Of a stretch of DNA of 64,000 nucleotides, positions 1-64,000 are shown piece after piece. The notes under the pieces are model-generated. The model searched no databases. It was not told the DNA's origin and was given only the letters and a program-made list of their open reading frames with translations. Origin of the DNA: Jiangellaceae bacterium (GTDB lineage Bacteria; Actinomycetota; Actinomycetes; Jiangellales; Jiangellaceae); assembly GCA_036374835.1 (NCBI GenBank), contig DASUTB010000005.1, positions 32,708 through 96,707 on the forward strand, read 5' to 3'. Numbering within the stretch: the first letter of the stretch is position 1; each line of letters opens with the position of its first letter. Position numbers and translations under genes: made by a program.

Positions 1-778
1 GTAGCGAAACCCCGGCGAGGTCGCACACCGTCGTCGCCCAGCCGGCCGTACACGACACGACCGCGTCGGCGCGCACCGTGCCGCGGGTCGTCGCCACGCC
101 GCGCACCCGGCCGCCGTCCAGGTCGATCCCCACCACCTCGGTGTTCTGGTGCAGGTGAACACCGGCCGCATCCGCGGCTCGGGCGTACCCCCAGACCACC
201 GCGTCGTGCCGGATGATTCCGCCGGGTGGGTGCCACAGGGCGCCGACGATCGGGAACCGGGGACGGGACGACACGTCCAGGTGCGGTACGAGCCGCCCGA
301 TCTCGGCTGGAGAGATCACCTCGGAGCTCACCCCGGACAGCTTGTTCACCTCGGCGCGCCAGCGCATCGTGCGCAGCGCCGCATCCGAATGTGCCAACGT
401 CAGGTGGCCACGCTGGGAGAACATCACGTTGAAGTTCAGCTCGGCGGCCAGCGACCGGTAGAGCGCAACCGACCGGTCGTAGAAACGCACACCTTCCGGG
501 GTCAGGTAGTTCGACCGGATGATCGCGGTGTTCCGCCCGGACCCGCCACCGCCGAGGTAACCGCGCTCGAGCACCGCCACCGACCGGATGTCGTGCCGCG
601 TGGCGAGGTAGTACGCGGTGGCCAGCCCGTGTACGCCGCCACCGATGACGACGACGTCGTAGCCGTCGCGCAGCTCGTGCTCGTGCCATGCACGCGGCCA
701 GGCCGTGCCGGACAGGCCGCGGCGAACCAGGCCGAGCCCGGAGTACCTGGTCGGCCGGCGGCCCCGGCGCGCTCTCAC
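1..778 (-). CDS. FAD-dependent oxidoreductase, sarcosine oxidase beta-subunit-like. Partial: C-terminus lies beyond the window edge
   Basis: Manual reverse-strand translation gives ...RDGYDVVVIGGGVHGLATAYYLATRHDIRSVAVLERGYLGGGGSGRNTAIIRSNYLTPEG..., a DAO/SoxB-type dinucleotide-binding N-terminus. Putative GTG start at 778, 5 nt from the IclR stop. Not in the ORF track because it is truncated by the window edge. Confidence 0.6.
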   Translation of the reverse strand, partial: MRARRGRRPTRYSGLGLVRRGLSGTAWPRAWHEHELRDGYDVVVIGGGVHGLATAYYLATRHDIRSVAVLERGYLGGGGSGRNTAIIRSNYLTPEGVRFYDRSVALYRSLAAELNFNVMFSQRGHLTLAHSDAALRTMRWRAEVNKLSGVSSEVISPAEIGRLVPHLDVSSRPRFPIVGALWHPPGGIIRHDAVVWGYARAADAAGVHLHQNTEVVGIDLDGGRVRGVATTRGTVRADAVVSCTAGWATTVCDLAGVSL

Positions 779-782
779 CCTC

Positions 783-1547
783 TCACCGCCCGGGACCCCG
801 CCACAGCGCCGCGGCATGCTCGAGCAGGGTCGGCACAGCGGCCCGCATCGCAGCGGTGTCGAACCGCCATGACGGGCCCTGCAGCCCGACGATCGCGACG
901 AGTTGCGCGCCCGCGTCCAGAACCGGTGCGGCGATGGCGTTCAACCCTGCCTCACGCTCTTCCAGCGCCTCCGCCCATCCTCGGTCGCGCACCTCGTCCA
1001 CTTCCTTGTCCAGCACGCCGCGATCGGTGATCGTCCGGTGGGTGAACGCCTCCAGCTCCCCTTGGGGGCCGTCTCCGGTGTAGGCGAGGTACACCTTTCC
1101 AACGGCGGTGGCGTGGTTGACGCTCGGCCGGCCAAGCTCGGCGACGCTGCGGACGGTGGCGAGGCTCTGCACGAAGTCGAGCGTCATCGCCGTCGTCTCG
1201 CCGGGCACCGACAACGTGGCGGTCTCGCCGGTGGCCTCCATAAGGGCGGTCAGTCGCGAGCGGGCCAGGTCACGCAGATCGATCCTGGAAAGCGCGCCGT
1301 TGCCGAGCTCGACGAGCCGCAGACCCAGGTTGAAGCGCCCTGTCACTGGAGATCTGCGGACCATCTCGTGGCGGGTCAAGGTCGCCAACAGCCGGGACGC
1401 CGAGCTCGGGTTGAGGCCGGCCCGCCGGGCGATCTCGTTCGTGCCGAGGTCGGCGGACGACTCGGCCAGCACGTCGAGGATGGCCAGCGCGCGCTCGACG
1501 ACGACGACCGGGCGAGCGGCATCCGGCTGATCTGTTGTCGGCGTCAC
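783..1547 (-). CDS. IclR-family transcriptional regulator
   Basis: 254 aa with an N-terminal HTH (VERALAILDVLAESSADLGTNEIARRAGLNPSSASRLLATL) and a C-terminal IclR effector domain. Confidence 0.85.
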   Translation of the reverse strand: MTPTTDQPDAARPVVVVERALAILDVLAESSADLGTNEIARRAGLNPSSASRLLATLTRHEMVRRSPVTGRFNLGLRLVELGNGALSRIDLRDLARSRLTALMEATGETATLSVPGETTAMTLDFVQSLATVRSVAELGRPSVNHATAVGKVYLAYTGDGPQGELEAFTHRTITDRGVLDKEVDEVRDRGWAEALEEREAGLNAIAAPVLDAGAQLVAIVGLQGPSWRFDTAAMRAAVPTLLEHAAALWRGPGR

Positions 1548-1633
1548 ACGGCCATGTTACGGTCCGAACAGAAATTTGGAACAGTGTTGCCTATACGGCA
1601 CACCGTCGTTTCTGGGGGAGGGCATTGGTGCGA

Positions 1634-2943
1634 TGACGCCGGCCGCTGCGCGTTTCGTGGTGATCGGTTGTGGCGTGCACGGCCTGTCCACAGCCTGGCA
1701 CCTGGCGCGCAGGCTACGCGCCCGTGGGATGGACCCGGACGTGGTCGTCCTGGACAAGGCCGGCGTCGGCGCGGGTGCCTCCGGGGTGGCCTGCGGCGTG
1801 ATCCGCAACAATTACTTCCAGCCGGCCATGCGGCGGCTGATGGCTCACTCGGTCAACCTCTGGGAGTCCGATCCCACCGCCTTCTCATATCACCCGGTCG
1901 GCTATCTCCAACTGGGGCACGAGGCGATGCGCGCGGACGTGGAGCAGATCCACCACGAGCAGCAGGCGATCGGTTATCCGTCGACCCACATCGACGGTGC
2001 GGCCGACTCGCGTGCCTACCTGGAAAAGCTGTTTCCGGACTGGCGGGCCGAGGGCATCGCCTGCGTCCTCCACGAGCATCGCGGTGGGTTCGCGAACAAC
2101 CGCGCGTCGCTGCGCGGGCTGGCCGCCAAGGCCGAGGAGGCCGGCGCGAAGATCCTCACCGGAGTGCGGGTCACCGGGATCGACGCCGACACGCAGACGA
2201 TCCGCACCGATCAGGGCCTGATCCGGTGCGAGCAGGTCGTCGTCGCAGCCGGTCCGTGGACCCGCGACCTGTGGGCCATGCTCGGGTTGCCCGACGCGAT
2301 CGAGATCCGTGGTCCGGACGGGGCGGTGCGCAACGCCCCGATGTGGACTTACTGGCTGGTCCAGGAGGGCACGTTGAAGATCGATCCCGAGTCGTTCACC
2401 GACGCGGCCGGACGACAGCCGCCGGTCGTGCATGTGGACACTGACGCGCCGCTGTACGACGAGGACGGCGAACTGGTCACGGACGATCCGTGGGGCATCT
2501 ACTACAAACCGGACGCGAACTTCGGCGGCATCCAGGGTGGCAGCATGCCGCGCCGTATCGACTCGCCCGCAGCGGACGTGCAAGTCGATCCCTACGGTCC
2601 GGAGCGGTCCGCTTACCGGACCGGCGCCGAGTTCGCCCGGCTCTGGACCGCCGCGCTGACGCATTGCCACGGCCAGCTTGCCGGAGCACGCAATCTGTAT
2701 TCGCCGGAGCCGTCGGGAGCGATCGGCTGCTTCACCCCGGACAGCTTTCCCGTCTTCGACCGGTTCGGCTTCGCGTATGTCATCGCCGACTCCAACCACG
2801 GCTACAAGATGATCGGAGTGGGTGCGCTGGTGGCTGACGAGCTGCTCGATGAGCCGCAGGATCTGCTCGAGCCGTTCCGCTTCGCCCGCTACGGCACCGG
2901 TGAGCTGCACCCGGCCAGCAACTCGCCGTTCCCGTGGAGCTGA
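1634..2943 (+). CDS. FAD-dependent oxidoreductase (DadA/sarcosine-oxidase family)
   Basis: GxGxxG motif (VVIGCGVHGLSTAWHLA) near the N-terminus. Start chosen at ATG 1634 rather than the ORF-track start at 1576. Confidence 0.8.
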
Positions 2944-3003
2944 CCGTGTGTGAGCCAGCTTCCGGGTCGGGACGCCCGGCCACCCAACTCAGTAAGGATG
3001 AGC

Positions 3004-4068
3004 ATGGATCAACGTGATGGAAACAAGAGTCGCCAGGACGGGGCCGGCCTGCTCGACCGGCTGGCCGCCGGGCCGGTCGTCTGCGCCGAGGGTTACCTCT
3101 TCGAGCTCGAGCGGCGCGGCTACCTGCAGGCCGGTGCGTTCGTCCCGGAGGTGGTGCTCGAGCATCCCGAGCAGGTGTCCGCGCTGCACGAGCAGTTCGT
3201 GCACGCCGGCTCGGACGTCGTCGAGGCGTTCACCTACTACGCCCATCGGGAGAAACTGCGGCTGATCGGCCAGGAGCACCTGCTCGAGCCGATGAACACG
3301 ACGGCGCTGGCGCTGGCGAGGGAGGTCGCGAAGCGGCACGGAGCGTTGCTGGCCGGCAACGTCTGTAACACGAACATCTACGACCCGAGCGACCCGGCCA
3401 CCGGGGATCAGGTGCGGGCCATGTTCACCGAGCAGGTTCAATGGGCGGCCGACGCGGGCGTGGATTTCGTGATCGCCGAGACCATCCGTTACGTCGGCGA
3501 GGCCGAGATAGCGCTGGAGGCGATCCGTGCCGCTGACCTCCCGGCCGTCGTCACGCTGGTCGTCGACCGGGACGACCTGATGCGGGACGGTCCCCCGCTG
3601 ATCGAAGCCGCCAAGCGGCTGGCCGGCGCCGGGGCGGACGTAGTGGGGCTGAACTGTGCGCGCGGCCCGGCGACCATGGCACCGCTGCTGGCCGGGCTGG
3701 TCGAGGCGCTGGACGTCCCGGTGGCTGCGCTTCCGGTGCCGTACCGGACCACGCCGGCCCAGCCGACCATGCAGTCGTTGACCGACCCCGCCGCACCGGA
3801 CGACGGCAGGGCGTTCCCCACCGCGCTCGATCCGTTCACGTGCAACCGCTACGAGGTCGCCTCGTTCACCGCGCAAGCCGCGCAGGACGGCGTCCGGTAC
3901 TTCGGTCTGTGCTGTGGCGCCGCCCCACACCATGTGCGGGCGATGGCCGAGGCGCTGGGACGCACGCCGCCGGCCAGCCGCTACTCGGCGGACATGTCCA
4001 AGCACGTCTACCTGGGTACCGACCCGGGCCTGGCCGCGCACAACCGCGAGTACCGCACGCGACTCTGA
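3004..4068 (+). CDS. Homocysteine S-methyltransferase family protein (BHMT-like, pterin-binding fold)
   Basis: Family-like motifs GLLDRLAAGPVVCAEGYLFELERRGY and GLNCARGPATM. AAGGA ribosome-binding site 5 nt upstream of ATG 3004. Confidence 0.75.
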   Translation: MDQRDGNKSRQDGAGLLDRLAAGPVVCAEGYLFELERRGYLQAGAFVPEVVLEHPEQVSALHEQFVHAGSDVVEAFTYYAHREKLRLIGQEHLLEPMNTTALALAREVAKRHGALLAGNVCNTNIYDPSDPATGDQVRAMFTEQVQWAADAGVDFVIAETIRYVGEAEIALEAIRAADLPAVVTLVVDRDDLMRDGPPLIEAAKRLAGAGADVVGLNCARGPATMAPLLAGLVEALDVPVAALPVPYRTTPAQPTMQSLTDPAAPDDGRAFPTALDPFTCNRYEVASFTAQAAQDGVRYFGLCCGAAPHHVRAMAEALGRTPPASRYSADMSKHVYLGTDPGLAAHNREYRTRL

Positions 4069-4092
4069 CCCCGGCACTATCACGGGCGCGGG

Positions 4093-5952
4093 TTAGAAGG
4101 CGGCTTCGTCGAGGTCCATCAGCGCGTTGTCGGTCGCCTCGGCGATCGAGCGCTCGGCGGTCAGCTTCGGCAGCACGGTGCGCGCGAAGAACTGCGCCGC
4201 GGCGATCTTGCCCTCGTAGAACGACCGGTCGGCCGGCCGTAGGTCGCCGTCGAGCTTGGTAAGCGCCACGGCGGCAGAGCGCAGCAGCAGCCAGCCGACG
4301 ACGAGATCGCCGGCGGCGAGCAGCAGGCGGGTCGTGTTGAGGCCGACCTTGTAGATGTTGCGGATGTCGCCGTTCTCGGCTGCCGGGTCGGACGACATCA
4401 GGTTCTGCACCATCGAGCCGAGCATCGCCTGGACGTCACCGAGCGCGGTCGCGAGCAGTTCGCGCTCTTCCTTGAGCCGGCCGCCGCCGATGTCGGCGTC
4501 GAGCGAAGCCTGGATCTGTTCGTTGATCCATCCGATGGCTCGGCCCTTGTCCTTGATGATCTTCCGGAAGAATAAGTCGAGACCCTGGATGGCCGTAGTG
4601 CCCTCGTACAGCGTGTCGATCTTCGCGTCCCGGACGTACTGCTCCAGCGGGTAGTCCTGGAGGAAGCCGGACCCGCCGAACGTCTGCAGCGACTCCGAGC
4701 CGAGCAGCACCCACGAGCGCTCCGACCCGTAGCCCTTGACGATCGGCAGCAGCAGGTCGTTCACTCGTTCAGCCAGCTCATCGGTTTCGCCAGCGGCGGC
4801 CGCGGCCTGGACGCGGTCCTGCATCGTCGCGGTGTAGAGGACGAGCGCGCGCATGCCCTCGGCATGGGACTTCTGGGTCATGAGCGAGCGGCGTACGTCC
4901 GGATGGTTGACGATCGTCACCCGCGGAGCGGTCTTGTCGTCGGCCTGGGTCAGATCGGCGCCCTGGACGCGCTCCTTCGCGAACTCGAGTGCGTTGAGGT
5001 AGCCGGACGAGAGCGTGGCGATGGCCTTGGTGCCGACCATCATGCGGGCGAATTCGATGACCTGGAACATCTGCGCGATGCCGTCGTGGACTTCGCCTAC
5101 GAGATATCCGACGGCGGGCTCGGCGTCCCCGAACGTCAGCTCGCACGTCGAGGAGACCTTCAGGCCCATCTTCTCCTCGACGTTGGTCGCATTGACGCCG
5201 TTGCGCTCACCGAGCTCGCCGGTCTCGAAGTCGAACTTGTACTTGGGCACGATGAACATCGACAGACCCTTGGTGCCCGGTCCACCGGCGCCCTCCACAC
5301 CGGTGGGGCGCGCGAGTACCAGATGGATGATGTTCTCGGTGAGGTCATGCTCACCAGAGGTGATGAAGCGCTTCACGCCCTCGATGTGCCACGTGCCGTC
5401 CTCCTGCCGGTAGGCCTTGGTGCGGCCGGCGCCGACATCCGAACCGGCGTCCGGCTCGGTCAGCACCATCGTGGCGCCCCAACCCCGCTCGAGCATGATC
5501 TCGGCAATGCGCTTCTGCTCCGGTGTGCCGTTCTCCCATATCACGCGGGCGAAAGACGGTCCGGTCGCGTACATGTAGGCGGCGGCGTTGGAGCCGAGCA
5601 CCATCTCCGCGGCCGCCCAGTACACCGACGGCGGTACGGGCGTGCCGTCCAACTCGGCCGGGGTGGCGAGTCGCCACAGTTCGGTGTCCATCAGCGCGCG
5701 GTACGACGTCTTGAACGCCTCCGGCACGGTGACCGTGCGCTCGGCGGCGTCGTACACGGGCGGATGACGGTCGGCCTCCTCATAGGAAGCGGCGAGATCC
5801 TCCCGAGCGAGGCGGTCGACCTCTTCGAGGATTGCCCGGGCGGCGTCGGCGTCGACGTGCTCGTACTGGCCGTGGCCGAGCAGGTCGCCGCGTTCGAGAA
5901 CGTCGAACAGCAGGAACTCGATGTCGCGAAGGTTGGACTTGTAGTGACTCAT
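4093..5952 (-). CDS. Acyl-CoA dehydrogenase, large (~620 aa) type
   Basis: ACAD N-terminal, middle and C-terminal domain signatures (e.g. [37 protein letters not shown]). Confidence 0.85.
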
Positions 5953-6058
5953 TCGGCGCTGCCTTTCAAGAACCGCGCTGTTACTCGTCGGTAACTTAGA
6001 TTATCCTACTCGGCGGTAACTTATGCAAGGCACGGTGGCAGCGCGGACATTCTCAAGA

Positions 6059-6877
6059 TCATTCTCTCTGGGCGGGTCCAGTAGTGGCGAGCCACTCCGA
6101 CCAGGTGGTGGTGCCCCGGATGCCGTCTTCCTGGCAGGTTTGCCGGCCGGCGGCCCGTACCATTCGTGCCGGCAAACGGAGCGGCAGGATACGCCGTCGG
6201 AGGCCGCGGGCAGCCTGGTACAGGCGGGCGAACTCCACCATGGAGGCGATTTGTGGGCCGCCGAAGTCGGGCCGGATCCCGCTCGGCCCGTCGTTCAGGC
6301 ACGCGACCACGTGTTTCGCGAACTCGGCCGAATCGCAGGGTTGGGTCTCGATGTTGGCCGGCAAGGGCCAGACTCGTCGGCTGGCCATGGTGTCGAACAT
6401 CCTGGCGAACAGCCAGTAGAACGCAGCCGCCGGCAGGATTGACCAGGGCACCGAGCCTGCACGAACCAGGTCCTCCGCTGCTGCCTTGACCCGCATGTAC
6501 GGCAATCGGGATTGCTGAACACCGATGATCGAGATGTGCAGGAAGTGCTCGACGTGGCCCTTGCTGGCCTCGGCCAGTAGCAATCGCGTCCCGTCGATGT
6601 CCACATCAGACGGGCTGCCCGCGAAGTCACGCACCCGCAGCATCCCGTGTTGCGCAGCCGGAGAGTTCGTCGCCGCATGCACCACCATGTCGGCTCCGGC
6701 CACTGCATCGGCGACACCCTCACCGGTTCCGAGGTCGCCTTTGATCCACTCCACCTCGGGATCCTGGCCGGGGTTGCGAGCCAAGACCCTCACCCGCCTG
6801 CCTTCGTCCTTGAGCAACTGCACGACGTCCCTGCCCAGATGGCCGGTTCCGCCGGTCACCAATACTGTCTTCATCAC
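6059..6877 (-). CDS. NAD(P)H-binding NmrA/SDR-like protein
   Basis: N-terminal Rossmann motif VLVTGGTGHLGRDVV. Confidence 0.75.
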   Translation of the reverse strand: MMKTVLVTGGTGHLGRDVVQLLKDEGRRVRVLARNPGQDPEVEWIKGDLGTGEGVADAVAGADMVVHAATNSPAAQHGMLRVRDFAGSPSDVDIDGTRLLLAEASKGHVEHFLHISIIGVQQSRLPYMRVKAAAEDLVRAGSVPWSILPAAAFYWLFARMFDTMASRRVWPLPANIETQPCDSAEFAKHVVACLNDGPSGIRPDFGGPQIASMVEFARLYQAARGLRRRILPLRLPARMVRAAGRQTCQEDGIRGTTTWSEWLATTGPAQRE

Positions 6878-7000
6878 AACTCACCCTTCGATCGGTGTGC
6901 GCTACCCCTCCGACGGAGCGGCATTGCCCGTTGTGACAGAGCCGAATCACTCGGCGCGATCTGCTCGCGGCAAGTGCGGCCGTGCGCTCCTCCGGCTGCC

Positions 7001-8473
7001 CTACCAGCCGCGCTGGCGACGCTTGACCTCCAGCCGCGTCGGCCCGACCATGCGTGGTCGCATGAAGCGCCGTTCAGCCCGGTTCAGCTCGCGCCGGACC
7101 GGCTGCGCGGTGATCTCGCCGACAAGAACACCTGCGGCCAAGGCAATGCCGATCGCGGTGGCTTCGATCAGTGCAAAGAGGCCCGCGGCGGTGAAGCCGG
7201 CGTTCAGTTCCAACAGCGCCCGATAGATCGTCAGGCCGGGAAGCAGAATCACCATTCCTGGCACCACCACGACGAGCGGCGGAGCGTGGAGGCGCAACGC
7301 GACGATGTGCCCCGCGAGCCCGACGACCACCGCTGCCACCGCAGCCGACAACGGGGCGGCGCCCGCGGACTCCTGCATCGCGTACCAGACGATGAAGCTG
7401 AGCCCGCCGATCGCTGCGCAGGGTGCGAGCAATCGCCGAGGAGTCTGGTAGGCGAGCGCGAAGCTGGCCGCGCCGATGCCGGCCGCAATCGTGCGTACCG
7501 GCACTTCAGCCACGGTGGTGGCGGCCGTCGGCGGTGCGACGTGCATGGTGATGTCCCACTGCTCTACGATCAACAGCGCAAACACCACTCCACCGATGAT
7601 TCCGCCGGTCATGAGCACGACTTCCATGATGCGAGCGGCCGCCGTCACCAGGAATCCGGTAAGCGCATCCTGCAGCGTCGAGACGATCCCCAACCCGGCG
7701 AGCAGCACGATGATGCCGCCGGCGACGACCAGCGACGGCCGGAAGTCCGTGTTCAAAGCCGTTAAACCGGCGGCGATGAGGCCGACGACGAGGCCACCGA
7801 CGAACTGAAGATAAAAGTCGGGCCAGCCATGCCGGCGCAGGAACCTGCCCAGTTGATCGACAATGACCGTGGACGCGAACGCGACTATAGCGATCACGAG
7901 CGATCCGCCGAGCACGTTGGTGGCTGACGCGGCGAGCATGCCCCACCCGGCTGAGACCATCCAGCGTGGGTAGTACGGCTTGAGGGACTCGATCTCTCCG
8001 AGCCGAACGGCCGCCTCGCGGCGTGAAAGGTCGTTGTCGACAAGATCGACGACGAGGTTGTGGACCATCGCGACCCGGGCGTAGTTGGCCGAGCGGTGCC
8101 GGACGACGCGGACCTGGGTGACGGGCGGCCCGTCGTCGCGGATGAGCGTCACGGTGACCGCACTGAAGCTGATGTCGACTTCGGTCCGGGGCACGCCGAA
8201 CGCGTTCGCCGCAGCGATGACGGCGGCTTCGACATCACTTGTCGCCGCGCCACTGCTGACGAGAACGTCACCGAGGCGAAGCAGCAGGTCGGCGATGCGA
8301 TGTATCTCCGCATCGTGAGCCGCCGGCGCGTCAGAACGCCGTGCGTAGCGGCGCAGCACAGCTTGTGCCCCGGCTCCCGCCGGTGTTGGAGGAGGAGTGT
8401 TGTTGATCTTACGAGTCGAGCCTCTTGTCGGGTCCGGCTCCGTACCGTCTCGGCGGCGTGGACGCAGTCTCAC
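7001..8473 (-). CDS. Threonine/serine exporter family protein (ThrE-like, DUF1212+DUF3815)
   Basis: Soluble N-terminal domain followed by multiple transmembrane segments. True start may lie downstream of the first in-frame ATG. Confidence 0.7.
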   Translation of the reverse strand: MRLRPRRRDGTEPDPTRGSTRKINNTPPPTPAGAGAQAVLRRYARRSDAPAAHDAEIHRIADLLLRLGDVLVSSGAATSDVEAAVIAAANAFGVPRTEVDISFSAVTVTLIRDDGPPVTQVRVVRHRSANYARVAMVHNLVVDLVDNDLSRREAAVRLGEIESLKPYYPRWMVSAGWGMLAASATNVLGGSLVIAIVAFASTVIVDQLGRFLRRHGWPDFYLQFVGGLVVGLIAAGLTALNTDFRPSLVVAGGIIVLLAGLGIVSTLQDALTGFLVTAAARIMEVVLMTGGIIGGVVFALLIVEQWDITMHVAPPTAATTVAEVPVRTIAAGIGAASFALAYQTPRRLLAPCAAIGGLSFIVWYAMQESAGAAPLSAAVAAVVVGLAGHIVALRLHAPPLVVVVPGMVILLPGLTIYRALLELNAGFTAAGLFALIEATAIGIALAAGVLVGEITAQPVRRELNRAERRFMRPRMVGPTRLEVKRRQRGW

Positions 8474-8594
8474 GACCCATATTTACCAAATCGCAACCTC
8501 AAACTTCGAACTGGTTTCGGCGTCCGCCCGCTGAGGCCGGGCACGGGTGCCGTTCAAGATCACATCGAGGGTTGTCCGGTACGCTGTGCACGCG

Positions 8595-8667
8595 GGGCCG
8601 CTAGCTCAATTGGCAGAGCTGTGGACTTTTAATCCATAGGTTCGGGGTTCGAGTCCCCGGCGGCCCA
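8595..8667 (+). tRNA. tRNA-Lys (anticodon UUU)
   Basis: Cloverleaf folded by hand. Acceptor stem GGGCCGC pairs with GCGGCCC, anticodon loop is CTTTTAA, T-loop is TTCGAGT, discriminator A. Confidence 0.85.
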
Positions 8668-8685
8668 CAGGCCCACAGGCCCACC
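8662..8685 (+). repeat. Tandem GGCCCACA x3 (third unit degenerate), overlapping and extending the tRNA-Lys 3' end
   Basis: Read directly: cggcccacaggcccacaggcccacc. Confidence 0.6.
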
Positions 8686-8888
8686 TCTCACCTGCACAAA
8701 TGTCGACGGACAGTGGGTGATCTTTGACCCCGCCCTCTCCAGTTGCCTACATTTCGTGCCACAAACCATGTCAGGCTCGAACCGTTGAATCCTTGGGTAT
8801 CGACGACGCCTGCGGCGACGCCTTGGCATCGAGAGCTACTTGACACCGCTAGCGCACGAACGGTGGCTTGCTGGCGTACGCGAAGCGG

Positions 8889-9176
8889 TTACGCGGCGCG
8901 TTTGACCAGGCGTAGGTCGGCTGAGAGGGCGTTGGCGATGCGTTGGAGGGTGCGGACGGTCGGGCTGGTGGAGCCGCGTTCGATACGGCTGATATCGGCC
9001 TGGTTCATGCCGCATCGGGCGGCGAGCTCGGCTTGGGTGAGCCCGTGCTGTTCGCGGAGTTCGATAACCTGCATGGCGATGTTGTAGGCCGCTTCGAACA
9101 CCGCTTGCTGCTGCAGCTCCTCGGGAGACATGCGGGCGCGGTGTGGCGCAATGAGCTCTTCGTAGCTGCGTGCCAT
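8889..9176 (-). CDS. XRE-family HTH antitoxin (HigA-like)
   Basis: 95 aa with an HTH (LTQAELAARCGMNQADISRIERG), immediately downstream of the toxin gene on the same strand. Confidence 0.7.
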   Translation of the reverse strand: MARSYEELIAPHRARMSPEELQQQAVFEAAYNIAMQVIELREQHGLTQAELAARCGMNQADISRIERGSTSPTVRTLQRIANALSADLRLVKRAA

Positions 9177-9222
9177 TGCGGGTCACCTCCACCAACCAGT
9201 ATGGGTAATTTCCTATGCGTCG

Positions 9223-9693
9223 TCAACGGCCGTGACGCGGCGTGTCCCGGCGCTGCCGTTTCTGCTGGCGTTGGCGTTCTTTGAACTCGACAAGCAGGGC
9301 CCGTGCTCGGGCGATCTCACGCTGTTGCCGTTTCTCCTTCGGGTCGGCGCCTTTGTCGTAGCCGCCGAGCAGTAGGACGATCTTGTTGCCGTGGAAGTGG
9401 ACGAAGATGCGCAGCAGGATCTTCTCCCGCTTCCCCGACCCGGCCGGATCCTGGTTGCCGAACATGTGGGTGATCTCTTCGGCGTCGTGCCGGACCCGGA
9501 ACTCGTGTAGTCCGTTGCCCAGCGCCTTGAGCCATTCGGTGCCCGCCAGATCGATCCCCCGGGCGGCCAGTACCTGTTTCATCGCCGCGTTCACCGCTGC
9601 GAGCTTGAAGCCTGACAAGCCGCCGAGGAAACGGTCGAACGGGACGGTGCCGTCCTTGGTCTCGTACACCTCCAGGGTCCACACCGCCGCCAT
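9223..9693 (-). CDS. RelE/ParE-superfamily toxin (HigB-like, phage Gp49-like) with a K/R-rich tail
   Basis: Start trimmed to MAAVWTLEVYETKDGTVPFDRF. Toxin-then-antitoxin gene order, as in higBA. Confidence 0.6.
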   Translation of the reverse strand: MAAVWTLEVYETKDGTVPFDRFLGGLSGFKLAAVNAAMKQVLAARGIDLAGTEWLKALGNGLHEFRVRHDAEEITHMFGNQDPAGSGKREKILLRIFVHFHGNKIVLLLGGYDKGADPKEKRQQREIARARALLVEFKERQRQQKRQRRDTPRHGR

Positions 9694-9855
9694 GGTACGG
9701 CGATCATGATCTCGGTCAAATGCATTACGCCGATCTTGCGTAGCCCAACCGTCGCCGCGATCTGAGGGTCCGCGTGGCACAGTTTGTGGCTTGAAATAGG
9801 GCGGGACTTTGGTGCATGGCTAAAGGCTGCTTGCATTGTGCTAGCATCGCTTCTA

Positions 9856-10082
9856 TGACGACGCTGTACATCCGGGACGTGGACGAGACGGTGGCCAACA
9901 CGTTGAAGGAACGTGCTTCGGCTGCGGGTATGTCATTGTCCGCATATGTCGCCCGAGAACTAGAGACCCTCGCATCGCGCCCCACCAACGCTGAGATCGT
10001 CCAGCGGCTCAAGGCCAGGGACCGTTCTACGGGGCCGTCAACCGCCGATATCGTGCAGACGGTGCAAGATAGCCGCAGATGA
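9856..10082 (+). CDS. vapB: Ribbon-helix-helix antitoxin (VapB/FitA-like)
   Basis: MTTLYIRDVDETVANTLKERA. Stop overlaps the vapC start codon (ATGA). Confidence 0.6.
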
Positions 10083-10477
10083 TTGTTGTCGACGCCTCTT
10101 CCATGGTCGAGGCGCTCGTGGGCCGTGACGTCGACGACGGTCTACTCGACGCGCTTGAGGGCAGCGTCCACGGTCCGCACCTGCTCGACGTGGAAGTCCT
10201 TTCCGTCCTGCGGGGCCTCACCCTAAGCGGGAAGCTGTCACCAGAGGTCGCGGAGGCTGCACGTACCGACTACTTCGCCTTGACGATCGCCCGCTACGAG
10301 GTGCATGGCCTTGCTGATCGCATCTGGGGCCTGCGTCACAACTACACCATCTACGACGCCTGCTACGTGGCGCTCGCCGAAGCACTCAATGCACCGCTTT
10401 ACACCTGCGATCACAAACTCGCTGCCGACGGCCACACCGCCGACGTCCTGGTCTTCCCCCGCAGCCACCAACCTTGA
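10079..10477 (+). CDS. vapC: PIN-domain ribonuclease toxin VapC
   Basis: MIVVDASSMVEAL..., with the PIN acidic residues. Confidence 0.8.
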   Translation: MIVVDASSMVEALVGRDVDDGLLDALEGSVHGPHLLDVEVLSVLRGLTLSGKLSPEVAEAARTDYFALTIARYEVHGLADRIWGLRHNYTIYDACYVALAEALNAPLYTCDHKLAADGHTADVLVFPRSHQP

Positions 10478-10646
10478 TGCAACGCCTGCACGGACGAATA
10501 CTCAGCCGGTCCGCTTGTCAGGTCATAGCAGCCGCCCGGACGAATCACGACCACGGACATTAGTGGGTGCGTGAATCGACCTACTCCAGCAGGCTCAGCA
10601 GTCGGGCCGCAAGGACGGTGGCGCGGCCCGATCCGGGGCGGCGGCG

Positions 10647-11993
<1,347 letters not shown>

Positions 11994-12126
11994 ACCTGGA
12001 TCCCGGTCGCGGCGACGCGGACTTCATTGTGCTCGGCCAGTACCTCTACCGTAGCCAACGCTCATGACGCGTTGGTGACTGGTGCCAGGCGAGGTGCCAT
12101 TCCTTGTGCGGTCTTCGGGGGCGAGG

Positions 12127-13310
12127 TGAGATGCTGCGGTGTGGACAGGCAGACGGTGGGGGTGGGTCTCGGGGGCGCTGCGGTCGTCGGTGTCGCGTTC
12201 GGGATGGCTCGTTATGCCTATGGGTTGACTCTGCCGGACGTGCGTTCGGAGTTCGGGCTCTCGGAGTTGCTCCTGGGGCTGATCGCCAGCGGCACGTTCG
12301 CCGGCTACCTGATCGCGCTGGTCTCGGTGCCACGTCTGGCGGGGCGGCGAGGGCCGCGGGCACCCACCACGGTGGGTGGGGTGTGCGGGGTGGTGGGTGC
12401 GGCGACGGTCGCGGGTGCACCCTCGCCCTGGATCCTGGCGGCGGGGGCGATGCTCAGTGGTAGTGCCGCCGGCTGGGTGTGGGCGCCGTATTCGGACATT
12501 GTGACCAAGGTGGTGCCGCGTCGGCACCGGCCGACGTTGCTGGCGGTGATCACGACTGGGACCAGCTTGGGGTTGGTCGTGCTCGCGGTGCTGGCCCTGT
12601 TCGCGACGTTTACGTCGTGGCGACTGATATGGGTGGGTATCGCTGTTGCCGCCGCGGTTGCCGCGTTGGTGAACCTGCGTGCGGTGCCCCGGCTGGATGC
12701 TCGTGGCCGAGACACATACGCTTCGCGACGGTCGCTGTGGCGCCGGGCCATGGTCCCACCCCTCACCTACGCCGTGCTGTATTTCGCCGCGATCACCATC
12801 TACTTCACCTACGCCAGCGAGGCCGCCCGCAGCGGCGGGCTGGGTGCATCGGCGGCGCCACTGTTGTTCGCCCTGATCGGGATCGGTGGACTGGTCGCGT
12901 TGCGGACCGGCTGGATGACCCGCGCGGTCGGCACGACGGCGGTCGGGGTCGGCAGCGTCGGCGTGGTCAGCGGCGCGCTGGTCCTGCTCGGACACGCAGG
13001 TACGTCGCTGCCGGTGAGTCTGCTGTCCGCAGTCCTGTTCGGGATGGGCTACATGGTGGGCTCGTCACTTCTGGCCATCTGGACCGCGCAGGTAGCCCCG
13101 GACCGCCCCGGCGACGGGTTCACCATGGCGCTGGTGGTCGGTGCGATCACCTCGATCGCGGCACCGGCGGTGATGGGCGCACTCATCCCCGTCGCCGGAC
13201 TGTCGGCGATGCTCGTGCTCGTTGCCGCCGTCACTGCCGCCGGCGCGACCGGCCTTGCCATCCTGCTACGACTGCGCACGGCCCGTACGCGACGAGGAGA
13301 TCGAACGTGA
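12127..13310 (+). CDS. MFS transporter (YbfB/YjiJ-like)
   Basis: About 12 predicted transmembrane segments. The ORF-track 11388 start is an artefact of running through the antisense strand of gltA. GTG start chosen at 12127; 12142 is an alternative. Confidence 0.65.
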
Positions 13311-13356
13311 CCGCGCACGTGCGGCCGCAGTCTACGTCAGGGTCCACGCCGCTGAT

Positions 13357-14442
13357 CTATCCGGACGCACTGTCGGTCGTTGCGATGTAGCAGACGTTCA
13401 AAGGGTCGTCCTCGAGGTCGCGGATCTCGACGTTGGTGAAGCCGGCATCGTCCAGCATGCCGCGGGCTCGCTGCCGGCCCCACGCGGTACCGAGGCCTTG
13501 CCCGCCCAGTGAGAGCGAGACGGTCATGCAATGCATGGTCGAGACGGTGTAGATGAAGGGCGCCAACGGGTGATCGAGGTTCTCGTGCAGGTGACTGGAC
13601 GCGTCAATATCGATCACCAACAACGTGCCGCCGGGCCGCAGTGCACGCGCGATCGCGGCGAGCACGTCGGCTGGTTGCGCCTGGTCGTGGATGGCGTCGA
13701 ACGCGGTGATTAGGTCGAACGCGTCCGCGAGGTCCAACTCGGCGACATCACGCAGCTCGAACCGGGCGTTCGTCACCCCCAGCTCAGCAGCTTCCGCGCG
13801 TGCGGCCGCAATCGCATCCTCGGAGAAGTCGTAGCCGACGAACCGGCTGCGCGGGTACTCCTTGGCCATCAGATTGACGGCGTGCCCACGCCCGCAGCCG
13901 ATGTCGGCGACGTCGATTCCGGCGTCCAGCCGCGCCGGCAAGCCAGGTGCGAGCGGGAGGACGTGGTCGATGAGTGTGGCGTCGAATGTCACGCCGCTGG
14001 TCTCGGCCATCAGCGCGTGGAACCTCGGGAACGAGGAGTATGGGACACCGCCGCCGTTGCGAAACGCGTCGACGACCTGCTCCTCAACGGTGGCCAGCAG
14101 CGGAATCAGCTGCGTGATAACTGCCAGGTTGTCCGGCCCGGCATCTCGTGTGAGCCATGCGGCGTGCTCCGCGGGCAGGTCATAGCGCTGGTCACCGGGC
14201 TCGTACTCGACGATGCGCCCGGTGGTCATAGCGCCGAGCCACTCCCGGACGTACCGCTCGTTCAGACCGGCCTCCTCGGCGATCTCATTGCTCGTCGCCG
14301 GCCCGAGCCGGGCGATGGTGTCGAACAGACCGACCTGATGACCGATGCTGCATTGCAGCGCGAGACCGGCTTTGTTGAGCAGGTCGGCCATCTGCGCCGC
14401 GAACTCTTCGGTGCGGGTTTGATCCAGTGTTGCGGTGGACAT
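13357..14442 (-). CDS. Class I SAM-dependent methyltransferase with N-terminal winged-helix/dimerisation domain (O-MTase-like)
   Basis: SAM motif I ([10 protein letters not shown]). Start trimmed to [10 protein letters not shown] at 14442. Confidence 0.75.
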
Positions 14443-14539
14443 GGTGCACTCCCTACGCATCTCGGGTTCGGCTATTCCGAAACGTACGGAGCTTCGCGCG
14501 GCGCCACATCGGGTGAAGTTCCCAATCGAGCCACTGCGG

Positions 14540-16198
14540 CTATGGGACGTCTGCCCCATCGGCCGGGGCCTCGGCGAGGCCGTGTTCGAACGCGAACCTG
14601 GCGGCCGCGGTCCGGGAGGACACCCCGAGCTTGGTGAAGATGTTAGATAGGTGCCGCGACACCGTCTTGGGACTGATGAACAGTTCCTCGGCGATGTCGC
14701 GGTTCGTCCGCCCGGCCGCGATCAGTGCCAGCACGTCACACTCCCGCTCGCTCAACCCGCCGGGACGGGGCCGCCGGGCACGAAGGGCGGCGGCCCGAGC
14801 CAAGTCCGCGGACGCGCCGAGGCTCGCGAACGCCGTCGCGGCGGCGTCCAGCTCGAGCGCGGCCGATCCGTCGTCGTCGAGGGCCTGGTAGGCCTGCGCG
14901 AGATACACCCGGACGCGGGCCACGTCGTACGGCGCATCGAGATCGTGCCAGCGGCGGCACGCGTCGCGGAGCACTACAAGTGCACGTTCAGCGTCTCCCT
15001 CGGCGGCGAGCACCGTACCTTCGGCCGTCACCGATCGCGCGAGCAGGCCTGAGCTGCCGTACACCCGGGTTATCTCAGCTAGTTCCTCACAGGCCGCTCG
15101 AGCCTCGTCCGGACGCCCTGCGGCCAGCGAGATCTCAACTTGGGCGGCCAGCAACTCTACCCGGCGCAGCCGGTCGTCACCAGCTGCGATCACCGCCGAC
15201 CGGATCGCCGTGGCCGCCGCCTCGACATCGCCCTTCGCGGCACGCAACAAGGCGAAGCCCGGCTGCGGATCGCGACCCATCTCGTGCGCTGCGCGGTAGG
15301 CCTCGCCCGCGGAGGCCAGCTCACCACGACGTCGACGAACCTCACCGACCTGATACCAGGCCTCGGCCACATTGGTTACCGAGATGCCGTCCAAGTCGGC
15401 ACACACGCTCGAGGCTTCCCGTTCGGCACGTTCCCACTCGCCGTTCAGGCACAGAATCTGGGCGCGGTGGACGCGGCAGATACCGGCGAACAGCACTGCC
15501 GTGGACAACGTCTCCAGCCACTGCTCGGTGGTTCTTGTCCACCGCTGCATGCGCCGGTAGTCGCCTACGTCATGGCACGCGCCGATGGTGTTGCAATAGA
15601 TATTGCCGGCCCACGCCGGTGCGATGTCACCCGACATCACCGTCACCATGACCTCGTCGAGCAGCGCCAAACCCTCGGCGTAGCGGCCGGCCTTGATCAG
15701 GCTCCGCGCCTCACCGTTGCGACCGACGGCGACCAACGTCGCGTCACCGAGCCGGCGGCCGAGGTCCTGGATCCGGCGAGCCGTCTCGGCGGCATGTAGA
15801 GGTTCGACGTCGCCGCTCTCGACGTCCCGGATGTAGCTCAGATAGCCATGGATCGGCGCCTCCGACAATTCAGCGGCCAGGTCGATCGCACGCCGCAGCC
15901 ATCCGGAACCAACCTCGTCGTCGCCACGCAGGAAGTGTGTGTAGGCCACGTCCATCGCGACTCTTGCCGCCTCGTCGGGCCGCTGTTGTTCCAGGAGCGC
16001 CCGGTACGCCTGCTCACCGAAGCGGACGGCCTCGGCCGCCTCGCCGAGCCACCAGGCGGCGTCACTCAGTGCGGTGAGGTCGTCGGCGGCCAGCGCAGCG
16101 GTCTGCGCCGCGGCCAGGAATCCATCGCGAGCCGCGGGCCAGTCGCCCCGTTGGTATGCCGCACGCGCTGCGTTCAGCTGAACCTCGATGTTCGTCAT
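14540..16198 (-). CDS. LuxR-family transcriptional regulator with large TPR/helical N-terminal domain
   Basis: C-terminal LuxR HTH ([45 protein letters not shown]). Confidence 0.85.
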
Positions 16199-16319
16199 GT
16201 GGCGCTCTGTTCGGACACATCGAACCCGGCGGCGCCGGATGAAGCGAGGCGCGTCATGGGTGCACGCTACAACGCAGCCAGCCGTGCGGACAGTGGAGCT
16301 GACCTAACCGGCCGAGCGG

Positions 16320-17714
16320 CTACTTGCCGATGTCCGAGGACGCCGCATCACGGATGTTGGCCACCGCGTCCGCGCGGTCGATGTACCCGTCGGCGACGTT
16401 GCGGTCGCTGGCCTCGGCGACCGCCGAGACGTACGCCCCATGGTCGCGGTAAAGGCCGTCGAGCGTCGCCTCGTCGAACGGGGAATGCTCGCCGAACAGG
16501 AAGCAGAACGTCTCACCGAAGTTCGTCCCGTCATTGAGCGCGATCGGGGCCTCGACTTGGGCCAGACGGATGCCGCCTTGGGCGATCCCGAGCTCATCTC
16601 GGACGATCTGGCCCGCATCATCCAGTGTGATCGGTTCTGCGGTCGGCGGCGCCGCACCACCGCGTGCCCAGTCCGCGATGTGATCGTAGGCCGCGGCAAG
16701 CACATGGTGCACCGGGACCCGACTGAATGGGTTCTGCGCACATTGATACTCAGGCACCCCGGCGGGGTTGTCGCGCTCCTGCAGGGGACGGCGGTACTCC
16801 TGGCCGTTCCACCCCGAGTGCGCCGCGCCGGCGATCTCCCATCGCCGGTAGGTCTCGGTGTCTGGCCGGCGCGCCCCACCGAATCCGATCCAGATGTCGT
16901 TCTCGGAGAGTATGTGGAAGATCGGCTCGTCACGGCGGGTCTGCGGTGCTGGTCCGACGATGAAGGCGTAGCCGTCGAAAACGGCCTCGGACTGGGGCAG
17001 GACCCGGTCGTAGTAGTCGACCATCCGGCTCGCCGACTGCGACGCACCGATCGCGAGCACCGTCTCGACGTCCAACCCTCCCATCGGGTCGTCTCCGGCA
17101 CCGTCGGTGAGCGCTGCGGCAGCCTGGGCGAAGATGTCGTACGAGAGCTCGTCGTTCGTCCACACGCCGCCGTCGGTGACGTCCAGGTCTCCGTATCTCG
17201 CGGGGCTCCAGCCGGTCAGTTGGTTCACGCCCACGCGCTGGGCGGAGATGCCGACCCAGGCGTAGCCGTCGCGAAGCACGTCCTCATAGCCCCACAACGC
17301 GTCCAGGTCGTAGCCGGCGGTGACGTTCTGCCACTCGGCCAGGACCGTACCGTTGAACTGCGCATCCCGTGCCGGACGGCGCACGATGATGCGAGTCCGG
17401 TATGGAACGTCCTCGGCCAGCAACTCACCTGTGCCGGGATCGAAGGCGTTGGCCGAACCGCTGACGTAGAACTCCTCCTCGACGAATCCCGCGCTCTCCA
17501 GATCGACCCACGTCGAGAACCAGGGATACGTGCCCTCGACCTCCGCAGCTGCTCGGTCACCACCGGCGTCGGGCGGAGTGGTCGGGATCGGGCCCTCGAC
17601 AGACGCGGTCGCCACATTTAACTGATCAGCGGACGCGACCGGTGCAACGAACCCGCTCGTGACGAGGACGGCGACCGTCCCAACACTCCCGCCGAAAGTC
17701 CACGTCCGCTTCAT
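16320..17714 (-). CDS. Secreted alpha/beta-hydrolase-like protein
   Basis: Signal peptide after trimming the start to MKRTWTFGGSVGTVAVLVTSGFVAPVASA. Confidence 0.7.
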   Translation of the reverse strand: MKRTWTFGGSVGTVAVLVTSGFVAPVASADQLNVATASVEGPIPTTPPDAGGDRAAAEVEGTYPWFSTWVDLESAGFVEEEFYVSGSANAFDPGTGELLAEDVPYRTRIIVRRPARDAQFNGTVLAEWQNVTAGYDLDALWGYEDVLRDGYAWVGISAQRVGVNQLTGWSPARYGDLDVTDGGVWTNDELSYDIFAQAAAALTDGAGDDPMGGLDVETVLAIGASQSASRMVDYYDRVLPQSEAVFDGYAFIVGPAPQTRRDEPIFHILSENDIWIGFGGARRPDTETYRRWEIAGAAHSGWNGQEYRRPLQERDNPAGVPEYQCAQNPFSRVPVHHVLAAAYDHIADWARGGAAPPTAEPITLDDAGQIVRDELGIAQGGIRLAQVEAPIALNDGTNFGETFCFLFGEHSPFDEATLDGLYRDHGAYVSAVAEASDRNVADGYIDRADAVANIRDAASSDIGK

Positions 17715-17916
17715 CCGAGCCACCTCCACGTTGAGATTGATCACTCGTTCGAGCAAAAAACTAGCACTGCTAGCTAAAATGCGGAAGGCGTCTCCGGCCA
17801 GATTGGACAACTACACGCAGCTCAAGACGGTCGTTGTCCGCATCCGGGGGAGGTGAGCGGACAATGCCCGCAGCCGGACCCCCGTGGCGGATCCGAGACA
17901 CGCGAACCAGGTCTGG

Positions 17917-18240
17917 TCAGGTTTGGCCTGGCGCTGTGTATGGCACTGAGTGCTGAGCCGCCGCGTCGATGTCCTCCGGCGTCATGAGCACGACGGTGCG
18001 AGCGGATAGTGCTCCCGATCCACCGGCCGTCAGGCTCACTGCCGCAGCGGCCGAATGATCGGGCAGGTCGGCGATGAGGTAGAAGTCATCGGCGCCGAAC
18101 CCGAAGTAATAGGACTCGAGCGTCCCGCCGACCGACTGCACGACTTGTTCGACCACCTGGCGCCGCTTGGTTCCGCCGTCCTTCAGCAGACCTCGCGCTC
18201 CGTCTGCTGTGTAGCTGCCAATAAACAGGTACTTCGGCAT
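17917..18240 (-). CDS. GYD domain-containing protein
   Basis: 107 aa, MPKYLFIGSYTADGARGL... Confidence 0.8.
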   Translation of the reverse strand: MPKYLFIGSYTADGARGLLKDGGTKRRQVVEQVVQSVGGTLESYYFGFGADDFYLIADLPDHSAAAAVSLTAGGSGALSARTVVLMTPEDIDAAAQHSVPYTAPGQT

Positions 18241-18464
18241 GTCGTCCCCCTTTCAGCCGCTGGCTCGGCGTCTCGCCAGTGCTCCGATGGGATATGCCCA
18301 AACTACGCCTCAGGCCCGCCGTCGCCTAGCTGTTGAGGAATGCGGTGACAAGGCGCTCCGAGGGTCGCTCTCCTGCGGCGCCTTTTGATCCTTCCACCGC
18401 CCACGCGATGTGAGGGACAATTCGTACCGGAGCACTGCGGCGCGGCCTAGGCGAGGAAGGCGAC

Positions 18465-19076
18465 ATGCCAGAGACCTTGGTGTTGGACGAGTTCCTCCCC
18501 GCCTACGACCACGTCGTTTCCGTTTCGCAGGTCTTTCGGGCCGCGCCTGAAGAGGTATTCGAGGCGGCCGTGACCATGGATCTGTACCGGCTTCCCATGG
18601 CCCGGGTGCTCATCGCGGCCCGTGGCCTGCCGGCTCGAATCTCCGATGCCCGGGCACGGCGCCGCGGAGAGGCTGTGACCCCCGAGCCGACGACGTTCCG
18701 GATACGGGACCTGCCGGCGCACGGTTGGATCCTGCTGGGAGAGCGCCCCGGCGCCGAACTCGTCTTCGGCACCGTGACCAAGCCGTGGCGGGCTCTCGGT
18801 GGTGAGCCGAAGCAACCGGTCACCGCGGAGCACTTCGCCGGCTTCTCCGAGCCTGGCTTTGCCAAGCTGGCCGAGAGCACCAGTGTTAGCCCATATGGTG
18901 CCCACGCGTGCATCCTCACCCTTGAAACTCGGGTGGCGGCGACGGATGAGGACAGCCGTCGGCGGTTCCAGCGCTACTGGCGGGCGACCGGACCGTTCAT
19001 CAAGTTGATCCGCCCATCAGTGATGCGAGCGCTCGACCGGCGGTTTTCTCCGGTCTCACGACCAGGCGCCGAGTGA
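18465..19076 (+). CDS. Hypothetical protein
   Basis: Protein-like composition in the + frame; the overlapping - frame is low complexity. Confidence 0.5.
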   Translation: MPETLVLDEFLPAYDHVVSVSQVFRAAPEEVFEAAVTMDLYRLPMARVLIAARGLPARISDARARRRGEAVTPEPTTFRIRDLPAHGWILLGERPGAELVFGTVTKPWRALGGEPKQPVTAEHFAGFSEPGFAKLAESTSVSPYGAHACILTLETRVAATDEDSRRRFQRYWRATGPFIKLIRPSVMRALDRRFSPVSRPGAE

Positions 19077-19120
19077 AGTGACCTTCCCTCGGCGAATCCA
19101 CCAACCCGGCCAGAAGGGCA

Positions 19121-19873
19121 GTGTCAATGTCCAGCCCGCACTTGTACGACTCCATCGGAGCCACCTACACCGTGACCCGGTGTACCGAGCCGCGGATCGC
19201 CGAACAGATTTGGGCTGCGCTCGGCGATGCGCGGACGGTGCTCAATGTCGGGGCGGGCACCGGTTCTTACGAGCCCCCCGACCGGGACGTTCTGGCGGTG
19301 GAGCCGTCGGCGGTCATGCGGGCGCAGCGTCCCGCGGGCGCGGCGCCGTGCGTGGCTGCCGCCGCGGAGCGCCTCCCGTTCGAGGACCAGTCCTTTGACG
19401 CCGCGATGGCAGTTGCGTCCGTTCATCACTGGCAGGACCCGATCGCGGGGCTGCGTGAGATGCGGCGGGTGGCTGGCCGCGTGGTGGTGTTCACGCATGA
19501 CACCAGTGACGCCGGATGGCTGCTCCGGTTCTGGCTTACTCGCGACTACCTGCCCGAAGTCGCCGGCCTCGTTGCCGGCAGGCCCTCGCTGACCGAGCTG
19601 GCCCGCGCGATCGGAGCGAGGACGGAGCCGGTGCCTATTCCGTGGGACTGCGCTGACGGCTTCTTCGAGGCCTACTGGCGCCGGCCCGAGGCATACCTGG
19701 ACGAGAATGTCCGTCGGGGAGTCTCGGTGTGGGCCAGAGTCGGGTCGGAGGCCGAGCAGCGGGCGGTGCGGAGCCTCGGTGACGACCTCGCGTCCGGTCG
19801 GTGGGCCGAACGCAACAAAGACCTCGTCGATCTCGATGCAGCAGAACTCGGCCTTCGCCTACTGATCGCCTGA
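19121..19873 (+). CDS. Class I SAM-dependent methyltransferase
   Basis: Motif I VLNVGAGTGSY. GTG at 19121 or ATG at 19127 as start. Confidence 0.75.
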   Translation: MSMSSPHLYDSIGATYTVTRCTEPRIAEQIWAALGDARTVLNVGAGTGSYEPPDRDVLAVEPSAVMRAQRPAGAAPCVAAAAERLPFEDQSFDAAMAVASVHHWQDPIAGLREMRRVAGRVVVFTHDTSDAGWLLRFWLTRDYLPEVAGLVAGRPSLTELARAIGARTEPVPIPWDCADGFFEAYWRRPEAYLDENVRRGVSVWARVGSEAEQRAVRSLGDDLASGRWAERNKDLVDLDAAELGLRLLIA

Positions 19874-20100
19874 ACCGCCACTGCACAGGCAGGACTTTGC
19901 TACGGGCCGCCGCCGAGCGCTGGCAACTACTCGGTGACCGACCAGATCGACCCCGCGGACGGTGAGTGCGATGCGGTTCTTGACGTCCCGCACCTACGCC
20001 GTTAACGGACGCCGCAACAGCTCCACACGGTCTCCATACCGGTTCCATCCTGCTTACACCCCCGAACTCCACTCTGGAGGTGTATCGAGAGGAGGAGCCA

Positions 20101-20453
20101 TGAAGAGGATTCGCACGGCGGCGGTCGCGGTCGGAGCGGCCGGCGCATTGAGTCTCGGAGCGCTCGTCGCAGTCCCGGCGCTTGCCGACAGCGACGATGC
20201 GACGGGCGACCCGCCAGCCCCTTGTGGGCAGGTTATCGACGACGCTGACGAGGCCATGCCGAACCCGAACTGCACGGGAGCCCAGGACCGGGACCGCGAG
20301 CAGTTGCGTATTCGAATGCAGGATCACGACGGCGACGGTGCGCAGATGCGGCACCAGCACGGTCTGGCGAACGGCAATGAGCGTGCGCCGGGTTGGGGTC
20401 ACGGGCAAGGGCCGGGCCCTGGTACCGGTGAGTGCCCGTACGATGCCGACTAG
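20101..20453 (+). CDS. Small secreted Cys-containing hypothetical protein
   Basis: GAGGAGG ribosome-binding site before ATG 20101. Signal peptide MKRIRTAAVAVGAAGALSLGALVAVPALA. Confidence 0.5.
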
Positions 20454-21859
20454 GTAGAGCCGAGTCGTAACGCTGGGTCATGGTCGACGGGTTCCCGCAG
20501 GCGATGACCCAGCGGAATCGCGATGGTGAACGTTGTCCCGCGGTCGGGGCCGGAGTCGACCGAAACGGTTCCATGGTGAGCTTCGACAAGCTCGCGAACC
20601 ACGGCCAATCCGATGCCGGAGCCGGTGACCATGCCGCTGTTCGGGCCGCGCCACCGGCGCTCGAACACGTGTGGCAGATCCGCGGCCGCGATGCCCGGCC
20701 CGGTGTCGGCGACGTGCACCACGCCCTGTTCGCCGTCGCTGAAGACGCGTACCGTGACCTCGTCCCCCGAGCGACCGAACCGGGCCGCATTGGTCAGCAT
20801 GTTCACCATCACCTGGTGTATGCGGTCATGGTCGGCGCGGACCGGCACCGGGCCCGAGATCTCGCGGCGGACGGTGAGCCCAGCAGCTCGGAGGTGTGGT
20901 TCCTGGCTGTCGACTGCGCCGGCCACGACGGCGGCCAGATCGACGTCGGTCAGCTGCAGGGACGTCGACGCGGCTTCTGCCGACGCGAGTTGGGCGAGGT
21001 CGTCGACCACCCGCCCGAGGCGGAGTGCCTGGTCGTGCAGGCTGGCCAGCCGGGCCGGGTTCGGCTCACTGAGGCCGTCTCGTAGCTCCTCGAGCCCGGC
21101 CTGTAGCGCGGCGAGCGGGGTACGTAGCTCGTGCGCGACGTCCGCTGCTTGCCGCCGGCGAGTTTCCTCGGCGGCGGCCACCGCGTCCGCCATGCTGTCG
21201 AAGGCCGTCGCGACCTCCCCGAGCTCGCCAGGGGGGCGGACGACGACTCGCGCGGACCGGTCGCCGCCGGCGAACGCGTGGGCCGTACCGGCGAGGGCGG
21301 CCAGCGGAGTGGTCAGCCGGCGGCTGACCCACAAGCTCACACCCAAGGCGATCCCGAGCGCGACGACGGCCGCGCCGGCGACCCACCACCAGGCAACGGA
21401 GCGGCCGCTGCCGGTCGCAAGTGGTGCCATCGAAATCAGCTGGACGGTACCGACCAAGCGGCCGTCGACCACAACGTCGGCCTCATCGCCCGGCGGACCG
21501 GTCGCGTGCTCGGCCCCGTGCCCATGCCGGCCACCCGGCATCGTCGTCGATACGACCGTTCCCGTCACATCCAGTACGGCGACCTGGGCGCCCGCGGCCC
21601 GGGCTACGGCATGGACGGAATCCAGGTTCGCCCCGGCCCATCCGCCCGCCGCCGCGTACGCGTCGGCCGCTTCGTCCGCCGCTCGCTCGGCCGTCTGCCG
21701 GCGTTCCTCGTGCTGGATCGTCGCCACGCCGCGGTCGGTGCCGATCAGGGCGGCGGCGGTAAGGACGGCGACCGAGGAGAAGGCGACGACGACGAACGCG
21801 GCAAGCAGACGCCGGCCGAGCGGTCCGAGACCACGGCGTGCGGCTTCCATGGCGCTCAT
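20450..21859 (-). CDS. Sensor histidine kinase (HAMP-HisKA-HATPase_c)
   Basis: H-box (HELRTPLAAL) plus N/G1/G2 boxes. Start trimmed to MSAMEAARRG at 21859, overlapping the response-regulator stop (ATGA). Confidence 0.85.
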   Translation of the reverse strand: MSAMEAARRGLGPLGRRLLAAFVVVAFSSVAVLTAAALIGTDRGVATIQHEERRQTAERAADEAADAYAAAGGWAGANLDSVHAVARAAGAQVAVLDVTGTVVSTTMPGGRHGHGAEHATGPPGDEADVVVDGRLVGTVQLISMAPLATGSGRSVAWWWVAGAAVVALGIALGVSLWVSRRLTTPLAALAGTAHAFAGGDRSARVVVRPPGELGEVATAFDSMADAVAAAEETRRRQAADVAHELRTPLAALQAGLEELRDGLSEPNPARLASLHDQALRLGRVVDDLAQLASAEAASTSLQLTDVDLAAVVAGAVDSQEPHLRAAGLTVRREISGPVPVRADHDRIHQVMVNMLTNAARFGRSGDEVTVRVFSDGEQGVVHVADTGPGIAAADLPHVFERRWRGPNSGMVTGSGIGLAVVRELVEAHHGTVSVDSGPDRGTTFTIAIPLGHRLREPVDHDPALRLGST

Positions 21860-22560
21860 CTGTCTTTCGGCAGGGTCAACCGGTACCCGACGCCCAGGAC
21901 CGTCTCGATGATGTCGCTGCCGCCGCCGAGCTTGTGGCGGAGGTTCTTGACGTGAGAGTCGATCGTCCGCTCGTACCCCGCGAACTCGTAACCGCGCACC
22001 CGGTTGACCAGCTCGTACCGGGAATACACCCGCTGGGGTGCCGACGCCATGGTGGTCAGCAGGCCCCACTCGGTGGGTGTCAGGTCCAGACTCATCCCGT
22101 CGAGTTCGGCGGTGTGGCGCTGCTCGTCGATGAGAAGACGGCCGCCGCCGTAGGCGGAAACGCCGTTGGCTTGCGGCCGACCCGACGCCCTGCGGTTCAG
22201 CACGGCCTGGACGCGCAGTACCAACTCGGTCGGGGAGAACGGCTTAACCACATAGTCGTCGGCCCCTTGCCGCAGGCCATGGATGCGATCCTCGACGGTG
22301 CTGCGCGCGGTAAGGACCACCACGGGGACGCCGCCGGACTCGTGCGCCGCCGTCAGAACCTCCACGCCGTCGAGATCGGGTAGGCCGAGATCCAGCACGA
22401 CAAGGTCGATTCCTCCGCCGGTTAGCTGCTCAAGCGCGTGAACGCCGGACCCGGTCGTGTGCACGACGTAGCCGGCGCGCTCGAGATAGCGGCGTAGCAC
22501 GTCGCGGATCTCCCGGTCGTCCTCGACGACCATTACGGTGGTGCCCACATCTCCAGACAT
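21856..22560 (-). CDS. OmpR/PhoB-family response regulator
   Basis: Receiver domain (VMVVEDD...LVVLDLGLPDLDG) plus winged-helix domain. Confidence 0.9.
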   Translation of the reverse strand: MSGDVGTTVMVVEDDREIRDVLRRYLERAGYVVHTTGSGVHALEQLTGGGIDLVVLDLGLPDLDGVEVLTAAHESGGVPVVVLTARSTVEDRIHGLRQGADDYVVKPFSPTELVLRVQAVLNRRASGRPQANGVSAYGGGRLLIDEQRHTAELDGMSLDLTPTEWGLLTTMASAPQRVYSRYELVNRVRGYEFAGYERTIDSHVKNLRHKLGGGSDIIETVLGVGYRLTLPKDR

Positions 22561-22761
22561 ATGGCACCGAGCGCCTAGGTCCTAGGGGTCGAACGGCCCC
22601 GCTGCATGGTCCAACAGTCACCAGGTCGAGCGCAGCACAAATCCATTTAGCCGAATCCCGATTGAGGTCTAGTCAAGCGACTCGTTTGCTCGTATGTTAG
22701 CGCTATCATCTGATGATTACGTTGCTCCGGCGACGTGCCGAGGCGATCCCAAGGAGGGGCG

Positions 22762-23886
22762 ATGTCGAAAGGACAGCTACATCTTCCGGGAGCCATGCGG
22801 GCGGGAATGTCCAGGCCGATGGCATCCAGGCGTGATCTGTTGAAGGCGATGGGTGTGACCGCAGCCGCGGGCGCGCTCGCGGCCTGCACCGGGGACGACA
22901 ACGGGAACGGGGAAGCCGCCGACAATGGCAACGGCGGGAACGGAGGCGGCGGCGCCGGGAACTTTCCGGAGACGCCGGCATGGAACTTCGTGTTCGTGAA
23001 CCACGTGACCACCAACCCGTTCTTCGTGCCGACGCAGTACGGAATCGAAGACGCGTCGGCCATGTTGGGGACCGAGTTCCAGTGGTCCGGGTCGGAGACG
23101 TCGGAGATCTCGGAGATGGTCGATGCCTTCGACACGGCACTCGCCGGAGGCGCGGACGGCATCGCCGTGTCGCTCGTCGACCTGGAGGCGTTCAACGGGC
23201 CGATCGAGCGGGCTCTGTCGGAGGGGGTTCCCGTCCTGTCGTACAACGCCGACGCGCAGAACCAACGGCTCGCTTATGTAGGCCAGGACCTGTACGGCTC
23301 GGGCTACGCGATGGGCCAGCGCATCGTCGAACTGGTCGGCGATGGCAAGGTGGGACTCTTCATCGCCACCCCGGGTCAGTTGAACATCCAGCCGCGGATC
23401 GACGGCGCCCTCGACGCGATTCGCGATTCAGGTGCCGACATCGACGCTCAGGACATCGCGTCCGGTGCCGAGTTGCCCGACGAAGTCAACGCGGTCGAGT
23501 CGTGGTACCTGGGCAACCAGGACGCGACCGGCATGTTCGCCGTCGACGCCGGGTCCACTCAGGCCGTCGGCCAGATCGTCGAGCAGCAGAACGCCCGCGA
23601 CAACAACCTACGCGGCGCCGGCGGGTACGACCTGCTGGAGGAGACCGTCCGGCTGGTCTCGGACGGCGTGCTCGACTTCACCATCGACCAGCAGCCCTAC
23701 CTGCAGGGCTTCCTGCCGGTCCTCTACCTCTACCTGTACAAGCTTTCCGGCGGAGTCGCGACGCCGCCGGAGACCAACACCGGCCTAGTGTTCCTCGACC
23801 AGGATTCGGCACAGTTGTTCCTCGAGACCGAAAGCAGGTTCGAGGGCGACTCGGAGGAGCAGAAGATCGTCGAGCCGGTCAACTGA
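22762..23886 (+). CDS. Sugar ABC transporter substrate-binding lipoprotein (periplasmic binding protein type I)
   Basis: Tat-like SRRDLLKAMGVTAAAGALAAC lipobox. AGGAGG ribosome-binding site before ATG 22762. Confidence 0.8.
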   Translation: MSKGQLHLPGAMRAGMSRPMASRRDLLKAMGVTAAAGALAACTGDDNGNGEAADNGNGGNGGGGAGNFPETPAWNFVFVNHVTTNPFFVPTQYGIEDASAMLGTEFQWSGSETSEISEMVDAFDTALAGGADGIAVSLVDLEAFNGPIERALSEGVPVLSYNADAQNQRLAYVGQDLYGSGYAMGQRIVELVGDGKVGLFIATPGQLNIQPRIDGALDAIRDSGADIDAQDIASGAELPDEVNAVESWYLGNQDATGMFAVDAGSTQAVGQIVEQQNARDNNLRGAGGYDLLEETVRLVSDGVLDFTIDQQPYLQGFLPVLYLYLYKLSGGVATPPETNTGLVFLDQDSAQLFLETESRFEGDSEEQKIVEPVN

Positions 23887-23899
23887 AGCGAGTTCGAGC

Positions 23900-24919
23900 A
23901 TGACGACGACGAGAGAACCCGACAGCGCCCGGGCGGCACCGCCCACCCGGGCGCTGGGCCCGCGTGTGGTGGATGTGATCTTCCGGCGCCGCGAGGCATC
24001 GATCCTGCTGGTGACGCTGGCGCTGTTCGTCTATTTCAGCTCGGTGAACTCGGCCTTCTTTTCCGAGGCCAATATGCGGGTCCTCTCGCACTTCACCTAT
24101 CCCATCGCCATGATCGCCCTTGGCCAGGTGATGCTGCTGGTCTGCGGCCAGCTCGACCTCTCGGCGGGCCATGTCTTCGCATTCACGCCGTTCGTCTTGC
24201 TGTTCTTCATCGAGGCCGGCGTTCCGACGGCGATCGGGGTGGTCTTGGCCGTGGCGGCGGCCAGTGGCGTCGGACTCCTCAACGGATTGATCACAGTCAA
24301 GATCGGTGTCCATCCGTTCATCACGACGCTCGGTATGGCATTCGTCTTGCAGGGCAGTACGCTGATCATCGCCGACGGCCGGCCGACAACGCCGCCCGAC
24401 CTTGGGAGCGTCGAGTCCGAAATCTTCGGCAGGTTCCCGTTCGTGGGCATCATGTGGGCGGTCGTTCTGACCGCACTGATGTACGTCGTGCTCACCAACA
24501 CGCGCTGGGGGATCTATACCTTCGCCACCGGAGGCAACCCGCTCGGCGCGCGGGAGGCGGGCGTGCCGATCGACCGCATCAAGATCGGGAATTTCATGAT
24601 GTGCTCGGCGCTCGCGGGCTTCGCCGGAACCCTGGAGGGATACCGGATCAGCTCGTTCGACCCGTTGTCCGGCGGGTTCACCACGATGTTCTTCGCGATC
24701 TCGGCTGCTGTCATCGGTGGCACCGCACTCGCAGGTGGCTCCGGCACGATCATCGGCGGCTTCCTCGGCGCGCTGTTTATCGGGGTGCTGCGCGACGGGT
24801 TCACCATCGAGGGCATCAGCTCGTTCCAGTTGTTCATCTATCTTGGAGTTGCGATCATCATCTCGATGGTGCTGAACGTCTGGCTGTCCCGACTACGTCG
24901 GGGGGCGATGTTGTCATGA
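23900..24919 (+). CDS. Sugar ABC transporter permease (RbsC/AraH-like)
   Basis: Polytopic membrane protein with the permease family signature. Confidence 0.85.
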   Translation: MTTTREPDSARAAPPTRALGPRVVDVIFRRREASILLVTLALFVYFSSVNSAFFSEANMRVLSHFTYPIAMIALGQVMLLVCGQLDLSAGHVFAFTPFVLLFFIEAGVPTAIGVVLAVAAASGVGLLNGLITVKIGVHPFITTLGMAFVLQGSTLIIADGRPTTPPDLGSVESEIFGRFPFVGIMWAVVLTALMYVVLTNTRWGIYTFATGGNPLGAREAGVPIDRIKIGNFMMCSALAGFAGTLEGYRISSFDPLSGGFTTMFFAISAAVIGGTALAGGSGTIIGGFLGALFIGVLRDGFTIEGISSFQLFIYLGVAIIISMVLNVWLSRLRRGAMLS

Positions 24920-25704
24920 GCACAGACCAATCGGTCGACGGATACGCGATCCGCACCGAGAACATCGCCAAGAACTTCGAGGCCGTAGTGGCGCTCGAGG
25001 ACGTGTCCATCGAGTTGCAGCGCGGTGAGGTGCTGGGCCTGATCGGCGACAACGGCGCCGGCAAGTCCACGCTGATCAAGATTCTGACCGGGTTCCACCG
25101 GCCCGACAGCGGCCGGATCTTCATCAACGGCGAGCAGGTCACCCCGCGGTCGCCGTCGCATGCCCGCAGCCTCGGGATCGAGACCGTGTACCAGGATCTG
25201 GCCCTCGTCAACGAGCTGCCGGTGTACATGAACATGTTCCTCAACAAGGAGCTGCGTCGTGGCCGGTTACCGCTGCTGAACAAACGCAAGATGAAGCAGA
25301 TGGCGCGGGAGCACCTCGATGACATGGGTGTCCAGTTGTCCTCGGTCGGAACTGAGGTCACCTTCCTGTCCGGAGGGCAGCGGCAGGCCATCGCCGTCGC
25401 ACGGGCGGTCTATTCAGACGCGAGCATCTTCCTGCTCGATGAGCCGCTCGCGGCGATGGGTGCCAAGGAGAGCGCGATCATCCTCAACCTGATCCGGGAC
25501 CTGAAGCGCAAGGGCGACGTGTCGATGATGCTCATCGCCCACAACTACACGCAGGTCGTCGATGTCTGCGATCGGGTGTGCCTGCTCCAGCACGGCCAGA
25601 TCACTTACAACAAGCCGGTGGGTGAGACCTCTGTGCAGGAACTGACCGAACTGGTGGCGGCCGAGTACCGGCTGGGCAACAACGGCAACGCTTCGGGCAA
25701 ATAG
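24916..25704 (+). CDS. ABC transporter ATP-binding protein
   Basis: Walker A (GDNGAGKST), signature motif (LSGGQRQ), Walker B (LLDEP). Start overlaps the permease stop (ATGA). Confidence 0.85.
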   Translation: MSTDQSVDGYAIRTENIAKNFEAVVALEDVSIELQRGEVLGLIGDNGAGKSTLIKILTGFHRPDSGRIFINGEQVTPRSPSHARSLGIETVYQDLALVNELPVYMNMFLNKELRRGRLPLLNKRKMKQMAREHLDDMGVQLSSVGTEVTFLSGGQRQAIAVARAVYSDASIFLLDEPLAAMGAKESAIILNLIRDLKRKGDVSMMLIAHNYTQVVDVCDRVCLLQHGQITYNKPVGETSVQELTELVAAEYRLGNNGNASGK

Positions 25705-25764
25705 CGCCCCCTTGCGCGGCGCCGTTCCGGCCGAAGGGGGCGGGATAGTGTATTCATATGACCA

Positions 25765-26475
25765 TTGGGCGGCGTCGTGGCGGAGCATAAGTTCCAGGGT
25801 CGGGGCTTGCACGGACGCATCGTCCATGAGCTCGGCGGTCGCATCGTCGGCGGCGCCATCGTGCCGGGACAGGCGCTACCGACCGAAGACGAGCTGGGCG
25901 CAGAGCTGGGCGTGAGCCGGTCGGTTCTGCGGGAGGCGATCAAAGTGCTGGCCGGCAAGGGTCTGGTTGAGGTGCGGCCGAAGATCGGCACCAGGGTCCG
26001 GCCGCGCCGCAGCTGGCATCTGCTCGATCCGGAAGTGGTCCGCTGGCAGTTCGAACGGTTACCGGCGGCCGACGACCTTGTCGAGCTGTCCGAGGTCAGA
26101 GCGGTCGTCGAGCCGTCGGCCGCACGTTTGGCGGCGCGCCGGCGTACCGATGCCGACCTCGCCGACATCGAGGCGCACTGTAGGCGGATGGAATCCGCTG
26201 CTGCCGAACCCGTCGCCTTCCGGACCGCTGAACTCGATTTCCACAGTGCCGTGGTGGACGCATCGCACAACACCATGCTGTCGCACATGGGCGCGGTCAT
26301 CAGGGTTGCGCTGAGTGCCGTCCCGTCCAACGGTCAGGAGCGGGTGAAGGACGGGACGGCCCGCCACCGCGCCGTGCTCGACGCGATCGACCGGCACGAC
26401 CCCGCTGCCGCGGAGAAAGGGATGCGAGCGCTCCTCGACCGGCAACGTCCACAGACTACGAAGGAGGAATTGTGA
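25765..26475 (+). CDS. GntR-family (FadR/FCD subfamily) transcriptional regulator
   Basis: N-terminal GntR HTH and C-terminal FCD domain. Confidence 0.8.
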   Translation: MGGVVAEHKFQGRGLHGRIVHELGGRIVGGAIVPGQALPTEDELGAELGVSRSVLREAIKVLAGKGLVEVRPKIGTRVRPRRSWHLLDPEVVRWQFERLPAADDLVELSEVRAVVEPSAARLAARRRTDADLADIEAHCRRMESAAAEPVAFRTAELDFHSAVVDASHNTMLSHMGAVIRVALSAVPSNGQERVKDGTARHRAVLDAIDRHDPAAAEKGMRALLDRQRPQTTKEEL

Positions 26476-27476
26476 CCGATCCAGTCCGCTGGGGGGTCGT
26501 GGGGAATGCGGCGATCGCCCGGAAGAAGGTGATACCGGCGATGCAGCGCGCCGCGAACTGCGAAGTTCTCGCCATCGCGTCCCGCGAGCCGGAGCGCGCG
26601 GCCGACGCTGCCGGGTCTCTGGGCATCGCCAGATCGTACGGCTCCTACGAAGCGCTTCTCGGTGACGAGGACATCGACGCCGTCTACATCCCGTTGCCCA
26701 ACTCCATGCACGCCGAGTGGACGCTGAAGGCCGCCGCGGCCGGAAAGCACGTGCTGTGCGAGAAGCCGTTGGGAATGAACGAGGCAGAAGCGACCACCAT
26801 GGTGGAAGGGTGCCGGGGCGCCGGTGTCCTGCTGATGGAGGCGTTCATGTACCGGCTGCACCCGATGTGGGCACGGGTGCGGGAGCTGGTGACGGCGGGC
26901 CGCATCGGAGAGTTGCTCGCGATCCAGTCCTTCTTCTCGTACACCAATACCGACCCGGCGAACATTCGCAATATCGCCGAACTCGGTGGCGGCGCGCTGA
27001 TGGACATCGGGTGCTACCCGGTCAACGTCGCCCGGATGATGTTCGGTGCCGAGCCGACGGACGTCCAGAGCGTACTCCGGCGTGATCCGCGGTTCGGCAC
27101 CGACGTGCTCACCTCCGCGGTGCTGGACTTCGACGGCCGCCACGCCACGTTCACCTGCTCGACCCAGCTGCAAGACGACCAGCGCGTCCACCTGATCGGA
27201 ACCGAGGGCAGGCTGTTGGTCGAGATTCCGTTCAACATCCCGCCCGACCGTCCAACCCGAGTCTTCTTCTCGACCGGCGGAAACGCCGGTGCGGTCCCGC
27301 CGGTGCCGCCGAGCAGCGAGGTCATCGAGATACCCGCAGCCGACCAGTACCAGGTCCAGGTCGAGCAATTCGCGTCCGCGGTACGGGACGGGACGCAGCC
27401 ACCCATCCCGGCCGAGGACGCGATCGCGAACATGGCGGTCATCGACAAGGTGTTCGCCGCCGCCCGGCCGCACTGA
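26472..27476 (+). CDS. Gfo/Idh/MocA-family oxidoreductase
   Basis: AAGGAGG ribosome-binding site then GTG at 26472. VRWGVVGNAAIARKKVIPAM Rossmann N-terminus. Confidence 0.85.
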   Translation: MTDPVRWGVVGNAAIARKKVIPAMQRAANCEVLAIASREPERAADAAGSLGIARSYGSYEALLGDEDIDAVYIPLPNSMHAEWTLKAAAAGKHVLCEKPLGMNEAEATTMVEGCRGAGVLLMEAFMYRLHPMWARVRELVTAGRIGELLAIQSFFSYTNTDPANIRNIAELGGGALMDIGCYPVNVARMMFGAEPTDVQSVLRRDPRFGTDVLTSAVLDFDGRHATFTCSTQLQDDQRVHLIGTEGRLLVEIPFNIPPDRPTRVFFSTGGNAGAVPPVPPSSEVIEIPAADQYQVQVEQFASAVRDGTQPPIPAEDAIANMAVIDKVFAAARPH

Positions 27477-28598
27477 TCAGCGCAGGCCGAGCAACAGGTC
27501 TGTGATGAGCCGATCCAGCCGATCATGCTGGTGCCCGTTCTCGACCAGCGCGTCCAAGTCGAAATTCCGGCCGGCCAGCTGCTGCGCCTCCGCTGTGCTG
27601 TAGCGCCCGACGGCGGACTCGGACAGCTCGCGGACTCCCGCTTCGGCGACGGCCGCTTGGATATCCGGATCGTCGGCGAACCGCCGCACCTTGGCGGCAA
27701 GGGCGGAATATGTCCGCATCCATCCGGCTGCGAAGTCCCACACGTCACCGCCGTACTCTCCGCGATACGGCCTGGGGCCGAAGTGGCGTGGACCGAGATA
27801 GCCCGACTCCTCGAGGATCTTCACGAGGAAGAACATGTCCTTGAGCCCGGCTGAGCCTTGGGTGACGTTGAGATCGATGGCGGCGAGCCGGCCCGACCAG
27901 ATGGCTTGGGCGACGCCACGGTATGTGCTTTGGCTGGACTCCAGCGTCGCCGTCGGAAGCAACCCGACCATGTCCGGGTGGTCCAGCATCTCGATGAACG
28001 CCAGCGCGTGCCCGATGGTCGGCAGCACCGCGTTGCCGGTCGGTTCACCTGCTCCGGGTGCGAGGGCGAAGGTAATCGGGTAGTCCTGGTCGCGGACGCG
28101 CCCGCACAGGAAATTGATCGCTTCGCGATACCGGTCAAGTGCCTCGGTAGGCGTGCCGGCCGCTGTTGCCGCAATGCCTTCATGGGCAGCATTGAGGACA
28201 TGGATCGGCGCGCCGAGCTCGGCGCCGAGCTCCACGGCACGCAACGACTTCTGGAGCGCGCACCTACGCACGTCACCATCGGGTGCGGTGAACGCACCGC
28301 CGGCGAAGACGGGATGCCGCGACAGGTCGGTCGCGAACATCGAGACAGCCACACCGGTGTTGTCCAGCGCGGCCTGGAACTTGCCGAGTACGCTGTGCCG
28401 CTCCTGCGGCGTCGCGCCGGGTGGGAAAAGCTCGTCGTCGTGGATGGCGACGCCCCATGCTCCGATCTCGGCAAGGCCGTGGACGAAGTCCCACGGCTCG
28501 ATCAGTAGCGGTGCGGAGTCGCGAGTTGGATCCGGCCCCGGGCTCGGCGGTAGGCCGAAGCTGAAGCGGCGCTCTGGGGAGGTATGAAGGTCGGTCAT
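27477..28598 (-). CDS. Xylose-isomerase-family TIM barrel enzyme (XylA-like, divergent)
   Basis: Collinear with Streptomyces XylA as I recall it: RFSFGLP...HDDEL...LPTIGHALAFIE...GPRHF. Several otherwise conserved positions differ. Confidence 0.6.
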   Translation of the reverse strand: MTDLHTSPERRFSFGLPPSPGPDPTRDSAPLLIEPWDFVHGLAEIGAWGVAIHDDELFPPGATPQERHSVLGKFQAALDNTGVAVSMFATDLSRHPVFAGGAFTAPDGDVRRCALQKSLRAVELGAELGAPIHVLNAAHEGIAATAAGTPTEALDRYREAINFLCGRVRDQDYPITFALAPGAGEPTGNAVLPTIGHALAFIEMLDHPDMVGLLPTATLESSQSTYRGVAQAIWSGRLAAIDLNVTQGSAGLKDMFFLVKILEESGYLGPRHFGPRPYRGEYGGDVWDFAAGWMRTYSALAAKVRRFADDPDIQAAVAEAGVRELSESAVGRYSTAEAQQLAGRNFDLDALVENGHQHDRLDRLITDLLLGLR

Positions 28599-28987
28599 CG
28601 TGTGCTCCTCGCCCGTTCGATTAGGTCCGTTGATCCGTACGGCTCGGGTCAGTGAGGGCGTGCGACAGAGCCGGCCCGGCAGCGCCGAGCAATGGCGCGT
28701 GCGCGTCGAGTGCCGCGGGGACGGATCGTTGCCAACTGGCCGGGAGCCTCCAGGGCGTGACTCGCAGCTCCTCGGGCGCGACGCCCCGGGACGCGCGCTG
28801 CATGTGGTCGCTCAGTGCCCCCATCATGACCCCATTTGTTGGATAATCCACGATATTGCCGACGTGACACGTTGAGAATGTCGGCGGCGGATTCGTTTCC
28901 ATGCTGTGACATGCGGGAAAGGCTGGGCCCTGTCGTATGCCCTCGATAGGTTGATGGCGTGGTAGGAGCACCTGGGACGGGGCAAGC

Positions 28988-29806
28988 GTGAGTTCCCTCG
29001 ATGAGATCGCCGCTGAGCTGTACGGCACGCCGCCGGACAAGTTCGTCGCGGCGCGCGATGAGTACGTGAAGCAGGCTCGTGCGTCCGGCGATCGCGCATT
29101 GGCCAGTGAGCTGGGCAAACTGCGGCGGCCGACGCAGGGCGCATGGCTGGTCAACCAGCTGGTACGCGACGACAACCCGGCACTGGGCGAGCTGTTCGGA
29201 TTGGCCGAGGAGTACGCCGCGGCGCTGGCCGAGCGAGACCGAGACCGGCTCAAGGAGCTGACGAACCGTCGGCGTGATCTCGAGGCCCGGCTCGTGGCGC
29301 GGGCGGATGAACTCGGCGTCGAAGCGGGCGCACCACCGAGCGACGAGACGCTGGGGGAGGTGCGCGGGACGCTCGACGCCATCGTTTCGGATCCGGACGT
29401 CGCCGAGCAGGTGCGTGCCGGACGCCTCGTGAAGGCGGCGGGTGCGTCCTGGGGCCCATCACCGTCACCTCCACGCAAAGCACCGGCGCGCAAGTCTGCC
29501 GGCAAGACGCCTGCGGAGGTGAAGCCGACCGAGGACACGAAGACTACGGACGACGCCCGCGCCGCCCTCGAAGCGGAACGGGCCGCCCGTGCCGCGCGGG
29601 ACCACGCTGCCGCCGAGCTCGCCGAACGCACGTCCGAGGCAGACCAGGCGAATGCCGAGTACGAACGGCTCAGCGAACGTCTTGAACAACTGCGCGCGGA
29701 CGTTCAGGCGCTTGCCCAGGACGTCCGGGTCGCGCAGCAGAACGCGGCCCGCGCCGAGCGGCGGCGCGCCAATGCCGAGCGGAACCTGAGGAGACTGGAC
29801 GCGTAG
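28988..29806 (+). CDS. Hypothetical protein, charged coiled-coil C-terminus
   Basis: GTG start. The opposite-strand 336-aa ORF is S/A/R low complexity and was rejected. Confidence 0.5.
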   Translation: MSSLDEIAAELYGTPPDKFVAARDEYVKQARASGDRALASELGKLRRPTQGAWLVNQLVRDDNPALGELFGLAEEYAAALAERDRDRLKELTNRRRDLEARLVARADELGVEAGAPPSDETLGEVRGTLDAIVSDPDVAEQVRAGRLVKAAGASWGPSPSPPRKAPARKSAGKTPAEVKPTEDTKTTDDARAALEAERAARAARDHAAAELAERTSEADQANAEYERLSERLEQLRADVQALAQDVRVAQQNAARAERRRANAERNLRRLDA

Positions 29807-29930
29807 GTGACGTAAGGTGCCGTGCCCAGCCGATCCTCCGGCCGGTTCGACGCATGTTTCTCACCTGATCGCCACCGACGTGGCGATCAGGTGAGCGATC
29901 CGCCCTTACGAGCCGTCCCGGAGCGCCGCG

Positions 29931-30197
29931 TCACACGTTGAGGTGTGCCGGCTCGTGCGTCACGTCCTCGATCTCACCGGCAGCCTTGTCGAGGAGCTCG
30001 TGCACGAGGTGCGACAGCGCGCGAGCCGTCGCGATCTCCTCGCCGATCTGCGGCCTTGCCGGGTCGGAGGGGTTGCGGCGCGCGTGGCCGTTCGCGGTCA
30101 GCTCCGTACCGTCGGCGAGGTGGATCGTCGCCTTGGCGTCGGTGCGAGTGTCGTCCTCGGTGAACGTGACGGTGACCGTCCATTGTCCGGTCTTCAT
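29931..30197 (-). CDS. DUF1876 protein, Rv1738/Rv2632c dormancy-associated family
   Basis: 88 aa, aligns with Mtb Rv1738 as I recall it (WTV...NP.D...IGEEIATARALS.L...H.IE.VTH.PA). GGAGGTG ribosome-binding site before the ATG. Confidence 0.8.
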   Translation of the reverse strand: MKTGQWTVTVTFTEDDTRTDAKATIHLADGTELTANGHARRNPSDPARPQIGEEIATARALSHLVHELLDKAAGEIEDVTHEPAHLNV

Positions 30198-30282
30198 GGT
30201 TTCTTCACCTCCGGATATCTACTTTGTGAGGCATCTACGGACTTTGGCCGGGCTGCAGGCGCCGTTTGGCCGGGGCTTCGGC

Positions 30283-30299
30283 GCTTAACGTGATCATTC
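30283..30299 (-). repeat. Box copy 1: GAATGATCACGTTAAGC, 10 nt past the baeRF stop
   Basis: Read directly. Mini-ORF MITLSAEAPAKRRLQPGQSP. About 60 nt of extended similarity to copy 6. Confidence 0.7.
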
Positions 30300-30309
30300 G
30301 AGGGGGCAC

Positions 30310-31506
30310 CTACCAGCGGAGTAGGGCGCCGATACCGTCCGTGTCGGCGAGCGGCTCGGCGGCCGAGCCGTCCAAGACCGTCACCCGGGCGCCTTCGCGC
30401 AGCGCCATGTCGATCATGCGTTCGTCAAGGCGGGGCTCAGGCTCCAACGCCTGCGGGTCGACGTCCGGCACGGTCTCGGACTCGGCGACGAGCCGGCCGT
30501 CCGGCGTTCGGTTGCCCGTCCACGCCCCGTCCGCCGACAGCAGCAGGTGCGCCACACGCCCCTCGTTCAAGGCTGCGAGTGTTCTGGACAGCCCGCACGA
30601 GCCGCCGTCACTGTTGTCGCTCATCGCGGCGTTGCGCACCCGTTCGGCCAGCCGCCCGTAGCGTGCGATGCGTGCTTTATCGAGCGGTTCGCGGACCACA
30701 CCGGCAAGCTTCGTAGCCGACAGCGACGTCCCCGTGTGATGCGTCCGGACGACGTCCGCGCCGAGGTGCTCGGGGATGGTCTCGGCCACGGCGTGCACGT
30801 TCTTGGGGTCGCCCGCGATCACGACACATTCCCAGCCGAACTCGCGCGCATGGTCGGCGACGCGCGGACCGAGCGTGTGCAGGTATTGGAGCAGCCGATC
30901 CTCTTCCCGCTTGTCGAACAGGTCGTGATGCGAGGCGCTGCTGTGATGCGTCGTCGTCGGGGTGGCGTGGCCCTTTCCGGTTAGCTCGCGCCGGTCGGCG
31001 AGGTCCTCCGGATGTGCGATCGTCGCCACCTCGGTCACCGAACCCATGCGTATGTCCACGAGACGGACTTCGTGCGCGCCGACGGCGACGCATCCGGCCG
31101 GCGGGGCGGCACTCCACGCTGTCAGCAGCGGTCGCAGCGCGGGGCGAGGTCCCATCTCCACCTGATCCGACAACGGCATCTGAACGGTCAGCCTTTCGAC
31201 ATGACCGTTGCTGAGCGTTGCGAACATGGCCCTACCGCGGCCCGGTGCGCGGGCGTCCAGCACCGCTTCGACGTCCTGGTTCAGCTCGTTGAGCCGGTTG
31301 CCGATCGTCGAGAAGCGGTCCCGTGGGCTGGACTTGCGAAGCTCGTCCCGCAGCCGCTTCAAGTCCTTGCGGACCCGGGCCTGCCACGCGGGTTGCGATC
31401 CCTCGTCGGTGGGATCCGCCGTGGCGTACAGCGACAGCACACCGATGTCGTCACTCATATCCGCCAGGCCGCGTAACGTCGCCCAATCGAGAGACACGGT
31501 GCTCAC
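30310..31506 (-). CDS. eRF1-domain (baeRF/Rv2629-like) protein
   Basis: 398 aa. Call rests on overall resemblance to the mycobacterial Rv2629-like peptide-chain-release-factor-like family. Confidence 0.55.
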   Translation of the reverse strand: MSTVSLDWATLRGLADMSDDIGVLSLYATADPTDEGSQPAWQARVRKDLKRLRDELRKSSPRDRFSTIGNRLNELNQDVEAVLDARAPGRGRAMFATLSNGHVERLTVQMPLSDQVEMGPRPALRPLLTAWSAAPPAGCVAVGAHEVRLVDIRMGSVTEVATIAHPEDLADRRELTGKGHATPTTTHHSSASHHDLFDKREEDRLLQYLHTLGPRVADHAREFGWECVVIAGDPKNVHAVAETIPEHLGADVVRTHHTGTSLSATKLAGVVREPLDKARIARYGRLAERVRNAAMSDNSDGGSCGLSRTLAALNEGRVAHLLLSADGAWTGNRTPDGRLVAESETVPDVDPQALEPEPRLDERMIDMALREGARVTVLDGSAAEPLADTDGIGALLRW

Positions 31507-31591
31507 CCCCTACGGCTCGCGCGTCTACTCTCGTATCCCGAGGTTACGCTTTGCCGGCGGGGTCCGTCCCTAGGTTGGCCGGGCAAACTTG

Positions 31592-32677
31592 CTATGGCCG
31601 CTTGGCGCCCACGAACGGTTTGTACGACCCGCCGGCCTGCATGGCAGGAGCGGTGGTCACGTCCGTGCGCGGATTGGACGCGTGCACGACCGTTCCGTTC
31701 CCGATGTACATCGCGACATGGCTGATCGGGCTGCCATAGAACAGCAGATCACCAGGGGCCAATTCGTTGGCCGATACGGGAGTGCCGACGCCGTATTGCG
31801 CACTCGATGACCGGGGAAGACCGACGCCGACGGTGCCGTATGCCCAGCTCGTCAGGCCGGAGCAGTCGAAGGCGTCCGGCCCCGCGGCACCGTAGGAGTA
31901 GGGGTAGCCGACTTTGGAGAGCGCCGCTTGGACCGCGGCAGTCGCCCGCTCGCCGGCTGTGACATCGGCTCCGTCGTCGACATCGGCCCCGTCGTCGGTG
32001 GCCGTGATCCGGTGCGTGGCTTCGGACCGGTCCGCCTTAGCGGCTGCGCGTTCGCGCTCCTCCCGCCGGCGCAGTTCGGCCTGCTGCTCGGCGGTGAGCC
32101 GCTCGAGCAACTCCTGTTGTTGGGCGAGCAACTCCTCGACCGAGTTGCGTTCGGCTCGAAGCGTCGCTTCGATGTGCTCGAGGCGGCGCTCCTGCTCGGC
32201 GGCCATGAGTCTGGCCTGCTCGAGCGAGATCCGCTCGGCGGCGAGCGTCTCGAGCCGGTCGTTCTGCAGTTTCGCAAAGGCGTCCAACGTGGACGCGTCG
32301 GCAAGGTACTGGCCGATGTCGTCGGACAGCAGAGCCGAAACCGCAGGTTCGACGCCGGCGCCTCGGTAGACCGCGGCGGCGAACCCGCCGACCTCAACGG
32401 TCAGCGCGTCGAGACGTTCGGTCTGGCGATCAACTCGCGACTTGGCGCGGTCCAGTTCGCGCTGGGCGTCGGCAAGCTGTTCGGAGGCGATGTTGTGCCG
32501 CTCGTTGGCTTCGGCGGCCTTGGCATGGAGTCTGTCGACCTGGGTCTGGACCTCGTCGAGAGTCGGCTGCGGGTCGGCCCCGACGGCCGAGCCGCCGATC
32601 ACCGCCATGGCCGAAGCGGCGCTGGCGGCCACGACGATCCGGGCAAGGTGCAGTCGATTGCGGGGCTGTTGTGGCAC
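31592..32677 (-). CDS. NlpC/P60 (C40) peptidoglycan endopeptidase with N-terminal coiled coil (RipA-like)
   Basis: Catalytic motif DCSGLTSWAY plus H/H. Signal peptide. GTG start. Confidence 0.85.
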   Translation of the reverse strand: MPQQPRNRLHLARIVVAASAASAMAVIGGSAVGADPQPTLDEVQTQVDRLHAKAAEANERHNIASEQLADAQRELDRAKSRVDRQTERLDALTVEVGGFAAAVYRGAGVEPAVSALLSDDIGQYLADASTLDAFAKLQNDRLETLAAERISLEQARLMAAEQERRLEHIEATLRAERNSVEELLAQQQELLERLTAEQQAELRRREERERAAAKADRSEATHRITATDDGADVDDGADVTAGERATAAVQAALSKVGYPYSYGAAGPDAFDCSGLTSWAYGTVGVGLPRSSSAQYGVGTPVSANELAPGDLLFYGSPISHVAMYIGNGTVVHASNPRTDVTTAPAMQAGGSYKPFVGAKRP

Positions 32678-32689
32678 CGCGGGTCACCC

Positions 32690-32840
32690 TTCCTTCCGCG
32701 TCCGCCTACCGAGTTAGCTGACGGGTTTGGGCGGGGAAGGCGCCCTTCGGCCACCGGTGGCGGCCGACTCACCCCGGGGAAGTGATGGGTCCCCGGTTCC
32801 AGCCTTTGGGCCGGATTCGGCGGGAAGCGAGCTGTCGGTC
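32690..32840 (-). ncRNA. c-di-AMP riboswitch (ydaO/yuaA class) in the leader of the NlpC/P60 gene
   Basis: Transcript-sense sequence GAAUCCGGCCCAAAGGCUGGAACCGGGGACCC...CCCCGGGGUGAGUCGGCC...GGCCGAAGGGCGCC...CCCAAACCCGUCAGCUAACUCGGUAGGCGG matches the hallmark ydaO blocks as I recall them (GAAUCCGG, GGGGUGAAUC, CCCGAACCCGUCAGCUAACCUCGUA). This riboswitch class is known to precede rpf and NlpC/P60 genes in Actinobacteria. Confidence 0.65.
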
Positions 32841-32915
32841 CGTTACCGGCGATGGAGCCCGCCTCGCTCGCGAGGCTAGCGAGGCATGGGACAGTCGGCA
32901 AACCGAAACGCCTCT

Positions 32916-32932
32916 GAATGATCACGTTCGGT
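32916..32932 (+). repeat. Box copy 2: GAATGATCACGTTCGG, heading an ~85-bp element (32916-33000)
   Basis: Read directly. Internal palindrome gtagcttcacgaggcatgc/atgcctggtgaagctat. Confidence 0.7.
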
Positions 32933-33031
32933 ATGTCTCACGTAGCTTCACGAGGCATGCATGCCTGGTGAAGCTATGTCACTCCTGGTGAAGTGTTCGG
33001 CGCAGCGGCAAACGGCGCTAGGGTGTGCGAC

Positions 33032-33709
33032 ATGCCTGCGCGACCTCTCGCTGAGCTTGTCGATTCAGGGTGGGCGCAAGCCCTCGATCCCGTCGCGGAT
33101 CAAGTCGCGGCGATGGGGGAGTTCCTGCGTGCCGAGATCGCGGCCGGACGCTCGTACCTGCCGGCCGGGCAGAATGTGCTGCGGGCGTTCACCCAGCCAC
33201 TGGCCGACGTGCGCGTCCTGATCGTCGGCCAGGATCCGTACCCGACGCCGGGGCATGCCGTGGGCCTGTCATTCTCGGTAGGGCCGGACGTCCGTCCGCT
33301 CCCGGCCAGCCTCGTCAATATCTTCCGCGAGTACTCCGAGGACCTCGGGTACCCGGAACCGAGCACCGGCGATCTGTCGCCGTGGGCCGAACGCGGTGTC
33401 CTGCTGCTCAACCGGTCCCTCACCGTGGCGCCGGGCAAACCCGCGTCCCATCGGGGCAAAGGCTGGGAGGCGGTGACCGAGCAGGCGATCCGTGCGCTGG
33501 CTTCGCGCGGCGGTCCGTTGGCGGCGATCCTGTGGGGACGTGACGCCCGCAACCTGCGCCCGCTGCTCGGCGCCGTCCCGTGCGTCGAGTCGTCCCACCC
33601 GAGCCCGCTGTCGGCCCGCAACGGGTTCTTCGGGTCCCGCCCGTTCAGCCGGGTCAACGAGCTGCTCGTCAATCAAGGTGGCGAACCGGTCGATTGGAAG
33701 CTGCCGTAG
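33032..33709 (+). CDS. ung: Uracil-DNA glycosylase, family 1
   Basis: [18 protein letters not shown] and HPSPLSA motifs, collinear with E. coli Ung. Start trimmed to ATG 33032. Confidence 0.9.
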
Positions 33710-33762
33710 CGTCACAGCACGCCGGGGTAGCCCATTGACGAGGACAAGTCGCTCAGCCATCA

Positions 33763-33786
33763 TTGACTCAATGAACGTTGAGTCAA
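33763..33786 (+). promoter_or_regulatory. ArsR/SmtB-type operator palindrome TTGACTCAA-N6-TTGAGTCAA overlapping the start codon
   Basis: Perfect 9-bp inverted repeat read directly. The ATG at 33771 lies in the spacer. Confidence 0.5.
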
Positions 33787-34523
33787 CGTACGAGCCCCGA
33801 GCAGCCGTGCATGCTGCGCTCGGTGACCCGGCGCGGTTGGCCATCGTCGACGCTCTTGCGCTCACCGACGCCTCCCCGAGCGAGCTTGGCCGCGCGCTCG
33901 GCATGCCTTCGAACCTGCTCGCCCACCACCTCGGCGTACTGCAGCAGGCGAAGGTGATCGTTCGCGGGAGATCCGAGGCGGACCGGCGGCGGACCTATGT
34001 CGGCTTGGCGGCGGCGGCCATACCGTATGCGGTCGCGGACGACGTACCTGAGGTGCTACGGCGCATCGTCTTCATCTGCACCCACAACTCGGCTCGCTCA
34101 CCGCTGGCAGCCGCGTTGTGGGCGAACCGGTCCGACGTGCCGGCCACTTCGGCAGGCACGCACCCCGCGTCACACGTACACCGCGAGGCAGTCGCGGCCG
34201 CCCGGCGGCACGGTCTCGAACTGCGCCATGCCCGTACGGCCCACGTCCGGGACGTACTGCGCACCGGCGACCTCGTTGTCGCGGTCTGCGACGGAGCCTA
34301 CGAAGAACTGGCCGGTCGTGAGTTCGCTCAACTGCACTGGTCGGTGCCGGACCCCGCACGCGGCAGGACCGCCGATGCGTTCGATCGTGCCTTCGAAAGC
34401 CTCGACGAACGTGTCGAAAGGCTCGTGACAGCCGTTGAAAGGAGACAGCGCTGTGACCGCACGCAACCTGACCCTCGAGCAGAACATGGCGCTCGAGTCG
34501 GCGGCGAACCGGCTCGCCGGTGA
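33771..34523 (+). CDS. ArsR-family HTH fused to LMW-PTP-type arsenate reductase (ArsR-ArsC fusion)
   Basis: HTH (LGDPARLAIVDALALTDASPSELGRALGMPSNLLAHHLGVL) followed by CTHNSARS P-loop (CX5R). Confidence 0.65.
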   Translation: MNVESTYEPRAAVHAALGDPARLAIVDALALTDASPSELGRALGMPSNLLAHHLGVLQQAKVIVRGRSEADRRRTYVGLAAAAIPYAVADDVPEVLRRIVFICTHNSARSPLAAALWANRSDVPATSAGTHPASHVHREAVAAARRHGLELRHARTAHVRDVLRTGDLVVAVCDGAYEELAGREFAQLHWSVPDPARGRTADAFDRAFESLDERVERLVTAVERRQRCDRTQPDPRAEHGARVGGEPARR

Positions 34524-35097
34524 GTTCCGGGACACGTTCGGGAAGGAGACGATCGAACAGTTCCTGCGTACCAGCTTCGACCAGTTCGCGCGCAACGCAA
34601 AATTGCCGAACTACGTGCCGCTACTCGCCGAGCGCTTTGCGCGTCAGCGACTCAAGGCTCTGGCCAAGGTGGAGGGAGAAGCGCGCGACGGGGTGCCGAT
34701 CGCGCTGTTCTTGTGTGTGCACAATTCCGGCCGGTCGCAGATGGCCATGGGGTGGTTCCAGCACCTGGCGGGGGGCCGGGCATTGGCATGGTCCGGCGGA
34801 TCCGAGCCGGGCAGCGAGCTGAACCCGGTCGTCGTGGAGTCGATGCACGAGCGCGGAATCGATATCTCCGATGAGTTTCCCAAGCCATGGACGGACGAGG
34901 TGGTACGGGCCGCAGACGTGGTCGTGACCATGGGTTGCGGAGATGCCTGCCCGATCTTTCCGGGCAAGCGGTACGAAGATTGGGATCTCGAGGATCCGTC
35001 CGGCCGGACTTTGGAGGAGGTCCGGATGATCAGGGGCGAGATCGAGCGACGGGTCCGGAGGTTGCTCGACGAATTGGGCGCCTCGGTACCGAACTGA
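34435..35097 (+). CDS. arsC: Arsenate reductase, LMW-PTP/ArsC family with N-terminal extension
   Basis: CVHNSGRS P-loop. Start ambiguous (34435, 34452 or 34486); overlaps the end of the preceding gene. Confidence 0.65.
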   Translation: MKGDSAVTARNLTLEQNMALESAANRLAGEFRDTFGKETIEQFLRTSFDQFARNAKLPNYVPLLAERFARQRLKALAKVEGEARDGVPIALFLCVHNSGRSQMAMGWFQHLAGGRALAWSGGSEPGSELNPVVVESMHERGIDISDEFPKPWTDEVVRAADVVVTMGCGDACPIFPGKRYEDWDLEDPSGRTLEEVRMIRGEIERRVRRLLDELGASVPN

Positions 35098-35181
35098 ATC
35101 GCGAGCAGCGTTGCCGGCACTTTGCTGGGCGGATGCCGCCGTTGCTCGGTCTGAAGGCATCGTATGGCTGGGAAATACCGG

Positions 35182-35197
35182 CCTTACGTGGTCATTC
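35182..35197 (-). repeat. Box copy 7: GAATGACCACGTAAGG
   Basis: Read directly at the 3' end of the small ORF. Confidence 0.6.
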
Positions 35198-35435
35198 GGC
35201 GGCGGCGCTGGTTGATTGAGAGGAAGTTGATCAGTGCGACCGCGGCGACGATGGCGGCCGGGATCGACACCCAGCGGTTGTCGTCGCCGGCGATGAACGT
35301 GACGACAGCGAATACGACGAACACAAGTCCGCTGAGCCACATGCGGACCGTGCCCCCGGTGGGAAGCTCGGCATCACCCGCGCCGGCGGCGGAGTCCCGC
35401 TCACCGCCACCGTCGGTGTTGTTCGATTCGGCCAT
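35184..35435 (-). CDS. Small hypothetical membrane protein
   Basis: 83 aa, one transmembrane segment, ends ...RRRRMTT with box copy 7 embedded at its 3' end. Weak. Confidence 0.35.
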   Translation of the reverse strand: MAESNNTDGGGERDSAAGAGDAELPTGGTVRMWLSGLVFVVFAVVTFIAGDDNRWVSIPAAIVAAVALINFLSINQRRRRMTT

Positions 35436-35472
35436 GTTCTATTCTCCCCCGTGCGCCGCCTTGCTCGACCTC

Positions 35473-36381
35473 CTACCCGAACTTGCCGCTGACATACTCC
35501 TCGGTACGCCGGTCGGACGGTTTGGTGAAGATCTTCTCGGTGTCGTCGTACTCGACGATCCGGCCCCATCGGTCCTTCTCGTCGGACGTGAGCTCGACGG
35601 TCAGGAACGCGGTCATGTCCGAGACACGTGCGGCCTGCTGCATGTTGTGCGTCACGATGACGATCGAGTATTGCTCCTTGAGCTCGATCATCAGATCCTC
35701 GATCTTGAAGGTCGAAACCGGGTCCAGCGCCGAGCACGGCTCGTCCATGAGGATCACGTCCGGGTCGACCGCGATCGCTCGGGCGATGCAGAGGCGCTGC
35801 TGCTGACCGCCGGACATGCCGTAGGCGTTGTCGCCGAGCCGGTCCTTGACCTCGTCCCACAGCGCCGCGCGGCGAAGTGCCTTCTCGACGATCTCGTCCA
35901 TGTCGCCCTTCATACCGAGGGTCTTGGGTCCGAAGGCGATGTTGTCGTAGATCGACTTGGGGAACGGGTTCGGTTTCTGGAACACCATACCGATGATCTT
36001 GCGTACCTGGACCGGGTCCACTTTCGGCCCGTACAGGTCGGCGCCGTGATACAGCACCTGGCCGTCGATCCGAGCACTCGGGATCAGGTCGTTCATCCGG
36101 TTCAGGCAGCGCAGCAGCGTGCTCTTGCCGCAGCCGGACGGACCGATCAGCGCGGTGATGTTCTTGTGGAAGATGTCGAGCGTCACGTCCTTGACCGCCG
36201 GCTTGTCGCCGTAGCTGACCGAGACGTCCTTGAGTTCGAACGTCTTCTCCCCGTGCTCGACGTGACGGGACTGCCGGCGGTGCTCCGGCCGTACGGAGAT
36301 TTCGGGGTACGCCGCTGCCCCGTCGCTGTTGCGTGCGACAGAGCCGCGCTGCGTCTCCGTTGCCACCTTGTCGGTCATCGG
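35473..36381 (-). CDS. pstB: Phosphate ABC transporter ATP-binding protein PstB
   Basis: Walker [27 protein letters not shown]. Start trimmed to MTDKVATE at 36381. Confidence 0.9.
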
Positions 36382-36386
36382 TGCAC

Positions 36387-37331
36387 CTACCATTGCTGCT
36401 CGTATCGGTTGCGGAGCCAGATTGCGAATGAGTTCATCGCGAGGACCAGTGCCAGCATGACAAGAACGCCGGCGGCGGCCAACTGATGGAATTCCTCCTG
36501 CGGCTGGGCCGACCACGCGAAGATCTGCACCGGCAACGTCGTGAAGCGGCCCTCGAAGAAGCTCGGGTCGAACGTCACGAACGTCACGGTGCCGATCATG
36601 AGCAGCGGAGCGGCCTCACCGATCGCCCGCGCCACGGCAAGGATCACGCCGGTGAGAATTCCGGACGTCGAGGCCGGCAGCACTTGCCGCCACACGGTCT
36701 GCCAGGGCGTGGCGCCGAGCGCGAGTGAGCCCTCGCGAATCGACGGCGGAACCGCGCGAATGGCCTCGCGAGCGGCGAGGATCACCGTCGGGAGCACCAG
36801 CATCGCGATGGTCAGCGAACCGGCGGCCACGGTGAATCCGAAGTTCAGCGGCGCCCGGACGATGAATGCGAGCCCGAGAATGCCGAAGACGATCGACGGA
36901 ACGCCGGCCAGATTCTGGATGTTGAGTTCGACGAAGCGGTTGTACCACTTCTCCTTATCGGCGAACTCCTCGAGATAGACGGCCGCCCCGACCCCGAGCG
37001 GCACGATCAGTGTGATGACACCGACGATCACGAGAACCGAGCCGATGATCGCGGGACGGTATCCCGCCTCCTCCGGATTGACGACCGACGGATTGTCGGT
37101 GAACAGCCCGAGGTCGAACCGCGGCGCGCCTTCCTGGATCATCCAGATGAGCATGCCGGCCAGGCCCGCGACGGCAACGCTCAGCCCGAGCAGTAACAGG
37201 GCCAAGAACACTTTGCTGCCGATGCGCTCGCCGACCGGCCGGCGGCCGAAAACGGAATCGGTCGCCGCACGGGCCCCGGCGACCGCGAGGCGGGTGCGGG
37301 CCGTGCCGGGAGTCTTGAGGTCCGTCATCAC
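36387..37331 (-). CDS. pstA: Phosphate ABC transporter permease PstA
   Basis: Permease-family membrane protein in conserved pstSCAB order. Confidence 0.9.
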
Positions 37332-38281
37332 TCGTACACCTCGCGGAAGCGGCGGACCAGTCTGATCGCGAATATGTTCATGAGGAACGTCAGGACGAAC
37401 AGCAGCGCACCAACGGCGAAGATCGTGTAGTAGTCGATGGTTCCGATTGCGATGTCACCGGTCGAGGTCTGGCCGATGTAGGCGGTCATCGTCTGCACCG
37501 ACTCGGTCGGGTCGATCGAGAGTTGCGGGGTCGCGCCGGCGGCCATCAGTACGACCATGGTCTCGCCGATCGCTCGCGAGATCGCGAGCACGAATGCGGC
37601 CACGATGCCGGAGATCGCGGCCGGGAACACGACCCGGATCGCGACGCGGACCTTGCTCGCTCCTAGCGCGTAGGCGCCCTCGCGCAGGCCCTGCGGTACC
37701 GAGCGCATCGCGTCGTCGGATACCGACGCTACGAGCGGAACGATCAACAGCCCTACCGCGACGCCGGCGACGCCAACCGAGAACGGCCCGCGCCAGGACA
37801 GGAACGGAAATACATCCTCGGCCAGCGGGCGCAGGAAGTACAAGGCGAACAGGCCGATCGCGACGGTCGGGATGCCTTCGAGGATCTCCAGCATCGGCTT
37901 GATCGTCTTGCGTACCCGTCTCGGCGCATACTCGGACATGTAGATCGCCGCAGACAGCCCGACGGGGACGGCGACGATCAGCGCCCAGAAGACGATGTTC
38001 AGCGTGCCGACCACGATCGGCACGACACCGAACTCCGGATCGGCGAACGACGGTGCCCAATCGGTACCGAAAAGGAAGTCCACGACGGGGACCTGCTCGA
38101 AGAAGTCGATCGCTCCGAACAGGAGTGACAACACGATCCCGGCGGTGACCGCCACCGAGAAGGCGGCGGCTACGCCGAGGAGGACCTTGATGGCCTTCTC
38201 GCCGTATCGCGGGCTCGTGGCCTCCAGCGATCGGCGCTGTGGGGCGCCGGTGCTGGAGGCCACGGTGTCCTGGGTTGGCAC
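37328..38281 (-). CDS. pstC: Phosphate ABC transporter permease PstC
   Basis: Permease. Its stop codon overlaps the pstA start codon. Confidence 0.9.
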   Translation of the reverse strand: MPTQDTVASSTGAPQRRSLEATSPRYGEKAIKVLLGVAAAFSVAVTAGIVLSLLFGAIDFFEQVPVVDFLFGTDWAPSFADPEFGVVPIVVGTLNIVFWALIVAVPVGLSAAIYMSEYAPRRVRKTIKPMLEILEGIPTVAIGLFALYFLRPLAEDVFPFLSWRGPFSVGVAGVAVGLLIVPLVASVSDDAMRSVPQGLREGAYALGASKVRVAIRVVFPAAISGIVAAFVLAISRAIGETMVVLMAAGATPQLSIDPTESVQTMTAYIGQTSTGDIAIGTIDYYTIFAVGALLFVLTFLMNIFAIRLVRRFREVYE

Positions 38282-38286
38282 GGAAC

Positions 38287-39276
38287 TTAGCCTCCCATAA
38301 GGGCGTTGACCTGCTCGCGAGCGGTTTCCTTCTGCTCCTCGGTCAACGGGATCGCGCCGACCGCAGCGGCGATCTCCTCGTTGTTGTCGATGTAGTACTG
38401 GATGAACGCCTGGACCTCGGGGCGCTCGAGCGCCAGGTCCGACGGGTAGATGAACAGGCCTCGTGCCAGTGGCGTGTACGAGCCGTCCTGAGCGGTGTCC
38501 TCCGACGGGGCGACGCAGCCGCTGCCGCCGTCGATCTCCAGCGCCTTGACCGTGTCGGCGTTCTCCGCGTAGTAGGTGTAGCCCGCGTAGAACATGCCGC
38601 CGACCGAGCCTTGTACGCCGGTCAGGCCCTGGTTGTCGTCCTCACCGATGTTGTTGTAGTCGGTGCGCTGGGCGCCCTCTTCACCGTTGATCGCGTCGGT
38701 GAAGTAGTCGAACGTCCCCGAGTCGGTACCCGGGCCGTACAGGTCGAGCGGCTCGTCGAAGTCGACGTCGAGGTCGGGGATCTCGCTCCAGCTGGAGATC
38801 GTGGAGTCCGGTCCCCAGATCGCGTTGAGTTGCTCGGCGGTCAGGCAGTCCACCGGGTTGTCCGGGTGAACCATGACGGACAGCGCGTCGTTCGCGACCG
38901 TCAACTGCTCGTAGGCGATGTCATTGCTCTCACAGGCTGCGGCCTCGTCATCCCCGATCGGGCGGGACGCGTCGGAGATGTCCGTCTCGCCGGCGCAGAA
39001 TTTCTCGAAGCCGCCACCGGTACCGGAGCTCGCGACACCGACCTGGACGCCGGGGTTCTCGGACATGAACAGCTCCGCGGCGGCGCTGGAAAGCGGAAAA
39101 ACGGTGCTGGAGCCGTCGATGTTGACGTTGCCGGACAGCTCGTCGGACACTTCCTCGGTCGACTCGGAGTCTTCGGTGGTGTCCCCGTTGTCGCCGTTGC
39201 CGTCGCCACAGGCGGCGAGGACGAACGCCATGGCCGCGACGGCGGACGCCGTCCTGAACCACTTGTTGCGAATCAT
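38287..39276 (-). CDS. pstS: Phosphate-binding lipoprotein PstS
   Basis: Start trimmed to [23 protein letters not shown] (lipobox) with a GAAGGAG ribosome-binding site. SGTGGG phosphate-binding motif. Confidence 0.85.
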
Positions 39277-39390
39277 CTCCACTCCTTCTTCCCTGTCAGC
39301 CGGCAGGGCGAACCCTGCTGGATGCGTGACCCGCGCGGCTTTGCCCACCGGGCGTCGCTAGCCATGGAATGCGTCTCGTCTGACCGGCCG

Positions 39391-39420
39391 AAGGTGAGAA
39401 GGTGAACGGACGGTGAACCC
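39391..39420 (-). promoter_or_regulatory. PHO box: tandem 11-nt direct-repeat units GTTCACCgtccGTTCACCttctCACCTTc (PhoP site) upstream of pstS
   Basis: Read directly. Matches the actinobacterial PHO-box direct-repeat-unit consensus GTTCACC. Confidence 0.6.
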
Positions 39421-39546
39421 GAGCTACCAAGTTCATGAAGGCTTTCGTTATCGCCTTGTGACATCAGCGCTCCCTCGGCGCTCGTGCCTGACTGGGTGCG
39501 AGTTGCGACGTCCTTGGCCACATTCCGGGCCGGGCGAGCTACCGTC

Positions 39547-41301
39547 GTGTCCGTGAGTTCCAGCCAACCACAGCATGTTGGGCCCTACCGCCTGATCGAA
39601 AAGATCGGCGAAGGCGGCATGGGTGTGGTCCACCTGGCTGTCAGTCCGGACGGCGGGCTGGCTGCGGTCAAGGTGCTGCGCCCCTGGCTCGTGGGCGGCG
39701 AGGATGCGCGCCGCCGGTTCGAGAAGGAGTTCGCTGCTCTGCACCGCGTCCGAGGTCACCGGGTCGCCGCGGTGCTCGACGCGGACGTCGACGGCGATCT
39801 GCCCTACATCGCCACTCGGTACGTGCGTGGCTCGTCCCTCGACAAGGTGGTCGGCGACCACGGCCCGCTGCAAGGGCGTGCGTTGATGCGGCTGGCGGAC
39901 GGTCTGGCCGAGGCGGTCGCGACCGTGCACGACGCGGACGTCGTCCATCGCGATATCAAGCCGGGCAACGTCATGATGACCGACAACGGCCCGGTGTTGA
40001 TCGATTTCGGTCTCGCCCGCGCGATCGACGAGACGCGGCTGACCGCGACAGGGATGGTGATCGGCACCCCGGGCTACCTCGCGCCGGAGGTGGTGGCCGG
40101 CGGGGTGCCGCAGCCGCCGGCGGACGTTCACGGCTGGGCCGCGACGGTCGCATTCGCGGCCACCGGCAGACCACCGTACGGAGCCGGTCCCGCTGCGGTC
40201 GTGCTGGACCGGATCCGTCGCGGCGATCTCGATATCGACGACGTCGAGCCCGGCCTGGCGTCCGTCCTGAAACGTGCCCTGGTAGCCGATCCGGCCGCGC
40301 GTCCCACCATCACAACGGTGCGAGCGATGCTGGCCGAGCCCGATGCCGCCGGGACAACAGCCTTCGGCGTAGCCGCCGGTGCGGCCGCCGCCGCAGCTCC
40401 GAGACCGAGCAACGACCAGGCCGCCACCGACCAGACAGTCACCAACGCTGCTGCCACCGATCCGAACGCGCCGCCGGCGGCGAATCACCAGAACGGCGAG
40501 TCGCCGACCGTGACGAGCGCAGCGACGGCGTACGCGCGGCCCACTCGTATTCAGGAGGTGCCGCTGCCGGCGGCCGACCGCGAGGCACCGACTGCGCCCG
40601 GAACCGACACCGTGCCGGGTGGGCCTACCGTGCCGGCCGCTCCGTCCTCCAACGGGCGTGCCGCTTCGCCGGCCCGCAAGCCACGGCGGCCGGCAACTCT
40701 CGGACCGGACGGGATCGCCCCACCGCTGGCCACGTGGCCGGCCCGGCTCGCGCTCGTCACGGGCGCCGCGGCACTGGTGGTTCTGCTCGGCGTCTCCAGC
40801 GGCTTCGGGCTCGTCGTCCTGTTCGCCCTCCTGGTCACCGGCCGCACGACATGGCGGGTCCGGCGTAGCCTGTACCAACGGCGCGTCGCGCGCGGTTACC
40901 AGCCGCGGGACAACATGGCCACCGCGGCGGGCACACCGTGGTACGTGCTCGTCTCGTCGATCCCGTCGTTCTTTCAGGTCGTGCTTCTCGGCGGAGTCGG
41001 GTACGTGATCGGAACCGCGGTGGCGCTGTCGCCGGATGCCGGGCCGCGGGGGCCGTTCGTCGTGGCGGCGATCGTGATCGTCGCGCTTGCCTGGGTGGGC
41101 CCGGCGACGTCGAAGGTGCGGCACGGGATACGTGCGCTGGCCGCCCCGCTGGACCGGAACACCCGTACCGGATGGATCGCGGCCGGGGTGTTGTTCGCGA
41201 TCGCATGGATCTTGGCGCTCATCTGGGAGTCCTACCCGACGACGTGGCCGATTCCGGAGTTCCTAGACTTCGTCGTGAATGAATTAGAACAAACCGTATG
41301 A
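39547..41301 (+). CDS. Ser/Thr protein kinase with C-terminal transmembrane/extracellular region
   Basis: Hanks motifs (GEGGMGVV, VKVL, HRDIKPGN, DFGLA, GTPGYLAPE). Start uncertain: GTG 39547 or 39553, or ATG 39484. Confidence 0.8.
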   Translation: MSVSSSQPQHVGPYRLIEKIGEGGMGVVHLAVSPDGGLAAVKVLRPWLVGGEDARRRFEKEFAALHRVRGHRVAAVLDADVDGDLPYIATRYVRGSSLDKVVGDHGPLQGRALMRLADGLAEAVATVHDADVVHRDIKPGNVMMTDNGPVLIDFGLARAIDETRLTATGMVIGTPGYLAPEVVAGGVPQPPADVHGWAATVAFAATGRPPYGAGPAAVVLDRIRRGDLDIDDVEPGLASVLKRALVADPAARPTITTVRAMLAEPDAAGTTAFGVAAGAAAAAAPRPSNDQAATDQTVTNAAATDPNAPPAANHQNGESPTVTSAATAYARPTRIQEVPLPAADREAPTAPGTDTVPGGPTVPAAPSSNGRAASPARKPRRPATLGPDGIAPPLATWPARLALVTGAAALVVLLGVSSGFGLVVLFALLVTGRTTWRVRRSLYQRRVARGYQPRDNMATAAGTPWYVLVSSIPSFFQVVLLGGVGYVIGTAVALSPDAGPRGPFVVAAIVIVALAWVGPATSKVRHGIRALAAPLDRNTRTGWIAAGVLFAIAWILALIWESYPTTWPIPEFLDFVVNELEQTV

Positions 41302-41369
41302 GTTGACAGCCGTCAACGGCGGGTATCCCCTAGCATGCGATCGTCTGAACCGGACTTCGGGAGGAAGCT

Positions 41370-41987
41370 GTGCGACTCCGCCTGTCTCCACGTGACACCG
41401 CGTTTTATGACATGTTCACGGCCCTGGCGGAGAACGTCCGCGAAGGTATCCGCCTACTCGGCGAATCGCTGGCCGACGACGCGGACCGGCCGATGTACGC
41501 CGCCCGGCTCAAGGAGGTCGAGCACGCCGGCGACGATCACATCCACGAGATCCTCAAGCGGGTGAACTCAACGTTCATCACGCCGTTCGACCGCGAAGAC
41601 ATCTACCGGCTGGCGTCCGGCCTCGACGACATTCTGGACTACGTCGAAGAAGCCGTCGACCTGATGGTGCTGTACCAGCTCGGCGACTTGCCGAACGAGG
41701 TCGGTGAGCTGGCCGACGTACTCGACCGATGCGCCGTCCTTACCACCGAGGCGATGCCGAAACTGCGCAGCCTCAGCGATCTCAAGGAGTACTGGATCGA
41801 GATCAACCGGCTGGAGAACGTCGGCGATCAGGTCTACCGGCGGCTGCTCGCCCGGATCTTCTCCGGTGAGTACGACCCGTTGACCGTGCATAAGCTCAAG
41901 GACGTCATCCGGTCGCTCGAGAACGGCGTCGACAGCTTCGAGCACGTGGCCAACACGGTCGAGCAGATCGCGCTCAAGGAGTCGTAA
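41370..41987 (+). CDS. DUF47-family (PhoU-like) protein paired with Pit
   Basis: GGGAGGAAG ribosome-binding site then GTG. Immediately followed by pit. Confidence 0.75.
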   Translation: MRLRLSPRDTAFYDMFTALAENVREGIRLLGESLADDADRPMYAARLKEVEHAGDDHIHEILKRVNSTFITPFDREDIYRLASGLDDILDYVEEAVDLMVLYQLGDLPNEVGELADVLDRCAVLTTEAMPKLRSLSDLKEYWIEINRLENVGDQVYRRLLARIFSGEYDPLTVHKLKDVIRSLENGVDSFEHVANTVEQIALKES

Positions 41988-41991
41988 TCCC

Positions 41992-42999
41992 TTGGAGCTC
42001 GTACTGATCATCGTGGTGATCGCGGTCGCACTGGCCTTCGACTACACGAATGGTTTCCATGACGCCGCCAACGCCATCGCCACGTCGGTGTCGACCCGTG
42101 CGCTGACTCCCCGCGCGGCACTGATCATGGCAGCGCTGTTGAACCTGGTCGGGGCGTTCCTCGGCACCGAGGTGGCCAAGACCGTCGGCCAGGGCATCGT
42201 CGATCTGCCAAGCGTGGACGCGAGCCTCGTGATCGTGCTCGCCGGAGTGACCGGCGCCATCTGCTGGAACGTCACGACCTGGTACTTCGGGTTGCCCACG
42301 TCGTCGTCGCACGCCCTCATCGGCGGGCTCATCGGTGCGACGCTCGCCGCGGCGGGGACGGTGCTGTGGACCGGGATCGTGGAGAAGGTACTGCTACCGA
42401 TGATCATCTCGCCGATGGTGGGCTTCTTGGCGGCGTTCCTCCTGATGACCGCGATCATGTGGATCTTCCGGCGGCGGAGCCCGGCCCGGACGAACCGCGG
42501 GTTCCGGATCGCGCAGACGTTCAGCGCCGCTGCGATGGCCCTGGGCCACGGTCTGCAGGATGCGCAGAAGACCATGGGTGTGATAACGATGGCACTCGTG
42601 GTCGGCGGCTACCAGACCACGTTCGATATCCAGTGGTGGGTGATCCTGCTGGCGGCGACGGCGCTGGCGCTCGGGACGTACGCCGGCGGCTGGCGCATCA
42701 TGCGCACGCTGGGCCGGCGCATCGTCCATCTGGACCCGCCTCGTGGGTTCGCCGCCGAGTCGGTGGCGGCAGGCGTGCTGTACACGACGGCGTTCGTATT
42801 CGCCGCTCCGATCTCGACTACACACACGATCACCTCGGCGGTGATGGGAGTCGGGGCGACCCGTCGGCTGTCGGCGGTGCGCTGGGGAATCGCCGGCAAC
42901 ATCGTCACCGCGTGGATCATTACGATTCCGTCCGCCGGAGCGGCCGCCGCGATCGTCTACTGGCTTCTGAATCTGATCCCCGCCCTCAACGGCCTCTAA
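41992..42999 (+). CDS. pit: Inorganic phosphate transporter, PiT family
   Basis: GFHDAANAIATSV and second-half repeat signature. TTG start. Confidence 0.85.
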   Translation: MELVLIIVVIAVALAFDYTNGFHDAANAIATSVSTRALTPRAALIMAALLNLVGAFLGTEVAKTVGQGIVDLPSVDASLVIVLAGVTGAICWNVTTWYFGLPTSSSHALIGGLIGATLAAAGTVLWTGIVEKVLLPMIISPMVGFLAAFLLMTAIMWIFRRRSPARTNRGFRIAQTFSAAAMALGHGLQDAQKTMGVITMALVVGGYQTTFDIQWWVILLAATALALGTYAGGWRIMRTLGRRIVHLDPPRGFAAESVAAGVLYTTAFVFAAPISTTHTITSAVMGVGATRRLSAVRWGIAGNIVTAWIITIPSAGAAAAIVYWLLNLIPALNGL

Positions 43000-43015
43000 C
43001 CGAATGGTGCGGCCG

Positions 43016-43915
43016 TCATTCTGGGGTGTCGATGGCGATCACGCGGCCGTCGGCGACATGCAGGACGTGGAATCTGCCGGGCGGAAGGGTGGCGGTAGGG
43101 ACGGCGCACTCCGCACCCTCGGTGGCGGCGCGGACCAGAAAAGGCAGCACGGGACGGTGCGAGCAGACCACGGTGGGACGGCCATCGGCGACGATCTTGC
43201 GAATAAGGGCGCGAGCACGCTCCGGCGCGGCGGCATGGCCACGCTCGGATAGATCGGCGTCCAGTTCGAGTTCGACGCCGTGGGCCTCGGCGAACCCGCG
43301 CACCGACTCGCTGCACCGGACCGCGTCGCTGGATACGACGCGTTCGGCGCCGACTGCCGACAAGGGCGCGATGAGTGCCTTCGCGGCGGCGTGACCGGCC
43401 TTGGTGAGCGGTCGCCGAACGTCGTCCCCGCTCCACTTGTGTCGGGGCACCGCCGCCGTGTGCCGCAGCAGCACGAGCGGGGTGGTGGGACGAGGATCGT
43501 TCAAGAACGCCTGCACCACCGCTCGCTCGTCGTCGTACGACAACTCGGCCAGCGCCCTGCGGGCCGGCAGGAAGCGGACCTCGTCCACTTCGGAGGTCGC
43601 AGCCCACGGTGGCGCCGCGTCGTCGGCGCGAGCGGCCCAGAAGTAGACCGTCTTTCGGCGGCCACCGACCTTGTACCGGACGGCCGGCAACGGCCGGCCG
43701 AGCCGCACGTGGTGCCCGGTCTCCTCGAGGACCTCCCGCACCGCCGCCGCGAGCACGTGCTCGCCCCGTTCCACCTTGCCTTTCGGCAGCGACCAGTCGT
43801 CGTGCCGCGGCCGGTGGATGACGCAGATTTCAGGCTCATCGCCGGCGCTCGCCCGTTCACCGCCGTCACCTGGGCGCCACACCACTGCGCCCGCGGCGAC
43901 GATTCTGCTGCTCAC
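43016..43915 (-). CDS. Nudix hydrolase fused to histidine-phosphatase (SixA-like) domain, MutT1-like
   Basis: Nudix box GKVERGEHVLAAAVREVLEETG. C-terminal RHTAA..H phosphatase motifs. Start set at GTG 43915; the ORF extends to 43960. Confidence 0.7.
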   Translation of the reverse strand: MSSRIVAAGAVVWRPGDGGERASAGDEPEICVIHRPRHDDWSLPKGKVERGEHVLAAAVREVLEETGHHVRLGRPLPAVRYKVGGRRKTVYFWAARADDAAPPWAATSEVDEVRFLPARRALAELSYDDERAVVQAFLNDPRPTTPLVLLRHTAAVPRHKWSGDDVRRPLTKAGHAAAKALIAPLSAVGAERVVSSDAVRCSESVRGFAEAHGVELELDADLSERGHAAAPERARALIRKIVADGRPTVVCSHRPVLPFLVRAATEGAECAVPTATLPPGRFHVLHVADGRVIAIDTPE

Positions 43916-44910
43916 CGGGTGAACCAGCCGGTTAACCAGGGCGTGTCGACGTTCGGCCACAGGATGGTGAACTCGTGGCGTGCCATCGTGACGCGATCCC
44001 TTTCTACGCGGTTGACCGCACCGAGGGAGATGACAGCGTCGTCAGGTCCCGTGCCGGCCAGTTCGGCTGCGAGGTCAGCGGCCAGGTCGGCCATCTGCGA
44101 GGCGTCCTGATGCTCGCCGAGTACGTCCGTCACGTCGGACATCCGGTCGGCCAGTGCTTCGGCCGCGTCGTCGATGGCGGGAACCACGGCGTCCACCGCA
44201 TACCGTGCCCGTTTGGCGGCGATCCGCGCCGCGTGCCAGTCGGCGTCCGGAGCCGGCGTGTTCTGCTCCGCGTCCAGGACCGATGTGGCACGGCGGCGCA
44301 GCACCGACCATTCATCGGCGACGCACGGTGGCAGGGCGTCGATGGCCGGCCGGTCGGCGGCCTCGGCCATGGACGGATGACGGCACGCCTCGTCGAGCGC
44401 ATCCAAGAGCACGGCGTACCGATCAGATTCGAGCGCCGCGATGGTCCGGCTACGTGCCTCGGACAGCCGGTCGCGCAGGACGCCGTCCAGCACCGTACGG
44501 GCGGACGAGGTGTCCGGTTCGGAGTAGGTGTCGCACCGCGCGGCCAGCACCTCGCTCTCCCGGAACGCACCGAGCTCGCCGCTGAGCCAGGACAGCTCAT
44601 TGCGCAGCGCTTTTGCCCAGGACCAGTCGAGAAGCGGGCGGAACGATCGCAGCGCACTACGCAAGCGCCGCGAACTGACGCGCATCTGATGCACGGCGTC
44701 GGCTTCGTCGCGCCGAGTCCGTCCGTCGGCCCGTCGCAGCGCCTCGGCATTGATCGCCAGATACCGCTGGACCACTGCGCGGGCCGGACTGTCGCGATGG
44801 ACGTCGAGTCGAGCCAGCTCGGCCACGCCCGGGCCGGATCGGGTGGACAGCGCAGCGGGCGAGTTCGTTGACTCTGTGGACGGAGGCAAGTTCGGGACAT
44901 CTGGTCGCAT
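43912..44910 (-). CDS. CHAD domain-containing protein
   Basis: Real start is ATG 44910 (MRPDVPNLPP...). The 616-aa ORF-track call is an upstream out-of-frame overlap with ppk. Confidence 0.65.
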   Translation of the reverse strand: MRPDVPNLPPSTESTNSPAALSTRSGPGVAELARLDVHRDSPARAVVQRYLAINAEALRRADGRTRRDEADAVHQMRVSSRRLRSALRSFRPLLDWSWAKALRNELSWLSGELGAFRESEVLAARCDTYSEPDTSSARTVLDGVLRDRLSEARSRTIAALESDRYAVLLDALDEACRHPSMAEAADRPAIDALPPCVADEWSVLRRRATSVLDAEQNTPAPDADWHAARIAAKRARYAVDAVVPAIDDAAEALADRMSDVTDVLGEHQDASQMADLAADLAAELAGTGPDDAVISLGAVNRVERDRVTMARHEFTILWPNVDTPWLTGWFTR

Positions 44911-44924
44911 CGCCGGCAAGACCC

Positions 44925-47054
44925 TTACCCCCTCCGCAGTTGCGTCCGCTCGATCAGTGTCTGGTGCATGTCCGCCAGCGGCCGGCCGTCGGGCGCCATG
45001 TTGACCCGTTGCCAGCTGCCGTCGCGGCGCAGGTGCCAGGACGACGTCTCCGGGCTGAATGCCAGCTCGAAAAGGTCGTCGAGCATCGCGTGCTGCTCCG
45101 GCTGGACGAGGCGGACGAGCACCTCGACCCGCCGGTCCAGATTGCGGTGCATCATGTCGGCCGAGCCGATCCAGAACTCGGGTTCGCCCCCGTTCTCGAA
45201 CGCGTAGATCCGGGAGTGCTCGAGGAACCGCCCGAGCACGCTGCGCACCCTGATGTTCTCCGACATGCCGGTGACGCCCGGACGCAGTGAGCAGATGCCG
45301 CGCACGAGCAGATCCACCGGTACGCCGGCCGTCGAAGCCGCGTAAAGCGCGTCGATCACAGCTTCGTCGACGAGGCTGTTGAGCTTGAACCGGATCCGGG
45401 CGGGCCGTCCTGCCCGGTGGTGCTCGATCTCGCGGCCGATCCGTTCGACGATCCCGGTTCGCAGCGAATGCGGCGCCACCAGGAGCCGGTTGTAGTCGGA
45501 CTCGATGGAATACCCGGACAGCGAGTTGAACAGGTGGTTGACGTCCGCGGCGACGTCCGGATCGGCGGTGAGCAGCCCGAGATCCTCGTAGATGCGTGCC
45601 GTGCGCGGGTGGTAGTTGCCGGTTCCGATGTGGGTGTAGCGCCGGATGCCGCCGGCGGCCTGTGCCTCGTCCCGCACGACCAGGCACAGCTTGCAGTGCG
45701 TCTTGAGCCCGATCATGCCGTACACGACGTGGACGCCCGCTTCCTCCAGCTTGCGTGCCCACGTGATGTTCGCCTGCTCGTCGAAACGGGCCTTGATCTC
45801 GACGAGGGCGAGCACCTGCTTGCCCGCCTCGGCCGCGTCCACGAGGGCGTCCACGATCGGCGAGTCACCGCTCGTCCGGTACAGCGTCTGCTTGATCGCC
45901 AGCACCCTCGGGTCGGCGGCGGCCTGTTCGATGAAGCGCTGGACGCTCGTGGAGAACGAGTCGTACGGATGGTGGGCGAGGATGTCGCTGCGCCGGATCG
46001 CGGCGAACATGTCCGCCGGCGCGGCCGACTCGACGTCCGGCAGATCGCGGTGCGTCGCCGGCAGGAATGGGCGGTATTTGTGCTCGGCCCGGTCGAGCGC
46101 CGCGATGTCGGACAACCCGGACAGGTCGAGTGGCGCGGGAAGCTGGAACGTCTCGGCATCGCTGACGCCCAGCTCGCGCTGCAGCAACGACAGCACGTGC
46201 GGATCGACGGTGTCCTCGACCTCGAGCCGGACGGCCGGCCCGAACCGGCGCCGCGTCAGCTCCCGCTCCATCGCCGTCAGCAGGTTCTCCGCGTCGTCCT
46301 CCTCGACTTCGAGGTCCTCGTTGCGGGTGACCCGGAAGGTGTGGTGCTCGAGGATATCCATGCCGCGGAACAAGGACGACAGGTGCGCGGCGATCACGTC
46401 CTCGAGCGGCACGAACCGCTGCTCGGCGACGGCGAGGAACCGCGGGAAATTCGGCGGCACCTTGACGCGGGCGAAGTGCTCGGTTCCGGTACGCGGGTTG
46501 CGCAGCGCCACGGCCAGGTTCAGCGAGAGGCCGGAGATGTACGGGAACGGGTGGGACGGGTCGACCGCCAGTGGTGTCAGCACGGGAAAGATGCGCTCGC
46601 TGAACATCACCCCGAGGGAGGATCGCTCCGGGTCGTCGAGGTCGTCCCAGCGCACGAGCTCGATTCCCTCTTTGACCAGATTCGGCAGCACGTCACCGTG
46701 GAACGCCTTGGCATGCCTCGCCATCAGGTCGCGGGTGCGGCTGAGGGTGTTTTCGAGCACGTCGCGCGGCAGCAGACCGCTGGCGGCGGGGACGGCGACC
46801 CCGGCCGCGATCCGCCGGCGCAGGCCGGCGACCCGCACCATGTAGAACTCGTCGAGGTTGTCGGCGAAGATGGCGAGGAAGTTGGCTCGTTCGAGCAGCG
46901 GCTGGTCCGGATCCTCGGCAAGGTCGAGCACGCGGGTGTTGAACTCCAGCCAGGACAGCTCGCGGTCGAGGTAGCGCTCCTGCGGCGGCTCGGCCTCCGT
47001 GCGCCCCCGGTCTGCGGCGTGCGCAGACTGGTCGGTGGCCGCCGGCTCGGTCAT
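44925..47054 (-). CDS. ppk: Polyphosphate kinase 1
   Basis: PPK1 N, H, C1 and C2 domains (e.g. [19 protein letters not shown]). Start trimmed to MTEPAATDQ at 47054. Confidence 0.9.
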
Positions 47055-47100
47055 ACCCCTGATAGTGGCATGCAAAGGTGAACAGGAAGTAGCCAATCTC

Positions 47101-47156
47101 CCATGATCATGTTCATTCAACCCTGGATTTCTTGGGTTGATTGAACATGATCATGG
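47101..47156. promoter_or_regulatory. 23-bp near-perfect inverted repeat CCATGATCATGTTCATTCAACCC-N10-GGGTTGATTGAACATGATCATGG between the mshD stop and the ppk start
   Basis: Read directly; one mismatch between the arms. Confidence 0.45.
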
Positions 47157-48020
47157 GGAGGTGGCTGCGTATTGGACGTCGATCCCCGTCCTGACGAAGC
47201 CGAGCGACGAATACAGCGACCGCGCCGGCGTGCTGGATTCTTCGACATACAGCATCGCCTCGTGCACCCCGGTATCGCGGAGATGGTGCAGGCCGATCAG
47301 CGTCAGCGCCCGGCCGAGCCCGGTGCCCTGCTCGTCGGGACGGACTCCCAGCACGTACACCTCGCCGCGCCCGGGCTCGGCGATCTTCGTCCAATGGAAT
47401 CCGGCCATCCGCCCGTTCCGCTCGGCGACGAAAAAGCCCCCGGGGTCGAACCACGGCTGGGCCATGAGGCTTCGGAGATCCTCCAGCGTGACCGAACCCT
47501 GCTCGGGATGGTCGGCGAACGCATCGGCGTTGACCGCGAGCCAAGGGCCGTCGTCCGGGCCGGGGTCGAAGGTTCGGATGGTGACGCCCTCGGGCAGCTC
47601 GGGAACCGGGAGCGGCGCCTCGAGCGGCCGGGTCATCTGCCACAGCGCGCGGGCCCTGGTCAGCCGGGCCGATGCGGCGAGTGCCCGGGCGGCGGGAAGG
47701 TCGCCGTGCGCCCAGACCCGCGCCGTCGGTCGTTGGGTTAGCAGCTCATCGAGCAGTTCCCGGCCGTGGCCGCGGTTGCGGTGCGCCGGACGAACGGCCA
47801 GTTCAGCGCTGCCGTCCGGGTCCAACTGCGCGTAGCCGGCGAGTTCGCCACCCGTCGCCGAGGCGATCAGATGGGTGACGGCGCCGCTCCCGATGTTGAC
47901 GAGAGCACGATCGGATGCCGGTCGGACGCCGTCCTCCGCTTCGGCGGCGCCGATCAGGGCACGGACGCGAGCCTGCCGGTACTCCGTCAGCGGATCGGTC
48001 GTGACGAGCACATCAGCCAC
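47151..48020 (-). CDS. mshD: Mycothiol synthase MshD (tandem GNAT domains)
   Basis: Two acetyltransferase folds; neighbourhood with glnR as in mycobacteria. Confidence 0.8.
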   Translation of the reverse strand: MADVLVTTDPLTEYRQARVRALIGAAEAEDGVRPASDRALVNIGSGAVTHLIASATGGELAGYAQLDPDGSAELAVRPAHRNRGHGRELLDELLTQRPTARVWAHGDLPAARALAASARLTRARALWQMTRPLEAPLPVPELPEGVTIRTFDPGPDDGPWLAVNADAFADHPEQGSVTLEDLRSLMAQPWFDPGGFFVAERNGRMAGFHWTKIAEPGRGEVYVLGVRPDEQGTGLGRALTLIGLHHLRDTGVHEAMLYVEESSTPARSLYSSLGFVRTGIDVQYAATSP

Positions 48021-48090
48021 CGCTCCACTGTCGCACGCCGACGGACGATGTACCGCGCCGGCGGCGTGAGTGCGTCCGGGTCGATCGTCG

Positions 48091-48792
48091 CTACGGGGCC
48101 GTCAGGACCTCCGGCGAGTCCGGGACGAAGCGGTATCCGACGTTGCGCACCGTGCCGATCAGCGCCTCGTACTCCGTGCCTAGCTTCGCGCGCAGCCGCC
48201 GGACGTGGACGTCCACCGTCCGCGTGCCGCCGAAGTAGTCGTAGCCCCAGACTTCCTGAAGCAGCTGAGCCCTGGTGAAAACCCGGCCCGGGTGGGCGGC
48301 GATGTACCGCAGCAGCTCGAACTCCTTATAGGTGAGGTCGAGCAGCCGGCCGGAGATGCGCGCGGTGTAGGTCGCCTCGTCGATCACGAGCTCGCCGGCG
48401 CGGATCTCGTCCGGCGACACCTCGTGGTTGGAGCGAGCTGCCAATTTTCCTGAAGCCAGCCGCAACCGAGCCTCTACCTCGGCCGGGCCGGCGGTGTCGA
48501 GCAGGACGTCGTCCACACCCCACTCCGCGGTGACCGCGGCGAGCCCCCCCTCGGTGACCACGGCGAACAGCGGCACGTCGACACCGGTGGTGCGGATCAG
48601 CTGGGTGAGCCCGCGTCCATGCCCGAGATCGCGACGGGCGTCGACGACGATCGCGTCGCACTCGGGTGTGTCGAGCAGGGCCGAGGCTTCGGCGGGTGCC
48701 ACCCGCACGTCGTGCAGCAGCAGCCCGAGCGCGGGAAGAACCTCGGTGGAGGGTTGCAACGCGTTGGTCATCAGCAGGATGGTCGAGGGCAC
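48091..48792 (-). CDS. glnR: Global nitrogen regulator GlnR (orphan OmpR-family response regulator)
   Basis: Near-collinear with Streptomyces GlnR from memory: [27 protein letters not shown]...[17 protein letters not shown]. Confidence 0.85.
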
Positions 48793-48930
48793 GATGGCCT
48801 CCCAGTACGTTCTAAAACACGAACGGACCCGGACGACGCTGCCCTGGGTCCTGCTTGCGCGTAGTGTATCGCACCGTATGCCGGTGGGTTAACCGTCGTC
48901 CGGTAGCTGAGATCGGCGAGGCCGGGCGTA

Positions 48931-49776
48931 ATGGTTCCGTTGCCGACTTGTTGCTCGTTGTGCCGGGTATCGTGCCGGCGGGATGGGAAAATTCACCGTG
49001 TGCCATCGCTGTTCGCCGCCGGGCTCGTAGCGGTACTGGCTCTCGCGTCCGCCGCCGGGAGCCCGCTTCTTGCTGCCGGAGTAGTCCTCGTCCAGGGCAT
49101 CTTCGCGTTCGGCGCGGTCCGGCAGGCAGGTGTACCCGGTGCGGCCGTGGCGACGTGGCTTGCCTTCGGGGTCGGTGCCGGTACGTCGGTCTGGTTCGTC
49201 GTGGACGACATTCCGAAACTCACGCCGATGGCCCGCCTGCTCGCCGCCGGGTTCCTGCTCGCCATCGTGGTTCAGTTGTGGCGCCGGCATGGACGGCCGT
49301 TGCTGACGGCATCGTTGTCTGTCACGGTGACAGCTGTGGTACTGGCCGCTCTCCCTGCCGCGCTCGTCGCGCTTCGCACTGGCGACGCGGGTGCGTACGC
49401 GGTCGGGCTGGGCCTGTTGGGGGTTGCAATCGTCCTGGTGGTGGACGGCGTGGGTGGGCGCTCGGTGCTGGCGCGAATGCTGGCGGTGCTCGCCGCCGCC
49501 GCGGCCGCCGTGATGCTCGTGATGCTGGTCAGCATGGCGGATGTGCCTGAGGTGGGCGCTGTCGTTCTGGCCGCCTTCGGAGCGTTGCTCGCCGTAGCGG
49601 CCCTGTATGCGGTGGATCGGCTGGCCGCAGAGTCATCCACAGGTGAGAAACAGCCGGACGGTGGCGGCGACATCCTGGAGTTGGTGGCGGTCGACATACG
49701 GCCGTTGCAGCTCACCTTGCCGATCATCATGGCGGCGCCGGTGATTTACCTTTTGGGGCGATTGTTGATCGGATGA
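48931..49776 (+). CDS. Hypothetical polytopic membrane protein
   Basis: Hydrophobic, A/L/V-rich with multiple predicted transmembrane segments. Start uncertain. Confidence 0.45.
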   Translation: MVPLPTCCSLCRVSCRRDGKIHRVPSLFAAGLVAVLALASAAGSPLLAAGVVLVQGIFAFGAVRQAGVPGAAVATWLAFGVGAGTSVWFVVDDIPKLTPMARLLAAGFLLAIVVQLWRRHGRPLLTASLSVTVTAVVLAALPAALVALRTGDAGAYAVGLGLLGVAIVLVVDGVGGRSVLARMLAVLAAAAAAVMLVMLVSMADVPEVGAVVLAAFGALLAVAALYAVDRLAAESSTGEKQPDGGGDILELVAVDIRPLQLTLPIIMAAPVIYLLGRLLIG

Positions 49777-50357
49777 TCGGGCGGCGGGATGAACCATCGG
49801 CCTGGAGGAGACGTTCCTCCGGTATGCCGACGTCCGTCGCTGATGAGGAGCTCGTCCGGACGCTGTATGACGAGCATGCCGGCGCGCTACTCGGCTATGT
49901 GACCCGGCTCCTCGGCGGTGACCGGCAGCGTGCTGAGGATGTCGTCCAGGAGACCTTGTTCCGCGCGTGGCGGCACCCGGATGCGCTCACTCCCGAGCGG
50001 GGTTCGGTGCGCCCGTGGTTGTGGACCGTCGCGCGACGGGTCGTGCTGGACGGCGAGCGCGCCCGCCGCGCCCGGCCGCGCGAGGTGACCGACGCGACGG
50101 TCCCGGCGGCGCTCGTCGACGATGGTGTCGAAGCGGCGTTGTCGGCGCAGGTCGTGGCCGAGGCTCTGCGGGCGCTGACGTCGGAGCATCGCCAAGCTTT
50201 GATCGAGACGTACTACCGCGGCCGGAGCGTCGCCGAGGCCGCCGAGGTGATGGGAGTACCGGAAGGAACCGTGAAATCGCGCACGTACTACGCGCTGCGG
50301 AACCTGCGCTCCGCGCTGGAAGAGCGCGGCTTCGGTGCATCGGAGGCAGGCTCATGA
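49773..50357 (+). CDS. ECF (sigma-70 family) RNA polymerase sigma factor
   Basis: Regions 2 and 4. Alternative start at ATG 49824. Confidence 0.85.
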   Translation: MIGRRDEPSAWRRRSSGMPTSVADEELVRTLYDEHAGALLGYVTRLLGGDRQRAEDVVQETLFRAWRHPDALTPERGSVRPWLWTVARRVVLDGERARRARPREVTDATVPAALVDDGVEAALSAQVVAEALRALTSEHRQALIETYYRGRSVAEAAEVMGVPEGTVKSRTYYALRNLRSALEERGFGASEAGS

Positions 50358-51052
50358 GCTCGCCGCAGTGCCGCGCGATCCGGCTCGAACTCGGCGCGTA
50401 CGTGCTCGGGCTACTCGATGCCGGCGACGAGCAGCGGGTCCGCGAACACCTCGTCCGGTGCGACGAATGCGCGGTCGAAGCGGCGTCGTTGCGCGAGACG
50501 AGTAAGGTGTTGGCGCTCACCGATGTGGGCCTGGTGGAACAGCCGGCCGAGCCGTCACCTGAGGTACTGCCCAAGTTGCTCCAGCGGATCGCCGCGGCGC
50601 GCCGGCGCCGCCGGATCGCTGGGGTCGTCGCGGCGGCCGCCGCTGCTGCGGTCGTGACGGTGGGCGGCATCGCGTTCTTGGACGCGGCCGACGACTCGCC
50701 CGGCGCGAGCGTTGAAGCCGGCGACGTGAGCACCGAGCCGGCGGTGACGACGTCCGGCCGGGACGGCACCGTTGCGGTCGAGGTGGACGTCTGGGATCGT
50801 GACTGGGGCTCGAAGCTCACGGTCGACGTCTCCGGCGTTCCGGCCGGCTACCGCTGCAGCCTCATCGCGATCGGCGGCGACGGCCGGCGCGAGACCGCGG
50901 CGACATGGGTCGTGCCGAGCGCCGGATACAACGAGGGCGGCGGCGGTCTGACAATGGACGGCGCACACGGTCTGCGGTACTGGGAAGTCGACCGGTACGA
51001 GGTAGTCACGTCCGACGGTGAGCTGCTCGTCACGCTCCCGCTTGTCGATTGA
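50354..51052 (+). CDS. Zinc-dependent anti-sigma factor (HxxxCxxC), membrane-spanning
   Basis: HLVRCDECAV motif and a transmembrane segment. Start overlaps the sigma-factor stop (ATGA). Stop codon lies inside box copy 3. Confidence 0.75.
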   Translation: MSSPQCRAIRLELGAYVLGLLDAGDEQRVREHLVRCDECAVEAASLRETSKVLALTDVGLVEQPAEPSPEVLPKLLQRIAAARRRRRIAGVVAAAAAAAVVTVGGIAFLDAADDSPGASVEAGDVSTEPAVTTSGRDGTVAVEVDVWDRDWGSKLTVDVSGVPAGYRCSLIAIGGDGRRETAATWVVPSAGYNEGGGGLTMDGAHGLRYWEVDRYEVVTSDGELLVTLPLVD

Positions 51053-51063
51053 TCACGTTCGGT
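51047..51063 (+). repeat. Box copy 3: GATTGATCACGTTCGG, heading an ~89-bp element (51047-51135) with 25-bp terminal inverted repeats
   Basis: Inverted repeats 51045-51069 and 51111-51135 read directly. About 80% identical to the 32916-33000 element. Confidence 0.7.
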
Positions 51064-51177
51064 AGGAGTGACGTAGCTTCACGAGGCATGCGGGCCTAGG
51101 GAAGATACGACACTCCTGCCGAACGTGATCAATCGACATCGGGAACAGACGTTGGCGGCGAGTGCGTTGAGGCGAGC

Positions 51178-51657
51178 GTGGAGGGTTTGCTCGTCGCCGC
51201 GGCGGCATTGCTGGGCGCCACCGGGTTCGGGCTGTGGCGGCGCCGGGTGGACGGCCGCCTTCGCCAGGTCGCCCATAGTCACGGCCTAGCGCTCCGGAGC
51301 GGTGCCAGTACGCCGGAACGGGACACCGTCCCTACGGCGGACGCGAGCGTGATCACCCCGTCCGAGCTTGGCCAGGACCTCGGGCGGGTCGCGACGTTCG
51401 TCTCGTTCTCCACCGCCTTTTGCCAGCCGTGCCGGGCGAACCGCCAGGTGTTGGGCCACCTTGCGACGACCGCGGACGGCGTGGCGCATGTCGAGATCGA
51501 CGCCGAATCCCGGCTCGACCTTGTCCGTGCCCTCGGGGTGACGCGCACGCCGACCACATTCGTGCTCGACGCATCGGGCGCCGTTCGGCAGCGGGCGACC
51601 GGTGTTCTGCGGCTCGACGACGCTCGGACCGCGATCCGACAGGTGACCGATGCATGA
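51178..51657 (+). CDS. Thioredoxin-family protein (TlpA/ThiX-like), membrane anchored
   Basis: CxxC (FCQPC) active site. GTG start. Confidence 0.65.
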   Translation: MEGLLVAAAALLGATGFGLWRRRVDGRLRQVAHSHGLALRSGASTPERDTVPTADASVITPSELGQDLGRVATFVSFSTAFCQPCRANRQVLGHLATTADGVAHVEIDAESRLDLVRALGVTRTPTTFVLDASGAVRQRATGVLRLDDARTAIRQVTDA

Positions 51658-51897
51658 GATATGCGTCTCGCGATACGGACTTCTCGTGACTTTGTCGCCA
51701 TAAGGTCGTAACCTCACTGGCATGTTCCACACAGGGCTGACCAAGCGGCGCCACATCGACTACGGTCGCGCCGCCACCATGCTCTGTTCGATGCCCTGAC
51801 CGGGCAGTTCTCCCGTCCCGAGCGCCACTGGCGCTGCTGCGGTCCGGTGTAGCCAACTGCCCAGACGTCGTTCATCCGTCCACGTCAGGGAGTCGTC

Positions 51898-52359
51898 ATG
51901 ATCGATCCACGCGGCCCACGTTTCGCCGCAGCCATCACCACCGCCGTTCTCGCCGCTGTACTTGTCACCGGCAACGCCGTGCTGCTCGCCGTTCAGGTCG
52001 GCGTGTTCGCGGTGGCAACCGGGTTCGGGCTGCGCGCTGCGCCTTATGGTCTTGCCTACGCGAGACTCATCCGGCCTCGCCTCGCGCCACCGAACGAACT
52101 CGAGGACGAGCGCCCGCCCCGGTTCGCCCAGGCTGTCGGACTCGGATTCGGCACCGTCGGATTGCTCGCGCTGCTCGCCGGTTGGACAGCCGTCTTCTAC
52201 GTGGCCGTCGCCGCCGCACTCGCCGCGGCCTTCTTGAACGCGGCATTCGGGTTCTGCCTCGGATGTGAGATCTACCTGCTCATCCACCGATTCAGGGCCG
52301 GCGCACCGTCACAAACACAGAGAGCACCGTCACAACCACAGGAGGTCACCACACCATGA
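51898..52359 (+). CDS. DUF4395-like membrane protein
   Basis: 153 aa, four predicted transmembrane segments. Stop overlaps the rhodanese start. Confidence 0.55.
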   Translation: MIDPRGPRFAAAITTAVLAAVLVTGNAVLLAVQVGVFAVATGFGLRAAPYGLAYARLIRPRLAPPNELEDERPPRFAQAVGLGFGTVGLLALLAGWTAVFYVAVAAALAAAFLNAAFGFCLGCEIYLLIHRFRAGAPSQTQRAPSQPQEVTTP

Positions 52360-53207
52360 GCAAACGAGACCAGGTTCTCGTCTCGGCGGATTGGGTCGCC
52401 GAGCACCTCGACGATCCGAATGTCGTACTCGTCGAGGTCGATGAGGACACCGCCGCCTACGACAAGAACCATATCCGCGGCGCGGTCCGGCTGGACTGGA
52501 AGGCCGATCTGCAGGACCCGGTCCGCCGCGACTTCGTGAACAGGGAGCAGTTCGAGGAGCTGCTGTCCGAGCGAGGTATCGGCAACGACGACACGGTGAT
52601 CCTCTACGGGGGCAACAACAACTGGTTCGCCGCGTACGCGTACTGGTACTTCAAGCTCTACGGCCACAACGACGTCCGGCTGCTCGACGGCGGGCGCAAG
52701 AAGTGGGAGCTCGAGAGTCGCGAACTCGTCACCGAGGCGCCGCAGCGCGCCCGCACGTCGTACACCGCGTCGGGGCCGGACCTGTCGATCCGCGCGTTCC
52801 GCGACGAGGTCGTCGACGCCATCGGCACCAATAACCTGGTGGACGTCCGTTCGCCCGACGAGTACGCCGGGCGGCTGCTCGCGCCGGCGCACCTGCCGCA
52901 GGAGCAGTCGCAGCGGCCGGGCCACATCCCGACCGCGGCGAACATTCCGTGGAGCAAGGCGGCCAACGACGACGGCACCTTCCGCTCCGAGGACGAGCTG
53001 CGCCGGCTCTACGGGGACGCCGGCGTCGACTTCGGCAAGGACACCATCGCCTACTGCCGCATCGGCGAGCGCTCGGCGCACACGTGGTTCGTGCTGCACG
53101 AGCTGCTCGGCGTCCAGAACGTGAAGAACTACGACGGCTCGTGGACCGAGTACGGCTCGCTGGTCGGCGTGCCGGTGGCAATCGGCGACGACCCGGGGTC
53201 GGCATGA
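52356..53207 (+). CDS. Thiosulfate sulfurtransferase (tandem rhodanese, CysA/SseA-like)
   Basis: Catalytic CRIGERS loop. Confidence 0.9.
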   Translation: MSKRDQVLVSADWVAEHLDDPNVVLVEVDEDTAAYDKNHIRGAVRLDWKADLQDPVRRDFVNREQFEELLSERGIGNDDTVILYGGNNNWFAAYAYWYFKLYGHNDVRLLDGGRKKWELESRELVTEAPQRARTSYTASGPDLSIRAFRDEVVDAIGTNNLVDVRSPDEYAGRLLAPAHLPQEQSQRPGHIPTAANIPWSKAANDDGTFRSEDELRRLYGDAGVDFGKDTIAYCRIGERSAHTWFVLHELLGVQNVKNYDGSWTEYGSLVGVPVAIGDDPGSA

Positions 53208-53503
53208 GCTGCGCAGCGCCGGAGGGGGGCGCGTCTCTCGAAGGAGTCGATGTCGGATCCGAGGCGGTCATCCAGGGTGTCGTGAAGGCCGGTGGCGGCC
53301 CGGTCGGCGGTGCGTACGTCCGGCTGCTGGACCGCAGCGGCGAGTTCACCGCGGAGGTGCCGACCGGCGACGGCGGCGAGTTCCGCTTCTTCGCCGCACC
53401 GGGCGAGTGGACGCTGCGCACGCTCGCTCCAGGCATCGAGCCTGTCGACCAGCCGGTGCAGGCGTCGCTCGGCGCCGTGGCTGACGTCGAGATCACCGTC
53501 TGA
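53204..53503 (+). CDS. DUF1416 (SseC-like) protein
   Basis: Translationally coupled to the rhodanese (ATGA). Mtb-like cysA2-sseC2 pairing. Confidence 0.7.
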   Translation: MSCAAPEGGASLEGVDVGSEAVIQGVVKAGGGPVGGAYVRLLDRSGEFTAEVPTGDGGEFRFFAAPGEWTLRTLAPGIEPVDQPVQASLGAVADVEITV

Positions 53504-53518
53504 ATGACCACGTTAAGC
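53502..53518 (+). repeat. Box copy 4: GAATGACCACGTTAAGC, fused to the SseC stop (cTGAATGAcc), followed by a 17-bp hairpin
   Basis: Read directly. Mini-ORF MTTLSR. Flanking inverted repeats at 53518-53534 and 53556-53572. Confidence 0.7.
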
Positions 53519-53618
53519 CGGTGATTCCCTGCTTCACGCTCGCTACAGGACGTGTAAAGCAGGGAATCACCGCGCATCGGCCGCCCGGCCACAAGCGCCG
53601 GCACGTAGTCTGACGTCC

Positions 53619-54266
53619 GTGTTGGATCGATGGGTCGAGGACGATCGTCCCGCACTTCCTCTTGTCGTGGCCGTGCTGACCATGTGCGCGATCGCCGGCT
53701 TCGTTTTCGGTGGCGTCCTTGCCTCGCTTCCGGCATCCGGCGGCGGCTCCGCGGATCCGAGCCAGAGCCCGACGGCGACTGAACCGGTCATGGTCGAGGT
53801 CGCCGGTGTGGAGGCTTCGTGCCAGCGCGAGCCCGCACAGGACCATGCCGGCGAGACGGTCGAGTACCTGCCGGAGTTCGTGCACGATGGTGATTCGCAG
53901 ACGGCGTGGCAGTGCCGCGGTGACGGTGCCGGCGAGACGCTGACGTTCGCCCTCGACGAGCCGGCGCCGATCGCCGAGCTCGGCATCGTCCCCGGCTACG
54001 CGAAGGTCGATCCGACCGAGGACACGGACTGGTACCCGCGCTATCGGCGCCTCACCGAGGTCCGCTGGCATTTCGACGAAGGTGATCCGGTCAGCCATGT
54101 GCTCGACCCCGATCCGGAACTACGCGAGCCGCAGTTCATGACGCTGGACGAGGCACGTACAACGTCGACGCTCACGATGGAGATCGTCAGCAGTGAGCTC
54201 GGAACGGACGACTGGCGGAACATGGCCGTCACCGAGGTCGTGATCATGGCATGTGACCGTTGCTAG
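53619..54266 (+). CDS. Hypothetical membrane-anchored protein
   Basis: GTG start; N-terminal transmembrane segment then a soluble domain. Confidence 0.5.
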   Translation: MLDRWVEDDRPALPLVVAVLTMCAIAGFVFGGVLASLPASGGGSADPSQSPTATEPVMVEVAGVEASCQREPAQDHAGETVEYLPEFVHDGDSQTAWQCRGDGAGETLTFALDEPAPIAELGIVPGYAKVDPTEDTDWYPRYRRLTEVRWHFDEGDPVSHVLDPDPELREPQFMTLDEARTTSTLTMEIVSSELGTDDWRNMAVTEVVIMACDRC

Positions 54267-54321
54267 GTGCTCACCGGCGATGCTGGACGGGTAGGTAAGG
54301 GCGGTTGGCTGGGGAGCGGGC

Positions 54322-54338
54322 GCTTTACGTGATCATTC
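54322..54338 (-). repeat. Box copy 5: GAATGATCACGTAAAGC
   Basis: Read directly. Extended similarity to copy 6 (…AGCGCC…CCCCAGCCAA…). Confidence 0.65.
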
Positions 54339-54410
54339 CAGGGTAAGTGTCTTCACCGGATGCCGATCTTTCGTTAGGGTACGCACCAGTAGCGGCGGGA
54401 AGGCACACGG

Positions 54411-55049
54411 GTGGCGGAGTTCCTGGAAACGGCGATCAGCTTTCCGGTCGCCGTGTTCGGCGTGTTGCTCGTCATCGTCATCGGCTACTGGCTGATCGTG
54501 CTGCTCGGTGTCGTCGGGGAGGGGCTGTTCGACGGCGACGTGCCCGACAGCGACGTCGGCATGGCCGGGATGCTCGGTGCCGTCGGACTCGGCGGCGTGC
54601 CGATCGCCGCCGTCCTGTCGTTGTGGATCGCGTTCGGCTGGTTCGGCAGCTTCATCGGGGTCGTGTTTCTCGGCGACGTCGACGCTCTGGACGAGTTCGC
54701 CGAACCGTTGACGGCCGCCGGTGTGCTGGTGCTCGCCATCGTCGCCGGCTATGCGGCGACCTACCTGCTCGTCATCCCACTGCGCCGGCTCATGCCACGA
54801 CCCGATCCACCGCCGCAGCGCAGCGACCTGGTGGGACGCACCTGCGTCGTCCGGACGACCACCGTGGATCACCAACACGGGCAAGCCGAGGTCACCGCCG
54901 AGGATGGCTCATCGGCCGTTATCCAGGTGCGGCAGACCGGTGGTGAGCCGCTTCATGCCGGCAGCAGTGCGCTCATCTTCGACTACGACGCTGACGGCGA
55001 GTACTTCTGGATCACCGTGGCGCCTTCCCATCTACACCCCGAGACGTAA
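54411..55049 (+). CDS. NfeD-family membrane protein (C-terminal OB-fold)
   Basis: GTG start. Transmembrane N-terminus and the conserved partner position upstream of an SPFH protein. Confidence 0.75.
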   Translation: MAEFLETAISFPVAVFGVLLVIVIGYWLIVLLGVVGEGLFDGDVPDSDVGMAGMLGAVGLGGVPIAAVLSLWIAFGWFGSFIGVVFLGDVDALDEFAEPLTAAGVLVLAIVAGYAATYLLVIPLRRLMPRPDPPPQRSDLVGRTCVVRTTTVDHQHGQAEVTAEDGSSAVIQVRQTGGEPLHAGSSALIFDYDADGEYFWITVAPSHLHPET

Positions 55050-55057
55050 GGAAGACC

Positions 55058-56980
55058 ATGCAATCGACTCTTACCGCGGCGGGCTTGCTGGTCGCCGTCG
55101 TCGTCCTCATTCTGCTCGGCCTGGTGCTCATCGTCACCAGGCTGTACAAGAAGGTGGAGCAGGGCCGTGCCTTGATCATTTCCAAGATCCGCGGCGTATC
55201 CGTCACGTTCACCGGCGCCATCGTGCTGCCGGTGTTCCACAAGGCCGAGTACATGGACATCTCGGTCAAGACCATCGACATCGAGCGGACCGGTCACGAG
55301 GGCCTGATCTGCAAGGACAACATCCGCGCCGATATCCGCATCACATTCTTCGTCCGAGTGAACAAGACCGTCGAGGACGTCGTCAAGGTGGCCCAGGCGA
55401 TCGGCACGCACCGGGCCAGCGACCAGGAGACGCTGCAGGAGCTGTTCAACGCCAAGTTCTCCGAAGCCCTCAAGACCGTCGGTAAGCAGCTGGACTTCGT
55501 CGACCTCTACACCAAACGCGACGAGTTCCGGGACTGGATCATCCGGGTCATCGGTACCGACCTGAACGGTTACAGCCTCGAGGATGCCGCGATCGACTAC
55601 CTCGAGCAGACGCCGATGTCCCGGCTGGATCCGGCCAACATCCTGGACGCGCAGGGCATCCGCAAGATCACCGAGCTGACCGCGCTCGAAGCGATCCGGA
55701 CCAACGACTACCAGCGCAACAAGGAGAAGGAAGTCACCCGGCAGGACGTCGAAGCACGCGAGACGATACTCGAACTCGAGCGGCAGCAGGCCGATGCGGA
55801 GATCAAGCAGCGCCGAGAGGTCGAGACGATGCGGGCCCGCGAGGAAGCCGAGATCGAAAAGGTCCAGGCCGACGAGCGGCTCAAGGCGCAGGGCGCGGCC
55901 ATCCGCACCGAGGAGCAGCTCGGCATCCAGCGGGAGAACCAGCAGCGCGAGATCGCGGTGGCCGAGCTCAACAAGCAGCGCGTCGTGGCCATCGAGACCG
56001 AGAAGATCGAGAAGGATCGCCAGCTCGAGGTCGTCAACCGCGATCGAGAGACGGCGCTGGCGACCATCGAGAAGGACAAAGAGGTCGAGACCGAGAAGCG
56101 CTCGGTGGCCGAGATCGTCCGCGAGCGCGTCGCGGTCGACAAGACCGTCGCGGAGCAGGAGGAGAACATCAAACGGGTCCGCACCGTCGAGGAGGCGGAG
56201 CGGAACCGCGAGGCCACGGTGATCGCCGCCGAGGCGCAGGCGCAGGAGCAGCTCGTCAAAGACATCAAGGCGGCCGAGGCGGCCGAGCAGGCGGCCCAGC
56301 ACCGCGCTCGCGAGGAGCTGACGCTCGCCGAGGCGCGGCAGCAGGCCTCGGATCTGGACGCCCGCGCCAAGATCCGGCTGGCCGAAGGTGTTCAGGCCGA
56401 GGTGGCCGCGGCCGGCCTGGCCGAGTCCCAGGTGATCACCGAGAAGGCGGCCGCGATGGCGGCACTGGACGAGGCGAGCCGCTCGCACGAGGAATACCGG
56501 CTCCGGCTCGATATGGAAAAGGAGCTCCGGCTGGCCGGGCTGGACGTGCACCGCCAGGTCGCCGAGGCGCAGGCGTCGGTCATCGCCGCCGGGCTGGAGA
56601 ACGCGGACATCGACATCGTGGGCGGCGAGAGTGTGTTCTTCGACCGGCTGGTCGGCTCGATCACGCTCGGTAAGAGCCTGGACGGGCTCGTCGAAGGCTC
56701 GGACGTCGCGCAGCGGCTCGCCGGTTCGTGGCTCAACGGCGACTCCGACTTCGTCGAGGACATCCGCCACATGCTCGGTTCGGTCGGCACCGACGACGTC
56801 AAGAACATGACCGTCTCGGCACTGCTGCTCAAACTCATGAAGGATGGCGGTCCGGGCGCCGACCAGCTTCAGCGCCTGTTGGACGCCGCACGTGAGCACG
56901 GCGTCGCCGACCAGAAGATCGCGGCGCTGGCCAATCCGGCGGACGACGGACCGTCCGAGCCGGCCACGGCGAAGACGTGA
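55058..56980 (+). CDS. Flotillin-family SPFH/Band-7 protein (YqiK/FloT-like) with long EA-rich coiled coil
   Basis: N-terminal transmembrane segment plus SPFH domain. 640 aa. Confidence 0.85.
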   Translation: MQSTLTAAGLLVAVVVLILLGLVLIVTRLYKKVEQGRALIISKIRGVSVTFTGAIVLPVFHKAEYMDISVKTIDIERTGHEGLICKDNIRADIRITFFVRVNKTVEDVVKVAQAIGTHRASDQETLQELFNAKFSEALKTVGKQLDFVDLYTKRDEFRDWIIRVIGTDLNGYSLEDAAIDYLEQTPMSRLDPANILDAQGIRKITELTALEAIRTNDYQRNKEKEVTRQDVEARETILELERQQADAEIKQRREVETMRAREEAEIEKVQADERLKAQGAAIRTEEQLGIQRENQQREIAVAELNKQRVVAIETEKIEKDRQLEVVNRDRETALATIEKDKEVETEKRSVAEIVRERVAVDKTVAEQEENIKRVRTVEEAERNREATVIAAEAQAQEQLVKDIKAAEAAEQAAQHRAREELTLAEARQQASDLDARAKIRLAEGVQAEVAAAGLAESQVITEKAAAMAALDEASRSHEEYRLRLDMEKELRLAGLDVHRQVAEAQASVIAAGLENADIDIVGGESVFFDRLVGSITLGKSLDGLVEGSDVAQRLAGSWLNGDSDFVEDIRHMLGSVGTDDVKNMTVSALLLKLMKDGGPGADQLQRLLDAAREHGVADQKIAALANPADDGPSEPATAKT

Positions 56981-59900
56981 CCGCCACGCTCGACGCCGGC
57001 ACATATGAGCTGCTCCGGACCCGGCTGGCCGAGCATGCGGGCGAGTTGGCCAGACGGGCCGAACAGCTCAATCAGCGGCGGATCGAGGTGTTCGGTGGCA
57101 CCGAGCTGACGCTGGTCGGCACCGAGCGGATCCGCACCGAGAACAACTGCGTGCCGCGCGACATCGTGCCGCTCGGTGGCGACCGAGATCTCCTTCTGCT
57201 CGGCTACAACGTGTTCATCGGGCTCAAGCCGGAGACGACCGTCGGCGACGTCTTCGCGGTGCACGAGTTCCGCCGCGGCGACGATGGCGGGTTCAGCTTC
57301 GAGCCGGTCGGGACGGACGTCCTGCTCGACGAACAGTTCGAGCGGGACTTCGCCGAGCTCTACCGGTACTACCGCGACACCCGGCTGATGCAGTTGCGCC
57401 GAACCGGGCCATCGGTGCTCGCGGTGTTCCAGACCGGTCCCAACGACGACGACATCCGGGTGTTGCGCTGGCGCATCGGCGAGAACGGCGCCCTGACCTA
57501 CGTCGACAACCGCGGCGAGCGGGAGAACGTCCTGCCGCCCTCGCACGACTTCGAGTGGACCGAGACGACCCGCGAGGATCACGTTCCCGGCAGGTACCCG
57601 CACATCTCGATCGAGGACGAGGTGTTCGTCGACACGCTCGGCGGCGATCTCACGGTCTCGGTCGAGAACAACACCGAAACCGGTGAGGGCATCTACCGCG
57701 AGCCGGTGACCGAGCCGCTGCAGAGCCTGGCCGACGCCGACGTCCACTACGCCCGGGTCGGCCCGCTCATCCTGCTCCGGATCCGCCCCTACAACGAGAC
57801 CGAGTGGCGGCACCTCGTCTTCAACACCCGCACCCACGGCGTCGTCCGGCTCGACGGCATCGGGCAGGCCTGCCAACGGCTACCCGAGGATCACGGCATC
57901 ATCTTCCCTGGCGGCTACTACCTGGCCACCGGGGTCTCCCGCACGTTCGACACGGACGTCACCAACCTGGAGTTCCAGCGGTTGATCCGGTCGCCGAACG
58001 GCGAGGACGTGCTCTACGTCTTCCACGCTCGCGCCGAGGGCCGATCGCTACTGCTGCCGTACAACGTGATCCGCAAACAGGTCGACACACCCATCTACTG
58101 CCACGGGTACTCGGTCTTCGGCGACGGCACCCTTGTGGTCTTCCGGGCCACGTCCGACGAGCCGACCCGGGTCCATCCCATGCAGGTGTGGCGGTCGCCA
58201 TACATGTCGGAAAGCTACGCCGCCAGCCAGCCTGCCGGGACCGGTCCGCTCGAGCGCGTCGGCAACGCGGACCTGGTGCGCGGTATCTCGGACTGCCTGT
58301 CGGTGACGCGCATGCTGGACGAGATGGCGCCGTCCACGCCGGTCTTCGAAGGGATCATCGCGGCCTGCCGCAGGGTGGCCGATCAGTTCCACTGGCTCGA
58401 CGACCCCGAGCTGTTCTCGCTCGGTGAGCCGCTGCGGGAGGTACGGTCCGCCGCCGAGCAGGTGCTCGGTGAGCTCGAGACCGTCGAGGCGCTGACCGCC
58501 CAGGCCGCGACCGCGCTGGACGAGGCCGAGGCGGACATCGCGTCGCTGGTCCGACGCGTTCGGGGCGAGGCGCCCCGGGCAGCGTCGGCCTGGGTCAGTC
58601 AGCTGGCCGAGCTACACCGCGCCGAGGGCCATCTTGTGACGCTGCGCGAGCTGCGCTACGCCGACGTCGAACGCATCGACGAGCTGGCCGCATCGCTGGA
58701 GGCCGACGTCGCCGATGCGGCGAAGCGGGCCGTCACATTCCTGCAGCGCGACGACGCGTTCGCCGATTACCACAGGGAGGTCGAACGGCTCGCCGGCGCG
58801 GCGACGGAAATCCGTACCGTCGCCGAGGCCGCGCCCGTCGACGAAGAGCTCACCGAACAGGCCGAAGCGCTGGCGATCGTCACCGAAGTGGTCGGCACCC
58901 TGGACATCGCCGACGCCACCGTGCGCACGGCCATCCTCGGCCGCATCAGCGAAGTGTTGGCCGGCGTCAATCGGACGCGAGCGGTGCTCGCGGCCCGGCG
59001 TCGTGAGTTGCTCGAGGCCGAGAATCGCGCGGCGTTCGCCGCCGAATTCGCACTGCTCGGGCAGGCCGTGTCGAGCGGGCTGGCACTGGCCGACACCCCG
59101 GAGGCGTGCGATGAGCAGCTCGGCAGGCTGCTGCTGACGCTGGAGAACCTCGAAGCGCGATTCGGTGAGTTCGACGACTTCATGGCCGACCTGGAGGCCA
59201 AGCGGGAGGACGTCTACGAGGCGTTCTCGGCGCGCAAGCAGGCGCTGCTGGACGAACGCGCCCGGCGCGCGGGGCGACTCGCCGAATCGGCCGACCGGAT
59301 CCTCGGCAGCGTCCGGCGTCGAGTCGGGTCGCTCGGGTCGCTGGACGAAGTGAACACCTACTTCGCCTCTGATCCGATGGTGGCCAAGCTGCGGTCGCTG
59401 GCCGACGACCTGCGTGAACTCGGCGACCTGGTCCGGGCCGAGGAGCTCGACGGACGGATTAAGGCGGCTCGGCAGGAAGCGGCACGGGCGCTACGCGACC
59501 AGCTCGACCTTTACGAAGGCAACACGATCCGGCTCGGCCGGCACCGGTTCGCCGTCCACTCGGAGCCGATCGAGCTGACGATGGTGCCCGGCGTGCGACC
59601 GGCCGCTGGCGCGTCCGCTCCCACTGATCACACGGGCGGCTCCGCCGCGGTTGACGCCGTGATGAACTTCGTGCTGACCGGCACCGATTACCGCGCGCCG
59701 GTGCACGACGAGGCGTTCGCGGCGACGCGGCGGTTCTGGGACCAGCTGCTGGTCTCCGAGTCACCCGACGTGTATCGCGGCGAGTATCTCGCGTCGACCA
59801 TCCTGGCCGCCGCGAGCGAGGGCCGGGACGGGCTGTCTCTCGACGGCCTGCATGAGGCGGCGGTCGTGGACGGCGGCCTGCTCGACGTGGTGCGCAGCGT

Positions 59901-62019
59901 CGCGGCCGACCGCTACGACGAGGGCTATGAACGCGGCGTGCACGACGAGGACGCCACCGCGATCCTCGAGGCGCTGCTGCGCCTGCACGCCGGCGCGGGC
60001 GTGCTGCGGTATCCGCCGGACGTGCGCGCGGCGGTGCAGCTGTACTGGGCGTTCGGCGCCTCGGACGACGACAAGGCGTCCTGGGTCGCCCGCGTGGGCT
60101 CGCTCGCGCGGGCGCGCGCCGCGTTCGGGCATGCCAGCGGGATCGCCGAGCTGTGCGCTGAGGCCGGTGGTGCGGTGGCGTCATTCCTCGGCGGAAACCT
60201 GGGTGAATCCACTGTCGCTATAGGTGCAGCAGATTCACCCGGGATCGTTCCGCGCCTGCCGTCTCTTACCGGATCGCGGGCGTCGCTCGCCGGTGAGTAT
60301 CTCTTCGAGGAATTGGCGAGCCAGCCGGACGGGTTCGTGACCGGTGCGGCGGCCAAGCGCCTGCTGCGGCGGTTCCAGCGCAAGCTCGGGGGTGCCCGGT
60401 CGGTATCGCGGCGGGCGTTGGACGGTGAGCTGCGCGCGCTCAGCGACGATCTGGCGGCCCGCCATCAGCTCCTCACGGCGTGGCTGAGCTCCTATGTCGC
60501 GGCTGCGGACGGCGCGGAACCGGCCGCCGAGGCGGACCTGGCCGAGGCGGTGACGCTGGAGCTGTGCGGCCGCGAGGTGACGCACTACGATTCGTCGGCC
60601 GAGCTGGAGGCGACGGTCGAAGGCTTGCTCGGCACGCACCGGCGAATCGCGGACCGCACCATGACGCTACGGCTGGACGAGACGTTGGCCCGCACGCGTG
60701 AGTTCCGGATCGAGCGGGTGCCCGCCTACCGCGACTACCAGCGGCAGCGAAACGCCCTTGTCGAGGCCGAGCGGTCGCGCCTACGTGTGGGCGAGTACCA
60801 GCCCGGTGTGCTCGCCGGCTTCGTCCGCAACCAGCTGCTTGACCAGGTCTATCTGCCGCTGATCGGGGACAACCTGGCCAAGCAGCTCGGCACCGCCGGC
60901 GACGACAAGCGCACCGATCTGTCCGGTCTGCTGATGCTGATCTCACCGCCGGGCTACGGCAAGACCACACTGATGGAGTACCTGGCGAACCGGCTCGGAC
61001 TGGTTTTCGTCAAGGTCAACGGGCCGGCGCTCGGGCATGGTGTCACGTCCATCGATCCGGCGGACGCGCCGAACGCCACCGCGCGCCAGGAAGTCGAGAA
61101 GATCTCCTTCGCGCTGGAGATGGGCAACAACGTGCTGCTGTATCTGGACGACATCCAGCACACGTCGCCGGAGCTGCTGCAGAAGTTCATCTCGTTGTGC
61201 GACGCGCAACGCCGGATGGAGGGCGTCTGGGACGGCCGGACGCGCACCTACGACCTGCGGGGCAAGCGGTTCGCCGTATGCATGGCCGGCAATCCGTACA
61301 CCGGGGCCGGACGGCGGTTCCGGGTGCCGGACATGCTGGCCAACCGGGCCGACGTGTGGAACCTGGGCGACGTGCTGGCGGGGCGGGACGAGCTGTTCGC
61401 GCTGAGCTACATCGAGAACTCTCTGACGTCCAACGCGGTGCTGGCGCCGCTCGCCGGACGGTCGGTCGCCGACCTCAAGCTGCTGCTGCGGCTGGCCCGC
61501 GGCGACGACTCCGCAAGCCCGGACCAGTTGGAGCACAGCTACCCGCCTGCCGAACTCGACCAGGTGCTCGCGGTCCTCGGCAAACTGACCCATGTGCAGC
61601 AGGTGGTGCTGGCGGTGAACCAGGCCTACATCGCGTCCGCCGCGCAGGCGGACGCCTCCCGCACCGAGCCGCCGTTCCTGCTGCAGGGTTCGTACCGCAA
61701 CATGAACCGGCTCGCCGAGCGCATCGTGCCGGCCATGAACGACGACGAACTGGCCGCGCTGATCGACGACCACTACGCCGGGGAGGCCCAGACGCTGACG
61801 TCCGGCGCGGAGGCGAACATCCTGAAGCTGGCCGAGCTACGTGGCCGCCTCACGCCGGAGCAAGCTGAACGCTGGGCTGAGGTAAAGGCCGGCTATCTGC
61901 GGGAGAGGGCGCTCGGCGGTGCCGAGGACGACCCGATCACCCGTGCCGTCGGTGCCGTCGGCCTGCTCGCCGACCAGGTCGCCGCCGTCGAATCCGCCAT
62001 CCGTTCCCACTCAGAATGA
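56977..62019 (+). CDS. Giant (1680 aa) uncharacterised protein with C-terminal AAA_5 (MoxR/dynein-like) ATPase module
   Basis: Start overlaps the flotillin stop (GTGA). Walker A LISPPGYGKTTL, Walker B VLLYLDDIQH, sensor-1-like CMAGNP. N-terminal ~450 aa and the central helical region have no obvious family. Confidence 0.8.
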   Translation: MTATLDAGTYELLRTRLAEHAGELARRAEQLNQRRIEVFGGTELTLVGTERIRTENNCVPRDIVPLGGDRDLLLLGYNVFIGLKPETTVGDVFAVHEFRRGDDGGFSFEPVGTDVLLDEQFERDFAELYRYYRDTRLMQLRRTGPSVLAVFQTGPNDDDIRVLRWRIGENGALTYVDNRGERENVLPPSHDFEWTETTREDHVPGRYPHISIEDEVFVDTLGGDLTVSVENNTETGEGIYREPVTEPLQSLADADVHYARVGPLILLRIRPYNETEWRHLVFNTRTHGVVRLDGIGQACQRLPEDHGIIFPGGYYLATGVSRTFDTDVTNLEFQRLIRSPNGEDVLYVFHARAEGRSLLLPYNVIRKQVDTPIYCHGYSVFGDGTLVVFRATSDEPTRVHPMQVWRSPYMSESYAASQPAGTGPLERVGNADLVRGISDCLSVTRMLDEMAPSTPVFEGIIAACRRVADQFHWLDDPELFSLGEPLREVRSAAEQVLGELETVEALTAQAATALDEAEADIASLVRRVRGEAPRAASAWVSQLAELHRAEGHLVTLRELRYADVERIDELAASLEADVADAAKRAVTFLQRDDAFADYHREVERLAGAATEIRTVAEAAPVDEELTEQAEALAIVTEVVGTLDIADATVRTAILGRISEVLAGVNRTRAVLAARRRELLEAENRAAFAAEFALLGQAVSSGLALADTPEACDEQLGRLLLTLENLEARFGEFDDFMADLEAKREDVYEAFSARKQALLDERARRAGRLAESADRILGSVRRRVGSLGSLDEVNTYFASDPMVAKLRSLADDLRELGDLVRAEELDGRIKAARQEAARALRDQLDLYEGNTIRLGRHRFAVHSEPIELTMVPGVRPAAGASAPTDHTGGSAAVDAVMNFVLTGTDYRAPVHDEAFAATRRFWDQLLVSESPDVYRGEYLASTILAAASEGRDGLSLDGLHEAAVVDGGLLDVVRSVAADRYDEGYERGVHDEDATAILEALLRLHAGAGVLRYPPDVRAAVQLYWAFGASDDDKASWVARVGSLARARAAFGHASGIAELCAEAGGAVASFLGGNLGESTVAIGAADSPGIVPRLPSLTGSRASLAGEYLFEELASQPDGFVTGAAAKRLLRRFQRKLGGARSVSRRALDGELRALSDDLAARHQLLTAWLSSYVAAADGAEPAAEADLAEAVTLELCGREVTHYDSSAELEATVEGLLGTHRRIADRTMTLRLDETLARTREFRIERVPAYRDYQRQRNALVEAERSRLRVGEYQPGVLAGFVRNQLLDQVYLPLIGDNLAKQLGTAGDDKRTDLSGLLMLISPPGYGKTTLMEYLANRLGLVFVKVNGPALGHGVTSIDPADAPNATARQEVEKISFALEMGNNVLLYLDDIQHTSPELLQKFISLCDAQRRMEGVWDGRTRTYDLRGKRFAVCMAGNPYTGAGRRFRVPDMLANRADVWNLGDVLAGRDELFALSYIENSLTSNAVLAPLAGRSVADLKLLLRLARGDDSASPDQLEHSYPPAELDQVLAVLGKLTHVQQVVLAVNQAYIASAAQADASRTEPPFLLQGSYRNMNRLAERIVPAMNDDELAALIDDHYAGEAQTLTSGAEANILKLAELRGRLTPEQAERWAEVKAGYLRERALGGAEDDPITRAVGAVGLLADQVAAVESAIRSHSE

Positions 62020-64000: not shown

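Follow-up and report, generated by a model that had tools for sequence, protein, structure and literature searches.

Two intergenic hairpin segments of a Jiangellaceae genome as probable copies of a lineage-specific palindromic repeat family

The window examined here—the whole 64,000-nucleotide stretch, from an uncultured actinobacterium of the Jiangellaceae—contains two similar segments that we judge, with somewhat better than even confidence, to be copies of a lineage-specific, non-coding palindromic repeat family of ~90 bp, REP/REPIN-, ERIC- or TRIT-like in character, which spreads by copying and serves as a 3'-end hairpin once resident. This family, called F1, extends an established class of small bacterial palindromic repeats by one new member and does not amount to a new kind of element. 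The case is built on the similarity of the two segments, on further copies at unrelated loci in related genomes, on the anatomy that these copies share, and on a foot box that recurs at gene ends.

The two window copies and their surroundings

A repeat search of the window aligned copy 1 (32916-32992) with copy 2 (51047-51123) at 82% identity over 77 nt without gaps, in good agreement with the original prediction of two segments about 80% identical. The copies share an exact 21-mer (ACGTAGCTTCACGAGGCATGC), for which shuffled sequence gave 0.00 expected matches, and an exact 15-mer (TGATCACGTTCGGTA) that is also found, with one mismatch, on the opposite arm of copy 2. Aligning the two copies in both orientations gave an ancestral form that is a near-perfect palindrome, TGATCACGTTCGGTAGGAGTGACGTAGCTTCACGAGGCATGC followed by its complement, with a ~90-bp layout running from the foot box GAATGATCACGTTCGGYA through a variable 6-mer and the block ACGTAGCTTCAC to a GCATGC centre. 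Each repeat unit is 83-96 bp long, free of open reading frames and situated between called genes:

32916..32998 (+): F1 copy 1, asymmetric type B; left box 32916-32933, 6-mer TGTCTC, inner hairpin 32940-32979, divergent right arm CACTCCTGGTGAAGTGTTCGG
51043..51138 (+): F1 copy 2, intact type A; left box 51047-51064, right box 51117-51134, 6-mers GGAGTG/CACTCC

Copy 2 retains nearly the whole palindrome, forming a hairpin with two 45-nt arms (51043-51087 and 51094-51138) that are 89% complementary and separated by 6 nt, and its RNA fold reaches -70.4 kcal/mol, compared with -27.8 +/- 3.5 kcal/mol in shuffles (z = -12). Of the palindrome, copy 1 retains the left arm together with a ~20-bp inner hairpin; the arms of this inner palindrome, 21 nt each (32940-32960 and 32959-32979), are two mismatches apart, and the fold amounts to -38.2 kcal/mol (z = -3.3). 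The inverted repeats said to bound the 51047 copy are present, and extend well past the 25 bp proposed for them, the whole element being a hairpin with 45-nt arms; the internal palindrome described for the 32916 copy likewise exists, at 21 nt per arm rather than 16 bp.

Gene and riboswitch annotation confirmed the intergenic setting that had been proposed for both segments, one in the NlpC/P60-ung divergent spacer and the other downstream of an anti-sigma factor. Copy 1 sits in a 355-nt spacer between an NlpC/P60 gene (-), which is led by a c-di-AMP riboswitch (32688-32832, -), and the gene for uracil-DNA glycosylase (UDG, ung), which starts downstream of the copy at 33032 (+). The flanking motifs TAGCCT (32878-32873, -) and TAGGGT (33019-33024, 7 nt before the ATG) would place it between two divergent core promoters. 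Copy 2 adjoins the zf-HC2 anti-sigma gene (50354-51052), whose TGA stop (51050-51052) is part of the TGATCA of the left box, and stands upstream of a thioredoxin-like gene with a GTG start. Beginning 3 nt past the end of copy 2 and ending 7 nt before this GTG is the sequence GGGAACA - 17 nt - CGTTGA, invariant in four relatives, which we take for a putative ECF-type promoter of a leaderless mRNA for the thioredoxin-like gene.

Copies at other loci and their common anatomy

After merging of orthologs (copy 1 = L011, L002 = L005, L003 = L034, L012 = L037, and probably L007 = the copy at the end of L010), F1 occupies ~13 distinct loci, two of them in the window and the rest in contigs of relatives, not all assignable to one genome. 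The original prediction had reserved the case that only two copies exist genome-wide; instead, ~13 unrelated loci were found. A scan of a species-representative genome collection with the core 21-mer returned one real match, a full-length copy in an Actinomycetota MAG (L002), and a second match, in Prevotella, that was put down to chance. A scan of metagenomes with the pattern GATCACGTTCGG, 10 free positions, RTAGCTTC matched 13 contigs, 11 of them from one assembly (JABAOG01); the matches in L008 and L014 were set aside as chance. Three copies lie on a single 1.9-kb contig (L010), two of which were added by profile search, and a further copy, the ortholog of that in L003, was reached by protein look-up (L034). 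Viral contigs gave 0 matches for the F1 pattern and 0 for its box, and blastn of plasmids returned no match to F1.

Every copy is intergenic, and the neighbours are unrelated housekeeping genes. Many copies also coincide with the edge of an assembled sequence—7 of the 11 JABAOG01 contigs start or end inside F1, and all 10 Logan contigs with an identical UDG break inside copy 1, at window position 32940, 32943 or 32949, which is the behaviour expected of repeated or hairpin sequence. Unrelated loci share ~60 nt of near-identical sequence, something that convergence cannot yield, and we therefore conclude that F1 spreads by copying, a view that agrees with the gains observed among close relatives.

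In an alignment of 12 copies, the variable 6-mer separates two conserved stretches, the inner block ACGTAGCTTCAC and the foot box GATCACGTTCGGYA, before which GAAT, GATT, GAGT or GTTC usually stands. In an intact unit such as copy 2, the blocks (G)AATGATCACGTTCGGYA and ACGTAGCTTCAC and the GCATGC centre build a stem of 40-45 bp, in which the paired 6-mer spacer is free to vary. In the four intact type A copies with both arms readable, the left and right 6-mers are perfectly complementary:

Copy 2: GGAGTG / CACTCC
L007: TGAGTC / GACTCA
L009: GGGTCC / GGACCC
L012: GGAGTC / GACTCC

The arms of L007, L009 and L012 are perfect or near-perfect inverted repeats, and the foot, too, varies yet stays paired, as GATT/AATC in copy 2 and GTTC/GAAC in its ortholog in L031. 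Type B copies have the left arm and inner hairpin of type A with a different right end (GTCAC.CCT.GTG...). Their recurrence at five independent loci (copy 1 = L011, L002 = L005, L003 = L034, L006 and one of the L010 copies) suggests that type B is a propagated variant and not the product of independent decay. The metagenome pattern fixed the blocks of the left arm, so that their invariance, and with it the opposition of conserved box and variable spacer, is partly a matter of ascertainment; the copies found without that pattern (copy 1, copy 2, L002 and L034) present the same picture of blocks and spacer.

Pairing across the alignment is backed statistically, only modestly. Under the full-stem model 75% of cells pair, a share that drops to 30-37% once the partner is displaced by 1-3 columns. 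Pairs altered on both sides number 13; shuffles average 9.8 +/- 1.6, with 23 of 500 reaching 13. Of the folding and covariation analyses that the original prediction had suggested, the first gave stable folds in both window copies (z = -12 and -3.3) and the second this modest excess of double changes.

These properties bear on the second interpretation offered with the original prediction, a structured small RNA, and likewise on a cis-regulatory RNA, the segments being in either case two of the paralogous copies of an RNA gene. Such a gene could account for the very stable hairpin, for some covariation, and for the placement of the better-conserved arm, which in both window copies is on the + strand, upstream of + strand genes. 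We nevertheless consider it very improbable. Rfam gave no gathering-level match for F1, and at permissive thresholds only sub-threshold, generic miRNA-precursor hairpin models; scans of both window copies detected neither a sigma-70-type promoter nor a U-tail terminator, the sequences after the hairpins being ATCGACATCGGG and GCGCAGCGGC. The palindrome folds alike on both strands, copies face either way with respect to neighbouring genes and also lie between convergent ones, and neither the stability of the sense-strand RNA nor its G-U bias had a consistent direction in the three testable hairpins. A reading of the F1 left arm as a promoter (TGATCA, 18 nt, TAGCTT) was dropped, since it found no backing in the scan and copies are also seen between convergent genes.

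The foot box, orthologous sites and movement

The foot of F1 extends beyond the family. The GAATGAYCACGTT box, searched with up to two mismatches, occurs nine times in the window against 1.56 expected; eight occurrences read as real, and all eight are intergenic. A 13-nt foot box is common to F1 and three other hairpin families or elements, and the box-bearing features of the window apart from the F1 copies are as follows:

53502..53575 (+): F2, a second hairpin family; foot box GAATGACCACGTTAAGCC, then a 16-bp hairpin GGTGATTCCCTGCTT/AAGCAGGGAATCACC; a full two-box F2 palindrome lies at L032 2657-2744
47091..47166 (no strand assigned): third box-footed palindrome, CCCATGATCATGTTCATTCAACCC and its inverse, 33-nt arms, box variant ATGATCATGTTC; the TGA of ATGATCA is the stop of a GNAT acetyltransferase gene (-)
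30222..30304 (-): single-box element, GAATGATCACGTTAAGCGCC..., between a baeRF-family gene and an Rv2632c-like gene
35161..35202 (-): single-box element, GAATGACCACGTAAGGCC...; the TAA stop of the upstream 84-aa open reading frame is inside the box (35193)
54302..54343 (-): single-box element, GAATGATCACGTAAAGCGCC..., unalignable to the L032 ortholog
62014..62091 (+): single-box element; the TGA of GAATGACC is the stop of a 1707-aa DUF3686 gene

Fifteen boxes have a stop codon inside them or at most 28 nt upstream. At six sites the TGA of TGAYCA is itself the stop codon (copy 2, L010, L034, window 47152, window 62018 and L004 4918, the last being a hairpin of its own with a box at its foot), and a further eight boxes have the stop 6-28 nt ahead of them. 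An orthologous gene end in L038 carries a non-homologous hairpin that again opens with the gene's TGA inside TGATCA, and in the baeRF/Rv2632c-like spacer of L027 the box alone is conserved, the remaining spacer having diverged. Avoidance of TGATCA as a restriction site was rejected, the hexamer being over-represented (26 observed, 9.8 expected). An informal comparison with known operator and promoter motifs found the spacing or symmetry of the box to misfit a LexA box, ECF -35/-10 elements, Crp/Fnr, Zur, GlnR and PHO boxes, and the inner end of the Tn3 inverted repeat.

Comparison of orthologous sites points to both turnover and persistence. At the ung site, L011 (UDG 98% identical) carries copy 1, which L029 (90%) and L027 (85%) lack; in the spacers of these two, the riboswitch and the blocks GGCAAACCGAAACGCC and TAGGSTGTGC..ATG remain, with just 13-38 unrelated nucleotides between the blocks. 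Because it is missing between conserved blocks in these two relatives, copy 1 was gained in the window's sub-lineage; the comparison yielded no clean empty-site junction, and the sole direct repeat in the flanks of copy 1 is offset and imperfect (CGGCAAAC).

The ung site also weighs against an interpretation of F1 as the operator of a dimeric transcription factor, or as a duplicated regulatory region common to the ung and thioredoxin-like promoters. Both window copies are indeed upstream of + strand genes, and the palindrome does contain the short self-complementary hexamers TGATCA and GCATGC. The ung promoter block (TAGGGT, 7 nt, ATG), however, stays conserved in L029 and L027, where the element is missing, other copies lie between convergent genes and at unrelated loci, the foot box itself is asymmetric, and arms of 40-45 bp far exceed the length of an operator, and for these reasons we give this interpretation hardly any credence.

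At the anti-sigma site, a diverged hairpin stands at the exact position of copy 2 in L031 (anti-sigma 71% identical) and in L032 (65%). L031 keeps the boxes (GGTTCGATCACGTTC / GAACGTGATCGAACC) around inner arms that are different, still complementary, and L032 keeps the inner arms and has lost the boxes. The presence of diverged, paired hairpins at the same site in both relatives indicates that copy 2 is old and has been maintained as a hairpin; persistence across such deep divergence is as compatible with a functional hairpin that the host retains as with a mobile element. The spacer between trmI and rarA holds an intact F1 in L012, a decayed box-footed hairpin in L037 (TrmI 89% identical), and two or three tandem hairpins with another foot (GATCAGGTGAC) in L035 (TrmI 97%) and L038 (84%), while its flanks are conserved in all four (a GCTGA stop on one side, GGGTAGCCTCG on the other). 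L032 has non-homologous sequence at the positions of the window's box-footed hairpins 47091-47166 and 53502-53575; its own perfect 88-nt two-box palindrome (2657-2744) stands between PHO4 and NUDIX genes, where the window's spacer is too short for one.

The search for target-site duplications that the original prediction called for found none at any copy with two readable flanks (including copy 2, L012, L031 and L034), nor at the trmI-rarA spacer in L012, L037, L035 or L038. The flanks of copy 2, L012, L034, L031 and the 47091-47166 palindrome are inverted, not direct, and merely extend the stem. Pfam detected no transposase, integrase or Y1 domain (Y1_Tnp) among ~55 open reading frames checked in the window (~58 were scanned in total, counting alternative frames at two sites and one L010 gene), and neither the window nor 38 loci (~190 kb) contains an insertion sequence bounded by the box. 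A fragment of ISL3 in L026 is unrelated.

The predicted MITE-like, non-autonomous element is therefore upheld in part. F1 is of MITE size (<~600 bp), non-coding and bounded by terminal inverted repeats, is dispersed over ~13 loci, and is absent from the ung site of relatives; target-site duplications were not found, nor, in the window's genes and the 38 loci, a transposase or a parent element. A classic MITE in the strict sense would have arisen by deletion from a DDE insertion sequence whose transposase acts on the GAATGAYCACGTT ends, moving the element by cut-and-paste with target-site duplications. The terminal motif common to several internally different families would suit this, resembling MITE families that share one transposase, as would the dispersal of copies and their differing presence and absence among relatives. 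We regard it as unlikely, given that copy 2, L012, L034, L031 and window 47091-47166 lack target-site duplications, that the search of the window and 38 loci (~190 kb) yielded no insertion sequence with box ends, and that some elements have a single box with no partner end. The palindromic character of the whole unit places F1 closer to repeats of the REPIN, ERIC and TRIT type than to a MITE of the classic DDE-transposon kind.

The association with gene ends raises the alternative that the hairpins are immobile and host-selected, forming a TRIT-like terminator code in which likeness arose from selection on a factor-binding motif together with occasional gene conversion. Stop codons inside the foot box speak for it, as do the different, non-homologous TGATCA-footed hairpins at orthologous gene ends of relatives, the conservation of the box alone at the baeRF/Rv2632c-like site in L027, the long persistence of copy 2 with compensatory change, and the precedent of TRIT in Mycobacterium (PMC3152330). 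Copying is needed, on the other hand, to explain ~60 nt of near-identical sequence at unrelated loci, which includes an inner arm and centre of no obvious role as a motif; copy 1 and L007, moreover, are in promoter-side spacers rather than at gene ends. Strong intergenic hairpins number only 5-6 in the 64-kb window, which is sparse like REPs and not what a universal terminator or general terminator code would give. We find immobile, host-selected hairpins of this kind to be improbable, about on a level with the classic MITE.

If F1 is a repeat that spreads by copying, it would multiply in copy-and-paste fashion into intergenic DNA, the substrate most likely being a single-stranded hairpin acted on by an enzyme in trans, as for REP/REPIN-RAYT or IS200/IS605, and not DDE cut-and-paste; full self-complementarity, the lack of target-site duplications and the use of one foot across families make this route likely. 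Arm symmetry was probably kept through template switching within the hairpin, a process described as a source of compensatory hairpin changes (PMC8794818). Given that template switching can yield symmetric arms without selection, pairing alone is no proof of function at the RNA level.

Once resident at a gene end, where the TGA of the foot TGATCA is often the stop, F1 would give the transcript a very stable hairpin, which may act as a U-tail-less terminator or as 3'-end protection and so insulate neighbouring transcription units; termination would possibly be factor-assisted, as no U-tract follows the hairpin. At copy 2, the ECF-type promoter of the next gene would in this way be set off from the sigma/anti-sigma operon. 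Copy 1, which arrived recently in a promoter spacer and is asymmetric, bears no sign of a specific role and is probably neutral. The use of resident copies as 3'-end hairpins, or at any rate their toleration as such, is favoured by the anchoring of boxes on stop codons, by the length of time for which copy 2 has been kept as a hairpin, and by the box conserved at an orthologous site. The missing U-tract, which mycobacterial RNA polymerase is stated to require at intrinsic terminators (PMC3993855), leaves a simple terminator role unproven.

A more tentative proposal, to which we attach a low probability, is that the GAATGAYCACGTT box and related GATC-containing feet are recognition sites of a putative hairpin-reading, trans-acting protein of Jiangellaceae—either a HUH/RAYT-like transposase or a termination or processing factor that reads a stop-anchored double-stranded motif. 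Such a protein would explain both the occurrence of one foot on several internally unrelated families and the alternation of conserved blocks with paired variable spacers.

Relation to known repeat systems

Palindromes of the REP, REPIN, ERIC and TRIT type shape transcription-unit boundaries and genome plasticity and are known chiefly from Proteobacteria, Mycobacterium supplying a single genus-restricted case. An uncultured soil lineage of actinobacteria carries a comparable population of hairpins, with a common foot motif, overlap with stop codons and turnover between close relatives. One practical consequence is that elements of the F1 type break metagenome assemblies of this lineage (7/11 metagenome and 10/10 Logan contigs) and create apparent hypervariable spots. 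Should the box be read by a dedicated enzyme or factor, it would offer a tractable entry to the function of U-tail-less hairpins at actinobacterial gene ends, and should that reader be a HUH/RAYT-like transposase, this would be the first REPIN-type system described in Actinomycetota.

REP, BIME and REPIN elements are mobilised by RAYT (Y1-HUH) transposases in Proteobacteria (PMC3116915, PMC3337134, PMC3733652). Like F1, REPs and REPINs are short, non-coding intergenic palindromes sited after genes and between convergent genes; their hairpin unit is ~100 nt, with two inverted repeats per unit and pairing maintained, and several families may occur in one genome. They leave no target-site duplications, persist vertically for long periods with turnover, and form tandem clusters, as do the two or three hairpins in a row in L035 and L038. 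A REP is defined, however, as a 20-40-nt palindrome with a GTAG or CGTC tag at one end (PMC3733652), whereas the arms of F1 are not self-palindromic, its end tag is GAATGAYCACGTT (a 13-16-nt box), and GTAG is internal only, within ACGTAGC. No RAYT gene was found among the window's genes or in the fetched loci. The host of F1, furthermore, belongs to Actinomycetota, and the word 'Actinobacteria' is absent from the available text of the REP survey (PMC3733652) and of the REPIN/RAYT papers.

ERIC/IRU and other MITE-like, fully palindromic enterobacterial repeats (RU-1, 127 bp) resemble F1 as imperfect palindromes of ~100-130 bp in intergenic, transcribed regions (PMC2759123, PMC3184786). Their copy number likewise varies among relatives, and they are not known to have a transposase. 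F1 differs from ERIC in sequence and host, and no stop-anchored foot box common to several families is reported for ERIC. The paired DNA uptake sequences of Neisseria and Haemophilus offer another parallel, genes there being followed by variable hairpins whose feet carry a short asymmetric motif in inverted pairs. F1 copies, unlike these, share their interior as well, and the box, at ~8 per 64 kb and only in intergenic DNA, is far sparser. From the canonical intrinsic terminator F1 is set apart by a hairpin without a U-tract.

TRIT (Tuberculosis Rho-independent terminator) comprises 147 conserved palindromic hairpins of Mycobacterium placed narrowly around the stop codon, for which the RNIE authors proposed a stem-binding factor (PMC3152330). 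Both TRIT and F1 have actinobacterial hosts and are conserved in sequence and structure, and both are palindromic and hence bidirectional, positioned at or overlapping the stop codon, devoid of a U-tail and present in many dispersed copies. The likeness is drawn on structure and placement, and some F1 copies, unlike TRIT, are off gene ends and differ in presence and absence among relatives. As TRIT is reported in Mycobacterium only and the host of F1 is of the Jiangellaceae, F1 is at most a TRIT analogue; TRIT is nonetheless the closest published parallel to the stop-codon-anchored box. F1 thus works most like REP/REPIN and TRIT, yet is a member of neither.

Copy 2 of F1 in a second assembly

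The second copy of F1, the ~90-bp palindromic intergenic repeat family, recurs in NCBI assembly GCA_964386135.1, which apparently represents the same strain as the window and in which the adjacent anti-sigma is 100% identical (locus L030). Comparison of window 51043-51138 with L030 1745-1838 revealed about 8 differing positions, each of them within the hairpin and every one a change to A or T in L030 (for example, TGATCAC to TTTTAAC), and no differences across about 120 nt of aligned flanks. Sequencing or assembly error in the hairpin is the probable source of these changes, with real hypermutation a less likely one.

Promoter-like blocks and a riboswitch beside the F1 copies

Past copy 2, the motif GGGAACA, 17 nt, CGTTGA (window 51141-51180) is unchanged across four relatives, and the GTG start of the thioredoxin-like gene (51178) lies 7 nt past its end. 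The arrangement looks like an ECF-sigma promoter of a leaderless thioredoxin-like mRNA, presumably reliant on the neighbouring sigma/anti-sigma pair (sigma factor gene at 49773-50357).

The spacer that holds copy 1 separates ung from the NlpC/P60 gene, whose leader contains a riboswitch kept in three relatives (L011, L027, and L029):

32688-32832, minus strand: c-di-AMP (ydaO/yuaA) riboswitch, 75.9 bits

A conserved TAGCCT on the minus strand (32878-32873) looks like the -10 element of this riboswitch–NlpC/P60 unit. On the other side of the spacer (33019-33034), TAGGGT precedes the ung ATG by 7 nt; L029 and L027 retain it in the form TANNNT, which points to a leaderless mRNA for ung. The insertion of copy 1 immediately upstream left this TAGGGT intact.

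Other hairpins and single-box elements

Other hairpin families in the window share with F1 a 13-nt foot box containing TGATCA, a hexamer that is commoner than expected across the whole window (26 observed vs 9.8 under a first-order model); GATC is also in excess (525 observed vs 383 expected).

Further hairpins and box elements (window coordinates unless a relative's locus is named)
29857-29898; L035 1631-1777; L038 10864-10911: hairpin type built on GATCAGGTGAC/G
47091-47166: palindrome, 33-nt arms, ATGATCATGTTC feet, between polyphosphate kinase and GNAT acetyltransferase genes
53502-53575; L032 2657-2744: second box-footed hairpin family, GAATGACCACGTTAAG and GGTGWTTCCCTGCTT
63728-63765: perfect 14-bp hairpin GAAACCCCTGAACC/GGTTCAGGGGTTTC, about 25 nt past a tRNA (63630-63703)
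30222-30304 (minus), 35161-35202 (minus), 54302-54343 (minus), 62014-62091 (plus): single-box elements

The second family's copy in L032, whose 88 nt form a perfect palindrome with a folding energy between -74 and -77 kcal/mol, is flanked by additional nested left boxes and tandem right-box fragments (GTCATTCGGGCGG, 3-4 times); the PHO4-NUDIX spacer in the window holds only CCGAATGG...GTCATTCTGG and is otherwise empty. The palindrome at 47091-47166 (-56 kcal/mol, z = -11.5) is absent from the orthologous site of L032, where another small hairpin is found instead. The GATCAGGTGAC/G hairpin has a perfect 16-bp stem between convergent genes in the window, and in relatives forms tandem arrays of 2-3 in the trmI-rarA spacer. 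The hairpin at 63728-63765, which lacks the GATC foot, is probably the terminator of the tRNA itself.

The four single-box elements share the consensus GAATGAYCACGTWAAGSGCC, 5-7 nt, CCCMGCCAAAC; they look like left arms of the second family with no right arm attached. One box (30287-30299) is kept at the orthologous site of L027.

Other genes in the window

A PIN-domain ORF (10073-10477, plus strand) occupies a region of reduced third-codon-position GC (about 8.5-10.6 kb) adjoining a tRNA gene (8595-8667), possibly a toxin-antitoxin module or small island. At 29931-31506 (minus strand), a baeRF-family (Rv2629-like) gene adjoins an Rv2632c-like gene, a pair that is syntenic in L027 and whose homologues belong to the DosR regulon in M. 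tuberculosis.

Follow-up and report, generated by a model that had tools for sequence, protein, structure and literature searches.

Three adjacent genes on the + strand at 54411-62019 of the window, i.e. the whole 64,000-nucleotide stretch of Jiangellaceae DNA that was analysed, encode a probable YqiJ/NfeD2-type membrane protein, a YqiK-type flotillin and a large AAA+ protein, and the same three genes are conserved together in at least four phyla of bacteria. The operon type is already published and the locus itself is no discovery: an earlier note on this DNA, which had drawn the same boundaries for the three open reading frames, did not recognise a described system here, but both a long, PspA-linked form and an abbreviated form were reported by Ravi et al. 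2024 (mSystems 9:e00847-23; PMC11237479) in an in silico study of phage-shock protein (PSP) systems. The explanation that we consider best, and hold tentatively at chances approaching even, is that the trio constitutes a flotillin-docked, ATP-driven remodeller, working as a self-contained, cytoplasm-facing membrane module of the phage-shock/envelope-stress network.

The role of flotillins in bacteria and the regulation of their assemblies are still unsettled, and strains that lack one or several SPFH proteins often show little or no phenotype (PMC13086221; PMC2636767). A flotillin subfamily that, in the loci sampled, is tied to a MoxR-type ATPase of 1,600-1,900 aa offers a concrete experimental handle on the role of such scaffolds, and ATPase-dead mutants and the interaction partners of the large protein could reveal the purpose of the scaffold. 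Experimentally tractable carriers of the trio include Proteus mirabilis, Vibrio campbellii, Pseudomonas fluorescens SBW25 with pQBR103 and many relatives of Streptomyces and Micromonospora. There is also an annotation problem, as the large protein is called 'DNA repair ATPase' in the NCBI annotation and most of the named homologues among those listed bear the same name, for which we found no basis.

Gene boundaries and protein architecture

Gene 1 (54411-55049, +, 212 aa) follows an intergenic leader of 144 nt (54267-54410, +), in which a Shine-Dalgarno-like GGGAAGG can be read approximately 8 nt before the GTG start. A sigma-70 consensus scan of 53400-62700 returned no promoter, such a scan being uninformative for a high-GC actinomycete. 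The TAA stop at 55049 is separated from the ATG of gene 2 (55058-56980, +, 640 aa) by an 8-nt spacer (55050-55057, +; GGAAGACC), and stop codon and spacer together, TAAGGAAG, are Shine-Dalgarno-like and resemble a ribosome-binding site just upstream of that ATG. Gene 2 ends in ACG TGA and gene 3 (56977-62019, +, 1680 aa) begins at the GTG within the resulting GTGA overlap (56977-56980, +), its start lying over the gene 2 stop, which suggests translational coupling of the two genes; among 77 actinomycete loci this 4-nt (-4) overlap is the commonest arrangement. Gap and overlap are, thus, both as the earlier note had claimed, and its view of the three genes as a tightly coupled operon is supported.

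The gene 1 product probably belongs to the YqiJ/DUF1449 (NfeD2-type) membrane proteins and has hydrophobic segments at residues 2-41, 49-90 and 96-125, giving three transmembrane (TM) segments. Its conserved, beta-rich C-terminal domain of approximately 70 aa (54825-55025, +, residues 139-205) carries the motif G-R-x-C-V-I-R-T ... F-G-Q-A-E-V ... D-G-S-S ... V-R-Q ... A-G-S-x-A-L-I ... G-E-F-F-W-V, with invariant or near-invariant columns at G142, C145, R148, G157, Q158, A159, E160, G166, R174, G184 and F199 (family alignment A1), and is presumed to be an NfeD-like OB fold because of the relationship to YqiJ and YuaF (PMC2636767). This relationship is weakly detectable: comparison with E. coli YqiJ by hhalign gives a probability of 66% (E = 6e-5, 137 collinear columns), neither the NfeD nor the YqiJ family of Pfam is matched by the window protein, and Pfam YqiJ_N is matched by only 1/35 family members, the Flammeovirga orthologue matching it at 6e-6. 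Orthologues in public databases are named DUF1449, YqiJ family or OB-fold-containing protein, and HEX6194558.1, from a Jiangellaceae MAG, is identical in sequence. Together with the position immediately upstream of the SPFH gene, an order kept in all loci, the hhalign result and the orthologue names support the earlier reading of an NfeD-type partner, as a probable YqiJ/NfeD2-type protein.

Gene 2, likewise, is a flotillin as previously stated, with 30% identity to E. coli YqiK over 423 aa in BLASTP (E = 3e-43) and an hhalign probability of 99.8% over profile columns 5-468. The window protein alone falls below the Pfam Band_7 detection threshold; PF01145 is found in many of its homologues, whose names are flotillin family, SPFH domain-containing or YqiK. 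An N-terminal TM segment (residues 1-33) is followed by the SPFH domain, a long coiled coil rich in E/A/R/K (approximately residues 205-500), which aligns with the YqiK coiled coil, and a family-specific C-terminal tail (56600-56977, +, approximately residues 515-640). The tail, with the motif I-V-G-G-x-S-V-F-F-D-R-L-V ... G-K-S-V-D-G-F-V ... N-L-T-V-S-A-L-L, is conserved in alignment A5 and in the Proteus mirabilis orthologue and does not align to YqiK, which continues after the equivalent 'IIQVDG' strand with a dissimilar, Gly-rich tail.

Gene 3 has the Pfam architecture DUF3686 + DUF7902 + AAA_5/AAA, and with no hydrophobic segment along its 1680 aa the product is predicted to be soluble and cytoplasmic. 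The N-terminal ~450 aa, for which the earlier note saw no obvious family, are in fact DUF3686 (57043-58392, +, residues 23-472, E = 1e-213), and this region comprises a long N-terminal helix (7-39), a divergent beta-propeller-like domain with strands from approximately 45 to 406 and a helical cap (412-475). The helical middle (58414-59526, +, approximately residues 480-850), rich in A/E/L/R/K/Q, poor in Pro/Gly and termed a coiled coil by Ravi et al. 2024 (PMC11237479), includes DUF7902 (58753-59007, +, residues 593-677, E = 8e-29). It is followed by about 375 residues with no assigned fold (59539-60666, +, approximately residues 855-1230) and no Pfam match even at E <= 10, in which patches of conservation (E928, G987, H989 and D992; motif RYxEGYxRGVHDxDA) stand out in the conservation profile and the invariant columns, and in which conservation is poor and indels are frequent at 871-900 and 1051-1110; this region could carry an unrelated activity.

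The C-terminal AAA_5/AAA ATPase noted earlier is present together with both of its motifs, Walker A SPPGYGKTT (60943-60969, +, residues 1323-1331) and Walker B LYLDDIQH (61138-61161, +, residues 1388-1395). Its MoxR-type core (60814-61476, +, approximately residues 1280-1500) further contains a beta-hairpin preceding sensor 1 and the signature NP-x4-G-x2-F-x2-P-x5-R (61282-61353, +), with sensor 1 N1439 and the arginine-finger candidate R1457, and its fold is closest to the MoxR-family remodellers CbbQ and NorQ. Across 63 family members, down to 29% identity, the Walker residues S1323-T1330, D1391, D1392, Q1394 and H1395 are invariant, as are N1439 and R1457, and the core motifs are intact. 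In all 63 sequences Walker B is DD rather than DE, and ATP hydrolysis may for this reason be slow or regulatory. The lid and C-terminal helical region (61477-62016, +, residues 1501-1680) hold a further invariant block, R1562 ... P1565 ... Q-G-S-Y-R-x-M (1570-1576).

The large reading frame is genuine. It had been asked whether it could be a fusion artefact of two genes, and among more than 5,500 homologues found, every one of the 120 listed is full length (1599-1756 aa, 66-79% identity), with query coverage of at least 94% in 119/120; the family forms 779 clusters at 50% identity among 1.84 billion representatives. Additionally, two independent metagenome assemblies are colinear with the window over 53127-60803 in a gap-free, position-by-position comparison, with 19 and 9 mismatches, and indels are therefore excluded over this interval. 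The full-length homologues and the two assemblies together rule out a fusion, a frameshift or an assembly artefact.

Conservation of the trio and its link to the phage-shock response

The trio is present in all 77 actinomycete loci having enough upstream DNA. All nine distant loci have it too (Vibrio sp. D431a, Flammeovirga, three metagenome contigs, pQBR103, Deinococcus, Proteus mirabilis and Vibrio campbellii), and these represent the Gammaproteobacteria, the Bacteroidota, the Deinococcota and metagenomes. The proposed check of neighbourhood conservation across Actinobacteria, thus, finds the flotillin linkage kept throughout and well beyond this group. Identity of gene 3 homologues to the window protein is 62-71% across actinomycete families. 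The arrangement exceeds chance, since the 4-nt overlap is the commonest junction and the gene order is kept in every examined locus with enough upstream DNA. The surroundings are not conserved: no flanking family is common to more than 12/77 actinomycete loci, and of 12 window neighbours tested, ten have no match at any locus, the response regulator is matched in only 6 loci and the sigma factor in only 1, and none recurs consistently. In the window itself the neighbourhood is of housekeeping type (Ppk, GlnR, ECF sigma factor, rhodanese, YqeY). The gene 3-type ATPase is flotillin-linked in every locus sampled, but the converse fails, as E. coli yqiJK has no third gene, and flotillins are therefore not generally dependent on such an ATPase.

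The operon of Ravi et al. 2024 (PMC11237479) consists of YqiJ/YuaF, a band-7/flotillin protein and a protein combining beta-propeller, coiled coil and AAA+ ATPase; it is sometimes extended with CesT/Tir-PspA, also occurs as widely distributed 'abbreviated operons' without PspA, and is reported with this PSP association and gene order from Dokdonia. The parts found in the window (three-TM YqiJ/YuaF; band-7, coiled coil and flotillin; beta-propeller, coiled coil and AAA+) match this definition, and the locus is the abbreviated form, differing from the long forms in having neither the CesT/Tir-PspA dyad nor a phospholipase D gene. The earlier description derives from comparative genomics alone and did not class the ATPase as MoxR-type or tie it to Pfam DUF3686/DUF7902; in the literature we found no mention of DUF3686 or PF12458 and no experiment on any member.

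The trio recurrently joins PspA operons. On pQBR103 it directly follows genes for PspA, rhomboid, DUF2491, DUF350, DUF1190 and glutathionylspermidine synthase, and on the metagenome contig L087 it is followed by DUF2170 and then PspA. A single-query tblastn search of low sensitivity found neither PspA nor the CesT/Tir (DUF2170)-PspA dyad in the window or within 10 kb in 80 actinomycete loci, and because of this the PSP link is directly visible in only a minority of loci.

Possible functions of the trio

An ATP-driven machine scaffolded on flotillin, as the earlier note proposed, is a reasonable reading of these data. In such a module the flotillin would be anchored by its one N-terminal TM segment, its SPFH and coiled-coil parts assembling on the inner face of the membrane, and the three-TM YqiJ/NfeD2-type protein would join this assembly as a partner. 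The soluble MoxR-type AAA+ protein, presumably hexameric, would be recruited through its N-terminal helix, beta-propeller and long helical arm, for which the family-specific flotillin tail is the best docking candidate. ATP hydrolysis could then remodel either the flotillin assembly itself or membrane-protein clients that it holds, through assembly and disassembly, opening, or loading and release of clients, by analogy with FtsH inside HflK/C cages or with Vps4 on ESCRT-III/PspA-type polymers, and the module would serve in the response to envelope stress. Weighing against this reading are the missing VWA/MIDAS partner, the DD form of Walker B, the PSP link seen in only a minority of loci, the stretch of gene 3 that has no assigned fold and the two-gene yqiJK operon of E. 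coli. A more specific version, which we consider somewhat unlikely, makes the DUF3686 protein a dedicated ATP-driven assembly and disassembly factor of the flotillin cage, with the beta-propeller reading the flotillin C-terminal tail and with flotillin dynamics being active and tied to PspA membrane repair. If true, this would give flotillin-type SPFH scaffolds their first known energy-dependent regulator, with a role like that of Vps4 for ESCRT-III.

Three other explanations were weighed. With the flotillin as a platform, the ATPase could be a client-directed MoxR chaperone that matures a specific membrane complex or inserts a cofactor, its beta-propeller replacing the VWA adaptor; the model cases are CbbQ/CbbO for Rubisco and NorQ/NorD for nitric oxide reductase. 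We regard this as unlikely, as no candidate client gene is conserved beside the trio, there is no VWA/MIDAS domain and the flotillin and the YqiJ-like protein are the only invariant partners, even though CbbQ and NorQ are the closest structural relatives of the gene 3 ATPase, the propeller and residues 855-1230 could bind a client, and Ravi et al. 2024 (PMC11237479) favour the assembly of membrane-linked complexes. An anti-phage or conflict system, in which the large ATPase would sense infection and the flotillin/YqiJ pair perturb the membrane, is highly improbable. Defence systems often hold large NTPases with repeat sensor domains, the cassette lies in different genomic contexts in different genera, and in Vibrio sp. 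D431a it is found near TelA, a ClpX-like ATPase and a Dam-type methylase. However, homologues occur in 0/50,697 phage records and in only 13/72,556 plasmid records, the majority of these being megaplasmids or chromids. Domain searches of genes 1-3 detected neither a nuclease nor a toxin nor any other effector, and the housekeeping neighbourhood in the window and the high identity across actinomycete families also speak against defence. The only match in PADLOC-DB 2.0, to IetA (E = 0.003), covers a 29-residue P-loop stretch and is not meaningful, in agreement with the previous judgement that a defence role is unsupported.

The name 'DNA repair ATPase' can scarcely be credited as a description of function. 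Its basis is the Pfam description 'ATPase involved in DNA repair', the NCBI product name and weak, P-loop-only RuvB matches (E ~1e-3 over ~40 residues), but these matches are confined to the Walker A region, where Cdc48/Rix7 score equally, and the fold is closest to MoxR, not RuvB. We found no literature support for the name, no DNA-binding or nuclease domain was detected, and in the loci sampled gene 3 is always operon-linked to two membrane-protein genes, with no repair gene conserved nearby. The earlier note had reserved the case of a known DNA-repair family lacking flotillin linkage in other genomes; the label instead sits on an uncharacterised DUF that is flotillin-linked in all loci sampled.

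Comparison with known systems

Operons pairing SPFH2 and NfeD2 proteins are known from E. coli (yqiJ-yqiK) and B. subtilis (yuaF-floT) (Hinderhofer et al. 2009, PMC2636767). As in these, the small membrane protein comes first in the window operon; gene 1 resembles YqiJ, and gene 2 is homologous to YqiK across its TM, SPFH and coiled-coil parts. The window flotillin is, however, longer than YqiK and ends in a different conserved tail, and the E. coli operon lacks the third gene.

With the MoxR family (CbbQ, NorQ, RavA), gene 3 shares the fold, the beta-hairpin before sensor 1 and the intact AAA+ motifs. MoxR proteins have approximately 250-500 aa and act with a VWA-domain partner, whereas in gene 3 the AAA+ module makes up the last fifth of 1680 aa, shares the chain with a beta-propeller and has DD, not DE, in Walker B. 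Gene 3 is, thus, predicted to be a MoxR-like motor outside any canonical MoxR-VWA system, because no VWA/MIDAS domain was found in genes 1-3 or in conserved neighbours.

In HflK/C-FtsH, SPFH cages work with an AAA+ machine, and to our knowledge no other pairing of an SPFH scaffold with an AAA+ ATPase has been studied well. The trio shares with it an SPFH-family membrane scaffold and an AAA+ ATPase. FtsH is, however, an AAA+ protease of the classical clade, anchored in the membrane, and the HflK/C cage faces the periplasm, whereas gene 3 is soluble by prediction, MoxR-type and without a protease domain, and the window flotillin is predicted to face the cytoplasm; the likeness is, thus, one of working principle only and not of family membership.

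Layout and integrity of the three-gene operon

The three genes of the locus all lie on the plus strand, with gene 1 (54411-55049; 212 aa, stop codon TAA) and gene 2 (55058-56980; 640 aa, ATG start, TGA stop) preceding the large gene 3 (56977-62019; 1680 aa, GTG start). The TAA of gene 1 and the ATG of gene 2 are separated by an 8-nt spacer (GGAAGACC), and the TGA stop of gene 2 is overlapped by the GTG start of gene 3 at a GTGA junction, so the operon proposed in the earlier note was recovered with its open reading frames, gap and overlap. The G+C content of the trio is close to that of the rest of the window. A promoter and terminator scan was uninformative, the sigma-70 consensus, which is ill-suited to a high-GC actinomycete, having no match in 53400-62700.

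The gene 1 product is identical to HEX6194558.1 (locus tag VFZ37_01520) from a Jiangellaceae metagenome-assembled genome and the gene 2 product to the protein of VFZ37_01525 from the same genome, while an exact-sequence look-up of the 1680-aa gene 3 product in the public collection returned no match. In the short assemblies carrying the locus, gene 3 runs past the contig end.

A homologue search with gene 3 returned more than 5,500 matches, and all 120 listed, which come from actinomycetes or metagenome contigs, are full-length proteins (1599-1756 aa, 66-79% identity), with query coverage of at least 94% in 119 of them. For residues 1-480, an exhaustive HMMER search of 1.84 billion representatives gave 779 clusters at 50% identity, the long members being about 1,500-2,000 aa with the domain almost always at the N-terminus and the short members looking like fragments. 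Family members were found in Vibrio, Flammeovirga and an unclassified gammaproteobacterial MAG, and, within the plasmid collection, in Pseudomonas (pQBR103), Proteus, Deinococcus, Hymenobacter, Halomonas and Photobacterium. Furthermore, two other, independent assemblies are colinear with 53127-60803 of the window; compared position by position without gaps, they differ from it at 19 and 9 sites, so that indels are ruled out there. We therefore rejected the possibility, raised in the earlier note, that the large reading frame is a fusion or frameshift artefact, since its full-length architecture is the same across phyla and is supported by two colinear assemblies.

Features of the encoded proteins

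Pfam places DUF3686 at gene 3 residues 23-472 (E = 1e-213), DUF7902 at 593-677 (E = 8e-29) and AAA_5/AAA at about 1319-1442. The N-terminal domain, previously described as lacking an obvious family, thus belongs to one, though the family itself is uncharacterised. The Walker A (SPPGYGKTT, residues 1323-1331) and Walker B (LYLDDIQH, 1388-1395) motifs were both found as noted, and the assignment of the C-terminal ATPase to the MoxR/dynein type was judged right; a Cdc48-like classical AAA+ assignment was dropped in favour of the MoxR type. Walker A, D1391/D1392, the sensor-1 residue N1439 and R1457 are invariant in 63 sequences with identities as low as 29%, and conservation along the protein peaks in this catalytic region. 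The long helical middle agrees with the helix-favouring composition of residues ~480-850, and no hydrophobic segment was found anywhere in the protein.

No Pfam family was found for the 375 residues at 855-1230 when searched as an isolated fragment at E <= 10, and across the fragments 481-855, 855-1230 and 1501-1680 and the gene 2 tail DUF7902 was the sole match at this threshold. The 855-1230 region includes conserved patches, e.g. RYxEGYxRGVHDxDA, as well as two indel-rich stretches. Residues 871-900 (window 59587-59676; 65% gaps in the family alignment) and 1051-1110 (60127-60306; 22-48% gaps) are poorly conserved and, flanking better-conserved blocks, are probably surface loops or linkers. 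A sequence library of solved structures, searched with all three proteins and with the profiles A1 (gene 1 family) and A2, gave nothing outside the P-loop.

Gene 2 alone had no Pfam Band_7 match, and its identification as a flotillin was borne out by 30% identity to E. coli YqiK over 423 residues (E = 3e-43), an hhalign probability of 99.8% against the same protein, and orthologues whose annotations read flotillin, SPFH or YqiK and in many cases include PF01145. Unlike YqiK, it has a conserved tail of about 115 residues following the strand equivalent to 'IIQVDG', and this tail is conserved as far as Proteus. The coiled coil varies in length within this flotillin family (640-731 aa overall), which would alter cage height if the assembly were cage-like; in columns ~482-561 of the gene 2 alignment, the other 13 actinomycete orthologues carry 29 to 58 coiled-coil residues that are missing from the window flotillin and from P0277, its closest relative (89% identity).

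The gene 1 product contains three hydrophobic segments, and at its C-terminus lies a conserved beta-domain some 70 aa long. The window copy had no Pfam NfeD or YqiJ match and no PDB match, and its hhalign match to E. coli YqiJ is collinear and weak (66% probability, E = 6e-5). Public databases label its orthologues DUF1449, YqiJ or OB-fold protein, and the Proteus orthologue matches the gene 1 family profile at 99.6%. We accept gene 1 as a putative YqiJ/NfeD2-type partner, the direct sequence evidence for the window copy being weak.

Linkage and genomic neighbourhood

To describe gene order, we used 80 actinomycete genome loci with gene 3, retrieved by patterns from an actinomycete query. Homologues of genes 1 and 2 lie directly upstream of gene 3, in the same order, in all 77 loci with enough upstream DNA, and a 4-nt overlap is the commonest junction between genes 2 and 3. 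The same arrangement was found in a small sample of nine distant loci, namely Vibrio sp. D431a, Flammeovirga yaeyamensis, Proteus mirabilis, Vibrio campbellii, pQBR103 of Pseudomonas fluorescens SBW25, a Deinococcus actinosclerus megaplasmid and three metagenome contigs (gene 3 identity 32-41%), where a protein of ~190-217 aa is followed by a flotillin of ~640-730 aa and a DUF3686 protein of 1,600-1,790 aa. In the sampled loci the trio is genetically inseparable, combining two membrane proteins that face the cytoplasm with a soluble ATPase whose catalytic residues are intact.

The conservation check across Actinobacteria suggested in the earlier note thus retained the trio and not its flanks: clustering of flanking ORFs gave no family in more than 12 of the 77 loci, ten of the 12 window neighbours tested had no match in any locus, and the other two, both regulators, matched 6 and 1 loci, so none recurs consistently. 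By Pfam, the neighbours of the distant loci are unrelated, with no conserved accessory gene.

The window neighbourhood is of a housekeeping character (Ppk, GNAT, GlnR, ECF sigma factor, thioredoxin, DUF4395, rhodanese, F5/8-type-C membrane protein, YqeY and metallophosphoesterase). Polyphosphate kinase lies at 44925-47120, and an orphan GlnR-type response regulator (48091-48792, minus strand; PF21695 GlnR_1st and Trans_reg_C) has an MshD-like tandem GNAT gene on one side and an ECF sigma/zinc-finger anti-sigma pair (49773-51052) on the other. A plus-strand sulfur/redox cluster (51178-53503) encodes a thioredoxin-like protein, DUF4395, a tandem-rhodanese sulfurtransferase and DUF1416 (PF07210, seen in the sequence record L093), an arrangement that we take to be typical of actinomycete core genomes. 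Directly upstream of the trio, on the plus strand, a membrane-anchored protein of 215 aa (53619-54266; 194 aa in other assemblies) carries an NADase_transloc / F5/8 type C (discoidin-like) domain (PF25302, E = 5e-10); its gene is syntenic in two other assemblies of the same organism and absent from the other 80 loci.

Gene 3 homologues were absent from phage records and, among 72,556 plasmid records, turned up in only 13, most of them megaplasmids, chromids or chromosomes labelled wrongly. Several trio-carrying 'plasmid' records (NZ_OL790811.1, NZ_OL790812.1 and NZ_LT559118.1) are 4-12 Mb in size (e.g. Proteus mirabilis 4.08 Mb, Nonomuraea gerenzanensis 11.85 Mb), evidently misfiled chromosomes, so that the 13 matches overstate true plasmid carriage. 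In Vibrio sp. D431a, the trio is closely followed, on the other strand, by genes for TelA (toxic anion resistance), a ClpX-like AAA+ protein and a Dam-type (MethyltransfD12) methylase (13502-16754), and four same-strand genes without a Pfam match lie upstream of gene 1; these surroundings could be an extended or an unrelated stress/defence neighbourhood.

Possible function and relation to known systems

Our preferred reading, held tentatively and at slightly less than even chances, is that a flotillin-docked ATPase acts in envelope stress, remodelling the membrane assembly or the clients of that assembly. This assembly would be formed by the flotillin together with the YqiJ-like protein, and the ATPase, presumably hexameric by likeness to other MoxR-type proteins, would dock via its N-terminal helix, its propeller or its helical arm, perhaps at the special tail of the flotillin, with ATP driving the remodelling. 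Against this stand a Walker B with DD rather than DE, the 375 gene 3 residues with no assigned family, a search for a VWA partner that found none, and a one-query tblastn search, low in sensitivity, that found neither PspA nor DUF2170 in the window or near the actinomycete loci. The main sub-alternative, a client-directed, MoxR-like maturation chaperone for which the flotillin is only a platform, is possible and considerably less likely. A defence system, which the earlier note had mentioned, is improbable given the housekeeping surroundings, the absence from phage records and rarity on plasmids, and the lack of a meaningful PADLOC match for the trio. A true role in DNA repair is least probable of all: NCBI/PGAP names the gene 3 family 'DNA repair ATPase' and the Pfam text for DUF3686 reads 'ATPase involved in DNA repair', but no supporting paper, domain or gene neighbour was found, and the name is probably a propagated misannotation. 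Literature searches returned no paper mentioning DUF3686 or PF12458, none pairing 'flotillin' with 'DNA repair ATPase', and nothing relevant on MoxR with flotillin. Since the trio gives enzymatic access to what flotillins do and this widespread name looks unfounded, the locus merits experimental follow-up.

The initial interpretation holds for the operon, the flotillin and the MoxR/dynein-type motor, and fails for the N-terminus without a family and for the undescribed system. On pQBR103 (NC_009444.1, 85112-97641), genes for PspA (PspA/IM30), rhomboid, DUF2491, DUF350, DUF1190 and glutathionylspermidine synthase precede the trio, all on the same strand with the trio at the tail, beyond which lies an MvaT/MvaU H-NS-like gene on the other strand. 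This cluster presumably resembles the E. coli yjfJKLMC PSP/polyamine operon. On one metagenome contig (L087), genes for DUF2170 and PspA come after the trio. The joining of the trio to a PspA operon is recurrent, observed here independently of Ravi et al. 2024 (PMC11237479). The E. coli yqiJK operon, in contrast, has no third gene, and the flotillin pair thus occurs without the ATPase, as in the SPFH2-NfeD2 operons of the 2009 SPFH survey (PMC2636767). Ravi et al. 2024 had already reported operons of the trio type, with the same gene order for Dokdonia in their Table S3, and described abbreviated operons (flotillin, YqiJ/YuaF protein, sometimes the ATPase) that are distributed more widely and may act with PspA encoded elsewhere. 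With that report and the long forms seen here, the system is known in silico, and the locus belongs to a published, purely computational operon type, the operon itself not being a new discovery.
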